This document shows positions 1 to 64,000 of a stretch of 64,000 bases of DNA, one piece after another. The DNA lies in NCBI GenBank assembly GCA_964036045.1, contig OZ038378.1:176080001-176144000 (forward strand). Direction: 5' to 3'. The first letter of the stretch is position 1. Each line of letters begins with the position of its first letter. This stretch comes from Eutreptiella sp. 'Long Island Sound 2002'. Its lineage: Eukaryota; Protista; Euglenida. Under the pieces are notes generated by a model. It ran no database searches. It saw only the letters and a list, made by a program, of their open reading frames with translations, and had not been told where the DNA came from. A program made the translations under genes and the position numbers.

Positions 1-1122
1 ACCAAAAAGAAAAATCCCCCCCCCGCCCCACCTATTTGGTCGCTCCCCGGACTGCTGCACACATGGCACCGATCCAAAAGGTCCCGCTGCACTCCAAACA
101 CAAATTGCGCGAAGCTGTATTGCCCTTGCCCCCCCGTCCCCCCCCGGCCCCATGAGCAGCCCTTCCCGTCTTCAGCAACACGATATTTTGTTTCGCGAAG
201 TACAGCCTGAGGTCTTGACTGGCACGCAGTTGGCCGACGGTTGCAGCGCTCAACAGACGGCGTTCGTTGGTCAACCGCCGGTCAGTGATTGCCAATCGAC
301 GCGGGGTAGCCCCCAACGGACAGCATTCGTTGGTTGGCCAGTGCTTGGCTGAGGTCCAGGCCCAAGGACTGCCCTGCCTCGTTCCTCTGTCTCGCCTCAA
401 GCGCGCTCATGCCCTCCCTGCCCTGCCCTTTCCCAGGCGCCTGCTCGCCCTTCGCATTCCCTTTGGCAGAAACTCATGAAGTCCGATGTCATGGATGCGA
501 TGCTCCTTCATCCCGACGCTTACCTCAAGGCCAAGGCGCGTCTCAATGAGCAATTTGCTGCGGCCATGCGCAAGCCCCCCATTGAGACCTTTTACGCAGC
601 CCATCCCTTCCTGAACACCCTCTCGCAGCCCATCGTCCAGAAGTTCTACGATTGCCTGTGGCCCCGTGTTGTGGAGCCCCAGGCTGCCATTGTCAGTGCT
701 GGCGAAAAGGTGCGTTGGGAAAAATCTTGAGGGACTTTATAGTAGCACTAAAGCAACATTTCTTGACGGGGCAGGATTGGTTTGTGTGAGGGCATTGAGT
801 CATTTTGCGGAGTGGGTGAGCCGGGGAGCCGGGCAATCGGGACTGCCAACAGTCTTTGCTGGTGGATGAAGCAAGGCACCGGGGGGGGGGGAGCGACTCC
901 GCGGGTCCTAGGACGCCAACTACCCCTGCCCCCCCCCCCCCCCCAAGGGGCCTCTGGCCAATAGTTAGTTGCCAAAGATGTCGCCCTTTGGTGTCCATGG
1001 GCGCTCCATGAACACTAAAGGTGCCCTAAGGAAAATTTTGTCCACTTTGCACCCCAACACTATCCTTAAACCCAACCTCGACTCTAACGCCGACCGCAAC
1101 CCTCAGCCTACTCCTAACCAAG

Positions 1123-1268
1123 ATTGAATATTAGGACCCAGCTCGTGGGGGAAGAACATCGTCTAGGAGACTTCAACGACAAATGAGGTGCGCACTGGAA
1201 AGTGGATGAGAGCGGCTCAAAAGTGGCTCAAAATGAGCTGTATTCATTCGTTTGGTCACCACAACTGG
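1123..1268 (+). repeat. Copy of a ~147-bp module that also forms the 2592-2906 palindrome; preceded by degenerate CCCTAA-like hexamers (~1065-1120)
   Basis: attgaatatt..ggatgagagcggctcaaaag..caccacaactgg recurs at 2592-2738 (direct) and 2760-2906 (inverted). Confidence 0.85.
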
Positions 1269-1269
1269 A

Positions 1270-1930
1270 CTAGGATCATGTTTGGAAAACCATGGTTTTG
1301 ACCCGTTTTTTCAGCCATCTGTGGTCCCAAATTGGCCCATTTTCAAGGCCCTTTTGGCCTTGAGACTTCCCAAATTGGCTCATTTTCAAGGCCCTTTCGG
1401 CCTTGAGAGGGGCCAAAATTGCTCAACATGGGCTCAAAATGGGCTCATTCCACTTGTTTGTGCACCCCAAATAGTCCAAAAGTATCTTTGGAAAAACATA
1501 TTTTTGATCCATTTTTGACTGCATTTTGGTCGCAAAACAACCCATTTCCAAGGCATTTTGTGACTCGGAGTGGCCCAATTGGCTTGCAATGGGCTCCAAA
1601 TGGGCTCATGTCACTTGTTTAGGCACTCCAAATGGTCTAGGATCATTTTTGAAAAAACCCATCTTTGACCCATTTTCGACCCATTTTTTGTCCCAAAACA
1701 GCCCATTTTTAAGGCATTTTGGGATTTTAGGAGGGCCAAAACGGGCCACCACGAGCTCAAAACGCGCCAAAAACACTTGTTTTGGCATTCCATGTGGTCT
1801 AGGATCATTTTTGAAAAAAGTCATTTTTTGGCACCCGGTGGACCTTGTCGACCCATTTTGGCACCCACCTCTTTGGGCTACCTCTTGCAGCTTGCCGCAG
1901 CCCACTGGGCCTAGGTACGGGGGTCTAGGC
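1270..1930. repeat. Degenerate internal subrepeats rich in ggatcatttttgaaaaa / ccaaatgggctca
   Basis: The motif recurs at ~1273, ~1483, ~1641 and ~1802. Confidence 0.6.
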
Positions 1931-2029
1931 GTCGGTTAGGGCAATTTTGAGGGGTGGAAACCACCAAAAGTGGGTGGCTGCTGGTGGATTTGGTGCGCTC
2001 GCAATCGCGTTTTGAGCCACGTAGCCCAA

Positions 2030-3470
2030 GATATGGTTTGTTTTTGGTTTGGGGCTGTCGGCGGCCAATGTGCACAAACTGTACGGTCTTCGGGGGCCTT
2101 TTGGGGGCGGTTCGCGGACATATTGTGGAGTTGGGGGGCCCTAGAGGGCCCTTCGGCACGGGGAAGTCTAGCTGCATTTGTAGAGTAGCCACTATTTCCC
2201 TTCATTTGGCTGTTTTCAACAAGTTCTAGGGCGGTTTTGGGCCAAAAAAAGGCTGATTTTGGCCCTAAATTGCAGATTTTGAAATGGAGGTCCGGCAATT
2301 GCGGCACCTGTTCCCGGCCGCCAACGTTGAGTTTATGGCTCATACTTTGTGTGGTTTTCCCTCACACCCATACGTAGCATCCACCAGAATTTTGGCCGAA
2401 TTTGAAGCACCATGACTGAGCTGTGATTTTCCCCCATTTTGTGTGTGCTTGCTTGCTGCTTGCTGCTTGCTTGCTGCTTGCTTGCCAAACCTCTCAGGTC
2501 CAACCTAGACGCTAAGGAGGGTTATAAAACCAAGAATGGTTCCACCAGCTCGGTGACCCTACCCCTGACCCTAGCCCTAACCCTAACCAAAATTGAATAT
2601 TGGGACTGAGCTGGTGGGGGAAGGAACATCGCCTTGGATACTTTAACAACGAATGCGGTACACACTAGACAGTGGATGAGAGCGGCTCAAAAGGTGCTCA
2701 AAATGAGCTGTATTCATCCGTTTGGGCACCACAACTGGTCTTTCAAAAATGATCCTCGTCCAGTTGTGGTGCCCAAACGGATGAATATAGCTCATTTTCA
2801 GCCCCTTTTGAGCCGCTCTCATCCACTTTCCAGTGTGTACCTCATTTGTTGTTAAAGTCTCCAAGACGATGTTCCTTCCCCCTCCAGCTCGGTCCCAATA
2901 TTAAATCGTGGGTTTGGTTTGGGGCTGTCGACGACCAATGTGCACTAATTCCCGGGCTTTTGGGGGCCTTTTGGGGGTGGTTTGTGGACATATTGTGGAG
3001 TTAGAGGGCCCCAGAGGGCCCTTCAGCACGAGGAAGTCTAGCTGCATGTGTAGAGTAGCCACTATTTCCCTTTATTTGGCCGTTTTCAGCAGGTTCTAGG
3101 GCGGTTTTGGGCAAAAAAGGCTGATTTTGACCCCCAAGTTGCATATTTAGAAGGGAGGTCCGGCACTTGCGACGCCCGTTTCCGGCCGCCACCGTTGAGT
3201 TTCCGGCTCATACTTTGTGTGGTTGTCCCTCACACCCATAGGTAGCATCCACCAAAATTTTGGCGGAATGCAAAGCACCACGATAGAGCTGTGATTTTCC
3301 CCCATTTCGCGCGTGCTTGCTGCCTACTGCTTGCTGCTTGCTTGCTGCTTGCTTGCTGCTTGCTTGCCAAACCTGTTAGGTCCACCCTAGACACTAAAGA
3401 GGGTTATAAAACCAAGACTGGTTCCACCAGCTCGGTGAGCCTAGCCCTAGCTCTCACCCTAGGCTAGGGT
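2030..3470 (+). repeat. Two diverged direct copies of a ~560-bp unit (~2030-2590 and ~2907-3470), separated by the palindrome
   Basis: Shared blocks: ttggggctgtcg..gggaagtctagctgcat..ggctcatactttgtgtgg..(gcttgct)n..ggttataaaaccaag..ttccaccagctcggtga, then ccctag/ccctaa hexamers. Confidence 0.85.
2592..2906. repeat. Imperfect palindrome: 147-bp arms (2592-2738, 2760-2906) with a 21-nt spacer
   Basis: The arms read as reverse complements with scattered mismatches. The ORF track gives near-identical peptides on opposite strands (2634..2855+ and 2643..2864-). Confidence 0.92.
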
Positions 3471-4083
3471 CAGAGTGAGTGTTGGGGTCCAAAATGGAGA
3501 GCAATGATGTGGCAAAAGCAGCCATGAAAGAAATTCTCGGGATCTTGTTCAGCCCAATCAACATGGTTGGCATGGACAAACCAGCTAGCTGCAAAGGTTA
3601 GGGGTAGGTTTATGGTGATGGTATGGTTACAGGGAGGGCAAGGGGAGGTAAGAGAGGCCTGTGCCCCCCCCCCCCAACCACCCCAAATTGCCCCACCTGG
3701 ATCCCCCCCCCCCACCCGAAATCGCTCCGCCTGCCCCCCCCCCCCCAACCCACCCTCCCAGAGCCCCCTCCCCCCGCCGCCCCTCCTAGACCCCCCCTGG
3801 TGCCCTGGCACCAGTCTAAAAACCCTCAGGATGGTAGCTAGCGGGACAGTTCCCGTATGCACTGCCAACGCGAGAGAACGAGGGTGAGGGCAACGAACAG
3901 GGAGCCAACCTCGTCCTGCGATACCCATAGCACAATACATCGATTCCCGGAGCGTACCAAATCCTTGGTGGCGCGAATCGCAGCATGGGACGATTCCCAT
4001 GGATGGTAATCGCTAGGGAGAGAGGTAGCTCCGGGGCCCAGAAACTTCCAACAGAGCGCGAGATCCAGCGGACCGACGATCCG

Positions 4084-6897
4084 AGTCAGAGACCCCGGTG
4101 CCTAGGCGTAACGCCGGCACTGTGACACGAGGGTGGACTCGCGGAACCTGGGAGCGTGGCCTGCCGCCAGCAGTGCGAAAAGATGGCGGACGGGACGTGG
4201 CGATCCATCGTTCAGAGTCAGAGACCCTGGTGCCTCGGCATATAGCCGGCATTGCGACACGAGGGTAGACTCGAAGAGAAAGGGAGCGAGGCCAACCGCC
4301 AAAAGTGCGTTGAGCACGCAGACGGGACGAAACCAGAGACAGCGGAGCCCCACGAGCAGCAAGGCATGGGGCAACACAACAACCAAGGACGACAACACAC
4401 AGAGCAGGGAAGCCATCACGAGCGGCAGAGCGGTCGGCAACGCAGCACCCGCAAGCAGCCGCACGAGGGGCGCAGGAGCGCCCATGAGTCCGGGCATAGG
4501 CGTCAGCGGAGCCCCACAATTGGCAGAGCAGGAGGCAGCACGGCCGCCCGGAAAGATAGCGGAGGCAGTGAAGCGCCCACGAGCAGCAGTCGCACAAAGG
4601 GCCGAGGAGCGCCCACGAGCCCAAGCATAGGAGACAGCGGAGCGGCCAAGGGCGATAGAGCGATCGGCAGCGAAGCGCCCACAAGCCGTCGCACAAGGGG
4701 CGGAGGAGCGCCCCGGAGCTCAAGCGCCAGCGACGGTGGAGCCCCACGAGCAGCACAGCAGGAGGCCGCACAGCGGCCAAGAAAGGCCAAGAAAGACATC
4801 GCAAGGAGAAGAGGAGCCATCAAGAGCAGCAACGTGATAGGCAGCAAAGCGCCCACGAGCAGTCACACCAAGGGAAGAGGAGCGCTCACGAGCCCAGGCA
4901 CAAGCGACGGCGCAGCACCATGAGCAGCAGAGCAGAGCAGGAGGCGGCACAACGACCAAGACAGACCGCGCACGGAGCAGGGGGCGACCATGAGCGGCAG
5001 AGCAATAGGTAATGAGGCGTCCACGAGCCGTCGCGCAAGGGGCGGAGGAGCACCCACGAGTCAAGGTGTAAGCGATAGAGGGGCCCCATGGGCGGCGGAG
5101 CATGAGGCAACACGACAACCAAGAAGGACAACGCTCGGAGCAGGGGAGCCAACGAGAGCGCCAGAGCGGTAGGCAGCGAAGCGCCCATGAGCACACGCAC
5201 AAGGGGCGGGGGAGGGGGAACACCCACGGGCCCAGGCAAAAGCGACGGCGGAGCCACGGGAGCAGTAGAGCAAGAAGCAACACACCATGGGGCAGGAGAG
5301 CGGCCGAGAGCGGCGGAGCGATAGTCAGCAAAGCGCCCACGAGACGTCACACTAGAGGCACGAGAGCGCCCACAAGCCCCGGCGCAAGAGACAGAGGAGG
5401 CCCACGAGAAGCGGAGCAGGAGACAGCGCCTCCAAAGACTCACTCAAAAACTCACGAAGCAGAGGAGCGGTCCACGACGGCAGAGCACAGGGTAGATAGG
5501 CGCCCACGAGCAGTCGCACGAGGGTGGCGGGGCGCCCATGAGCCCAGACATCAGCCACAACGGAGCCCTGCAAGCAATGGAGCAAGTGGCAACACAACGA
5601 ACGAGAAAGACGGCGCAAGGGGCAGGAGAGCGACAGGCAGCGGCAACACAACAGGCAGCAAAACGCCCACGGGAGGTCACACAAGGAGCAGAAGAGCACC
5701 CACGAGCCCGGGCATGGGCGAAAGCGGAGCCCAACGAGCAGCAAAGCAGGAGGCAGCACGGCAACCTAGACAAATAGCGAGCATAGCAGATGAGCGAGGA
5801 GGATCAGCGGAGCAAAAGGCAGCAAAACACCCGCGGGACGTCGCACAAGGGGCACACGAGTGCCCAGGAGCAAGCAATAGGGGTGCCCTTGGTTAAACAG
5901 AGCAGGAGGTAGCACAGCAACCTCACGAGATAGCGCACGGAGCACGGGAGCAAACAAAACCGGCACAGCGACAGGCAACAAAGCGCCCACGAGCACACGC
6001 ACGAAGGGCGGAGGGGTGCCCACAAGCCCAAGCGAAAGCCACAACGACAGCGAAGCGCCTACGAGCCGGCGCACAAGAGCACCCACAAGCCCGGGGATAA
6101 GTGATAGCGGAGCCTGAGGCGCGGCAGAGCAGGAGGTACCATAGCGACATCGAGAGACAACACACAGAGTAGAGGAGCGACCGAGAGCGGGGGGGCTACA
6201 GGCAGCAAAGAGCCCACGAGCAGTCGCACAAAGGGCGGAGGAGCGCCCACGGGCCCAGACAGAGGCGATAGCGAAGCCCCACGAGCAGCAGCAGCAAGAG
6301 GCGGCACGGCGACCAGGAAAGAAGGCACACGGAGCAGTAGAGCGACCGGGAGCGGCAGAGCGATAGGCAGCAAAGCGCCCACGAGCAGTCACACAAGGAA
6401 CGGAGGGGCGCCCATGGGCCAAGGTGTACGCGACGTCGGAGCCCCACGGGCAGCAGGGCAGGAGGCAGCACAGGAAACCCGGAAGACGGCACCCGGAGCG
6501 GGGTAGCGCTCAAGAGCGGCGGAGCAATAAGCAGCAAAGTGTCCACGAGCCGTCGCACTACGGGCAAGGGGGCACCCGCAAGCTTAGGCGTAGGCGACAG
6601 CGGAGCCTCGGGAGCAGTAGAGCCGGAGGCGGCACAGTAACAGCGAAAGACGGCGCACAGAGCAAAGGAGCAACCGAGAGCAGAGGGGCACAAGGCAGCG
6701 AAGCGCGCACATGCATTTGCATGAAGGGCAGAGAAGCGCCCACGAGCAACAGAGCAGGAGGCACCGTGGCAACCAAGAACGACGGCGCGCGGAGCCGAGG
6801 AGCGACTACGAGCGGCAGAGCTCCAGGCAGCGCAGCGCCCACGAGCCGGCGCACACGAGGCGGAGGAGCGCCCACAAGCCCGGGGATAAGCGATAGC
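4084..6897. repeat. ~2.8-kb degenerate, strand-asymmetric GC-rich minisatellite (gcgcccacgagc / ggcggaggagcgccc core)
   Basis: The core motif recurs many times and the + strand is very T-poor. Overlapping low-complexity ORFs appear in most frames. Confidence 0.8.
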
Positions 6898-7889
6898 TGA
6901 ACGTTGCTGAACGTTGCTGACAGTGGTATCATTTATTACTATCTACTCCAAAAAATGTTTGTTTGTTTGTTTGATTTGTTTGCCTGCCTGTCTTGTCCAT
7001 CTGTCTGTTTTTCCAGTCCATCCGTCCATCCGTCCATCTGCCTCTTTGTTTGTCTTCCTGTCTCTCTGTCTGCAATGCTCAGCAGCATCGCAAAACGTAC
7101 GCATTGCTGTAGTATTTCAATCCTGCATTTAAATGCCACAACAGTGCAATGCCTCATTGCAACAATGCTCGTCACTTGCGTAGTAATGCACTGCCAAAGC
7201 GCAACTGGGACAGCAATGCGCTGTCACAGTGCAGGGATGCTCAGCTGTAGCACGGCATTTCATACCTGACAGGGGTTTTGCGGACAACATGTCCATGTGC
7301 AAACGGGGTATTGTGAACACCAACGGCATGCACTGCAATAGTGCCATTGTGCAGCCATGCTCATAGCAGTGCTGCACTATACTGCCACAGTGCAGCAATG
7401 CTCGGCAGTGCTGTGATTGAGCATTTGTGCACAGTGAGCATGCACTGCGATTGATGAATGTCGCTGCACAGTGGCAAAACATTGCTGTGTTATGGTTGAG
7501 CATACCGCACAGTGGTGGTGCACTGCTCGCGGATGCTGCCAACTCTAGCGTCGGCAATACCCTTCGACTCGAACCAGGGGCCGTTATTCAGCAGTCCAGC
7601 TGCATGACCACTGCACATGGTGGCTGTCCCAGCAAAGAAAAGGCCTGTGATCCGCTGAGCCATTGGCCGCAGGGTCCAGCCCGTGGTACTCCACCTTTAA
7701 AACACCCCACATGCCTTGCTGGGTACCCAAAACATGTGGTCTTCTTCTGTCATTGCAGTCAAATCATTTCCTGCTCTTTTAAACCACGTTGCACATGGAG
7801 GTATGATTCCCGTTTCTTCAATTGTGAGTCGAATCTGCGGATCAGACGTTGAAGAACATGCAACAGCAAACGAAAGCACGGAGCAACAG

Positions 7890-8160
7890 CACGGCAGAGC
7901 ATACAGCACAGCATAGAGCACAGCATATAGCATAGCACAGCACAGCGCAACACAGCATACAGCACAGCACAGCACAGCATACAGCACAGTGCAGCACAGT
8001 GTAGCACAGCACAGCACAGCACAGCACAGCACTGCACAGTATACCGCACAGTGCAGCACAGCACAGCACAGCACAGCACAGCACAGCACAGCACAGTGCA
8101 GTACAGCGCAGCACAACAGAGTGCAGCACAGCACAGCACAGCACAGCATAGCACAGCACA
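7890..8160. repeat. (CAGCA)n microsatellite, followed by a ~21-bp aaatgttgagcccatg minisatellite to ~8260
   Basis: Read directly from the sequence. Confidence 0.9.
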
Positions 8161-8500
8161 GGCCTTTAAATGGCGAGTCCATGCATTTAAATGTTGAGCC
8201 CATGCTGTGAATTGGTGAGCCCATGCGTGTAAATGTTGAGCCCAGGCTTTTAAATGTTGAGCACAGCACAACACAACACGGTACAGGACACAGCACAGTG
8301 CAGTGCGCACGACAGGGTATGGCACGGGGCGGCATGGCACAACACAGTGCAGCACACGTGCGGTCCAGTGCAGCGGCACGGCACGGCATGGCAGGGCACG
8401 GCACGGCACGGAATGGGCGAACACGGCATAGCACAGCACGACATCGCTCCCCTCCCCCCTCCCCACATTGAGCCCATAGCCCCCCGCTGCCACTGTGCAG

Positions 8501-8755
8501 GTGAAGGGATTGCAGTTCATCACCGAAGGCACGGTCCCCGGACTCAGCGGGGGATGCCTCGGTCTGGACTGTATACACCAGGGCAGACCCGTGTACCCGA
8601 GCACTGTCATGTCCCACTCGGACCGTGTGTTGCTGTGGATTCTGAGCTTTGAGGACATGCATCGGCTCCTGCATAACAGCCGCTTGGTGAAGGGGAAGTC
8701 TGCATTTGTCATGTATCAACAGCTCTTGGCCCTTCATGAGGAGCAGGCCTACTGA
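8501..8755 (+). CDS. Probable terminal exon of a gene with a degenerate cyclic-nucleotide-binding-like domain; upstream exons not identified
   Basis: Acceptor ctgtgcag|GTG at 8500/8501. The peptide VKGLQFITEGTV..CLGLDCIHQGRPVYPSTVMSHSDRVLLWILSFEDMHRLL..* resembles the cNMP pattern FI..G.V / G.....R..TV / l..edf..ll. Confidence 0.5.
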   Translation: MKGLQFITEGTVPGLSGGCLGLDCIHQGRPVYPSTVMSHSDRVLLWILSFEDMHRLLHNSRLVKGKSAFVMYQQLLALHEEQAY

Positions 8756-10210
8756 TGCGCCAAGGCGTACTCGCCCGAAACACGCGCAGCCGCAGCCAGA
8801 AATGTACTAGAACGGCTGATACCTGTCGGAGGAGCCCCCCCCCCCCTCTCCCATGCTTGTGGGTGGTGCCCTATGCCGGGCGGAACCCTCCGGCAAGGCC
8901 TGAATGTTTAGAACCCCCAGCACAGCACGGGCACAGGACACCCTCCCCGGGGGGAGAGCACAGCGCCGCGACCCCCCACAGGACGCTGGACTGGAGAGAC
9001 TGCGGAGATGGATGGATTGCACCATTTCCCATCGGTACATCATCATATTTTCTTGGTGATACTCATTGGTGTCAAGTAAAATTGCTGGACCTGGGGCCAT
9101 CGGAAAGGAGAATCAGCGTTCGTTTGGGGAAGACACAATGCACTCATGCGTGCTGCATACCTGTTATCCGAGGCCATCCTGCATCACACCACCAACTGAT
9201 AGCGGCGAACTTATCCAAATCGCCCCACATGACCGGAAACGACCTTGCGGGTCTGCCTTTGGTCGTGGGTGACAGCAGCATATCCTCTCCTCTTTGCATC
9301 TCCCAGCATCAGACTGTCACTTGAAAAAAAAAACAGGCAATTTTTTTTTGTTCCTTGGTGCTGGAAACCACGGCAGATGCACAATCACCTGATCCTCATG
9401 AGCCAGGGGCGCCACCTTCCTCTGGGGCGCCTGCATCAGCAGCAATTAGGGCATCTGCAGCATAAATGAAGCAATGCTTGCATGGAATACTGCGTTGCGG
9501 AAGAGACAATGCCGAGGGTGCGGAGGACTCGGAGAACTTACGTTGTGGAAGCTCAAACAGCAACTCCGGGTGTTTCATCAAAACCAAAAATTTTAGGCCT
9601 AAGTTGACTTGCGCAGCTGGGGCAGAAAAAATTTTGTTCGGGGATGCCATCGCCCCCAGACAATGCATTGGAAGCCGAGGACGGGGATGAGTGAGGAGGC
9701 GGCCCTGTGGTGGCCTCCAATACCGTAGGGCGAACCAAACCAAATCCCCCCCCCCCTCCCCCTCCAGCCGGCCCCCTGCTCCCCGTGTTCAGGGTCCAGG
9801 GTGGCTAGACCGGATGCCGCTCCACCACACAATAGGTGTAAGATTCTAAGGCTCATTACCATTAATAGCAGTATAACTTTTGGGATATAAAATTGATGTA
9901 AAATTGATGTGGATGATCAAGATGCACATGAAAAGTCAAACTCAGGATTTTTGTAATGGCCACTTGTACTTGCTTGTCAACTGTCCTTGTTCCATGGTGT
10001 CCATATCTTTTCATGGCGCATGAATGGTGTAAACAGAATCAACTCAAGGCAAAGGAGGCAAAAGCAATTCAACAATCATAACCAACTGGATGTGCTGGCG
10101 TCCTTGTTGCAATTCTCATTCATGTGGAACCTTGGTCATGCCTTATCCCAGGGGAAGCCATACACCCGCTGATATTTCGTGTAGCAGCCCCATATGCGTA
10201 TCATGTGCAG

Positions 10211-10445
10211 TGTGACGGGTGCGACGTGTGTGACGTGTCTCACGTGTCTGACGCGTGTGAAGGGTGTGACGGGTGTGCTGAGCAAAAGCCCGATACCGGC
10301 GAGAGGGGGTGAACACAGTGCGGCAAGTTCAACTCTCGTCACACCCGTCGCACGCGTCACCCCCGTCACATCCGTCGCACCCGACACACTCGTCACACGC
10401 GTCACACGCGTCACACCCGTCACACCCGTCACACCCGTCACACAG
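10211..10445. repeat. Foldback of 9-bp units: (gtgtgacgg)n, ~55-nt spacer, then inverted (ccgtcacac)n
   Basis: Read directly from the sequence. Confidence 0.75.
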
Positions 10446-13400
10446 CCCGGAGCAGAAGGACTCCACCCGTCGCGTCCCGCAGGAGAGGCGCAATGCATAC
10501 CGGATGCCTGCACCTGGCGCGAACTCTTGAGGGAGTGCTGGCGCTACGCGTGCACCGGGCGCACCTTCTGAGGTGGGTGTTGTATTCCGGACTTGGCACT
10601 AACCCCCTCCCCCCTCCGAAACTGAACATCCCCCAGTGTCCATACCCCCCCTGGGCTTATTTGAGCAATTTCGCCGAATGTATGCCCCTCCGAGAAAAAA
10701 AAACCAGGTATGGGGAGCCATCCAAGTTCAACAGTCCCGCCACAGTCTGTCATCTTGGCAGCGCTGATGCCAGACTGTCACGCCTTGTCAACCTCTTCCG
10801 TCGCTCGGCACCCACCCATCCTTTACTGTTGTCATCAATCAACAGCCATTGCATGAAGCATCTTCCCATTGCCGATGCCTACACAAATTTGATGGGGATC
10901 AAACAGCAACTGTCACAACACTCTGCTACAGACACCCAAAAAATTCGCAAGCACGATGCATCAATTATTTCCATGTCACTGGGAAGCTTGCTGGCCAACC
11001 TACTTAGTCCCGAAAATTTGCGCACACATGAGGGCGGAAGGCGCTGGCATGTTTTAGCTTGCTGTTTCTGGGCTTGTCTGCCTTGTTTGTCCCCCGCAGT
11101 TGCCTCTTCATTGTTCAGCCCTGCGTTTGTGTGCTGAATGCCCCCACCCACATTTTTCATATCACTATTTTGGTCATTGCTGACAGCGTTGTTCTTGTTG
11201 TGGCCCGCATCAACCACAGACCCATAGTCAAAGGATCAGAAAAATTGCCACACAGCCCCCACACACCTATCATCCAGTCTCCCGCACGCCAGCGCTGCGG
11301 TGTGGTCTATGGGGACTGCCTCATTGCCCTCAGCCTTGAAAGCAGACAGCCAAGATTTGGGACGTGCCGGGCCTTACCATCGGGGCCCGGAGCACCGGGC
11401 ACACACTGCCACCTCCCACCACTACCACCACCCACCCACTCACCCACCCACCCACCCACACACAGGCACCATGATTACGTCTCCTGCAGACCTACGGGCT
11501 ACAGTGTGGTCCATGGGGCATGCCTCGTTCCGGTCAGCCTTGGAACCGGACCGCAGGGATTTGGGACCAGTGCCGTGCAGGGATGGCCAGGTAGTCCTGT
11601 TTTCCCCACCGACGGCGTGTCCCAATCCCCCCCGCAACCCCCCCCCCCCCCAACACAAATTAGAGGCTGCGCTCCTTGGTCTCCTTCAAGCCAGATGAAT
11701 GGACACGGGTTTGGCAATACCCCATTGTGGCCCTAAGTGCCCTGAAGGCCTTGTGCAATATGTCCCAGTGGATATCCAGTGGTTACTCGTGGAGCCCACC
11801 CCCCTGGTACTAGCTGCTCTGAGAGTACAGAGCTCCTGCACCGCACACCCGTTTCACCCGTGCTTTCGCTATGGCAGTGGCAGCCCCCTATCCCTCACCA
11901 GTCTGAAGAGGCGACCAGCGCAAGGCAGGTGAGAAATTCATCTGCGGGGGGGGGGGGGGGGACTCGAGCCCCCCGAAATAGTGGTGGGGAAAAGGGGCTC
12001 CCATGACTGCGCAATACTAGGGAGGGGGACGTTGGTTGTAGGGTTACCCTTAACTATCCCTACATCTTACCTCATTCTGCCCCTTGCTTCGCTTTTAGAG
12101 AATGCAACCCCCCCCCCCCCCTCCCTTCCAACCAGGTCTGGTTTGGAGAATGAAGATACAATCAACCCGTTTCATTTGTGAGTGCCCCTCTCTTTGAGGT
12201 CCCTCCTTTATTGGGGGGACCCACTTTGTTAGATTCAGACTCCAGCAGTGAGTCTGAGATGTCACGGTAATACCATAAGAAAAGAAATGGTGCCAATGGG
12301 AGGCCAGGGTGGGGCGCTGAAAAATTGTGGCCACAAAGGACTGGGGGCCATGTGCTCTTCAACAAAAATACCACCACCATTGGCAGCAGTGTTGAGTGTT
12401 GTGTATGGACTACAAAACACTGTTCGTCATCAATGTGCATCACACCACCCTGTTCAACCTGGACAAGGGTCTTTTTTGGGGCTTGTGCCCCCTGGGAAAT
12501 AGGCTCAGTCACGGGAGCCCCTTTTGGTGGGGGGGGGGGTTGGGAAAAGGGGCTTGAGTGACCCCCGCCCCCTGCAAAAGAATTTTTCTAAGGCCCAGCC
12601 ACGCAACAACACACGGCAATGAGGCAGTCCAGGTGGAAGGACTCTATCCACACCCTTACCCATACCCATACCCACCCACCCCACCCCACCCCATTCTACT
12701 CTCACCTTAATTGGGCCTCACCTTAATTCCTGAGCTTGGTTTACCCTGTCGAGGTTTTACACCCCTTCTTAGGGTCCAAGGATGAGCAACACAACAGCAG
12801 CAGCAGGCGGTGAAAAAGTCCTTGCGGGGACATAGTGGCTCAAAACGGGCATCAAAGTAGCTCAAAACGACCGTAGGGCAAATACGCATCATCACAAACA
12901 AGTTCAGCTACATTTTGAGCCGTCTAGCCCGTTCTATGGCCAATTTAGTGTCCAAAAAAACAGGCGTTTTTGGGCTATTTTCACGACGATCGTCCTGAAC
13001 GTTCATGACGATCGCCGGTGCGTCAAGGGGCGTTTTCAGCGAGGGCCGTTCTTCTTCCATAGGGATTGGCCTATCAAAGGAATGCAAATCGGTGCTCTAT
13101 CAGGCATGCGCCATGCGGTGGTGCCACGCGGTGGTCCATTTTAGGGTGAAAATGAGCCGCTTTTGAGCCGTGTTTCACAATGATCGTCCTGACCGTGTAG
13201 GAACACGTTGAAAGCAAGCGGTCTTTTTCACGGTGATTTCCAATGCGTTCAGCAAGACTAGGACCCAGCTCGGTCCTAGTTGAAAGTCTTGATTAAGTCT
13301 CACTCTCACCTCCCCCCCTCCCAATCTCTTCTAAGGGGACCTCAGCTGCCTCTGCATCCCAAGCCTTAGCCCCAAGAGAAAAGTGCTGATTTAAAGATAC

Positions 13401-14060
13401 ACAGAATTCAAAATTTGAGAAAGTTGCCGAGGCTCACACCGCTACACCCTGCGGCCAGCTGTTTTGCTGGGTTCAACACTGATCTGCTGCGATGAACCCA
13501 AGTCCCGTGTTGGCCGCGGTGATCTGCTTCGAAGGCTGTTGCCCCCAATGTACATCACTTCCCCTGTTGAAGCGCACCTGCAACAACGTGTTCTACTGAG
13601 AATCTGAAGGCAGCAGTGTGTACCCCCGCCCCCCGTGCATAGTAATCGCCCTTGCATAGTAAGCGGGGGGGGGGGGGGGGCGAGGGAACCGTCACGTCCT
13701 GTTTCACAAATTTACTCAGAAGGTCGGATACTGAGCTTTTCCTGTGCGTTTGCTGGCTGGACAAGGTGGTATTATGGATGCATTGCTGTGTACATCAGAT
13801 TTCTTGCATCCAAGGCACTCCACTGTAACCCCCCCCCCCCCTTGTAATAGCCACGCCCTTGTCCAAGCTACAGTAGCCGCAGGGAGTATTAATTCCGTAC
13901 TTTTGCATAGCTATTAAGAGGGGCTGGGGGTACCTTGTATCATGCAGAACACTTCAGTGTTTTGCAATTTCAGCCATAGATGTTGATCATATTGAAACCA
14001 GCCAGCTGGTGCTGTTGTCAATTTCCAACCTTCTGCCTGCCAAGATTGTGCTTGCCACAG

Positions 14061-14288
14061 GAGTTGGAGCCCACTGCCAAGCCCCCTGCCAAGCCTACGC
14101 CCAAAGCTGCCAAACCTCGTGCCAACCCCTCAACCAAGAGTGCAGCCAAACTTGCTGCCCAGGTGGCAGCCAAGTCTGCAGCTGGAGAGCCCATTCTTGT
14201 GGCCCCTGTAGAGCATGTGCAGCTCTTCAGAGTCAAATACTCCCGGCAGAAAAAGTGGCACACAGAGCCTGTTTCTGAGCAGAACTGA
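14061..14288 (+). other. Coding-like segment: K/A/P-rich linker plus EHVQLFRVKYSRQKKWHTEPVSE
   Basis: cacag|GAG acceptor, and homology to a second module at 14772-14951. Confidence 0.4.
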
Positions 14289-14771
14289 ACATGCATCCCA
14301 ACAGGCCGTTCCTGGTTCATTTTGTGGTTCATATGCCCTTGTGTCTGCATGACTGGTTTCGTGTCGCGCATCCTTTGCATAGTAATGTGGGGACTTGGGG
14401 TATGTTCCCTCAGGGGAGCGAGGATACTGTCGCGCACAGGTGATTGCTATGCAAGGGGGGGGGGGGGGACACAGTACACAGATACTCTACACATCTAGGA
14501 ATGGATGTATGCATCCATTCCAGGGCATATCATCATCACTCTGATAGCGCTCCCAAAGCAGCAAAACTGGGGCATCAACCGATGTGCAATGTGGTCTGAA
14601 CCACCAAAACCCCTTCTGCCACCCCTGGTTAGCCAGGTGGTGCATGCGAAGGCGTGCAATTTCGTGACATGTCAAGGGACTGTGCGTTCCTTGACCAGCG
14701 GTTCTATTGCTTGCCACGTCTGGTTTCGACCTCCGTTTCGCCATTTATCATGTATAAACCATTCTGGTGTG

Positions 14772-14951
14772 AAACGAAAAGCTGCCCCTGAACCTGCATC
14801 CAAGCGTGCCAGGGCACCTGCCCAACCTGCAGCCAAAGAAGGTGCCGCCGAGCGTGTGCAGTTGTCCCGCATGCGATACAAGCGGGGCACTGGGTTTCAT
14901 TCTGGGTTTTATTCTGAAGCAATGCAGAAGTTATGCACTTGCACCAAATGA
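14772..14951 (+). other. Coding-like segment paralogous to 14061-14288 (ERVQLSRMRYKRGTGFHSGFYSE)
   Basis: 10/24 ungapped amino-acid identities, same reading frame and same K/A/P-rich lead-in. Confidence 0.4.
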
Positions 14952-17029
14952 ACCCATTTGCTTCATAATTTGACAGATTCCAGAGTTCTGCAATGCTGCG
15001 TTGCTGCGTGTGTGCTTGCATTTGCGCCCAGACACACGTTGGACTATGGGGGGCGCGTCATCTCCCATTGCTGAACAAGTGGGGTGGGAGCACAATGGTT
15101 GTGTATGCCAACGGGACCCCACTCCGATGACATCAGGGATGCATCTTACATTGCCATACATTTCTCACAGGGTGCTCTTAGCACGGTGCTCGCACCGTGG
15201 CCGCACAGCCCAAAGTTTGGGTACCCCTAGGGACCATAGGGTAAATGCTGTGCTGACCCTGAAAGGTGTTGTCCAATGGGGCCCATAGATGTTGCACCGT
15301 GCAGGCGCACCCAGTACCTAATGGCCTCCAGAAAGAAGGTGCAGCATGTGCAGACCCCTCAGCCTCAAGCCTATAAGCCTTGCAATTGAGGGATAAGCAT
15401 GCACAACACTGGGTGTTGAAGCATTGGGTCACAGCAAAATGCAGTCACTCATCTGTAGGAAGCACCGCCTCCGAACAAACATCGTTCTCCTATTGCAGGA
15501 CGAAAGTGGTTGGTCAGTGCGCTTGGGGTGCGCTTGGGGGTGATTTGGACACCGCCCACACCACTTGGCCAGCACCGAATGGCAAGAGATGACTAACCGC
15601 AAATTTAAAGGGTACTGAAACTTGTGGGTGCTAGCCTGAACATTGCGTATGAACACAATATGACACAATCATGTCAAACATCCGACATCAACATTGCACA
15701 TAAGATGTCTAACATGCCACATACTCTTCATCTTCTCTTCAGAACCCCTATGGACGGACCGATGGAGTACGTCAATATGGCTACATAACCCCTGCCTTCT
15801 CGGTGTCCCCATGGTGTGGAGAAATCAACCTGGAATGGAGTGGATGTGGTGGAAATGAGCACAAAATGTGTGAAAGGGGGTGAAAATGGGTGAAATTGGG
15901 TGAAAATGCCATATTCCCAATGTGGAAGAAGCATCAAACCCGCTATTAAACAACAATGATGCGTAGAGTATCACAAAGTATGGTTTTCTAGTACAACCAC
16001 ACCAACCCTCCCATTTTTGCTGGTACCGTGATAAGTGACGGCTGACGTCAAGGACATGCCGTTTTAGGCTGTCGGACAACAATACTTGAGTATGTACACC
16101 AGTATGTAGGCAAACGGCACACCTACAAAAAATGGGCACAGCAAAAGCAGCTGTGAGCTTGTAATGGTTTTGCTTGTGTTACTTTGACACAAGGTTGAGA
16201 TCGATCTCCCTGCAACATTTTTCAGTGAAAAAAATGAAAAAAGGATTTGCATGTCAGATTGCATTATTTACACCCCTCGGCTACTTTGCACCCCCATGGC
16301 TCGGGTAGTAGGGGTTGCCTAATTTTAAGGCCGTTTGGAAGGGGCGTGCTTGGGGCTCTTTGGGGGGGATCTAGTCTAAAATTAGCGCTCAGTGCGCGCG
16401 CAGTGCAGGGATTCCTGGGTCCATCAAAGTGAGATGGAGATTTCCTGTGCATCTAGTACGAGGTGATAACAAGATGGTGGTGCATGATTGCCTAACCAAG
16501 ATGGTGGTGCCTAACATTGGCACATATGAGTGTGCCAAGCAGCACCAAAGTGACGTCATGGCCATGCACCTCCGTTGGGAAAGCGCCAGCCAACAATGAC
16601 GGGTCCAAGTACCCACATCTGATTACCTTCGTACCTCCGAAAACGCCTTTGCCGTTAAGGTGTGGCGGTTGCTTGCCGCACTAGAGAGCGCTTCCTCTTC
16701 CTTGTATATGACCTATGGGTCTGTGCCTTGTGCCCTATCTAACAGGGATCCACTGTATCATATACTTGAGTTGCCCAATTTCCAAGAACTTTCTTGAGTA
16801 CTCATGAACACTTCGAGTCAGCCCCCCCCCCCCAAAAACAAAAATAGCAAGATGGTGGTGCATGATTGTGCCTTGTTTTTGCCCCCCCAGATTAATGCAT
16901 AACCCACAGAATCATGAAGCTGTTTTTGGGTGTGGAGCATACTGGTGGGACAACATGGGACAATAGTTGTCCCTCACCTCAGCTCTCTCAGTGCTGTCGC
17001 ACCCCACTTTGCAATAATGCTTAGACACA

Positions 17030-17721
17030 GGGGGAACGTTAGTGCCCCGGGCGCGCGCCGGGCATCTTTTGTGACCCGTGCCCCACCGGTGGACTGTTGT
17101 CGTTGATATGTTGGGCAACATTGTATGGATTTGCCCCTCGGCCCCCGGGACATCAGCAGATGTTTTGATTTGGGATGGGTATGGACCTTCTCGTACCTGA
17201 GGTGATTCTTTGATTTTGAATTTGGGGGCCATGATGGTGCTTATAAAGGCCGGATTCATGTCATTGTGCCATTCATTGGAAGAAAGAATGGCACTTTGAC
17301 AGCCCGCCAACAATGTTATAATGACGTGCACGGGTGGTATAGGGCACGCATTGAGCAGCTATTTGCTCGGTTGTGGCACGCAAGATGAGGCAGAGGATGA
17401 GGCAGAAGTGTGTGTGTTGTGTTGCCAGAAGCGCTCCACCGTCGCAGTTTGTGATGAGTGTAAGGAGCACTATTCTACTGAATGTATTGACACCCACACT
17501 TGTGGGACCAATGTTGTTTGTTAAGTACAATACAGATGACAGTTGGAGTTACTGAATTCACAGATATTGCTTTATTTTGCAACGTGCTTTGCAGGGAAGG
17601 TGCGCAGTGCAACGTGGTCTATTTGGGGGGCCTTCTCCATCAGAGGGTAAATCTCGGGCTGAAGTCGGGGTAGTTAATAGAAAGGTAGCGCGCCGGGCGC
17701 GCGCCGGGCAAACATTCCCCC
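17030..17721 (+). mobile_element. 692-bp non-autonomous PIF/Harbinger-like DNA transposon
   Basis: TIRs GGGGGAACGTT / AACATTCCCCC; flanks ACA|..|ACA (match extends to ACACA); internal DDE_Tnp_4-like fragment and a B-box-like Cys/His motif. Confidence 0.85.
17102..17388 (+). pseudogene. Disrupted Harbinger/IS5-type DDE transposase fragment
   Basis: VDMLGNIVWICPSAPGTSADVLIWD, then after a stop/frameshift GGHDGAYKGRIHVIVPFIGRKNGTLTARQQCYNDVHGWYRARIEQLFARLW. These match the D..G / PG..D / DgaY / N..h...R..IE..F motifs. Confidence 0.8.
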
Positions 17722-19803
17722 ACACAACATATGTTCTGTATGCATTGCCACACAGTGGCAGTTGGCAGGGGTTGCAGCCCACTGAGAAATGACAAAAGAA
17801 TACCATCCTGGCTGGGCTGATAGTATGGTGCTGGACTAGTATCATAGATGTAATCCTATCAGAATCTGGTGGTACCCATAACCGTAATTGTAATTGTATT
17901 TGCCGGGCAGGGGCTTTTATATTCTGACTGTTGATGTGTGAGCTGTGCCACTGCGATAGTCGCCTCATTTGTATAGGTTTTCTCGGACCCCGCCCCATCT
18001 AGGCATGGCTTGGACTGGAGCACCACCTGGGAGATGTCCCTGGGTGTGCATGGCCCCAGCCGAGGCACACTGATGTCTCAAGTCCCAATAAGGTGTTGTT
18101 GGTGTCGAGTATGACCCATGCTCACTTTTCGCAGTGAGCTGGTGTAAACCTGCATGGGAGATAGGGCAATCTTTTTGCTACCCTTCATCTTCTCTAGTTT
18201 CACAGATTCTATTCCGATTTTTTGCGTGATGCCGGGCAATACAACCTTCGTAGCCAGCCATTCACAAAAACATCATGGTAGATTTCAGTGGCTCCCTTTT
18301 CTAGGTGGAGAAAGTATCATGATGATGATGAGATAAAGTTGATTATCAAGAAACCCAAAGCTGAAAGTGCCAGCAATACCCTCGCTAGGTATTGCTGGCA
18401 AAGACCACATGATCCCTCACCATGGCTCCAGCCCTAGCCACTAGTTTTCGACGTTGGCTACTTGAGAGGGATCATGAAGTTCGAAGCTCAGAATCCAAGT
18501 CAGCCACAAAGGCCACGGGGAAGCCTGAGGTTGTGGTGTATTGCCCAAGAACCTCAAGATATCAGGCGGCGTGTAGCCATGTTCCTGCTCTGTGCTTTGG
18601 ACACCCTGATGTGGTAGGGTTTAGAGAGCCATGGGGCCACCATATGAAAGCATGTGTGTACATTTTGTTGTATAGGCTACCTTGTTGTGGTGTCACCCTT
18701 TTAGGGCCCTTTCTAGGTTAAATGTGGTGCCCAAGGGGCAAACACTTCCTTGGGTGTGGCATGTGCTGAGAGAAGGTGCTTGCTTGTGTTGCACGCCATA
18801 TTCTGTCGCTGCCAAGCAGAGAGCAATTAAGCCTAGTACCATGCACCAGCACCAAAGCACAGTTGGGTCTAGAGAGTGTATGGTATGCAAATGTGCACAA
18901 GCAATGCAAAGTCACTGATATGAGTCGCTGATATGCTGATGCATGCTCACCATGCTGCCATGTATTCAGGTTAGAGAATAGTTGTTGGTTGGAATCGGGA
19001 CGGCGAAAACTTTTTTGGATCTCTCAACTGCTGCCCCAGAAGTGTACCTTGAACCCTGTTGAGAAATAAAACCATAGTGTGCCCAAAAAATCCCGCATGG
19101 GCATTATTGGTAGCCACAACCCCAGACACTTGACACCACTGGGGGGAACAACTGATGCAGTCTGTGCACATTCGATGACAATACTGTGTCCGAACTAGTT
19201 TCAAGGATGTTGGGACGAGCACCCTGTTCTCAAGCCTTGTTCAACACAATTTGAATCTACCAGGGGTTTCCAAGTGGCGTTGTATATTTATCATCCACGA
19301 GAACATTTTCTGAAGCCATGTTTCGCCTCCCCGCTTTGGAGACCCTGATACGGTAAGAGTTTTGTGGCCACGTCTCTGCTCTTAGGACATTGACGTATCA
19401 TTTCTCTACATTTTAGAGACCCCGGTACATTAGGTGTTATGTAACCAGGTGCCGATGTCCTAACTGGGTAGCATACCTTGCTCTAAGGGCCATTTTGAGG
19501 ACCACAAGGTGGAAAACCATGATGGGATGTACAAAGGGTGTGCACAGACATGTCAATCAGAATTCTATTGCATCCTTTGCCATTTTCGTTCTCAAGTCTG
19601 ATGTCACCTTATGACCCTTGGCGACATGTGCTTGATCAAGTTTGGGCGTCATTGATGCAGATGCAATGGAGGACCAACAAGATGATTCTGGCGTAGACCA
19701 CTTGTTTGAGCCTTTTGCAGACATTTGTCCAGCCAAAGGCTGTCAAAGTAGACATCGTATAATCTTCGACCCAGCACACGGGCAGTGCACGAGTGCCAGC
19801 AGA

Positions 19804-20190
19804 ACTGCACAGGGGCAGTGTAGGACTGCACAGGGGCAGTGCGGGACTGCACAGGGGCAGTGCGGGACTGCACAGGGGCAGTGCGGGACTGCACAGGGGC
19901 AGTGCGGGACTGCACAGGGGCAGTGCGGGACTGCACATGGGCAGTATCTGACGGTACAGGGGCACTGTGGGACTGCCAAGTGGCACTATAGGCCTGCACA
20001 GGGGCATATTGGCCAGTGTGGGACCGCCCAGGGGCAGTGCTGATGTACATAGGGGCAGTGTGAAACTGCTCAGGGGCTGCGTACGGGCTGTTTGGAGCTG
20101 CAGCGGGGCAAACTAGGATTGCATAGGGGCAGTGTGAGACTGCTCAGCAGCAATTTGGGATTGCACCGGGGCACTACGAACTGAACAGGG
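19804..20190. repeat. 21-bp minisatellite (actgcacaggggcagtgcggg), decaying rightwards
   Basis: About 6-7 near-exact copies followed by degenerate ones. Confidence 0.9.
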
Positions 20191-20219
20191 TGTGGAATTA
20201 CAATCATCACAGCACATTG

Positions 20220-20920
20220 AATGGCCACAAGAAGAAGAAGGACAAGCTTGTCAAGGATGCAACTTTGTGCTCCAAGCTCAAAGTATGTGGAATACCCCTG
20301 CTAGAGATTCAAAAACCACAGCATCACGAATGATGGCTATGGCTGCATCCTCTGCAACTAATTTTCGATGCCGGCCTAATGCAAGGGTAAATGATAGGGG
20401 TAATGATATCCAAACCCACCCCCCCTCCATGAATCTGTTGCCAGCCTCAAGAAGACACACAACCTAGTTCCCATCAATTTAAGCCTTCATGCCCAGTGTA
20501 CAAAGATGAAAGGTACAAAGATTTGGTGGATTTTTTGAGATATTTCAAGTCGTTGTCCTGGAATTGGCTGGTGGGTGCAAAACACGTTCAGCAAATTGAG
20601 CGGGAATACAATAGCATTCTTGATCTGTAGGTGCTCAGTCCCGTTAGAGTCTCTGCTTCTAATGGTGAGATCAGTGAGTGGTTAATAGGATGTTCACACA
20701 ACTCTCAGCTGACTTTCCTAGAAAAGGCCCCCAAAAGGATACACCCCAAAAAGGTAGGCGACGTAAGACAGAATACATGCTCATGCTTTTACATGGTGGT
20801 CCCGCAAAGCCTTGCCTCATTGGGAGAAGCAGAAAGGAGTCATGTGGCTGCGTAACCCTTGCCGTTTTGGAGTCTCAAGGAACGTACCACAATCTTGGGC
20901 TCCCTCATGGTCCTTTGTGG
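20220..20920 (+). pseudogene. Decayed coding-like remnant, possibly a transposase N-terminal Zn domain
   Basis: Stop-interrupted protein-like text such as YKDLVDFLRYFKSLSWNWLVGAKHVQQIEREYNSILDL and GRSRKESCGCVTLAVLESQGTYHN. Family not established. Confidence 0.3.
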
Positions 20921-21506
20921 CCTAGAACCATCCCGCATGCCAATGGCCCGGGCCATTCCAGCCGGGGTCCGAATTTGCAGAGTGGCAAATTCAAACGATC
21001 CGAACGGTTTCAAACAAACCAGTCCAGGTACCAGATGTTCACTCACCCCCCTGTTGCCAGTCTCTTCATGCGAGCCCCAGGCCAGACCCCTCACTTTCAG
21101 AGCTCATCAGTGTTCCAAGGTCCTGCACATTCAATGCTTCACTCCACTCGCTTTCCGTCCGCCCTGAACACGGGTGCCAGCACGCCTCTGGTGCCATCTG
21201 CTGCCACGATACCATTTGGCTCCAGTACAGCTGCGGGCTTGGGCCTTGCCGTCGTCCTATGCTTCGCCCTTGCTGGCCCCAGGTGGGGGGCATCTGCATC
21301 GCACATCACCCTTTGGACCGCATCTTCCGGATCCGGTACCGGTGCAATGCCGTCCTACACCAGCGCATCTACGGCACCGCAGGTCTGTTGGCTTGACGTC
21401 CTTCTTATCCCGCAGTTCTGTAGAGGCCCACGCCGCTATGCCCCTCAGCCCTTGCTGCAGGGCAGCACCTGGCAGGGTGCGCGTGTGGTATAGGGGCTGA
21501 GCTGTG

Positions 21507-21879
21507 TAGGCTTTAGGCTGCCGGACGTGTTTGTACCCACCTCCGCCCGCAAGCACGGCTTTGCCTAAGCACTGCAGCTTGGACGCGGCTCTGCTGCGTT
21601 TGGACAAGGTGGCCGCGGCTCTGCCGCGTTTGCTGGACATCTGAACAATGATTTCCTGCCGGTGGGATACCAGGGGTGACGGCCATCATCGGTAGGCTTA
21701 GGCTGCCGGACGTGTTTGTACCCACCTCCGCCCGCAAGCACAGCTTTGCCTAAGCACGGCGGCTTGGGCACGGCTCCGCTGTGTTTGGACAATTGGTGGC
21801 CGCGGCTCCGCCGCGTTTGCTGGACATCTGAACAATGATTTGCTGCCGCTGGGATACCGGGGGTGACGGCCATCATCGG
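21507..21879. repeat. Tandem duplication of a ~185-bp unit
   Basis: ggctgccggacgtgtttgtacc..ggccatcatcgg occurs twice back to back. Confidence 0.9.
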
Positions 21880-23050
21880 ATTATGGCTAAGCACGGCGGC
21901 TGACCGCAGTTCTGGCGGTTGTTTGTGAGCCGGTTGTGGTGGGAAAGAGGGACTGGGTCATGCCTGCGAGGACTTTTTTGTGCTCGTCACCAACTTGTTG
22001 TACGGAAGATGAGTTGTAAAAGAAGGGCGCGCCCGTGGCAGGTCCATGGGGACGACTGGTAACGGATCCGCTCGCGACTGCCCCCGGTGGGTTGCGCAGG
22101 GGTGAATATAATATTGACCGAATTATTTTGGTGGGGGTGGGGGTTGGGGTGGCGGGGGCTCTGGGGGCCCGAGATGACGAAATGACGGTTTCGAAACTCC
22201 TTTGTCCCTGTAAAGGGTAAATTTTGGTGCCGAATCCGCCGAATTCGGTTCTAAGGGGCCAAAAGTAGTCCAAAAGCTCGAAAAAACGTTCCTTTCAACA
22301 AAATGTCATGAGGCCCATCAAATTGATTAGCGGAAGGTGCTGAACGCAAAGATGTATGTGGTGGGGGCCAAAAATGACTTTTTTTTCAAGGGTAAAAAGT
22401 GGTGAAAATTGGCCAGCCGAATTTCGTTACCGTCATTTTGTCATCGCGGGGGGGGGGGGGGGGGGAGGGCTCTGGGGGGGGACCCTCCCGCCGCACTATA
22501 TACATTCCTGGATTGGCGTCTGCCATTGGCGGACGGGCTTCACCAACACGAAGGGTGTCGTTGCAGGATGACGGTTGTACTTGCATGCTAGGCCTGAGGG
22601 CGTGTTGAAGTCACTAGTCACTTTGACGTCATGTGACATGGGAACAAAAGAAAAAGGTGTTGTGTCCGACAGGTAAATCTGGATCCCCACCCTAAGGCCC
22701 TCTTTTTGGCACAAGCGGTGTGAAAGGGACGTGGAAGGGGCTCGACGGATGCACACCACAGAGCACGCACAACGACGGGTTGGTGTAGCAACCACTCATT
22801 GAACCTCTGGTTACACAGCACTTTCCTGATGTTGCTGTTATGTGCAAGGGTTTGCGGGTCTGTGGGACGAAAATCTTGATGCGCGTGGACCGAGGTGTGG
22901 ACCGAAGGACGAAAATTGACGCATGCAGGATGGCACACATCGGTTCTCGAGTTCCAGATATGGCTAGAAGGGGGGGGGGGCAGGCACGCATTAGAGCAAA
23001 AAAAAAAAAATGGAAGGAGGACCCCTCCAACCCCGGGTCCAACCCCCCCC

Positions 23051-23285
23051 GGGTCCGTGGTAAAACTGAGTAAAAAAAATTTTTTTTTACTCAGCTTCAA
23101 AACTGAGTAAAAAAACAATTTGTTACTTAGTAAGTGGGGTTTCTACTCAATTGCGAAACTGAGTAAAAAAATTTTTTTTTTTACTCAGTAAAGAACTGAG
23201 TAGAAAAAAAATATTTTTTTTTACTCAGTAAAGAACTGAGTAGAAAATTTTTTTTTTTTACTCAGTAAAGAACTGAGTAGAAAAA
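23051..23285 (+). mobile_element. Solo left arm of the foldback element found at 39563
   Basis: Starts with the identical GGGTCCGTGGTAAAACTGAGTA and the same actgagt(A)n(T)nactcagt modules. No partner arm seen. Confidence 0.8.
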
Positions 23286-24798
23286 ACCCCTCAGACCCCC
23301 CCCCTCCCCTTCTTCCAATGCAGGTGGAAGCCTGAGTTGGGGTCGTGGAAAAGTTTTTAGGTTGACAGTTTCAGGTGCAACTTGAGGGTGAATAATAGCA
23401 ACCACCCAGAGAGCGCCAGGAATCAACAGCAACCATCCAGAGAGCACCAGCAATATAGGCCAAAAAAATTTCCAGTGCGAAACCTTTCAAGGAGCAGTTG
23501 TCAAGGAGGAGGGTCAACCCCCCCCCCCCTTGACCCCCCCCCCTCCTCCGCTCCAATGCGTCCCTGGGGGGGGGTCCAAGGGGGGAAAGGGGGGGGATCA
23601 GGCAAGGGGGGCATGGGGTTGCCCTCAAGGACACGAATTTTTCGGAATTTTTACATTTTCAGCCGAAAATGTTTTTCAGATCCCAAGATCCTCTAAAGCA
23701 TGTTGTCACACCCTCTCATGTGTGTTTACTTGCTTGTGCTTTTGCGGGGTCCAGGCACCTGTCAATGTGGCCGCCAGAAGAAATTTTTTTCGCCCATGCG
23801 CAGAGGGTCTGCACGGATGATGCTTGGCCCGCCGTATCCCCTGAAAGTGCGTGTTACCAGCGTGCATTGTACCCGGGGCTCCCCTTGCGCAAGCACGGCG
23901 GAAGTTAGGGAATACGACGGTCAAACAGAGATTCCGTGCTTTGACAAGGCCACGCTTGCACATGATAAGCACCTGATTCTTTGGTTGGGTTGGGACCTCA
24001 TTGTCGCAACGTTTGCTGAAGAAGGAGTGGACTGCGGTCTGATTCAGAGCACTGCCCTGGGTCTGCCATGCATTCACCCCCCCCTAAAAAGCCTTCCTGT
24101 GGCTGAGCGGCAGGGCATTGCTGAGTGTTGCGTGAGAAGTGTTAGGGGTTCATAATTTGGACTGCGCCTTTGCACGCGGTGCACATGCAGTGTGCACACC
24201 GTGCAAAGGCTTTGTATTACCGCAAGTACGAACCTATTTCTAGCCTCCCTTCGCTCTGGGTATGAATCATGGGTTGTGGGCAATGGAGGATGCCGTTTGG
24301 AGAAAATGACAATGGTGAGTTGTGTTTTGGTGCATTGCTTTGGTGCTCTTGGGAGGCCCTCCCGTTCACATACGGTATGCAATGTGGCTTCCACCAACAA
24401 ATGTGCATTGCGTAGGTGTTCTCCAAGTGGAGGCAACTGACTGAGGGCCATGACTCTATCATCAGAGAGCAGCCGTGTTGCAGTGTACCTCAATTTGCGT
24501 TGACGCAACGCTGCTGTATGTGCCCTGCGCAAAGTGCGGGCCATGTGCTGTTCTGCAGCCCTACTCCATGGGTCCCGCTGCCCTGCAGTGGTCCCGCTCC
24601 ATGTGCCCTCTGCAGTGCATCTGTGTGGGCGTTCTGCGACCCTGCGCTGTGTGCTGTGCAGCTCCCTCTGCTCTGCCGTGTACCGTGCCGCACTCCCACT
24701 GCATTTCCCCTGCTGCAGCGCCCCCGCGTCGCGGATGCCTCGCTGACTGTCTCGTGCTGCAGGTCTCGGGTTGGGCGGCGGCGGCGCAGGTCCGCCGC

Positions 24799-25398
24799 AT
24801 GGCGGCTCACAGTGGTCCACAACAGCAGTATTTCGTGGACAACGCGCCGCGTGCGCCGACGAGACGGGCTGCAGCTCACGCCCCTCCGCATGAGCTGCGC
24901 GGTGCGCTGCGCCTCCCCGGCGGCGTGGCGTGGCCGTCTGCAGTTGTGGCGGTGGCTGCGGCGCTGCTCGGGCTCGCCGTGCTTTGCAAGTCGCGCCTGT
25001 CGTACCGGCGGGTGCCTTTTCTTCCCTTGGTCATGCCTCACCGCGAACTACCCGCGCCCGGCGCGCCCGCCCCCCGTATCGCCATGGCCACGTCCACCGG
25101 CGAGACCCAGCGGCAGATGAGCCCTGAGGAGGCCGAGGCGCTTGCCAAATGGTACGCGCTGCCGGCGGAGGAGCGCAGAGGGTTCGCCGCGCGTGCGCTC
25201 GCGGCGAATCCGGCGGACACGGACGCGGCGTTCGCGCTGTACGAGGCCTGCGACCAGCTCGGCCTCAAGCAGGAGTCCATCGAGGCGCTGCAGAAGTGCG
25301 TGGCTGCGGATCCCAATCATGCGGCCGCGCGGCACCTGCTCACGGCCATGGGGCAGGCCCCCGCGTCCGCAACACCCCCAGAGGGGTACGTGCAGCAG
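24799..25398 (+). CDS. TPR + SAM-methyltransferase (COG4976-like), exon 1; the gene may extend 5' through an acceptor at 24762
   Basis: ATG at 24799, a hydrophobic segment PSAVVAVAAALLGLAVL, TPR-like helices ANPADTDAAFALYEACDQLG..ADPNHAAARHLL, and the end PPEGYVQQ|GT. Confidence 0.8.
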
Positions 25399-25498
25399 GT
25401 TGTTGCTCCGTTGGGCATGCGCGTCATGGGGGGAGCACTGGACGGGGCGCGCGCGGTGCGGCTATTTGGCGGCATCTGTGGGAAAAGTGTTGTGTTGT

Positions 25499-25615
25499 CG
25501 GTTGGATTTGTCCTGTTGTGCCGGGTACCTCTGCGGACGTACTTATTTGGGACCGCGAAGGGGCATAACGGGCCAAGGGCCACTTCAAAGATTGTGAAGT
25601 GGGTGCCAATGGTGT
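25499..25615 (+). pseudogene. Diverged Harbinger-type transposase fragment inside intron 1
   Basis: WICPVVPGTSADVLIWD..*..GHFKDCEVG aligns with the WICP..PGTSADVLI.D..GDFFDFEVG sequence of the 17-kb and 46-kb copies. Confidence 0.75.
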
Positions 25616-25819
25616 TGTGCGCTTGACTATGCAATGTTTGTGGGAAGGAGCGGTGGTAATACCATTTTTGTGGCCAAAGCGCAGGGCTATGCGTTCGCCA
25701 AAACTTTGGCGAGCTTGGCGAGTGGACTTGCTTTGGCTTTGGCGAGTAAATTTCCCATAATTCCTAAAGGGGTACTGTGGGAGTGGTTCTCGGCCAATGG
25801 CGCGTAGGGACCGTTGGGT

Positions 25820-26497
25820 GGAATTATGGGGAATTATGGGGAATTATGGGGAATTATGGGGAATTATGGGGAATTATGGTTCAACCATGGGCAATTATTG
25901 GGAATTATGGGACAATTTTGGTTCATCCATGGGGAATTATGGGGAAATTTGGAGAATTGTGGGGAATTATGGGGAATTATGGGGAATTATGGGGTTCTAT
26001 GGGGAATTATGGGGAATTTTGCTGCTGTTGCTGGTGTCTATCCTATTCCTTTTGTGCTCCTTCCCCACAGACATGTCAGATTCAAATTTTCATGCTTTCA
26101 ACAATGTCTTGTACGTTCGTTTATCGTACCTTTACAAACCCCCCAGGGAGTACCTGTCGCAGGGTCATCTGGCTAGGGTCATGAAGAAGTTGGGCATCAA
26201 GTGTGTCACCAATACCGAAAATGGCCTCGCTGGTGCTGGACAACCCCATACAACCCCATACAACCCCATTATTCCCATAATTCCCCATAATTCCCCAAAA
26301 TTTCCCCAAAATTTCCCCATAATTCCCCATAATTCCCCAAAATTTCCCCATAATTCCCCATAATTCCCCATAGAACCCCATAATTCCCCATAATTCCCCA
26401 TAATTCCCCATAATTCCCCAGAATTCCCCATAATTCCCCATAATTCCCCATAATTCCCCATAATTCCCCATAATTCCCCATAATTCCCCATAATTCC
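25820..26497. repeat. Foldback: (GGGGAATTAT)n at 25820-26019, ~220-bp unique core, inverted (ATAATTCCCC)n at ~26243-26497
   Basis: Read directly. The rare variant GGGGTTCTAT (25991) is mirrored by ATAGAACCCC (26370). Confidence 0.9.
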
Positions 26498-27055
26498 TAT
26501 CCTTTGGCGAGCAGACGTCGTCTGGCGCTGGCGAGCGCATAGGCCTAAAAGCGTTTGCTGTTCTCAGGGGCCATTTGGGGCGGTGGTAGACAGCGGGACG
26601 TTCCGGGCGTAGTCGCTGCAAAGGTCGCGCGCACTGCGGCACACACGCAGTGCAAGCACTCCCCCATGCCCAAAGGAAAGACGGGGGGCGGCAGGCAGGG
26701 GCCGCGGGTATCCCAAGCGTATGGAGTGTATAGCCTGTACGCATGCCCAAAATGTATCACGACGGATGTTTGGGAGAATGGCACTGTGCCCGACTGCACA
26801 GGCCACTGCCGCTGTTCATTTGCACTGCGCACGGCTGTTGCCCAACGTCCATTGCCTCGCACTCGCCTTCCCTCTTGCTCTCCGCCCTTCCCCCTCTCCC
26901 CGCCCCTTCTTGTCCCCCCCCACCCCACGCCCATCTGTGGTCCCCGACGCTCCGGCTGGGCACCACACAGAGAGTCCCCTTCCGGGGGTGACAGTGGCGG
27001 CCGTCTGGCCGGTGTGGTGAGTGTGGGTGGGGTCTGGGCGGTGTGTTTGGCTCAG

Positions 27056-27385
27056 GTGTTTGACGAATATGCCCCGAACTTCGACGCGCATTTGACGGGG
27101 GAGCTGCGCTACGGCATTCCCGGGGAGCTCTTCAAGGCGCTGACGGACGCAACGGAGATTGAGGGGGGCGCAGGCCGCTATGGAACCGTTGTGGACGCCG
27201 GATGTGGCACCGGGCTGAGCGGGGAGCCATTCCGGCCCATCTGCCGGCACTTGGTCGGGGTGGACATCTCTGCTGGGATGCTGGACGAGGCCCGAAAGAA
27301 GGATATCTACGATGAGCTGCTGAATATGGATTTGGTTGCCGGCCTCGATGCGCAGGTCGCCGATTATGCCTCCCCCCAAGTCGAG
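27056..27385 (+). CDS. TPR + SAM-methyltransferase, exon 2
   Basis: ctcag|GTG acceptor. VFDEYAPNFD continues EGYVQQ. Contains motif I VVDAGCGTG and GVDIS. Donor GAG|GT at 27386 (alternative donor at 27380). Confidence 0.88.
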
Positions 27386-30300
27386 GTTTCGTCAGGAGGG
27401 GGGATTAATTAGGCCCCTTAAAACTGGGAGGAGCACGTGACGCGGCGCGCTTGATGCGGTGCAACAGTGAGGGCGACTGGGGGCAACTTGCAGGACTGGA
27501 ACGAGCATAGGGTGGGAGGGATAATTTTGCGGGAAGTTTTCGATGTTAAGGAAGGTGGCAAAAAGTTCCCCTGGCGAAGTGGCAATTTGATTTGCAAATC
27601 TTTTTTCATCTTGAACGGAGCAAGCATGTTAGGTTGTGCGTGAGGCAGTTGGAGCTTTGAGGTTTCCAAGGGTGGAACCCGAGCCCAAACAGTTGAATCT
27701 GATATTCGGGCGCGTCCTCCCATGGACAGTTGCGCCGTGTGCGCACCTGTTGACATGGTCGGTCATCCCGGTAACGGCCATATCCTCCATTTCACACTTT
27801 GCGCTACAACAGGGGGGGGGGATGGAGTGACTGGGATTATTTCACCATGGAGAATTTCGTAGGGGCAAAAGTTCGCCTGCCTCAGCAGGCCATGGATTTG
27901 GTCGTAGTTGGATTTTGCCGGCCCTGTCCACTAAGCTCTTTGGAAGATGGGTTGGGGGTCTCACAACAGGGCTCTATCGATCCTTCCCTCCATAATGGCG
28001 AGGGCACAATGGCTCCCGGGTCTTCAATTGCGAGAGAGTCTAGGCTAACAACTTGGGGTGCACTATGCGCATGCGTAGAGCCGTAAACGTGGAGCACGCG
28101 GGTGCGAAAAGTGACCTGGAATGCCAAAGGGGGGGTTGGAAGGCAGTTTGGCACAGTAACGTGAACGCTTACAGTGCCAACGCCGTAAACACCTACGGCT
28201 GGTGCCGTAAAGCAGCAGGGTATTAGAAGGGAAGCGGTCAGGGAGCAGGGAGCCTTAACCTGCCAGAGGAATAGAGACTGCACCCCCTGTCCCTTCTCTT
28301 CCCCTCTCCACAGGCAAGCACAACATGATGCAACAAGACCATACCGTAACATACAATGCTTGGGAATATTGCTCGGAATTTAGATGGTGCTGTACTTGCC
28401 ACAAAGTCCTGGCGATATGGCCAGCAACTTTTTGTAGCCCCACGGGCTGGGAAAAGCGCGCGGAAATTTTGCTCAGAAATTTGGATGCGGCTGGACCTGC
28501 CACAAAGTGCTCGCCATATCGCAAGCAAGGTTTCGGGCTGGGTTTGGAAGGGAAAACTGCTTGGAAAAACTGTGAAGATTGCAAATTGGTGCGGGCATTA
28601 CCGCTTTTCTGAGCAGGTGACTAAGTACATTTCAAAAAATTGGTTGCGAAAAGACACCACCCACACATTGCATTGTCATGAGAAGGAAGGTGTTTCAAGA
28701 TAAGGGGTTTTGCGACATGTGTTCTTATCTTGCTTTTGAGAAAGACATAGCATGGCATGGGATGCCAACCATGAAGTAGGCAAGCTAGGTCATTTGCAGG
28801 GTCTTTTGTGGGGTTTGAGGTAGGGTAGAGATGGAGACTTTGGATGAGGCATGGGGAACCTGCATAGTCCACTGGGTATAGGAAAGCACCATGGGTATAG
28901 GAAAGCACCAGGGGTAGTAGTAGGGGAAAGATTGGTGGAGGGTTGTGTCTCCGTTTTGTCTCAAGGCCAAAACTTGTCGACAGTGATCATATTAGTCCGC
29001 GCGACGTCCGAGGGCTCATCGACAAACCCCTTCTGTTGTCGTTGCGGTGGAATGGTTGATTGAAATATGTGTACGGAATATGTTTATGGAATTGGTGATT
29101 CAGTTTGTGAACCGGATTTTGGAGCTTGTCTCGGTTTTGAATGGATCCCCTGCCTCAACTCGCCGGCACCACATGGTGCTCGCCAGTTGCTTTAGGTGGG
29201 GAGGCTAAAAAGGAGAAACCTGCCGGGTGACGGTTTCTGTTGGGAGGAAAAAACAACCCACCCAAACCAAGGACCAGGCGGCTCCATCCCCCCCCTAGGA
29301 CCGACACAACCCCTTTGAAACCGCGGGTTATTTCATTCATGGTTGGACCAGGACACCTGCTGTAGTTGAGCATGGGCTTGAGGACAACAGACTCAAGGAT
29401 CACACATTATGCCCACTAAAGGCACAAAGTGCAGGAGCCGGGAGACATGGGATTGGGACAGCCTCTCTGCACTATGCCAACAGGTTAGTTCAACGGGACC
29501 TATTAGGAAGGTAACCACCTTTCAGGTACAGTTGGTTTGAGTGGTATGCTTTGTGGGCACAAGTCCACACCACACCAAACAAGCAAGGGCTGGCGCTGGG
29601 GTGGAAACCCTTGGGTCAACAAAACCCACCGGATCTGGTTTGTTTGCCTGAAAATTTTTCGGGGCTGCAGCTATATTGGAAATCCATGGTAGCTCCTCGG
29701 CCTAGTGGTACCTCAGTCACTTCAGCAACAAAACCTTATCCCGCGACATGGGGTTGTAGTGCTTTCCACACTTCTTTTGTACGGCGCCAGCACTATACTA
29801 TTTACTTTGGGGGTTTAACCCACAAAAACAAACCAGGGTTAGCACTGGGATTGAAACCCTTTGGCCAACGAAATCCAGCGGCTTTGTTTTGTTTCACTTC
29901 TGTTTACGGTGCCACCGTAGTGAATTATCAAGGCATTCTCTTCTTCTCATCCCCATAACATTCGCCATGTTGGAGGCGGGTCTCTTAGCCGGTACTGAGG
30001 AGTCCTTTAATTTTGGAACTACTGATGGGAGGTTCTGAGATGGCCTGGGGTTTGAAGGCACATTGTCCCAGGTTTCCCAGGCAACCGTACATGGGCCGCT
30101 TATGGCTTGGGTTAGGCTTGGGTTTGGGTTTCGGTTCAGGACCCGGCCTCACAGCCCCTTTTGCTTGTAGCCGAGAAACATCTAGGTGGGTTAGGAGTTG
30201 GGTCACATAAGTGGCAGCATGGTTGGCATCCTGTGTGGGTAATCGACCAAACATTGTTCGGCTCTCTTTTACCACGTCCTCTATTGGTGTACCGTCCCTT

Positions 30301-33300
30301 ATAACAATTGGGGATAGCAGGTTCCGGACCATTTTTTACACCTCGAACCTTTATAGCAGTATTAGTAGGGATCTCCCAGAGCCGTGTTGGGAAGGTAAAA
30401 TCCTGTGGCCACGCAGCTGTAGGTACACCCTTGGTGCTGATGGCACCTGGGCGTAGTGGCATAAAGGGTAGTGACCCACTTTCAATGGCTGCGGGTACCC
30501 TTTTTGCCGGGATGAACACCCGGGAAGGAAAAGAGCGCGCTAAATGGGGGTCAACAAGGTCACGGGGCAAGTTAGGTTTTCGGTTTAAAGAGCGGTAATG
30601 TTTTTGGTTATCCTTCACAGGAACTTTTGTCGGATCGCGTTCTTTAGCACGCCGCAGTTTGCTCAATGTTGCCTTTTCCGTGTTGAAAGCTGCACCTGGT
30701 AGTCAATCCATGTATGGTTGCCACTGTAGGATAGCCAACTACAAGGCGTCCATGTATATATATTGCCGACGACCTTGCCTAGGTCCAAGTGCTAACAACA
30801 TCACGGTACAAAAACTGATGGCACCCATGATTCGTTTATCTATCGCCCAACTTTGGCGTCTCCAGGATGTTTACCGCTGTAAGGGTAGCAGCTTCAGGGC
30901 ATGCTTGCACTGTTTCGGGATTATGCACCGGCTTTGTGGCACCTGGGTTACTGGTTGTGAACCTTGCATTGGCGTAGGCCTCATCCCTGGCCCAAAAAGG
31001 AAGCCACGGAAATTCTACAGTGAGAATTGCCCCATTGTGGACATGTGATGTTCTACGTGTCAATATAAACGTGCGGCAGACTGTGGTGCTCTGCTGGAGG
31101 TTTCCTCCAATATGGAGGAGTGGTGGACAAGGACTAGTGAAATGACCAGTGACTTGTGTCTTGTGCTGTGTGATGTGGATCGATACTATAGGTTGCAGAA
31201 ACTACACTGCAGTGTGACATGTGCCTCAGTGTCAACAACATTTTCTTTTGCAAAAAAGCCACTCCTCTTTGGTATGTGGCATGCATACAAATATTGTGTG
31301 ACAGAATGCTACCGCCAATTCTTGCCCTTATGGGCAGCACTTGAGTACAAGCCATTCCTAACCAACCCAACCAAAGTAGAAGGTCTAAACAAACTTTGGT
31401 CTCTCCATGATTGAGAGCATGGTTTTATCTTTGTAACCTTGTACCCACGAATATCCAAGGGCACACAGATTGCCTCGTTGTGAAGGTTCCAAGAAAGTAC
31501 CTCATCAATCTTCCCACGGAAACAACGACAGGCCTGTTGTGGTAGACATGGTAGGTCACCAATGTCAGTGATGAGGTCAGGAACACTCTTCGCACCCCTG
31601 ACCAGGGGAAAAGCACCCTTTGGTGAGGGAAGAGGTAGCATTGATGAAAATGTTCCTCTCCTAAGCTACAACTCGGTTGTAGCGCCATTTATTGTACTTG
31701 TCTATCCATACTATCATCGTGTACACAAGGGTTAGTGCCGAACATAGGCAAGTGCGAGTCCTAGATGACGCCTTGGTCGAGAGATATGTGGCCAGCTTGG
31801 CCCATGGGGACCCGTTGCACCCCTTTCAAGTACTACTGAAAGATATGGTGGGTATGGCATCGTAGGACACATACATGTACCAGTACACACATTTCTTTGT
31901 TTAGAGCGCCAACACCGTATAAATTTTACGGCGCCCTATCGACCGGACAACGGCCATCAACGGCCACCATATCTGCTGCAACCTACATTATGTGGTGGGC
32001 ACCATCTTCGCCACCGACACCCCCTAGGCAAGCCCTCGAGGAGGCCGCTGGCCGACACCAAAGACGGCACAATGAGATGTCCGAACCCACCGCGGCATCT
32101 GGTGACCTTTCTACATAGGCTTGGATGGTGACTCGCTATTTAGCGCTATCTTCTCTTCCGGGGTCAAAATTATGGATCTAGACCGGGAGTTTAAGAACCG
32201 TTCCCTAGCACAGCAAAAGGAATCATTTGCACGCCTTTCGATAGTTTTTCAACTTTCTAGGTATTCATTCCTGTTCCTTGGTTCCCATAGAGAAGTTATG
32301 CCATTAGGAGGTACAATGGCATCGCGTTCCTTGTGGTTGCACCCAGCTACAACACAACATTTGTGGATATGGTCAGCCGTATAAAATCGCCGATATGAAG
32401 TGGCCTACAAGCCCATCCGTCCTACCAGTTTCCACGACTATTCGACTGGGTGGACTACGTTCGATGTGCCGCAACTGACGTGGTGGCTAGTAGATAGACC
32501 GCTATTGGTCACTATGGCGAAGCATAACGGCTTTGCGAAATTCCTGAAATGCAGTAGAAACATCATTTGGAATGTCCAACATCCCAAGAATGACTTGGTG
32601 GCAGATGAAAACAGTATGTTTTTTCCTTGCATTTCAACACCTATTGACATTTACGGCGCCGGCACCGTACACAACGACACCTGTTCACCTATGTGCTTTT
32701 ATAGAAAATTTGTTGCCATGGTTTGGCCATCTCCGTGTATGAGAAGTACTCCGACAAATTTATCCCCTGTGGTAGTCTTGGGGGGCGGGCCTACACCGAG
32801 CTCCGTTTGGGGAAACTCGGCTGACCCGAATGGGGCTCCCTATTGAAGAGCCCCGGTTGGACTCATCCTGCATTTGCAGCCCGACGGCAGCGATGGCAAG
32901 ACCTCTGGGCAGGGGCCCATCTCCATAAAGATGTGGTTGCCTTCTAGGCCGATATTGGAGGCTGGAAGAAGATGGTACTAGGCAGTGTGGATGTGATGGC
33001 AGTGGCCAGTGCCAGAAGTATCCATTGTATTCTAGTTGAATGTAGTGATGGCAACGTGCCCTATGATGAGGGCCTCCTGCGAGTTACCAATGGGGGGTCC
33101 TTGGTGATTCTTTTGGTAAGGCCATTTCTCTGTAGGAGTGGCTAGACCAAAACACTGGCCTTGGGGCATCACAGGTTTGCAATTTTTCAATGACCAGTAC
33201 GAAAAACCTTGGGGTGCAGGAACAGCGATATCTCTACCTGCCCAAACCCAAATAGGCCCAAGCACATGCAACATGTAGGTAGCTGGAGCTGTATCTTTAC

Positions 33301-34699
33301 TCAGTGGGTTGCTTGCCATTGGTGAGCACACAACCGTAGCCAAGAAGGGAAAGAACAACCCTAGTTGGCAGAATGCAGACCAGGACGCCCAAGACAAGCA
33401 AAGTGCCAGAGCACGCTCGCACTCTTGCAAAGGGCGCTCCCACAGGATGCCCCAAGAGGAAGACAAGCCAACAAGTGGGTGTGCTTGCCAAATGCCCCAG
33501 GCTTGGGGCCTCTCCAGACCTCCATGATGCACTTGGGGAGTCATCCCTCAACTGCTTGTTTAGTGTTAACAATGAGATGTTCCAGTGGAGTTTCTTTTTC
33601 TGCTGCAATGGTGCTATTTGTTTGTGGGACATTTTTCAAATGTCGAAATGCAAGGCCTGTTGCCTTTCGGTGGCAGTTTTTTTTGCATCAAGTTTCTTAA
33701 GCAATGCATATTGTGTATATGTATATGCAACATATTACCCTGTTATTTATTTTACGGCGTTGGCACTGTAAACGCCACGTTTGGGTTTATTCCCATAACA
33801 CCACCGTAACTGCCGTAACACGACCAAAGCAAGAGGTTTTGGCACAATACAATGTGGAGAAAAGTGATTTATTCTCATGGTTCCACTTTTTGTTTGTCAT
33901 ACTTTTGTCAAATTTTGAACCACAAGGTCTCTTGCCTTGCTTTCACTGGCACTTTTTTTGCATTTATTTTCTTAAGCATTGCACATCGTGTATATGTTTA
34001 TGCGACATACCTCTCGGGATCATCGACATTTATGCCAACACAGAGCGTTTTCAAGGGTCGGTGCCATTGTTGCCTCGTTTGTGCCCACCGAGTGTCCCGT
34101 TTGGGGCGTTCTGTGGGGTATATTCGGAAAGCTCTTGAAAAGGGCTATTTGGAACACCCCAGTTCTGCATGCTGTACTAACGATATGTTTCAGATTTTCG
34201 TCCGTTTTGGACGCTGTATGTGTTGCGTGCTGCCACTTTTTGTCAACAGGCAACCACCATGTCCGCATACAATCCACTCAACGTGCTGTTGCCTCCCCTG
34301 ATACACCACAGAAACCTTTGGTTCACAAAAAGGCACGCAAACTGGGTGCAAACTGGGTGCAAGTTACCCAGCGCACATTTGCCAGCCCAGCAAAAAAAGC
34401 CTCGAACACCCGGTTCACGGCAACCTGCATACAACCACCAGGAACACCAGATTTTGACCACCACTGAGGCCACTTTTGAAGCTCAGTATTGGGATTGAAA
34501 GGTGTACCCCACAAAGGCTTCACAACATGAGTTTATGGCAACATGTATTGACGTCCACACGGAGCAGAAGGTGACGCATGTTGGTCGCCCGAGATACACC
34601 AGAAAGAGGGAGCATCAAACAAATATTTTCTACCTTACCGTGGGTCGTGTCGCCAAATTTGCAAGACCCCATTCCTGCACTATTTCAAATCTCACACAT

Positions 34700-35480
34700 C
34701 GTTGTGGAGTCTTTGGCCAAAGCCAAAGCAGCCGCAGCCGTTGCCACCCCTCTAAGTCCCATGAAAAGTCCATATATATATAGAAACTGGTTGCGGACAA
34801 CACACGGCAAACCTCAGCGATCAAATTGAGGTTTGAGAAATTCGTGCAAGGGCTGCTGCAAGCTGACAACCGTTTTAGTGACGCAGCACGGCCACACACT
34901 GAGCTGGTGCATTTGGCCCCCATTGGTGGACGCCGAGCTTCCCCATACAATGTGTGGATCCACTGGCTGCAAAAGGAGCCTGATCAGTTTGCAAAGCGAG
35001 GCAAAGTGCATTTCAAGCCTCAGATTTCCCGGCAAACGGTGCAGAGGACGATGAGAACTTCGGTAGGAAAGTATGCATCTTGACCAGAAACAAATTTTGG
35101 GACGGCAACCGTTGGCTGGCAGGGGCCTATGCATTGTCATCCGACCATGTGCGCCATCATAAAAAGCATGTTTTGATTCAGGACCACAAGTGGTTGGACC
35201 CGAATCAAGGTGAAGTGGTTGGACCACACTGATGAGGGCACACTTTCCCCTCATCTTGGTTTTGAGGGTATAGCGAGTCCATTGAGTGGCGCAAGGTGAG
35301 GCTGACAAAGCAACGGAATGTCGACCTCACAACTGATGGTCTCTGGGCCATGCCTGTGAATTCAGCGTGGGTACCAGTAAAGAGCCGCAGGCTGCAAGAT
35401 TGGCAAAAGCCGAAAAAAATATGTTCCCAACAATAAGCATGGTGGTGTCTGCCCAAATGGGGTCCCGGCCCTGCCAGAAA
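34700..35480 (+). pseudogene. Decayed coding-like remnant of unknown family inside intron 2
   Basis: Frameshifted protein-like pieces RFEKFVQGLLQADNRF..WIHWLQKEPDQFAKRGKVHFKP and GYSESIEWRKVRLTKQRNVDLTTDGLWAMPVNSAW. Confidence 0.25.
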
Positions 35481-37271
35481 AAGACAACACAAACAACAAT
35501 CACCAATCACCAGGCAAATGACTTTTTTTTTCCGGCGTTGGCGCCGTAATTATTTTTGTAGGGAGAATTGACATTGAGGGTTAAACTCTACACCAAATTA
35601 CACCACATTACAAAAAATGGGTGCATTGGCAGAGTGTCCGGGTCTGATTTGATCATATTTCCCTCCTTTCAATTGTCCAATAGGGAGGTGTCTTTTAAAT
35701 TGTTTATAGAATGCAATTTCTAGCAATCTGTCTTTTTGTGGTTCTACTTTACACATTCCCTTGGGGTTGCCAATGGCCCGTCGTAGCAAACCTGACATGG
35801 GGGGGGGGGCGGCCGGGCCCAGTCCTTGTATGCGACACCCCTCAGCCCCCCCCCCCCCCGTTTTTGAGAGATAGTGGTGTCGGGACCATGGCGCCTGTGG
35901 GAAAGAGAGAAAGAAAGACGAAAGAAAGAAGGCACTATGTAACCACCAGCGTTCGCCCCTGAAAGTTTTGGGACTGCACTGGAGCCGGGGAAGAGCTCAA
36001 TGCAGGATCTTCACTTTGCAACAAACGGCATTTGTATAGTGCCTCGTCTTGCTAATCTAGCGCTCAAAACATGGATGGTTTGACAAAAGGGAAGCATGCA
36101 CAAAAAAACTTCGGCGCCATTGACCCTTAAGACTTTCTTCCCGGCAAAGATGAGAAAGCGCTATTATCACATACATACCCCCGGACCCCCAAACCCCTAG
36201 ACACACATCCCCCTTGGAGGTATGCATATGGTAGTAGTGGGTCGCGCGCAGGCCCCCCCACCTTTGGAACCCCCCCCCCCCCACGGCCAAACCCCCCCCC
36301 CACACCCTCCGGCCGAGCCCCCCCAAACTGCCCCCCCAAGCCCCCCTCCCCCCTCCCAAGTTTTGACAGATACCTGGGGGGAGTTGTCCCTTTGCTCACG
36401 GGTGTCCCTTGGTGTCGCTCCCAATCCAGCGCCAGCATGCCCCGCACAAAGACTTCCCGGGACAGGGAAGTTTAAAGGGTGCTCATCACCACTACTGGCG
36501 TGCAAAATGTATCACAGGGCACCAGGGCACCAAGTCTTACACATCGGTGGTGCGTAGCATTTGCAGACAATTTGCCTTTTTGGGGGGGGGCTCCAGTTGC
36601 TTGGTCCATCTGCGGGGGCGGGGAGAGGGGGGGAAGCGTGGCGCAATCCACAAGGGCCTAAGGGGAAACCAGTATATATAAGGTGGCACACTTAGAAGCA
36701 CCATTTTCAGGTCAGCCAGGCAAACAGGAACGACTGAAAGTGAAGGCTGTTGGCGGCAGTGTAGTGGACGCCACAAGGGCAGAAGCAGTACTTGTGTGCA
36801 GAGGGTCAATTGTCCCACTCTCACCCACCGAAATATGATCCTCCACTATCTGAGGACAAACACCTTGTTCGATTTCCTCTTCGGAACCTGAACAGTTGCA
36901 CACTTCTGGAAGTACCCTGCAGCATACTTATTTAGCCTTGTTCTTGGGGTGCACTACGCGCACACGTACAGCCGTAAACCCCCAAACCCAGAGCGCCGTA
37001 AAAAATGCACCCTTTTTGACAACATGCGCAGGACACGGCTCTAACCCCCTGGATCGCCACAGTGTGACCAATGAACATTTTACGGAACCAGCGCTGTAAA
37101 CATTAACAAATCTCGGTGAAATTTTGCACTTTCTCTCCACCGAGTTGAAAAACACAGTTCCAGCAACGGTTGAAACTAGTAGCACAAGAGCTAGACCTTG
37201 TTCAAATACAACGGGGGGGGGGGGGGGGGGGCGACAACCCAACCGGTCCTGATGCGACGTCCACTGCACAG

Positions 37272-37652
37272 GCCATGAGCACAGTGGATTTGGTGCTGTG
37301 CGCGGACACGCTGATGTATGTGGGGCTGCTGGAGCCATTTTTTGACGCTGCCACGCGCGTGGCCATGGACGGCTGCCGGCTGGCATTCAGCGTGGAGAGC
37401 CTGGAGTGTGCACAGCAGCAGCAGCAGGCCAATGGCGGGGATGGGGTGTCTATCGGGCAGGACGTGGGCAAGCAGCCTGGCGAGGTCGTGCTGCTGGAGA
37501 GCGGGCGGTACGCGCATGCAGATAAGTACATCCTGCAGCTGGCGGAGGAGCGGGGCTGGGAGGGGCTGCTGCTGCGGGACGTCGTGGGCCGGTACGACGG
37601 ACCACAGCCCGTGTGGGCCACGCTGTACGTGTTTGTCAAGACGGGGAATTAA
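37272..37652 (+). CDS. TPR + SAM-methyltransferase, exon 3 (last); joined protein ~436 aa
   Basis: cacag|GCC acceptor. VDLVLCADTLMYVG, LAFSVE and LLESGRYAHADKYI are typical of this family's C-terminus. Stop TAA at 37650-37652. Confidence 0.88.
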   Translation, partial: AMSTVDLVLCADTLMYVGLLEPFFDAATRVAMDGCRLAFSVESLECAQQQQQANGGDGVSIGQDVGKQPGEVVLLESGRYAHADKYILQLAEERGWEGLLLRDVVGRYDGPQPVWATLYVFVKTGN

Positions 37653-39945
37653 GAGGCAAAGGAGTGGCCTAGTCAGGAGCTGTGGGACTGTGATTTGGAC
37701 TCGGTGCTGCACCGAGTGGTATACAAACTGGGCATGCCTGCTGCCAGGGACACATTGGAAGGTGGGGCGGCGGGGGCTCCCACTCCTTTCAGTAGGCCGG
37801 CCTGCGCCCAAACCTCTCTCTCTTTCCCCCACGGGCCTTTCGCACGGCATTTGAAACCGAAAGGAACGACTCCAAACGGCTTTGCCAACCGCCTCCAAAC
37901 GCCATCGAAACGGCTCCCGACGCCCATTCTTGGGCCCTCTTCCGCTTGCAATGCGTCCCCGCCGCCCGCAACACGCCTACAGATCCGTCCCAGGGATGCC
38001 TCGCGGATACGCGGTGTAGCGCGGCCCGCTCTCCGACTCAGTCCGACAATGCTTCCACTTGTGCGGGGGGGGGGGGGGGGGTTTGGCGTCCACGTGCGCG
38101 TGACGACGCGGGGGGGTGCTCAGGCCCCAGGGATGTGTCCTACTGGTGCCATGGGTGCACCGCGGGCCCAGGCTGGGGTTGAGGTTCGGTGGACTGGGGC
38201 GTGCAGGCGGTATGGTGTCCCCCGGGTGCTTTGTGCCGGATACCGGGATGTGGGCCGGGCGGTGCGGGCTTGACAGCACGGCGGCTGGGGTCGGGGTCAT
38301 TGTCTGCTGGTGGGCGCTCAAGGGCATTTCGAATACCTGGAGTTCTCCTCCAGTGGCCCCAGTGTCCTTTTGCATTTTCTCCGTTCCTCTCAATCTCCCA
38401 TTCGCCTGAACTCCGCATTTTTCGACGGGTCTGGGACCTCCGGAAGGGGGTGAGGGAAGAACGTCATGAGCCATGGCCGGGCAGGCAGGCAGGCAGGCAG
38501 GCAAACGGCCGTTGTCACCCCTTGAGCACCTCGGCATGCGCGGGGTGGATTGAGCCGCAGGCGGTGTGCACCTGTGCGAAGGCACGTGGAGTGTCCAAGA
38601 CCCACCGCAAGCGTTACGGAGCTGCGGCGTGCAGCGCCAACAGTCGGGCATTCCGCGCCCATAAAGGCTTTGGGTGACAGATCTGAGGGGGCTTGGCACA
38701 TTCATGGCGCGCGTTTCTGGACGTGCCTCACGCGCCTCACACTCTGAGGGGTCCGGGGTCCCGTCCGTGCTCCGGACACCGCTCGGCCCGCGAGGATTGC
38801 CTTCTGTGTCTGCAACGGCCGAGGAAACCGGTTTGATGCGAAAGGGCCACGAGCCGTGAGCAGGCGACATTGGAGCAATGGGCCAACTCCTCACGGAGAC
38901 CCCGGCGGCCGAAGGGCGGGGCCCCTCGCGGCCAATGGCCGGTGTGGCAGGTCTGCAACCTTTGAAGGGGATCACGTCTGGCCTCCGCAAGGCCAGCCCC
39001 TGCCCAGCCCCGCAGTGGCCCAGACCGTGTTCGCTCGTACCCACAAATTTGCACCCCCCGGTCACCCGGCCACTCTCCCTCGCTATTCTCTCGACACAGC
39101 AGGGCACACAAAGGCCATGGCATCGGACATTACATGATGTCCCCCCAACTCTTTATGGAACTGCCCCCCCCACCCCCACCCCTTCCCACAGTACTGCGCA
39201 TTTTCGGGTGGACGGCCCGACACCCGTCATGCCCTCCCCCCCCCCTCTTATGGAACACTCCTCCCCCTTCCTCACAGCCCCGGGACACTGGCTGCACTAC
39301 ACGGTAGCCCCCCCCCCTCCCGCCTACATGGAACTTCCCCCAGAACATGGGATACCGTTGTAGTACATGGTGCCCCACCAGCCTTTCGGAAACCCTTCAC
39401 CAGTACGGCGTTTTTTTTGGGGGGGGCGTCTACGCAGGTTGACATATGGAACATAAGGCTTCCCTTGGGGGAACGTTAGCGCGCCGGGCGCGCGCCGGGC
39501 ATCTTTTGTGACCCGTGCCCTACCGGTGGACTGTTGCCGTTGATATGTTGGGCAACATTATAGGGTCCGTGGTAAAACTGAGTAAAAAAAATTTTTTTTT
39601 TTAAATTTTTTTTTTTACTCAGTTTCAAACTGAGTAACAATTTTTTTTTTTAATCAGTAAGTGGGGTTTCTACTCAGTTGCGAAACTGAGTAGAAAAAAA
39701 TTTTTTTTTTCTTCTCAGTAAAAAACTGAGTAGAAAAAAAATATTTTTTTTTACTCAGTAAGTGGGGTTTCTACTCAGTTGCGAAACTGAGTAGAAAAAA
39801 AAATTTTTTTTTTCTCAGTAAAAAACTGAGTAGGAAAAAAAATATTTTTTTTACTCAGTAAAAAACTGAGTAGAAAAAAAAATATTTTTTTTTACTCAGT
39901 AAAAAAATTAGTAGAAAAAAGCTCTTTTTTCTGATTTTGCCCCCC

Positions 39946-42900
39946 GCTCTGAAGCGGTGGGGATCCCTGATACGGCAGGGGTGAGGTAGCCATTTCGCCC
40001 ACTTGTGGGCCACTTCTGATTCTGCCCCCCGCTCTGAAGCGGTGGGGATCCCCGATACGGCAGGGGTGAGGTAGCCACTTTGCCCACTTTTGGGCCACTT
40101 CTGATTCTGCCCCCCGCTCTGAAGCGGTGGGGATCCCCGATACGGCAGGGGTGAGGTAGCCATTTCGCCCACTTGTGGGCCACTTCTGATTTTGCCCCCC
40201 GCTCTGAAGCGGTGGGGATCCCCGACACGGCAGGGGTGAGGTAGCCACTTTGCCCACTTGTGGGCCACTTCTGATTCTGCCCCCCGCTCTGAAGCGGTGG
40301 GGATCCCCGATACGGCAGGGGTGAGGTAGCCATTTCGCCCACTTGTGGGCCACTTCTGATTTTGCCCCCCGCTCTGAAGCGGTGGGGATCCCCGATACGG
40401 CAGGGGTGAGGTAGCCACTTTGCCCACTTGTGGGCCACTTCTGATTCTGCCCCCCGCTCTGAAGCGGTGGGGATCCCCGATACGGCAGGGGTGAGGTAGC
40501 CACTTTGCCCACTTGTGGGCCACTTCTGATTCTGCCCCCCGCTCTGAAGCGGTGGGGATCCCCGATACGGCAGGGGTGAGGTAGCCACTTTGCCCACTTG
40601 TGGGCCACTTCTGATTCTGCCCCCCGCTCTGAAGCGGTGGGGATCCCCGATACGGCAGGGGTGAGGTAGCCATTTCGCCCACTTATGGGCCACTTCTGAT
40701 TTTGCCCCCCGCTCTGAAGCGGTGGGGATCCCCGATACGGCAGGGGTGAGGTAGCCACTTTGCCCACTTGTGGGCCACTTCTGATTCTGCCCCCCGCTCT
40801 GAAGCGGTGGGGATCCCCGATACGGCAGGGGTGAGGTAGCCATTTCGCCCACTTGTGGGCCACTTCTGATTTTGCCCCCCGCTCTGAAGCGGTGGGGATC
40901 CCCGATACGGCAGGGGTGAGGTAGCCACTTTGCCCACTTGTGGGCCACTTCTGATTCTGCCCCCCGCTCTGAAGCGGTGGGGATCCCCGATACGGCAGGG
41001 GTGAGGTAGCCACTTTGCCCACTTGTGGGCCACTTCTGATTTTGCCCCCCGCTCTGAAGCGGTGGGGATCCCCGATACGGCAGGGGTGAGGTAGCCACTT
41101 TGCCCACTTGTGGGCCACTTCTGATTCTGCCCCCCGCTCTGAAGCGGTGGGGATCCCCGATACGGCAGGGGTGAGGTAGCCATTTCGCCCACTTGTGGGC
41201 CACTTCTGATTCTGCCCCCCGCTCTGAAGCGGTGGGGATCCCCGATACGGCGGGGGTGAGGTAGCCACTTTGGCCACTTGTGGGCCACTTCTGATTCTGC
41301 CCCCCGCTCTGAAGCGGTGGGGATCCCCGATACGGCAGGGGTGAGGTAGCCACTTTGCCCACTTGTGGGCCACTTCTGATTCTGCCCCCCGCATTGAAGC
41401 GGTGGGGATCCCCGATACGGCAGGGGTGAGGTAGCCATTTCGCCCACTTGTGGGCCACTTCTGATTTTGCCCCCCGCTCTGAAGCGGTGGGGATCCCCGA
41501 TACGGCAGGGGTGAGGTAGCCACTTTGCCCACTTGTGGGCCACTTCTGATTCTGCCCCCCGCTCTGAAGCGGTGGGGATCCCCGATACGGCAGGGGTGAG
41601 GTAGCCACTTTGCCCACTTGTGGGCCACTTCTGATTCTGCCCCCCGCTCTGAAGCGGTGGGGATCCCCGATACGGCAGGGGTGAGGTAGCCATTTCGCCC
41701 ACTTGTGGGCCACTTCTGATTCTGCCCCCCGCTCTGAAGCGGTGGGGATCCCCGATACGGCAGGGGTGAGGTAGCCACTTTGGCCACTTGTGGGCCACTT
41801 CTGATTCTGCCCCCCGCTCTGAAGCGGTGGGGATCCCCGATACGGCAGGGGTGAGGTAGCCATTTCGCCCACTTGTGGGCCACTTCTGATTCTGCCCCCC
41901 GCTCTGAAGCGGTGGGGATCCCCGATACGGCATGGGTGAGGTAGCCATTTTGCCCACTTGTGGGCCACTTCTGATTCTGCCCCCCGCTCTGAAGCGGTGG
42001 GGATCCCCGATACGGCAGGGGTGAGGTAGCCATTTCGCCCACTTGTGGGCCACTTCTGATTTTGCCCCCCGCTCTGAAGCGGTGGGGATCCCCGATACGG
42101 CAGGGGTGAGGTAGCCATTTCGCCCACTTGTGGGCCACTTCTGATTCTGCCCCCCGCTCTGAAGCGGTGGGGATCCCCGATACGGCATGGGTGAGGTAGC
42201 CATTTTGCCCACTTGTGGGCCACTTCTGATTCTGCCCCCCGCTCTGAAGCGGTGGGGATCCCCGATACGGCAGGGGTGAGGTAGCCATTTGGCCCACTTG
42301 TGGGCCACTTCTGATTTTGCCCCCCGCTCTGAAGCGGTGGGGATCCCCGATACGGCAGGGGTGAGGTAGCCACTTTGCCCACTTGTGGGCCACTTCTGAT
42401 TCTGCCCCCCGCTCTGAAGCGGTGGGGATCCCCGATACGGCAGGGGTGAGGTAGCCTTTTTGCCCACTTGTGGGCCACTTCTGATTCTGCCCCCCGCTCT
42501 GAAGCGGTGGGGATCCCCGATACGGCATGGGTGAGGTAGCCATTTCGCCCACTTGTGGGCCACTTCTGATTTTGCCCCCCGCTCTGAAGCGGTGGGGATC
42601 CCCGATACGGCAGGGGTGAGGTAGCCACTTTGCCCACTTGTGGGCCACTTCTGATTCTGCCCCCCGCTCTGAAGCGGTGGGGATCCCCGATACGGCAGGG
42701 GTGAGGTAGCCACTTTGCCCACTTGTGGGCCACTTCTGATTCTGCCCCCCGCTCTGAAGCGGTGGGGATCCCCGATACGGCATGGGTGAGGTAGCCACTT
42801 TGCCCACTTGTGGGCCACTTCTGATTTTGCCCCCCGCTCTGAAGCGGTGGGGATCCCCGATACGGCAGGGGTGAGGTAGCCATTTCGCCCACTTGTGGGC

Positions 42901-43670
42901 CACTTCTGATTCTGCCCCCCGCTCTGAAGCGGTGGGGATCCCCGATACGGCAGGGGTGAGGTAGCCACTTTGCCCACTTGTGGGCCACTTCTGATTCTGC
43001 CCCCCGCTCTGAAGCGGTGGGGATCCCCGATACGGCATGGGTGAGGTAGCCATTTGGCCCACTTGTGGGCCACTTCTGATTTTGCCCCCCGCTCTGAAGC
43101 GGTGGGGATCCCCGATACGGCAGGGGTGAGGTAGCCACTTTGCCCACTTGTGGGCCACTTCTGATTCTGCCCCCCGCTCTGAAGCGGTGGGGATCCCCGA
43201 TACGGCAGGGGTCCACTTGTGGGCCACTTCTGATTTTGCCCCCCGCTCTGAAGCGGTGGGGATCCCCGATACGGCAGGGGTGAGGTAGCCATTTCGCCCA
43301 CTTGTGGGCCACTTCTGATTTTGCCCCCCGCTCTGAAGCGGTGGGGATCCCCGATACGGCAGGGGTGAGGTAGCCATTTGGCCCACTTGTGGGCCACTTC
43401 TGATTCTGCCCCCCGCTCTGAAGCGGTGGGGATCCCCGATACGGCAGGGGTGAGGTAGCCATTTCGCCCACTTGTGGGCCACTTCTGATTCTGCCCCCCG
43501 CTCTGAAGCGGTGGGGATCCCCGATACGGCAGGGGTGAGGTAGCCATTTCGCCCACTTGTGGGCCACTTCTGATTTTGCCCCCCGCTCTGAAGCGGTGGG
43601 GATCCCCGATACGGCAGGGGTGAGGTAGCCATTTGGCCCACTTGTGGGCCACTTCTGATTTTGCCCCCCG
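39946..43670. repeat. Tandem array of 44 x 85-bp units; one unit (43176-43245) has a 15-bp deletion
   Basis: gctctgaagc recurs at 40201, 40286, 40541, 41221 and 42241 (multiples of 85). Units differ at only a few sites. Confidence 0.97.
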
Positions 43671-43977
43671 CTCTGATCGTACCCACCGTGCTTAGCTGGT
43701 TTTCGAACATTTTTTTTTCCGTTAAGGACACCCCTACTAAAGAACATAGAATCATTTGTTCCTCTTTGCTGACTCCCCAGGCGGCATGCGATCCATTTTT
43801 TTTCTAATGCCCTTCGTGCATGCAACAGTGTCCTCCATTAGCAAAGCTCTGCGGATGGCACCGAGGCATGCACGAAGAAATCGGCTACAACGAGTCCCGT
43901 GGGCACGGATGATACCCTTGGAATACACATGCAGTGTACTGTTGCTTGGTTGTTTGTGAATCTTTACCCTTGAGCTG

Positions 43978-45801
43978 ATGACGGAGCTTATTCATCATTC
44001 ATGGGCAAAGAGACACAGACCCATGGTGCGGTGCACTGCATGTGGGGGACCGACAATAAAATTGCATTACATCACCAGACTCATTATAAACATCCAATTA
44101 CATTCATGTTTGCAACACTCATTGTATTTGTGGTGCATCTACTGCGACGGGTGCATTCACTGCTTGGTTGGACTGGAGTGCCTAGCGAGACGGTTCAAGG
44201 ATAGGGATGAGGTAAAATGGGTGCTACAGAAGTGGGAGAAGGAGGTGGATGCCGAGACCATTTTGCACCCCACTCCCTCTGTGAACCGTGTTCCACCCAA
44301 TTCCATCCCGTCCGAAATTGCTGTAGGGACCCACCCAACTCCCTCTGTGAATGTGGACCCTATCCCGCCTAGTTCCATTCCGTCCGAAATTGTTGTCGCC
44401 ACACCCTGTACTGATAGCCCTCCAACATCTCATACTGGGTGTCGCCTTGCAGAACAAATCCTTGCTAATGTGTGCAAGGCACTCAGTGATAGCCATGGCT
44501 CGTTTCGCCCATCCTTGGCAGAGGTCGAGGCATTGCTTGGTGACGATTGGGGGCCGCCACTACATGCCACGGTTCCAGGTCCATCGGCTCAACAATATGA
44601 GTTCGAGGCACGCCATTTTAGGGACCTCACCTCCGAGAGCTATGTCACAAACTGTGCTCAAATTGTGGTGTATTACTGGTGGGCAGCCCAGACCGCTCTC
44701 AGTGCAGATTGGGACACAATGGGTGTGGCATGGGCAGTCCGTGGTTCGTTGTGGAATGTGTCGTGTGCCAGTCCACAACGCCGACAGGCATTGGTTGAAT
44801 CATGGGCGCGTAGCACTTTGGAACGCGCGTCCATTGATATGTCTTTTGCACCACCGTTGATTGTGGCGCAGATATATAATTCGCGTAATTTCCATTGGGT
44901 GCTCCGCTTGTTGCTGATTGCCCCTACCCGTGAATACCTTTGCCTTAAGTTTGACCCCCTCCTTGACAAGCCACACATTGTTGGGGCAAACAAGGAGGAG
45001 TTGGCTGTTGTGGATGAGCTTGCGGAGCGAGAAGGCATCCAACCACAACCGCGGAGGAAGTGGGCAACGTTTTTGGATGCTTTCGGTTCCCTTGCATTTG
45101 CAATTGCACCCCTGTATTCCACCTTCATCAGGCAGGATGATTTTGTCAGTTGCCATCCGGCATGTCTGTTGATGTTGCATTGTGCCTTGTCTAGACGTGT
45201 TGTCAAAGGCGATTTGCAAGTGCCACAGGATAGATTGTGGTTATTGCGTGAGATGGCACAAGCTACTTTGTACTACAGTCGTTCCAAGTTGGCCCCCACA
45301 CCCCGGACCCGGTCAATGCATTGGGAGGTGTCTCGGTTGTACCCCACGCCCAAATTTGCAGACCCCCCTGACACATGCTTTTTTTGCGATGGCACACCCG
45401 CCATAGCGTGTCAGGAATGTAAGGTTCTTCATTGTACCTTCCATACCACTGTCTTCTGTCAGTCCGAGATTTGTGTAGGATTGCGCCAATTCCGGGCGGC
45501 CCCCGTTGCTGCTGCTGCTGCTGCTGTTGTTGCTTTTGCTGCAGTTACTGCTGCCAATGCCACGCATGCCACTCCTGGCAATGCCAATGCCACTGATGAC
45601 ACCCGTCCCGGTGTGTGGATCTGTCGGAAGTGGTATGCGTTGCCTCCTCAATACCCCCAAAATGCTGATGGTCAATTGGAAAATGACCAAGCATTTTGCA
45701 GACAGCTGCATCTGGAAAAGAAAGAAGATCTCTTTGAGAGATGCAAGCTGAATCCTACCCCGAGAGGCAAGCCTCACAAGAGAGATATAAGGCCGACTTG
45801 A
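43978..45801 (+). CDS. 607-aa cargo protein: Cys-rich N-terminus, Ulp1/C48 peptidase-like domain, B-box-like Zn finger
   Basis: Uninterrupted ORF. NFHWVLRLL (His), LKFDPL (Asp) and RQDDFVSC (Gln..Cys) occur in Ulp1 order. CFFC..ACQECKVLHCTFH follows. Confidence 0.72.
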   Translation: MTELIHHSWAKRHRPMVRCTACGGPTIKLHYITRLIINIQLHSCLQHSLYLWCIYCDGCIHCLVGLECLARRFKDRDEVKWVLQKWEKEVDAETILHPTPSVNRVPPNSIPSEIAVGTHPTPSVNVDPIPPSSIPSEIVVATPCTDSPPTSHTGCRLAEQILANVCKALSDSHGSFRPSLAEVEALLGDDWGPPLHATVPGPSAQQYEFEARHFRDLTSESYVTNCAQIVVYYWWAAQTALSADWDTMGVAWAVRGSLWNVSCASPQRRQALVESWARSTLERASIDMSFAPPLIVAQIYNSRNFHWVLRLLLIAPTREYLCLKFDPLLDKPHIVGANKEELAVVDELAEREGIQPQPRRKWATFLDAFGSLAFAIAPLYSTFIRQDDFVSCHPACLLMLHCALSRRVVKGDLQVPQDRLWLLREMAQATLYYSRSKLAPTPRTRSMHWEVSRLYPTPKFADPPDTCFFCDGTPAIACQECKVLHCTFHTTVFCQSEICVGLRQFRAAPVAAAAAAVVAFAAVTAANATHATPGNANATDDTRPGVWICRKWYALPPQYPQNADGQLENDQAFCRQLHLEKKEDLFERCKLNPTPRGKPHKRDIRPT

Positions 45802-45975
45802 TCTTCAAGCGTGTCTTTTGTAACTACTTGTAAGTAGTTGGCCCCACCCTCCCTCCCTCCTCTGTGCATGCATGCATGCGATACTCAACCCTCTTTGGTG
45901 AAGTGGTTGTGTGATCCCTCCCTCCTCTGTGCATGCATGCAGACGGTACTCAACCCTCCTTGGTGAAGCGGTTGT

Positions 45976-45978
<3 letters not shown>

Positions 45979-46028
<50 letters not shown>
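45979..46028. repeat. (AT)25 microsatellite
   Basis: Read directly from the sequence. Confidence 0.95.
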
Positions 46029-46033
<5 letters not shown>

Positions 46034-46318
46034 TTTGGCCCGGGTGGGGCGCCACTAACACAAGTGGCCGGGAATCGACTCGGGGGCCTTGTGCCCTTAA
46101 ACAAAAGTACCACCTACCATCAAAGTGTGCAGTTTTTTGTGCATTTTTTTTCAAAAAAAAATTGTCTTTTTACTGAGTAAAAAAAATGATTTTTTTTAAA
46201 AAAAAATTTCTTAAAAAATTTTTTTACTCAGTTTTACCTCAAATCTACTCAGTTTTACCACATTTTACTCAGTTTTACCTCGTCTGGTACTCAGTTTTAC
46301 CAAATACCCAACATTATA

Positions 46319-46575
46319 TGGATTTGCCCCTTGGCCCCCGGGACATCAGCAGATGTTTTGATTTTGGATGGGTATGGACCTTCTTGTACCCGAGGTGATT
46401 TCTTTGATTTCGAAGTTGGGGGCCATGATGGTGCTTATAAGGGCCGGATTCATGTCATTGTGCCATTCATTTGAAGAAAGAATGGCACTTTGACATCCCG
46501 CCAACAATGTTACAATGACGTGCACGGGTGGTATAGGGCACGCATTGAGCAGCTGTTTGCTCGGTTGTGGCACGC
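46319..46575 (+). pseudogene. Harbinger-type transposase fragment, continuing after the nested insertion
   Basis: WICPLAPGTSADVLILDGYGPSCTRGDFFDFEVGGHDGAYKGRIHVIVPF, then ..RARIEQLFARLW; nearly the same sequence as 17125-17385. Confidence 0.8.
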
Positions 46576-46717
46576 AAGATGAGGCAGAGGATGAGGCAGA
46601 AGTGTGTGTGTTGTGTTGCCAGATCGCTCCACCGTCGCAGATGGTGGTGAGTGTAAGGAGCACTATTGTACTGAATGTATTGACACCCACACTTGTGGGA
46701 CCAATGTTATGATGCAG

Positions 46718-46863
46718 CTCTACTGTTCGCGATACCTCAATAACGCCTATCGCTTCTACTGGAGATCGATGCGGTTGTGCTATCCTAACCCCCCATTCTC
46801 CCAACTTGCTAAGGTGTTGACCAAGATCGCCCTTAAAGGAGCGAGAGTGGTACTGTGTACCCC
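46718..46863 (+). pseudogene. N6-adenine DNA methyltransferase-like fragment (DIRS/phage Dam type)
   Basis: LYCSRYLNNAYRFYWRSMRLCYPNPPFSQLAKVLTKIALKGARVVLCTP; NPPF motif IV at 46787-46798 with the typical vL.Ki....vl..P tail. Confidence 0.65.
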
Positions 46864-49800
46864 AGTTTGCAAGTTTCTTGAGCTGGGGCAGTTTGGGTCA
46901 CCTAATTCTAAGGGCGTTTCCAAGGGGTGTGCTTGGGGGCTCTTCGGGGGGAACATAGTCTAAAAGTAGCGCGCCGGGCAAACATTCCCCCCTTGGCTGC
47001 CCTCAAGCCACCCTTCAAGGCAAAGCTCTATCGCTTTGCCCATGCCGGATGTACCCAAAACGTTTCTGGGGTCTCTGTGCATCATCCTCTTCAGTAGCCA
47101 TAGCTGTCATTGTTGGGCAGTTCTTGTGGAAACAAAAAAGGTTTCTATTTTTCGTTTTTTGGTACTCGGGTTTATCCCCAGAAAAACGTTTACTTGGGTC
47201 ACATCTCTAAAAAAAAAAAACTTAAGTGCTTGGGTTACTCTGTGTTTGGTACTCGAGTTACATTTTCACGCCTTTGTTGAACAGACCTTCCCTGTCCCCA
47301 CAGCACTGCACACTGTGTGTACTCTGCGGTACCGCCCCGCAGCCGTTCAGGAACACCCTCCACCCCTTGAACTGCTGGAAATGACACGAGTATCAAAACC
47401 CCGGGTTCGCAAAAGCGTGCCCTCGGTCCTTTGCTCTGGTGCATGCCCCACGCGTGTGCTGCGCCCTTCTACCGCTGGGGTCTACACGGTTTTTGCTTCT
47501 CACTTCTTAATCTGGAGTCCGGCCCAAGTGGACGTGGACCTGCACATTGTCACCCCCCGGGTCCACTGCACAGGGCTGACCTGACCTCAAAGTGCGATGA
47601 GTGGGTGGACTGCAAGTCAACTGAGGTGGACTAGCAGTGGGATAGGGGCTGGCACAAGTCAACCCACCAGAAACAATCACAACTCTAACCCTCAGCCCTC
47701 AGGCCCACTGACTCATTCAGCGGGCTTGTTGTTATATATATGCAGGCGCACCCCCAACTCGGAACTACTGCAACCATTTGCCTGACGACTGGCGCCCAGA
47801 TGTTGAAGTGCAATAGTGTCCGTTCCGCCAGGATTGCTTCAGGCACGTGGCCACTGTTGGCCGCAGCATTTCGCGCATTTCAAAGCAGGAGAGCCGACCA
47901 GTTATTGGAGCACAATGAAGTGACCCTCGGGCACAATCCTATTCCCTGAACTATGCACCTGTGCAAGCGATCTGCAGAGTAGGACAACGAAGTCAGCACA
48001 GCACTGAAAGAGCCAGAAAAGCAGTCGATGGGTGGTTTCTGCTTGCTCGCACTCTGTCGAGCTCTTCTCTCAGCCTCTGACAAATTGAAGGACGGGAGCA
48101 ATAGAAGGTGCTGGGGAGCTGAATGTTTGACAAGCCTCCCCAAAAGGTTCTCGGGGCAACACAAGATGATGGACACCATTTGGTGTTGCCAATAAGTGTG
48201 TTGCACACTCCAACGAGAGGTATTCTATGTGCAGCTCATGTTGCATATTGTGTTTGTTGCGATGCGCAGACGCCCACATCCTCTGCTTTGATGAGTGGCA
48301 ACCATGCAACCCCCCCCCCCTTTCCTCCCATTTCCAACCCCCCCCCCCGCCTTTTACACTCACGTGACGTTTCACTCATGATTCCGCTCGAAAAGTCAGT
48401 ATTTATGGCGGCCGGAATGTGGACCAAGAATGCGGAATATACCCCCTGCTCCCTCCCCTGCGTGCTGCAGCTAATGGGGTTGGGACTGGAGCTGATGTCT
48501 GGTGAGACCAGTTCTTTGGATTCTCGGGGATGGGAGACCACGGGGTCGGGCAGATTTGTGGGTTAGGGGGGAGGGGACTCGGGGCAAGATGCAGACCGGT
48601 GGGTGCAGTGCAGATTGCATGTGCTCAACCTTGCCGCCCTCGGAGGAGGAGTAGGGATCCAGTGGTGAGCCAGACACTACAGAGAGAAAGGTCTGCCCTG
48701 TGCTACAGGCAAGCGGAGACATGGTGCTTGATAGTGTGCTACCGGTGTATCATAGTTTGGGTCTCGGCACAAATATTTTTGCCAATGCCCAGGACTCTGA
48801 ATGGGTATAGTGCTGGCCGCAATCAGCCCCGCAACTGCTTTGATCGAATTGTAGAATCAAATCTCATCTCCCTCGACTCAGTGGCCTGCCCCTGAGGGAG
48901 TGCCTCGATGCGCTGATGGGTCGCCTCGCCAAATCAAAGATGTTGGCTGGCACAACTAAGGTGAAGTGATGTGTGATCTCAGGTACGCACCATCTCCCAG
49001 GCCCAGGTATCCACTAGTCATCATGGCACTTTGATACTGTACCGACTGGTGAACTGGTGCCTGTGCTTCACCCGAAGATTTTCAACACCTGCGTTGCAGT
49101 AGTGGTTGTTGAGCAGCTCCCCTACACACACTGATCTCCTTGTTGTCCCAGTTGCGGTGGACCATTTGTTCATTGCCCACTGCTTGGCAGACGTACCGGC
49201 CTGTAAGCCCACCAACACCAAAGTGGCCCACTCACCACCGGACCCTAGAAAAAACGGGGAAACGGGAGGAAACGAGGCAAAACGGGACAAAAAAAAAAAC
49301 AACTAGAAATTTTTTGTAACATTTTTTCGAGTGTCAGGCGAGTCACTCGTGTGAGACCTAAAAAAAATTAGACAAAAAAGTAATTTTTTGAGTGTGAGTG
49401 GGAGCGCTTCAGAGCGGGGGACAAAATCAGCGGTGTCCCACAAGTGGGCATAACAAAAAAAATAGGGTTCATTAAGGCCTCCGCTTGGGCCACAATGGCT
49501 AAATGACCCGGAAATACCCCAAAGGGGGGGGTTGGACCTAAAACATGTACTGCCTGCGAGTAGCTAAGTTCTGTCACCGGGGCCTAGTGCACGGGCCTTG
49601 GGCACACTTATGAGACACAGCGTCCAAACCATTGGTGGTCACTGCACACGACCAACCAGGGGGTGGACTCACACGAGTCCCTAGCTCTGAGTCGTGGACA
49701 GCCCGGAGTGAAGTCCTCAAACAAGGAGCCCCCCAGCAGCCCAGAAAGCAAAAGAGCAACAAAACACCACATTCACCCTAGAACAACGCCAACAAACACC

Positions 49801-50823
49801 AGTGACAGGTCAGTTTGTAGATTTGGGACATGTGCAAAAGTGCCCGGTGCCCCTGGTAGCACCCAACTGCAAGTGGAACAACCCGACAGCCACAATGGCA
49901 GGCAAGGAGCGACATGCTGCCCCCCCCCGGCGCCGCACACGAGCAGCAGTGAGCATGCCAGCAGAAAAAGAAAGAGCTCGAAACTGGGAGGAACGTAAGC
50001 AGCAAAGCAACTGGGCACAGAACCGCCCCACACACGGAGTACCCAAAATGTCCGAGGGAGTGAGTTTGCCTCACTTCACCTCTCCAAATAGCAATGGCGG
50101 TCAGATTGGATTTTTTCCCCTCAGCACTCGTGCTAACACTCAGAAAAAAAAATTGGGGGTGCACTCGCGTTGACACTCAAAAAAAGGAATAAAATACAAA
50201 GATTATAAATCTTTTTTCCAAGTGTCACACACTCTTGCGACACCTGTCAACACTCGCGTGACACTTCCCCCCGCAATCGTTCTAGGAAAATTCAGCGCCT
50301 GCAGCTCAAGTTCCTTTTTTTTTTCCAAGCCGGATGTACCTGCATCAAGATGTGCCCTGTAGAGAACCTCGGCAATATACATTAGATTTGGCCGGCGTAG
50401 TGGGCATCATGTTGCCTCTGAGGCTACCTCTACAGCTGTGCAGTAATGGTATCGTGTGGCACCACTGCATGAGAGAAGTGCGATAATTTTCTTGGGTCCG
50501 AAAGTACAAACCTCAATATGATCTCTGCATCATGGCGATCATGTTGCGGTGTGTATGCAGGGTTCGCCTCCTGCTTGCCCTCTGCGACACCCCTTGCCAG
50601 CCTCAGCCTCAGCCTCAGCCTGCCGTGCTAGCTGCTAGACCAAGGGATGTGTAGTGTGGAGGGAGTTTGGAGGGGCAGGGGTAGTATGGGGGTTGAGGGA
50701 TGTGTGCTATGGAAGGGGAAGTAGTGTAGATGGATGTATTGTGGATGGAAAGGGATGGGTAATGTGGAGGGAAAGCAGTGGGGAAGGGGGTTGCGACCCA
50801 TCTGGCTTCAGACCCTGTGCCTG

Positions 50824-51168
50824 ATGGCTCTTCGAAAGGGGCTGGACTCCGTCAAGGGGTTGGTGACGAGCAAATCCAGCAAAAAAGCGGATTCCTCATC
50901 AAACTCCGCCGACGCCGTAACAAGTTCCGAGGACGGTATCCTCGACGAGGACGAAGGCCAGAAGAAGGATCCGCAGTTCTCGTCCCTGGTGATCGACACG
51001 CCCAACTGCAAACAGTGCGGCGTGTCGTTCGGAACCCTCACGCGCAGGTGCCACTGCCGGCGCTGCGGCTTGTCCTTCTGCGACAAGCACTCCAAGCAGC
51101 GCCACCCTGCGCCTCCCTTTGACGAGAACGACGACAAGTCTGTGCGTGTCTGCGATCCATGTTGTGAG
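50824..51168 (+). CDS. FYVE + class-3 lipase gene, exon 1 (FYVE finger)
   Basis: CKQCGVSFGTLTRRCHCRRCGLSFCDKHS..VRVCDPC; donor GAG|GT at 51169. Confidence 0.85.
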
Positions 51169-52320
51169 GTTTGTGCTGCAGCGGCGGTTTGGCAGTGCTG
51201 TAGTAGAAGACACGTGGCATTTGCTGACACCGAATGAACAATTCAGTCCCTTGCTGCCGCCCACAACGTCAAGATGCAAACCATGGTGCTTCTCATACAG
51301 GGCTATCCCGAAACGAGCATCATGGGAATCGACATCTGGGGTTGCCCACTTCACTCAGGCGTCCAAGCCAGTAAGTTCCAAGCGGTCCCTCATCAATCTC
51401 CCATGGTACTCCGCAGCGATGCCGGACCCTGTCCTCTGGGCTGAAGAAAGCCATGCCATGGCAGAGGCAGAATCGTGCCAATCCTTCCACGTCTGAAACT
51501 CGGTGGTGTCCACAGGGGACACATCCATGTCCACTCCGAGCACAACTTGTCACCGCTTAACTTCCGGCATAACACGCAATTAAAGATTTGGGACGAAAGG
51601 ATCTGGATCCGCAAAAGGTTTGAGCAAGCGTAACAAAGAGGATATCGGTCATCACAAGCAAATGATGTCACCAGCCCACAGCTGCACAGGGGTCGCCCTG
51701 CATAATACAGCACACACACATGCACATGGGCGCGGAAGCAGGAGCGCATCTCCCGTTCACAAGTGCTCTCAGGGGGTCAGCGCTTTGGGCAGCGTTGGTA
51801 CCCTCCCCCCCCCCCCACAGGGGGGGAACCGTCATCTTGGCCCAGAAAGCAGAGGAAAATACTAGGCGCCGAAGGCGCCAAAGAAAATTTTTACAAGGCG
51901 CCGAAGGCGCCGAAGCTGATTTACCCTGTGGTACTATGGTACAGATTTGTGGTGCAGTTCCCCGCAGCCCCCCAGGGGGGGAACCGTCACTTTGTGACCG
52001 CCCCCCCCCCCCCTTAGGGGGGGAACCGGCCCGACAAAAGGGGGGAGATTTCAAAGCGGGGGGGGGTATGTCCCTGGCAGTAGGAGAGGAACGCTGTGTA
52101 ATACTGTGCCAGGGATGGTAACTGCAATATTGGATCACTTCCATTTGTACGAGGCTGTGGCCCAATCCAATCCACCCTAAGCCCCTGGAGCTGTCGCAGT
52201 GGACCCAACCCGCAATCCGCCCCGGAAGGCACGTGGTACTCTGATGAGGACCTATGGGGGCCATAGTGGGGCGGGGCCATAGTGGTGCGATACTGGGAAC
52301 CATGTCCTCGCCTCGCTCAG

Positions 52321-52599
52321 GTTTGGGTCCGTGAGGCACACAGAGCGCACCTCAACCGGCGGTCGGAGCGTGTGGCGCAGTTTCTCAGCGGCGCTCTGGA
52401 GCCGTACGTGGAAGATACAACCGACACCTTGAAAGACAAGTCGCTGCGGGTGGGGAAGGGGGCGCTCCTTGTGGCGAAGGTGTTGCCCCTCCCGGCGGAC
52501 GCGGTGAAGGCGATTAAGGCCATGGACTTTGTGAGCAAGTACGGCGTCGTTGCGCTCGGGGGGCTCATGCTGCATCAGGACGTGCTCGAAGCAATCCAG
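52321..52599 (+). CDS. FYVE + lipase gene, exon 2
   Basis: ctcag|GTT acceptor and CAG|GT donor; VWVREAHRAH..DVLEAIQ continues in frame; GC3-rich. Confidence 0.8.
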
Positions 52600-53327
52600 G
52601 TGCTGGCCATGTGCACGTCCTTGCGGTCATCAGATTTGGCATCACGGGCCTGACCCTTCCAAACCTTCTCCGTGTGACGCAGATTTTCTCGTCGATTTTC
52701 CGCCGTTTACATACTACATACTGCTGATGCACACACACCACTGCGCTCATGAGCCATCAGGACACTGCTGGCAAGTGATGGCGTGTGCAGCCTGGAGGTT
52801 ATTTGTAGTTCCAACCCAACATCTACCAGCAGTTTTGGCCTGTGTATGGCTGCGCGCGGCTCTGTGTTTGGCTCGTGTGGTCATTTGAGTGGTGAGGGTG
52901 TGTGTGTGTGTGCGCATCCTGTGGCAAGTCGATTTGGTTGAGGACATGGGCTCTCAAAGGACATCATGTCAGCGGTGTGCAGTCAGCAGCACGGAGCGTC
53001 GCTGGTGCCACTGCCGATAGTGGTTCACCAACAGCAGTGTTCCGCCATGCGTCCATCATATGCGAACCGCCGTGAAGTGGTGTGCTGAGGACCAGCACAG
53101 GAGTAAATTCTGGGGCCAGGGACCTTTTGTCTGGCGTCTGGTGGGGGCCTCTTCACGCTGAAACGGTCGTTTTGTGTCAGTCATGGATCCATCGCTCAAG
53201 GCATTTTGGTCCAGAGGTGTGTATTTGCTGCCGATTGTGGCCCGGCCACCAGTGGTTTGGAGCCAACGGCTGGTGGCTGTACTGTCCTGTTTGTTGCTTT
53301 GGATACCTGCCTCGTTCTGTCCTTCAG

Positions 53328-53639
53328 GTGTTGGTGGCCCTGGTCCGCGACGTTGACGGTCTAAACGCCACGGAGCTCGCTATGGGGCTGTACTACCTGA
53401 TGGCCTACCGTAGGGGGCACCGCGGCGACGACCCGCAGGCAGAGGAGCGCGAGCACGCGGAGGCGGGGGCCGAGCCTGTGAGCTCGCAATTGCTGGCGGA
53501 GCTGCAGTGGTACGCGGCCCACGCTCTGTACTTCGCGTACGACAACCCTGTTGTGGAGGTCCAGCGGCAGGTAGAGCTCCAGGGGTTCCGGCTGATTTTC
53601 GCAATCCCGAGATCCCTTCCGAACAAGCCCAGATTTCAG
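53328..53639 (+). CDS. FYVE + lipase gene, exon 3
   Basis: ttcag|GTG acceptor and CAG|GT donor; LAMGLYYL..LQWYAAHALYFAY..NKPRFQ. Confidence 0.82.
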
Positions 53640-54042
53640 GTGTGAGGTATTGCAGGGACGCGCTGCAAAATTGAAAATCCATGTTCCACCATTCTATCCA
53701 ACCAAATCTCAGCATGATCTGCCAGCTTGCAACACCCCCACTACGCATGCGCGAGCCTTAACGTTTCATCTCCTGCAGCAGTGCCCCTCTAAGGCCACTA
53801 AGGCTAGGGAACTCGTGTTTTAAATAGCAGGGGGGGGGAATGGGCACTATCCGTCCCCTCAAAATTCTTGTGCAGCACTAATAGGGGACGGTCAAAAAGG
53901 ATTCCTTTGAAGAGCCTGCAGTGACCCCTCTAATTCATCTTAGGCTCTTACGTCTCCAATTCAACAGCTCCATACTTCGTCGGAGAGGGATTCAGACCCT
54001 TGTGGTAAGAGGTCTCCGGGGATTGCGCGAAAACCATCCAAG

Positions 54043-54162
<120 letters not shown>

Positions 54163-55699
54163 GAAGCTTGCCGACGCTTTCACTGCTCTGTTTTTTTGTT
54201 GTTCTTCTCCCAACTGTGTGACCGTGTGTATGTGTGAGTGCTGCGAACGCCAGAGTCCGGTGAGGGTTTGTTCCTCCGTATTCTCAAGACACAGAGCATA
54301 CTGCCACGCTCCAAATACCACAAAAAGGGGGCTAGCCGCGCAACGTTTTTGTTGTTAGGGGCCTACTGAGGCAAAACACCCTTTGACAACCTCTTTGTTG
54401 CTGTGCTTGTCCATTTTATGGACGTATGCGTCTATGTGTGTGTTGTGTAGGTGTTTGGCACAAGGGTATCAAAAGCTATGGTGGGCAACACACAAACTAT
54501 AGTTCTGAAGCCGTCTCTTCACCTTTCCCACCACCTCAGCCCTGGAATGTAACAGAGTGTGAGGTTTGCTATACATTGCTTTGAGTTGCATTCACATTGT
54601 GGTGGGAGCGAAAGCCCGAAAAATTCCGCAGTGCATGGCTCGTATGTCTCCGCTCTCCCGCAGCCAACACAATTAACATCTCTGCCATGCGCACGCTTAA
54701 TACAATCCACAAGGCCCATGAAACGGTCCATTTTTCAGCACCCCAGGGATAATACCACCTAAGAACTTGGTGAATTGGGGATACATGCTGAGCGTTGGAG
54801 TCCCAATCGCAATTGCCTGTCAATTTTTATAGACATTTTGGTCGAGGGGAGACTGTGTAGGAGCAGCCGCAGTTGAAGGCGGCTTATTCACTGCCAGCGG
54901 GCCATGGGCGGCCATGCAGTGCTGCACTAGCGCACCCGCCCTATACCCGACAAAAAACCAATTCGCCCATATTGGAGACCATGGTAAGCATTGTGCTGGA
55001 TGCCACCACGTGGCCTCACACACGGTATAACTGGAAAGAGGAAGGCCGACGCGTTTTGGTACCATGGAGTGCTGACCGTTTGTTTAGCTGTGCGTGTATT
55101 ATTGCTTGATGTGGAGTATTGTGTGGGTGTTTCTGCACCATTGCCTGTGTGGTTGTGGAGCCACGAGGCAGAACCTTCAGGTCTTGAGTGCTTCTACTTT
55201 GCTTCACCATAGTGCACTATAGGTGCACGATGTATCAGCCTGCGACAGATTGACTATCAACAACCTCTCCCTCCCAAACACACAACATGCAACAAGCTAT
55301 GGTTGCTGTCTCATTCACCATATGACTGGCTTTTTGCTGGTCTGGGTGGCTGAGGTCACTGGGAGTGGGCAATCTTCAAACAGACAGCCAACCTTCCTCA
55401 ATGCACACATTGTGCTTGTTGTCCGTCTCCCCTTGTCGCCCGTTGGTAGTATGGTTGGCAGGGCAGGGTGCTGACCCGGTGCAGTGATAATTTGACTGGT
55501 TCAGGACCTTCGTGGTTGGGTCCAAACAGATCGCGCTCGTATGCGGGCCAATGGCAATGCTGCATTGGAACAGGCCCCAGCCGTCATTCTGGGCAACATA
55601 CTGGTCAATGGGTTTGTGGACCACCCTTTGCTGTCCCTCTGGGTGGGCACCTGGTGGCGTCAGACATGCTTTAGTTTCACCTGACGAGACAGTCAACCT

Positions 55700-55797
55700 G
55701 ATTTTCCCTAGTGCATGTTTGTCGCGCGTGTGTGTGCACGTGCATGCGTGCGCGCGTGTGTGCGTGCGTGTGTGCATGTGTTGGTGCATGCAAAAGG

Positions 55798-55842
<45 letters not shown>

Positions 55843-55975
55843 GGCTGTTGCCCATTTGTTGCGTATATCGTGTGCATGTGCATGTGCATGTGCATGCATG
55901 CGTGCACACGTGTGTGTATGCATGCAGGTTGGTGTGCAGATGTGCATGCATGCATATGCATGTGTCCACGCATCT
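55700..55975. repeat. (GT)n / (GTGC)n / (GTGCAT)n compound microsatellite
   Basis: Read directly from the sequence. Confidence 0.85.
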
Positions 55976-57837
55976 TTGTGCGCTAAGCCAACCCATTTCA
56001 ATCATTGACAGAATGCAAAGTTCAATTCTGGAAGTACCCATTGAGCAGAGTTTGCCCCTAACAATGCATCACTGTGGGCCTAGTCCCGATCCATCCATAC
56101 AAATGGGCTGATATATGGCGGAAAACAGCCGTTTCACAAGCCCATGGACCCCAATAGGTGGGCCCAATTGGGAATGCACGGCTCCCATGGGTTTTATGTG
56201 CTCCTATTGTCTCCACATGATGACCTAGCTTGGCCCAAGGCCACCTAGCGGTCATCCGAGGTCACCAAAAATCGGGTTGTCAGAACCCGGGACCCCACCA
56301 TTAGTTAGGGGGTCCATAGAGAAGGGACCTGCGTCTCGATCAGCACATAGTGGCCACAATAGGCCAAGACAATGGTGCAAATGAGCCAAAAAAGGTGATG
56401 TCCACTGGCACCACTAGGTGGGGGGGATTGGTGCTACATGGCGCCATATTGGTTGACATATATTCTTTTTGACCCAAATGGTGACCCAATATCGGCCCAA
56501 CATTTGCCACCCAATATTTGTCGGAGGTCACCCCAAAATCGCAGGTTTCAGCCAACCATGAAACTGCCAGAGCCTCATATAAGGGACGATTAGGGGTAAC
56601 CGGAGATAGGACCCAGGACTCCATCATCAGTTGAGTGATCCATATACCAAAAACAGATTCAATGGGACCTAGTTATGATCCAAGCAAATTGGCCACAGTA
56701 AGCCAACCAAGTTTTGCCCACAGCACGTTTAGGGGCCAAGAAGCACCACTAGGTTAAATTGGGGCTTCATGACTCTCCATTGGTTCATGTGTTTCCCCAT
56801 TGTCACCAAATGATCGTCCAAGCCTCTCCCAAGGGAACCCGGGGGCCCTTAAGGGTTGCCCGAGAAACTCGGTTTTTGCAAGCCATTTTTGCTGGGACTA
56901 GTGATGTGGGATCTTTCAAACAGGCCATAACCGGCCCTGGGCAGGACTAGAGGCTGCAAAACATGCACTTTTTGCATCCTACCATGGGTATGGAATCACA
57001 CCATCCCCCATTCCAACCCTTTGGGGTGCCACAGGGTCACCGAGGCCACCAAAAACGCTGTCAATACAACAATGGCAAAGAACCACATAACCTGCACAGC
57101 GTTTGTCCCACTCCACCTCAGCAAGCCCCATGGAGTTGGGGCTTGAACATGCTTTTTTGGGCCCAAAATCGGAAAACCAAAAGAAATAGTTGAATTTCAA
57201 CTCAAAAGTAGGAGGTCTCATTTTGTTTACCCCCCCCCCCCCTCCAAAACAAGTGAGTTTCAGGGTTGGGTTTGGGGGGGGGTCCAGGGGGTCCCAACCA
57301 ACATCTCATCGGGGGGGATTTTCATTGGACACAATAAAGATTTTGCAAGGGGTTGAACCAGCAAGGGTATGGTACGCGAATGGGCCCAAAAAGGGTGTAG
57401 CGTTTTCCCATAATGCGAGCCTGCATGGTCATACAACCTCTGCAAGGGGATTCTTGCTTCCTAGTGGACTGCAGCGACCACGGATGCTGTGCTCTGGTGG
57501 TTTGTAGAGGCTGTTTGGAACCAATTAGCCCATCCTCAGAACATATAAGACCTGGCAAAGAGCCGTGTTTGCGAGCAGCTAGAGCCAGGAAGATGAGTGT
57601 AGATTGGACGATATACATACATGAGATTTGAGCCTACACCCCTCTTCCCGGACCGCTTTATTCAATAATTCTAGTCGTCTGTTCACACCGTGTGCCTCAA
57701 AATGGTGCTTGCAGTTTTGACCAGGTGCATGCACTGGCCTCCCCTGATTCCCTTATGGGCTCCCTGCAGCCCGCGCACTTGAGAGTCCGCCCCCAGCCAC
57801 CCTCCCCAACGTGATGCCTCTATCCCCTTCACCACAG

Positions 57838-58041
57838 GTCACAGCGCGGCACGACCTCAAGCTCGGGCTGCTCATGATCCGAGGCACGAACTCCATGGCG
57901 GACTGTCTGACGGACGCCTGCGCGAAGCCCATCCCCCTACAGGAGGACTGGCAGTGCCCGGGCATCCCCACGGCGGACCCGGACAAGCCCTACCTCGTCC
58001 ACGAGGGCATGATGAAGTCGGCGCTGTGGCTGCACGACGAG
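57838..58041 (+). CDS. FYVE + lipase gene, exon 4
   Basis: cacag|GTC acceptor and GAG|GT donor; Lipase_3 motifs IRGT..D and VHEGM. Confidence 0.88.
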
Positions 58042-59277
58042 GTGCCTCGTCACCCAGGCCCTTGCCCACATGTGCACGTCCTCTGTCTGTGCCCTCCTGC
58101 CCTGCACTGGAGCCTGGCGCCAAAGGCATGGCGGTCCACTGAGTACGTCGACCAGTTGCAAGCACCACTACCCGAGACTGCAGGTCTTGCGGTGGTGTAT
58201 GCCCACAGGTAGTGCGGGTGCTGATGCCCACAGGTAGTGCGGGTGCTGGTGTACCCGAGCGTGTGCGGGCTCCACAGAACAATTAGTTGCCCCCCTTTGC
58301 GAGAACAAGGTGCCGTTTCCCAAACTTTTGCAACTATGTCCTACCCTGCCCTTTGTAAAATAACCCCCTTTGCAGAACGATGCGAGGTGTTGTTTCCGTC
58401 AAGTTTCGAGACTTTAGTCTTTACCTCGCAAGGGTGGTGGAGGGTATTTGTGACCCCCTCCTCCCTGACCGAGGGTTCATACTCGGGACTTTGAGGCGTT
58501 TGTCACGAACTCACTCTACTCCCTGCCGGGTATTGACCCCGGGTCCATCATCGCGGTACGACTGGGACCCACCGTATTTGCTGCAGGGCATTTGGGGGGG
58601 GGGGGGGGCAGGACGCTGGAAGAAAGCCGCACAGCAGCACCCGAACCAGGAAAACAGTGAAGGTCCTGCCTGTTCCCTGTGCCTGTGCCCGTGCCTGTGC
58701 CGCACCGCACGCCTCGGCCCCGTGTCCACTCGCTTCCCGGGCATATGCCCAGCTTCTGCGCCTTTGGTTTCACGGCGGGTGAAGAGCGTCCAGCGGCGCC
58801 ACGGCATCCCATTGGTAGCACACCGCCCGCATGGTTCCCACGCCGGCGGCTGGGGCTGCATGTGCACCCCGGCCCAGGGCCGTGAGGCGACTGATATGGG
58901 GGGAGGAGCACAGGGCTTACCATTTTTGCTCCCCCCCCCCCCCCCCGGTCTCTCCGGGGAATGACATGGTGTGTGTGTGTGCGCGTGAGTGTGGGCCGGA
59001 AGCCCCGGACGTGACACCGACCAGGGTCCCCAAGGAGCGTGGGTATGGAAACTTCACCCGCCGGTCTCGGACTGGGTCAGTGGTGGTTTGTGTGGCTCCG
59101 AGTCCAGCGCGCGGCAGCCTGTGGCACAAGCCGCTGACACATAGGGTCGGCCTGGCGACGTGTCTGGCAGGTGTTGGACACACTCCCATCCCCCGGTCTC
59201 TCCCACGGGGACATCTGTGCTGTGCCTTGTCGCCTTGGCGCCGCCGCCTGTTCCCTCACGCTCCTGCCCTGTCGCAG

Positions 59278-59547
59278 GTGCAGGAGCCGCTGATGCACCT
59301 TGCGATCGCCGGGTACCGCATCGTGGTCACTGGCCACTCCCTCGGGGCCGGAGTCGCCGCGTTCGTGACGCTGCTGCTGCGCCGGACGCTGCCGCGGGTG
59401 ACCGGGGTCGGGTACGCGACCCCAACGACGATGACCCTGGATCTCGCGATGCACAGCGCCGCGTTCTTCACGACCGTTGTGCTCGGCGACGACATCGTGC
59501 CACGCATCAGCGTCGGGGCCGTCCAGACGCTGGTACGTCAGGCGAAG
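59278..59547 (+). CDS. FYVE + lipase gene, exon 5 (catalytic Ser and Asp)
   Basis: gcag|GTG acceptor and AAG|GT donor; VTGHSLGAG (GxSxG), YATP and DDIVPR. Confidence 0.9.
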
Positions 59548-59879
59548 GTATCAGGCCGTTGTGCAGGACGCTCCCACCGGCACATCCAGACTCCCGTTGC
59601 CAAAGTGTCGGCACTGCACACGGACTCGGGGTACTGTGGGGCGGATCCCGCTCAAGACGCGTGTTGGACGTTGGGTGACTCGTTCCGGTTCGACGAGAGC
59701 CTGGTGGGCCCTCGGAGTCCCTCCTTTGCAGATCGAGGGGCGCGGTGCACACTCACCGGCCCGTCAATCGGAGGGGGCGGGGGGAGGTGCCCGCCACGGG
59801 GGTGGCAACAGGGCCGTGAGCAACCAACCGCGCACGGGACAGTCCACGTTGTACGGAGATGTGAAATCCTCGTACGGGG

Positions 59880-60672
59880 GGGCAGGCGGGTGGGACAGGA
59901 GGGGGTGCGCGACATGGGCACCCAGGAGCGCCACGAGACAGGGGGAGGAGCAACACAGACACACAGAACGCGGGAGCCACACCAAGAGGGACAAGGGCGA
60001 GCACAGCAGACAAGGAGGAGGGGCACAGCAAGGCAGGAGAGGCAACCAGAACAGCGGGAACAGGGAACCAGAATGGAGCGGATGGTGGAGCATGCGCATG
60101 GGAGGCAGCGACAATAAAGGGGATGGCTTGGCCAGCCAGCCCCGTCGCTACCGGGTGCCAAGGCAACCCCTGCTCAACCGGCATCAGGTGGGGGGTGTCT
60201 CCCGCAGCCCAGATGGGCTGTTTGCGCAACAGGAGCGGGAGCCCATCAGGGGGCAGACCAGCCCTGAGGGGGAAAAGCACACACGCACGGCCCGGACAGC
60301 GCGTGGAGGAACAGGGCACCTGGGCCGCACAGAAACACAGCGAGGCAGGCTATGGACGGCCTGTGGACAGAGGTGTGTGGACAGCAAAAACAGTCAAAAG
60401 ACCCGGCAACAACCAGCACAACCCCAATACGCCAATTATTGGGCGCCGCTAACGTGCAAACGGCACATCCTGCCACATTCAGCACAGCCCCAACACACCA
60501 ACTACTGGGCTCCGCGAACGCGGAGCCGACACCAGCAAGAGCACCGGCCGCAGCGGCCGACAGAACGCAGCGACCCGACGCAACATGCGAAGGGAAGAAC
60601 GGGTGACCGTCCAGGGCCCCGTAAAGGAGCAACAACCAGACGGAATGTCACACAAGGGGGGGGGGGGGGGGC
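59880..60672. repeat. Probable interspersed repeat (SINE/LINE-tail like) ending in a G17 tract
   Basis: Internal duplication (ccaatacgccaattattgggc / ccaacacaccaactactgggc), purine/C bias, and an abrupt G-run end. Only one copy in the window. Confidence 0.35.
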
Positions 60673-61328
60673 TCTCGAGGGCGCCCTGGTCGTGTTGGTG
60701 CCACCTGGCGTGCCGTTCGGCGAGCGGTGCCGCTGCCGTGCGCCGGTGGGGCCCGTGTGGATGCCCCTTTGGTCCGGGCGCTCTATTGTGATTCTTGATG
60801 GCGAGGAAGGGCACCACCGGCTCCCCACCCCCACTGCTGAGCCTCCCATGCCCCCAGGGCTGCGCTCGAGGGGAGGGAGGCTGAATGGGAGGTGCAAAAT
60901 GGGTCGCTGGCGGTTGGAAACGCGTTTGGATGACAAGTTCTGGCGGTTAGAACACGGATGGAGCGCGCCCGGGGCAGATGGGAGAGGCTGGGGTTGAGCC
61001 CTCCTTCAACCATGACGGGGAGGGGTGTACTCGCCCCCCAACCTTCCACCCACAAGCCCACCCGCCTGCAGCAGTGCTCTGGGCTTTCATAGATTCGCAC
61101 AATGTCGCCCTCGGGGCTGTGGCTGCAGAGGCATGGAGCGGCTGTGGTGTGGTGGAGATGAGGTCACGCGCGGAAGCATGTCTGTGTGGCTGCTCCGCGG
61201 GGGAATGCGAATCCAACAGGGCTGGGTGTGTGTGCGTGAGGAGGCATCTGTGGCCGCACAATGTGTGTGTGTGTGTGGGTGTGCCCCAATGATGGTGCAT
61301 TTAATTGGCACTTCGGCAGTCTGGTTCC

Positions 61329-61857
61329 CCGGTCGTTTGCTTGCACTTTCTGGTACTTTCGAAGTTCTCTTCCCCCTCAATGACTGTGACTGGTCGGAAC
61401 CAATGTCACCGTCGGGGCTGTGGCTACAGATGCGTGGAGCGGCTGTGGTGGAGGTGGGGTCACATGCGGAAGCATGTCTGTATGGCTGCTCCGCGGGGCG
61501 AATCCCACAGGAGGGGCTGCGTGTGCGTGCGTAAGGAAACATCTGTGGCATGTTCGACGCCAATAGGCGCCTTTCTGCAGTGCAGGCGCAAGAGCAATGA
61601 AGGGGACATCCTGACGCACCGTGACCTCCACGAAGTCAAGGGTAGCCCCTGGCAGCATCGCCGGACCAGAGGCCTGCACAGGAAACAGCAAAATTGAAAA
61701 TCAGCCTGCGGCCCGGATAAGATGGGACAATCAGGCCCCTCCCTCCCTCCAGCCCCCTCCCGCTTCAGCCCCACCGAGGTTTGTGGTTCCGACCAGTCAC
61801 AGTCATTGAGGGGGAAAAGAAATCTGAAAGTACCTGAAAGTCCAAGCAAACGGCCGG
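61329..61857. repeat. Inverted repeat, ~73-bp arms (perfect 31-bp core at 61372-61402 / 61784-61814), overlapping a direct duplication (~61112-61255 / ~61414-61550)
   Basis: Read directly from the sequence. Confidence 0.85.
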
Positions 61858-62224
61858 TTTGTTCTGTTTGACGGTCCAACTGACGAGGATTCTGACACTC
61901 GGAAACCGCGTTGTGTCCGTTTGTCTTGCAATCATGCGGAAGTAGGCGACCCGTGTCGAAGGCCGCCTCTGAAGGGCTTTTCCGGGGCGGTTTGCCCTCC
62001 CCACCCCCTCTGATCAAGCCACCCAGACCTGAGCACCCCCCTTCACCCCCGCCGCCACCAGCACCATGACTCCTTCGGGCCCAAGACAGTGCCGCAATCG
62101 TCAAGACCTTCAGCCTACACTGTGGAGTGCCGTGTCACGGAGTAACGCCTAGTCCCCTCCCCTCCCTCTGGGCTCTGGGAGAACAATAAGGGACCCTCCT
62201 GAGCCCCCTTTGCCCTTCCCCAAG

Positions 62225-62461
62225 GACACGAAGCCGCTGTGGAAGGGGCACCTGCGAGAGGACGTGACGGAGTTGCGCAAGCGCCTTGCGACCTGTTGGG
62301 AGCCGAGGTACCGGGCCATGGCCACACCGCCCGCCGCGGCCGACAGCAAAGACCCGGCAGAGGGCCCAGGTAGCGCGGTCGCGCGCACTGAGTCGAGCTA
62401 CGAGCCACACGCGCTGCACCTTTACTGTCCAGGGACCGTCGTGCACGTCTATTATGTGCAG
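62225..62461 (+). CDS. FYVE + lipase gene, exon 6; the gene continues beyond the window
   Basis: ccaag|GAC acceptor; ends LYCPGTVVHVYYVQ|GT, resembling the PG.i.h motif of class-3 lipases. No stop codon or catalytic His yet. Confidence 0.72.
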
Positions 62462-62717
62462 GTATGGAATCGGAGGGCCCCGCTTTGTAGTATTGGAGGC
62501 ATTGTGGTGTGGCGTGGTGTGCCGAAGGCGCTGTTACCAAATGGCAAAAGGCCGTAAAATTCTCCATTTTTCAACCGAAAAAAACCGTTTTTGGATGCCA
62601 CATGATGACGTCATCAAGGCTCCCAAAGAACAAGGAGTGACATCAATAGGAGGTTGAAGCCTACAAGAGGCAGCTTGCATTGTTGCCTCAAAGGGGCAAT
62701 GTCCCCCTTTTTCCGTC

Positions 62718-62959
62718 GGAGCTTACCCATGTCACGGCACGTGCCGCGGCACACTTTCCGATGGTCCCCCCCCCCCCCCCCTGCGTGTCATGGTGGCACG
62801 GCCGGCACGGCCGGCACAGGTGACACAAGTGCCGATCACCCTCACACAACACGACATAGCGGCGGCCCCGTGTGACATGACACACCCTATGTGGCGGCAC
62901 CGTGGCACGGCACGGTCGGAGCCCCCCCCCCCCCCCCCCGCCGTGGCTGGGTAAGCTCC
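62718..62959. mobile_element. 242-bp MITE (Tourist/Harbinger-like)
   Basis: 12-bp TIR GGAGCTTACCCA / TGGGTAAGCTCC with TSD GTC (equivalently 11-bp TIR with TSD CGTCG). Confidence 0.75.
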
Positions 62960-63085
62960 GTCGTATCAAATTCCACCAAATCCAGCTTGGCCTGGAACGT
63001 GGTACCACAGAACTTTGCCAGGGCGCTGCCGAATGGGCCTCTAAGGACCAGTCTTTTTTTCAAATTTTGAAGCGGTAGCTTCAGA

Positions 63086-64000
63086 GGGGGGGGGGGGGGT
63101 GAGGGCCGGCTTCACACCTGGAGAAATTGTTGGGATGTCTACCCAAGGGCAAAGGTAAACGGGCTTGGCTGTGTGTGTTGTGTGCGCGCTGTGCGTGGGT
63201 ATGTGGTTCCTGGGCGGAGAGTGGGGGAGGCTGGGAAAACCTGGCGGGCACCGCCGTGACAGCCATCGTCATCCCAGGAGCTCTCGCTGCACCCCATCTC
63301 TTTCCGCTTGTTGGTGCAGGCGCAGCTCCTGTAACGCCCACGCCATCGTGCTGCCCAGGCCTGAGCGGGCCTTTAGCAATGTGTCGCGCGCCTTCGCGTG
63401 AGCGTACCAGACCCTGATGGACTCCTCCACAACGTGGCGGATAAACTCGGTGCCCAGCGCATTGGGCCCCGCGCACTCCAGGTGGGCCCGCTGCATTGAG
63501 GGGGTCCGCAGGGCTGCCGCCCGCTGCTCTAGGGCCGCCGGTTCCCATAGCTGGTGGCGCAGTGGGGCCGCCCGCCTGCCCAGCTTCCGGTCGAGCCACT
63601 CCGCGAGCCGTTGGCGGGCCGGCCCCCACTCATGGGCCTGGGCCGAGCAGGCCCACAGGTGAGGCGCCGTTTCCGGCTGCGCCCGACAGAGGAGGCAGGT
63701 TGTGTCCAGCACCGTGTTGCGGTGGGAGGACCGGCGGGCTAGGACAGTCATCGTAGGGATGTTGTCCATACGGTGCGCCGTGATGTGGCGCTGCTGGTCC
63801 TTGTCGAACCAGTCCAGGGGGAGCCCTCCGCCCAGCATATAGTTCACCCCCCATCGGGCCTCATAGCCGGCCTGTGCCGGGATCGCGGCCTGATCCTGTA
63901 ACCAGTCGCTCAGCGCCGTTGGGGAGAGCTGACACTGGTCACGGTAGGGTACCGGGGGGAGGAAAGAGTACGGGCGCCTGAGGAGCCATGTCAGGTCCAC
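63086..64000 (-). mobile_element. 3' end of a non-LTR retrotransposon (ORF2 C-terminus, stop at 63269), intronic and antisense to the lipase gene
   Basis: ORF open to the window edge with a zf-RVT-like CCHC motif CLLCRAQPETAPHLWAC, ~170-nt 3' UTR, then a C14 tract. Confidence 0.8.

Follow-up and report, generated by a model that had tools for sequence, protein, structure and literature searches.

The window, by which we mean the whole 64,000-nt stretch of euglenid (Eutreptiella sp.) DNA analysed here, contains a Mutator-type element of 6,746 bp that carries a large tandem array and a single long open reading frame (ORF). The features were located by direct reading, tandem repeat (TRF) and inverted-pair listings, ORF listing, and comparison with related copies elsewhere in the genome, as follows.

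39555..39563, strand not applicable: left 9-bp target site duplication (TSD), aacattata, by direct reading; the same 9-mer stands at the right end
39564..46309, 6,746 bp: Mutator-type element, window copy
39564..39584, plus strand: left terminal inverted repeat (TIR), GGGTCCGTGGTAAAACTGAGT, by direct reading
39564..39928, strand not applicable: left arm of ACTGAGT-(A)n(T)n-ACTCAGT hairpin modules, by TRF and inverted pairs
39929..43676, strand not applicable: 85-bp satellite array of about 44 units, by TRF
43677..44123, plus strand: leader, which in the undeleted element precedes the transposase ORF, as far as the junction, by alignment
43978..45801, plus strand: 607-aa chimeric ORF, by ORF listing and comparison with copies
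44123..44124, strand not applicable: junction of a 3,447-bp internal deletion, by blastn against the intact copy
44620..45297, plus strand: putative Ulp1/C48-like (CE-clan) domain, ORF residues ~215-440, by conserved residues and ESM Atlas
45376..45474, plus strand: Cys/His zinc-finger-like motif, C467-C499, by translation; conserved in relatives
45787..45788, plus strand: private 1-nt deletion that frameshifts the ORF end, by comparison with the intact copy
45850..46028, strand not applicable: 3' non-coding part with a 65-bp direct duplication and an (AT)25 microsatellite, by TRF
46133..46309, strand not applicable: right arm of A/T hairpin modules and four tandem terminal 13-mers, by direct reading and inverted-pair listing
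46310..46318, strand not applicable: right 9-bp TSD, aacattata, by direct reading

The terminal features that had originally been listed proved to be real, with an exact 9-bp TSD on either side (the chance of exact 9-mer identity at these fixed positions is about 4e-6) and inverted termini that are present, albeit imperfect, as the reverse complement of the right end (46289-46309), GGGTATTTGGTAAAACTGAGT, is identical to the left TIR at 18 of 21 positions. This 21-bp TIR, complementary at 18/21, was conserved in every family element inspected, and the left terminus of the window element recurs in the intact C14 copy described below and in five other elements. A genome-wide search with the terminal 19-mer GGTAAAACTGAGTAAAAAA gave 449+443 matches versus 20+37 for a control word, and the window has 6 occurrences of the 13-mer GGTAAAACTGAGT, where 0.07 would be expected. 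The four terminal 13-mers of the right arm start at 46226, 46247, 46267 and 46289, the last being the right TIR itself, and the asymmetry of one terminal 13-mer on the left versus four on the right was repeated in the other elements examined. The search for further copies that the original prediction had proposed recovered 9-bp TSDs in all eight elements checked, comprising the window copy, the C14 copy with its own exact duplication (CCAAGGATT) and six further elements, of which four had exact duplications and two had one mismatch (8/9); it also recovered an intact partner of 9,087 bp.

The predicted hairpin-module arms, of ~365 bp on the left and ~177 bp on the right, were also found, with many inverted pairs listed within them and a DNA fold of -89.7 kcal/mol for the left arm (39564-39925; z = -13.9 versus shuffles). 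The label of a Foldback element is a loose fit to this structure. Foldback (FB) elements likewise have 9-bp TSDs and terminal regions rich in short inverted and tandem fold-back modules, but the window arms are short and have only short modules in common (best inter-arm match 31 nt, 94%), the 3.7-kb array is confined to the left side and has no inverted counterpart at the other end, and the long repeat-built inverted arms that form most of a Foldback element are not what the window element possesses. An Rfam search of the window gave no match.

The 3.7-kb array inside the element is real, with a period of 85 bp and 96% matches; periods of 170 and 255 received higher TRF scores. Long stop-free frames within the satellite were considered as coding sequence and rejected, because they are simply repeats of the 85-bp unit. 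The same array is held by the intact C14 copy in 31 units, and the satellite arrays listed first in the genome adjoin termini of this transposon family. Satellite-carrying MULE, hAT and CACTA elements are similar in that the array is inherited with the element, varies in unit number (here ~44 versus 31) and is spread by transposition; the window array differs in being large (3.7 of 6.7 kb) and in having at least 73,700 units genome-wide. The 85-bp satellite is a structural part of the transposon family and is dispersed by the element.

The long ORF of the window copy had been predicted to be an intact Ulp1-like protease gene carried as cargo by an element without a transposase. An uninterrupted 607-aa ORF with the noted residues (H306-W307, D326, Q386 and C392) is indeed present, and Pfam gave no domain match to it; its interpretation changes on comparison with the intact family member in the same genome, which has the same ends and satellite and encodes one 1,420-aa ORF (locus L065) in which a MULE transposase core is followed by the C-terminal region seen in the window ORF. 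The intact element runs in the order TIR, hairpin arm, satellite, leader of ~1.4 kb, ORF, short 3' region and right arm, the last with four subterminal 13-mer repeats and ending in the TIR. Within the ORF, N-terminal repeats, the MULE DDE core, a SWIM-like Cys motif and a Cys-rich finger are followed by a Pro-rich linker and the putative Ulp1-like domain, and a zinc finger and basic tail close the ORF. The statement that there is no transposase therefore holds for the window copy and not for the family, and the same is true of the description as non-autonomous, as an intact member of autonomous type is present in the genome.

Assignment of this ORF to the Mutator superfamily was based on MULE profile PF10551, which gave matches with E values of 1.6e-4 and 5.1e-5, the latter on the intact ORF over profile positions 13-99 of 99 and with a score of 24.1 bits, which is significant but below the Pfam gathering cut-off of 27.6 bits. 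Three relatives with 43-44% identity (P0035, P0195 and P0192) each matched MULE over the same stretch (~1.5e-3) and Transposase_mut PF00872 at the same place (~0.013). Merlin and hAT were considered as alternative superfamilies and rejected, since the transposase matched Mutator-clan profiles only and the TSDs were consistently 9 bp. In comparison to Mutator/MULE elements (MuDR), the family has in common the 9-bp TSDs, TIRs with subterminal repeats, a DDE transposase with the MULE signature (D...D...CxxH) followed by a SWIM-like Cys motif, and heterogeneous internally deleted non-autonomous copies beside few intact ones. It is unlike them in its euglenid host, its very divergent transposase with a sub-threshold Pfam score, its short TIR with consistently asymmetric 13-mers and the multi-kb satellite within it. 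The Mutator-type assignment of the original prediction is hence upheld by both the TSDs and the MULE match, and the window element is very probably a copy that has become non-autonomous by internal deletion and belongs to a young MULE transposon family of the Mutator superfamily.

Apart from a single gap of 3,447 bp, the window element is collinear with the intact element. The gap corresponds to intact-element coordinates 3453-6899 and has a 2-bp TG microhomology; the leader preceding it (43677..44123) aligns to intact-element coordinates up to 3452 with 97% identity. This deletion removed the 3' part of the leader together with transposase codons 1-837, MULE core included. Abortive gap repair or an in-place deletion would be the most likely origin, because of the 2-bp microhomology at the junction, and a chance upstream ATG now lies in frame with the surviving C-terminal 551 codons. 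The resulting ORF consists of 49 read-in codons, ~551 codons of the transposase C-terminal region and a short frameshifted tail. Reading from the corresponding ATG of the intact copy, one encounters 8 stop codons ahead of the long ORF, and a 29-mer spanning the deletion junction occurs once in the 2.28-Gb genome. At the other end, the short tail has replaced the normal ORF end through a 1-nt deletion at 45787..45788, where the missing base is present in all 29 other aligned copies. At least 72 other loci match the 607-aa ORF at 89-98% identity, solely from residue 46 onward, and many of these have far longer open frames. The ORF is therefore not intact, being truncated at its 5' side and frameshifted at its 3' side, and on account of its read-through start, unique junction and 3' 1-nt deletion it is a remnant of the tail of the transposase gene rather than a captured protease gene. 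Both ends of the window copy have been kept, so that it could still be moved in trans by the transposase of intact copies.

These results bear directly on the alternative that the family lacks a transposase and has kept a captured host Ulp1-like protease as cargo, perhaps with an anti-silencing role. The ORF is open for 607 codons, most other copies are also stop-free in this region, and plant MULEs with captured ULP genes are known (PMC2836005), all of which would suit such cargo. In longer copies, however, the region shares a single uninterrupted reading frame with the MULE transposase core, and the window ORF begins in a non-coding leader, ends in a frameshift and depends on a junction unique to its locus. 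A profile scan of the genome with PF02902 found 41 places, none within the family copies found and none similar enough to suggest a host donor, and singleton substitutions gave a dN/dS of 0.79. The intact copy largely refutes cargo as an explanation, which we regard as highly improbable; the protease-like sequence is native to the family, forming the C-terminal part of its 1,420-aa transposase ORF.

To characterize the family as a population, about 36 loci were inspected at the DNA level. Nucleotide identity among copies was 98-99%, which together with the existence of an intact copy shows the family to be young. The 5'-truncated transposase remnants form a graded series beside one full, stop-free copy, and internal deletions differ among the other copies with many end points and no preferred product, one deletion being common to two loci (L015 and L018). 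An exhaustive HMM search recovered 355 proteins, the best 150 of which were all fragments of this same family; predicted proteins of the C-terminal-tail kind are numerous in public assemblies (P0001 has 175 members). Word searches found solely family members without Pfam annotation, and a metagenome search for related loci found no relatives. The dN/dS comparison among ORF copies suggested at the outset gave a divided answer, as variants common to several copies had a value of 0.30 (17 N, 17 S) whereas the singletons were nearly neutral (83 N, 32 S). This difference indicates constraint in the propagating lineage with near-neutral decay of individual copies.

By analogy with KP of the P element and truncated Ac products, the truncated ORF, and similar ORFs in other deletion derivatives, might be expressed as a transposition regulator, a catalytically dead transposase tail that would titrate or modify the full-length enzyme. 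Consistent with this, the C-terminal frame has stayed open in many derivatives (the 30 best average ~0.17 stops per copy, most copies being without stops), and the corresponding predicted proteins are abundant in the assemblies. Such open frames are, however, already explained by the youth of the copies, singleton changes are near neutral, and the diversity of deletion end points yields no favoured product, so that a regulatory role appears unlikely.

The nature of the C-terminal module was examined separately from its origin. The module belongs to the transposase itself. P0195, a 43%-identical transposase relative, is without it. The four putative catalytic residues recur in 30 of 30 copies, save for one D-to-E change, and were kept in the 33%-identical relative P0186; the H-W, D and Q-x5-C motifs and, upstream of them, a Y-[VI]-T-D...Y-W-W motif persist down to this level of identity. 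Ulp1 and the SENPs reportedly have the order H-D-Q-C with a Q-to-C spacing of 6 (Mossessova and Lima 2000), and the module matches both. The nearest ESM Atlas clusters were of PHD+Peptidase_C48 type (0.88-0.89), from cnidarians and chordates, for both of two queries that are 33% identical to one another.

Profile and structure searches gave a different picture, and the original C48 assignment is plausible from the conserved motifs and the ESM Atlas neighbours, with no support found by Pfam, PDB or hhalign searches. PF02902 had no match at E<=10 in the ORF, in ten diverged relatives, in P0186 or in 107 family members. PDB profile and single-sequence searches returned only weak zinc-finger or noise matches with no C48 support, and hhalign against the C48 reference ElaD of E. 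coli gave a probability of 0.3%, with a single local match on the His strand. The proposed AlphaFold-Foldseek check brought no significant match to C48 from models too poor for a fold test: the first (AF2, 11 sequences) had a mean pLDDT of 37.6 and was unusable, and the second (AF2, 107 sequences) had a mean of 57.0 with a core of 77-82. With this second, low-confidence model, the best Foldseek E value was 0.33 and the best VIA Z score was 5.7, to helical hairpins, neither of them significant. Together with the H or M that follows the Cys in place of the usual G, these outcomes would fit a lineage-specific, non-catalytic protein- or DNA-binding domain whose likeness to C48 is due to chance or is a dead remnant. 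This is a possibility of some weight, to which we give rather less than even chances in view of the deep conservation of the motifs, the matching residue order and spacing, and the ESM Atlas neighbours. Additionally, XopD, NopD and OtDUB were among the non-significant top 40 of Foldseek, and the second model, at the low overall confidence given above, places the His at the start of a strand, the Asp at the end of the following strand and the Cys ahead of a helix. On balance, we favour with modest confidence the view that the C-terminal module is a very divergent Ulp1/CE-clan cysteine protease with a zinc finger.

The finger itself has the pattern CxxC-x7-CxxC-x4-CxxH-x4-C-x4-C. A Cys/His finger had been correctly recognised; it looks more HIT/PHD-like than B-box-like, with all matches weak (zf-HIT E 0.03, zf-AtTam37 E 0.03, AF-10 PHD E 0.7, and Transp_Tc5_C at E 7e-4 in P0186).

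A module of this type in this position has parallels. C-terminal Ulp1 or Ulp1+PHD domains have been published for Mutator and Ginger1 transposases, the Mutator examples coming from hydra, lancelet and plants (Bao et al. 2010, PMC2836005), and plant KI-MULE/CUMULE elements with ULP1 genes are described there by citation (Hoen 2006, van Leeuwen 2007, as cited in PMC2836005). The euglenid family resembles these in having a putative protease module and then a zinc finger, at the C-terminus of or beside a Mutator transposase. It differs in that the published cases are recognised by pfam02902 while the euglenid module is not, in the residue following the Cys, and in a finger that is not clearly PHD. 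That deSUMOylase-like domains are repeatedly associated with Mutator transposases is thus already published. A bolder extension, in which euglenid Mutator transposases carry a profile-invisible protease and stand-alone protease-finger proteins, made by the hundreds of derivatives that retain it, modulate SUMO/ubiquitin-dependent silencing or repair to the benefit of the family, is in our estimation very unlikely.

In summary, the window copy is a fairly ordinary transposon relic. It belongs to a young, probably still active euglenid Mutator family, in which at least one copy is intact and hundreds are deletion derivatives. To our knowledge, DNA transposons are poorly described in the euglenid lineage. 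At least 6 Mb of this genome consists of the 85-bp satellite, carried at least partly inside a Mutator transposon, and transposase tails account for hundreds of the 300-600-aa 'hypothetical proteins' that public assemblies of the genome contain, which is of consequence for its annotation. Should the divergent Ulp1-like module be confirmed, the published link between deSUMOylase-like domains and Mutator transposases would reach into Euglenozoa.

Searching the 2.28-Gb eukaryotic assembly (2,317 contigs, the window being C1:176080001-176144000) with the 607-aa protein identified at least 72 further loci at 89–98% identity, where the match at every locus began only at query residue 46 and many matches lay within far longer open frames, the longest having 1,425 codons. 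Locus L065 among them, on contig C14, carries a single ORF of 1,420 aa, residues 402–490 of which matched the Pfam MULE profile (E 1.6e-4 with the whole protein and 5.1e-5 with a 600-aa piece), covering profile positions 13–99 of 99 with 24.1 bits, which is under the gathering score of 27.6 bits. In each of three relatives found in other data sets (P0035, P0195 and P0192; 43–44% identical), the homologous stretch matched MULE with an E-value of about 1.5e-3 and Transposase_mut with one of about 0.013. Reading by eye, we take the DGT...SDG...CYWH pattern in the MULE-matching region to be a MuDR-type D-D-CxxH signature and a downstream CxC...C motif to be presumably SWIM-like. Rather than the intact cargo of a transposase-less family that the original prediction had proposed, the 607-aa ORF is the tail end of a truncated transposase. 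A search with the N-terminal 837 aa of the transposase returned one complete stop-free copy and graded 5'-truncated remnants in addition to older subfamilies at 41–66% identity.

Features of the window element (39564-46309):
39564-39928: left arm of ACTGAGT-(A)n(T)n-ACTCAGT modules
39929-43676: tandem array of an 85-bp unit, about 44 copies, 96% matches (TRF)
43978-45801, + strand: ORF of 607 aa, its ATG at 43978 lying in leader DNA
44123/44124: junction of a 3,447-bp internal deletion (intact-element coordinates 3453-6899), with a 2-bp TG microhomology
Between 45787 and 45788: 1-nt deletion that shifts the reading frame at the end of the ORF

The intact element on C14 spans 9,087 bp, is flanked by its own exact 9-bp target site duplication (TSD), CCAAGGATT, and has the same termini and hairpin arm as the window copy. 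The two are collinear at 97–100% identity apart from one gap in the window element, the internal deletion, which takes out codons 1–837 of the transposase ORF, the entire MULE core included, along with about 0.9 kb of leader, and thereby leaves the window element non-autonomous as had been expected. The description of the ORF as intact was not upheld at either end. As the frame of the leader ATG in the intact copy meets a stop at codon 127, with 8 stops ahead of the long ORF, the first 49 residues are a fortuitous leader read-in, and the 1-nt deletion near the 3' end was found in none of 29 other aligned copies. A 29-mer spanning the deletion junction has exactly one occurrence in the genome; the window derivative is therefore a single locus and not an amplified subfamily. 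Internal deletions differed in almost every copy among 30 loci inspected, and the one deletion common to two loci (L015 and L018) indicates that derivatives can be mobilised.

The exact TSD, inverted termini, hairpin arm, satellite array and 607-aa ORF described in the original prediction are all present in the sequence. The 9-mer aacattata lies on both sides of the window element (39555-39563 and 46310-46318), and its left terminus, GGGTCCGTGGTAAAACTGAGT, is identical at 18/21 positions to the reverse complement of its right terminus, GGGTATTTGGTAAAACTGAGT. The 13-mer GGTAAAACTGAGT has 6 matches in the window where 0.07 were expected, with one copy at the left end of the element and four in tandem at the right (46226, 46247, 46267 and 46289). 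This asymmetry was consistent across loci L033–L060, with four tandem 13-mers at about 20-bp spacing at the ORF-proximal end (46226-46309 in the window) and one at the satellite-proximal end (39571-39583), and the two terminal inverted repeats differed at the same three bases (CCG vs ATT) in every copy examined. Folding of the left arm as single-stranded DNA gave -89.7 kcal/mol (z = -13.9). In a genome-wide terminus search, the terminal 19-mer occurred 449 times in forward and 443 times in reverse orientation in comparison to 20 and 37 for the control, and all eight elements with both ends readable had a 9-bp TSD (six exact, two at 8/9). These TSDs, together with the MULE match of the intact ORF, mark the element as Mutator-type. 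Paired termini were separated by 0.4 to about 11 kb, a spread that points to a family population ranging from MITE-like stubs to full-length elements.

At 23051-23290 lies another left end of this family, a solitary one, consisting of GGGTCCGTGGTAAAACTGAGT and about 240 bp of hairpin modules. The satellite is absent downstream and no matching right end was found within the window; the copy is probably truncated or a stub. In the 3' non-coding part of the window element (45850-46028), a direct duplication of 65 bp precedes an (AT)25 microsatellite. Alignment to the intact C14 copy was interrupted around this microsatellite, whose length may therefore differ between copies.

TRF scores for the satellite array were higher at periods 170 and 255 than at 85. 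The intact C14 copy has the same 85-bp array between left arm and leader, with 31 units, and the first-listed arrays on contig C1 adjoin family termini, from which we conclude that the satellite is an inherited component of the element that has been spread, at least in part, by the transposon. A 46-nt core of the unit had at least 73,700 genome occurrences (about 6 Mb) in comparison to 0 for the control. This is several times the expectation from about 450 element pairs with 30–45 units each, so there must be either many additional elements or arrays that are independent of them.

Our analysis of the C-terminal module was directed at its assignment as an Ulp1-like (C48) protease, and we somewhat favour the view that it is a divergent CE-clan protease domain. 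H306-W307, D326, Q386 and C392 of the 607-aa ORF, which include the proposed H-D-Q-C set, were kept in 30/30 genomic copies (with one D-to-E) and in P0186, a 33%-identical relative, and an upstream Y-[VI]-T-D...Y-W-W motif was likewise conserved. The order and spacing resemble the W-L-N-D, H-W, D and Q-x5-C motifs of Ulp1, which serves as a lead and does not amount to a test. In ESM-Atlas feature searches, the window domain and P0186 alike had three PHD+Peptidase_C48 clusters at the top (0.88–0.89; 165–170 shared features), scores that by the tool's own caveat are leads only. Profile comparisons did not bear out the assignment. Pfam at E<=10 gave no match for the 607-aa ORF, ten diverged relatives, P0186 or any of 107 family members; a PF02902 genome scan found 41 places, none among the family copies from the 607-aa and N-terminal searches; and profile searches of PDB sequences with the family returned nothing. 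The best 150 of 355 proteins from an exhaustive HMM search were all fragments of the same family, and hhalign against E. coli ElaD gave a probability of 0.3%. Two poor AlphaFold models were obtained (pLDDT 37.6 and 57.0), and Foldseek and VIA-align with the better one gave no significant match. Counting in favour of the protease, this model has the His starting a strand, the Asp closing the next strand and the Cys preceding a helix, XopD, NopD and OtDUB were within Foldseek's non-significant top 40, and hhalign made its sole match to ElaD on the GGHW strand. The finger at C467–C499, originally likened to a B-box, gave only weak matches to zf-HIT, zf-AtTam37, Transp_Tc5_C and AF-10 PHD, and we prefer to describe it as an unclassified finger of the cross-brace type and not as a B-box.

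The alignment of P0195 ends at residue 885 without the protease-like module, which makes the module an accessory addition in this lineage. P0195, P0192 and P0035 (ENA and JGI/IMG contigs of 3–6 kb) share the N-terminal repeats, core, SWIM-like motif and Cys-rich finger, and all are without the protease-like module.

The DNA of the C-terminal region is 98–99% identical among copies, in agreement with the family being young. Substitutions were counted against the majority sequence of the copies, and the proposed dN/dS comparison gave a divided answer. Singleton changes had a near-neutral dN/dS of 0.79 (83 N, 32 S), while variants in at least two copies had 0.30 (17 N, 17 S; neutral expectation 26:8). 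The C-terminal module was therefore under constraint during lineage propagation, as would be expected of a piece of the transposase, with inserted copies decaying almost neutrally thereafter.

Neighbouring ORFs in the window:
26555-27409, + strand: SAM-methyltransferase (PF13649, E 4e-7)
46604-46963, + strand: 119-aa ORF directly right of the insertion, weak Dam-like DNA methyltransferase match (PF05869, E 0.009)
58831-60114, + strand: class-3 lipase (PF01764, E 4e-12)

The lipase and SAM-methyltransferase ORFs are probably host-gene exons. A NPPF...ARVVLCTP motif in the 119-aa ORF recalls, in our reading, DIRS-type tyrosine-recombinase retroelements, and the transposon may have inserted in or beside one of these. 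The 24-mer of the Euglena gracilis spliced leader had 5,458 genome occurrences in comparison to 0 for its reversed control, which points most probably to E. gracilis or one of its near relatives as the host. These occurrences are scattered over chromosome 1 on both strands and are not just in tandem SL-RNA gene arrays; they could represent SL-RNA genes at dispersed sites or SL-bearing copies that arose by retroposition.

In summary, the window element is a deletion derivative of the ordinary sort, and its divergent protease-like module, still putative, is of mild interest. Ulp1 domains have been described in Mutator transposons of hydra, lancelet, Arabidopsis, maize, rice and melon, and the Ulp1+PHD domains of Ginger1 and Mutator transposases have been aligned (Bao, Kapitonov and Jurka 2010, PMC2836005), so the architecture proposed for this family has precedents. 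New to a modest degree are the euglenid host, the extreme divergence of transposase and putative protease, the one-versus-four asymmetry of the terminal repeats and the large satellite inside the element.
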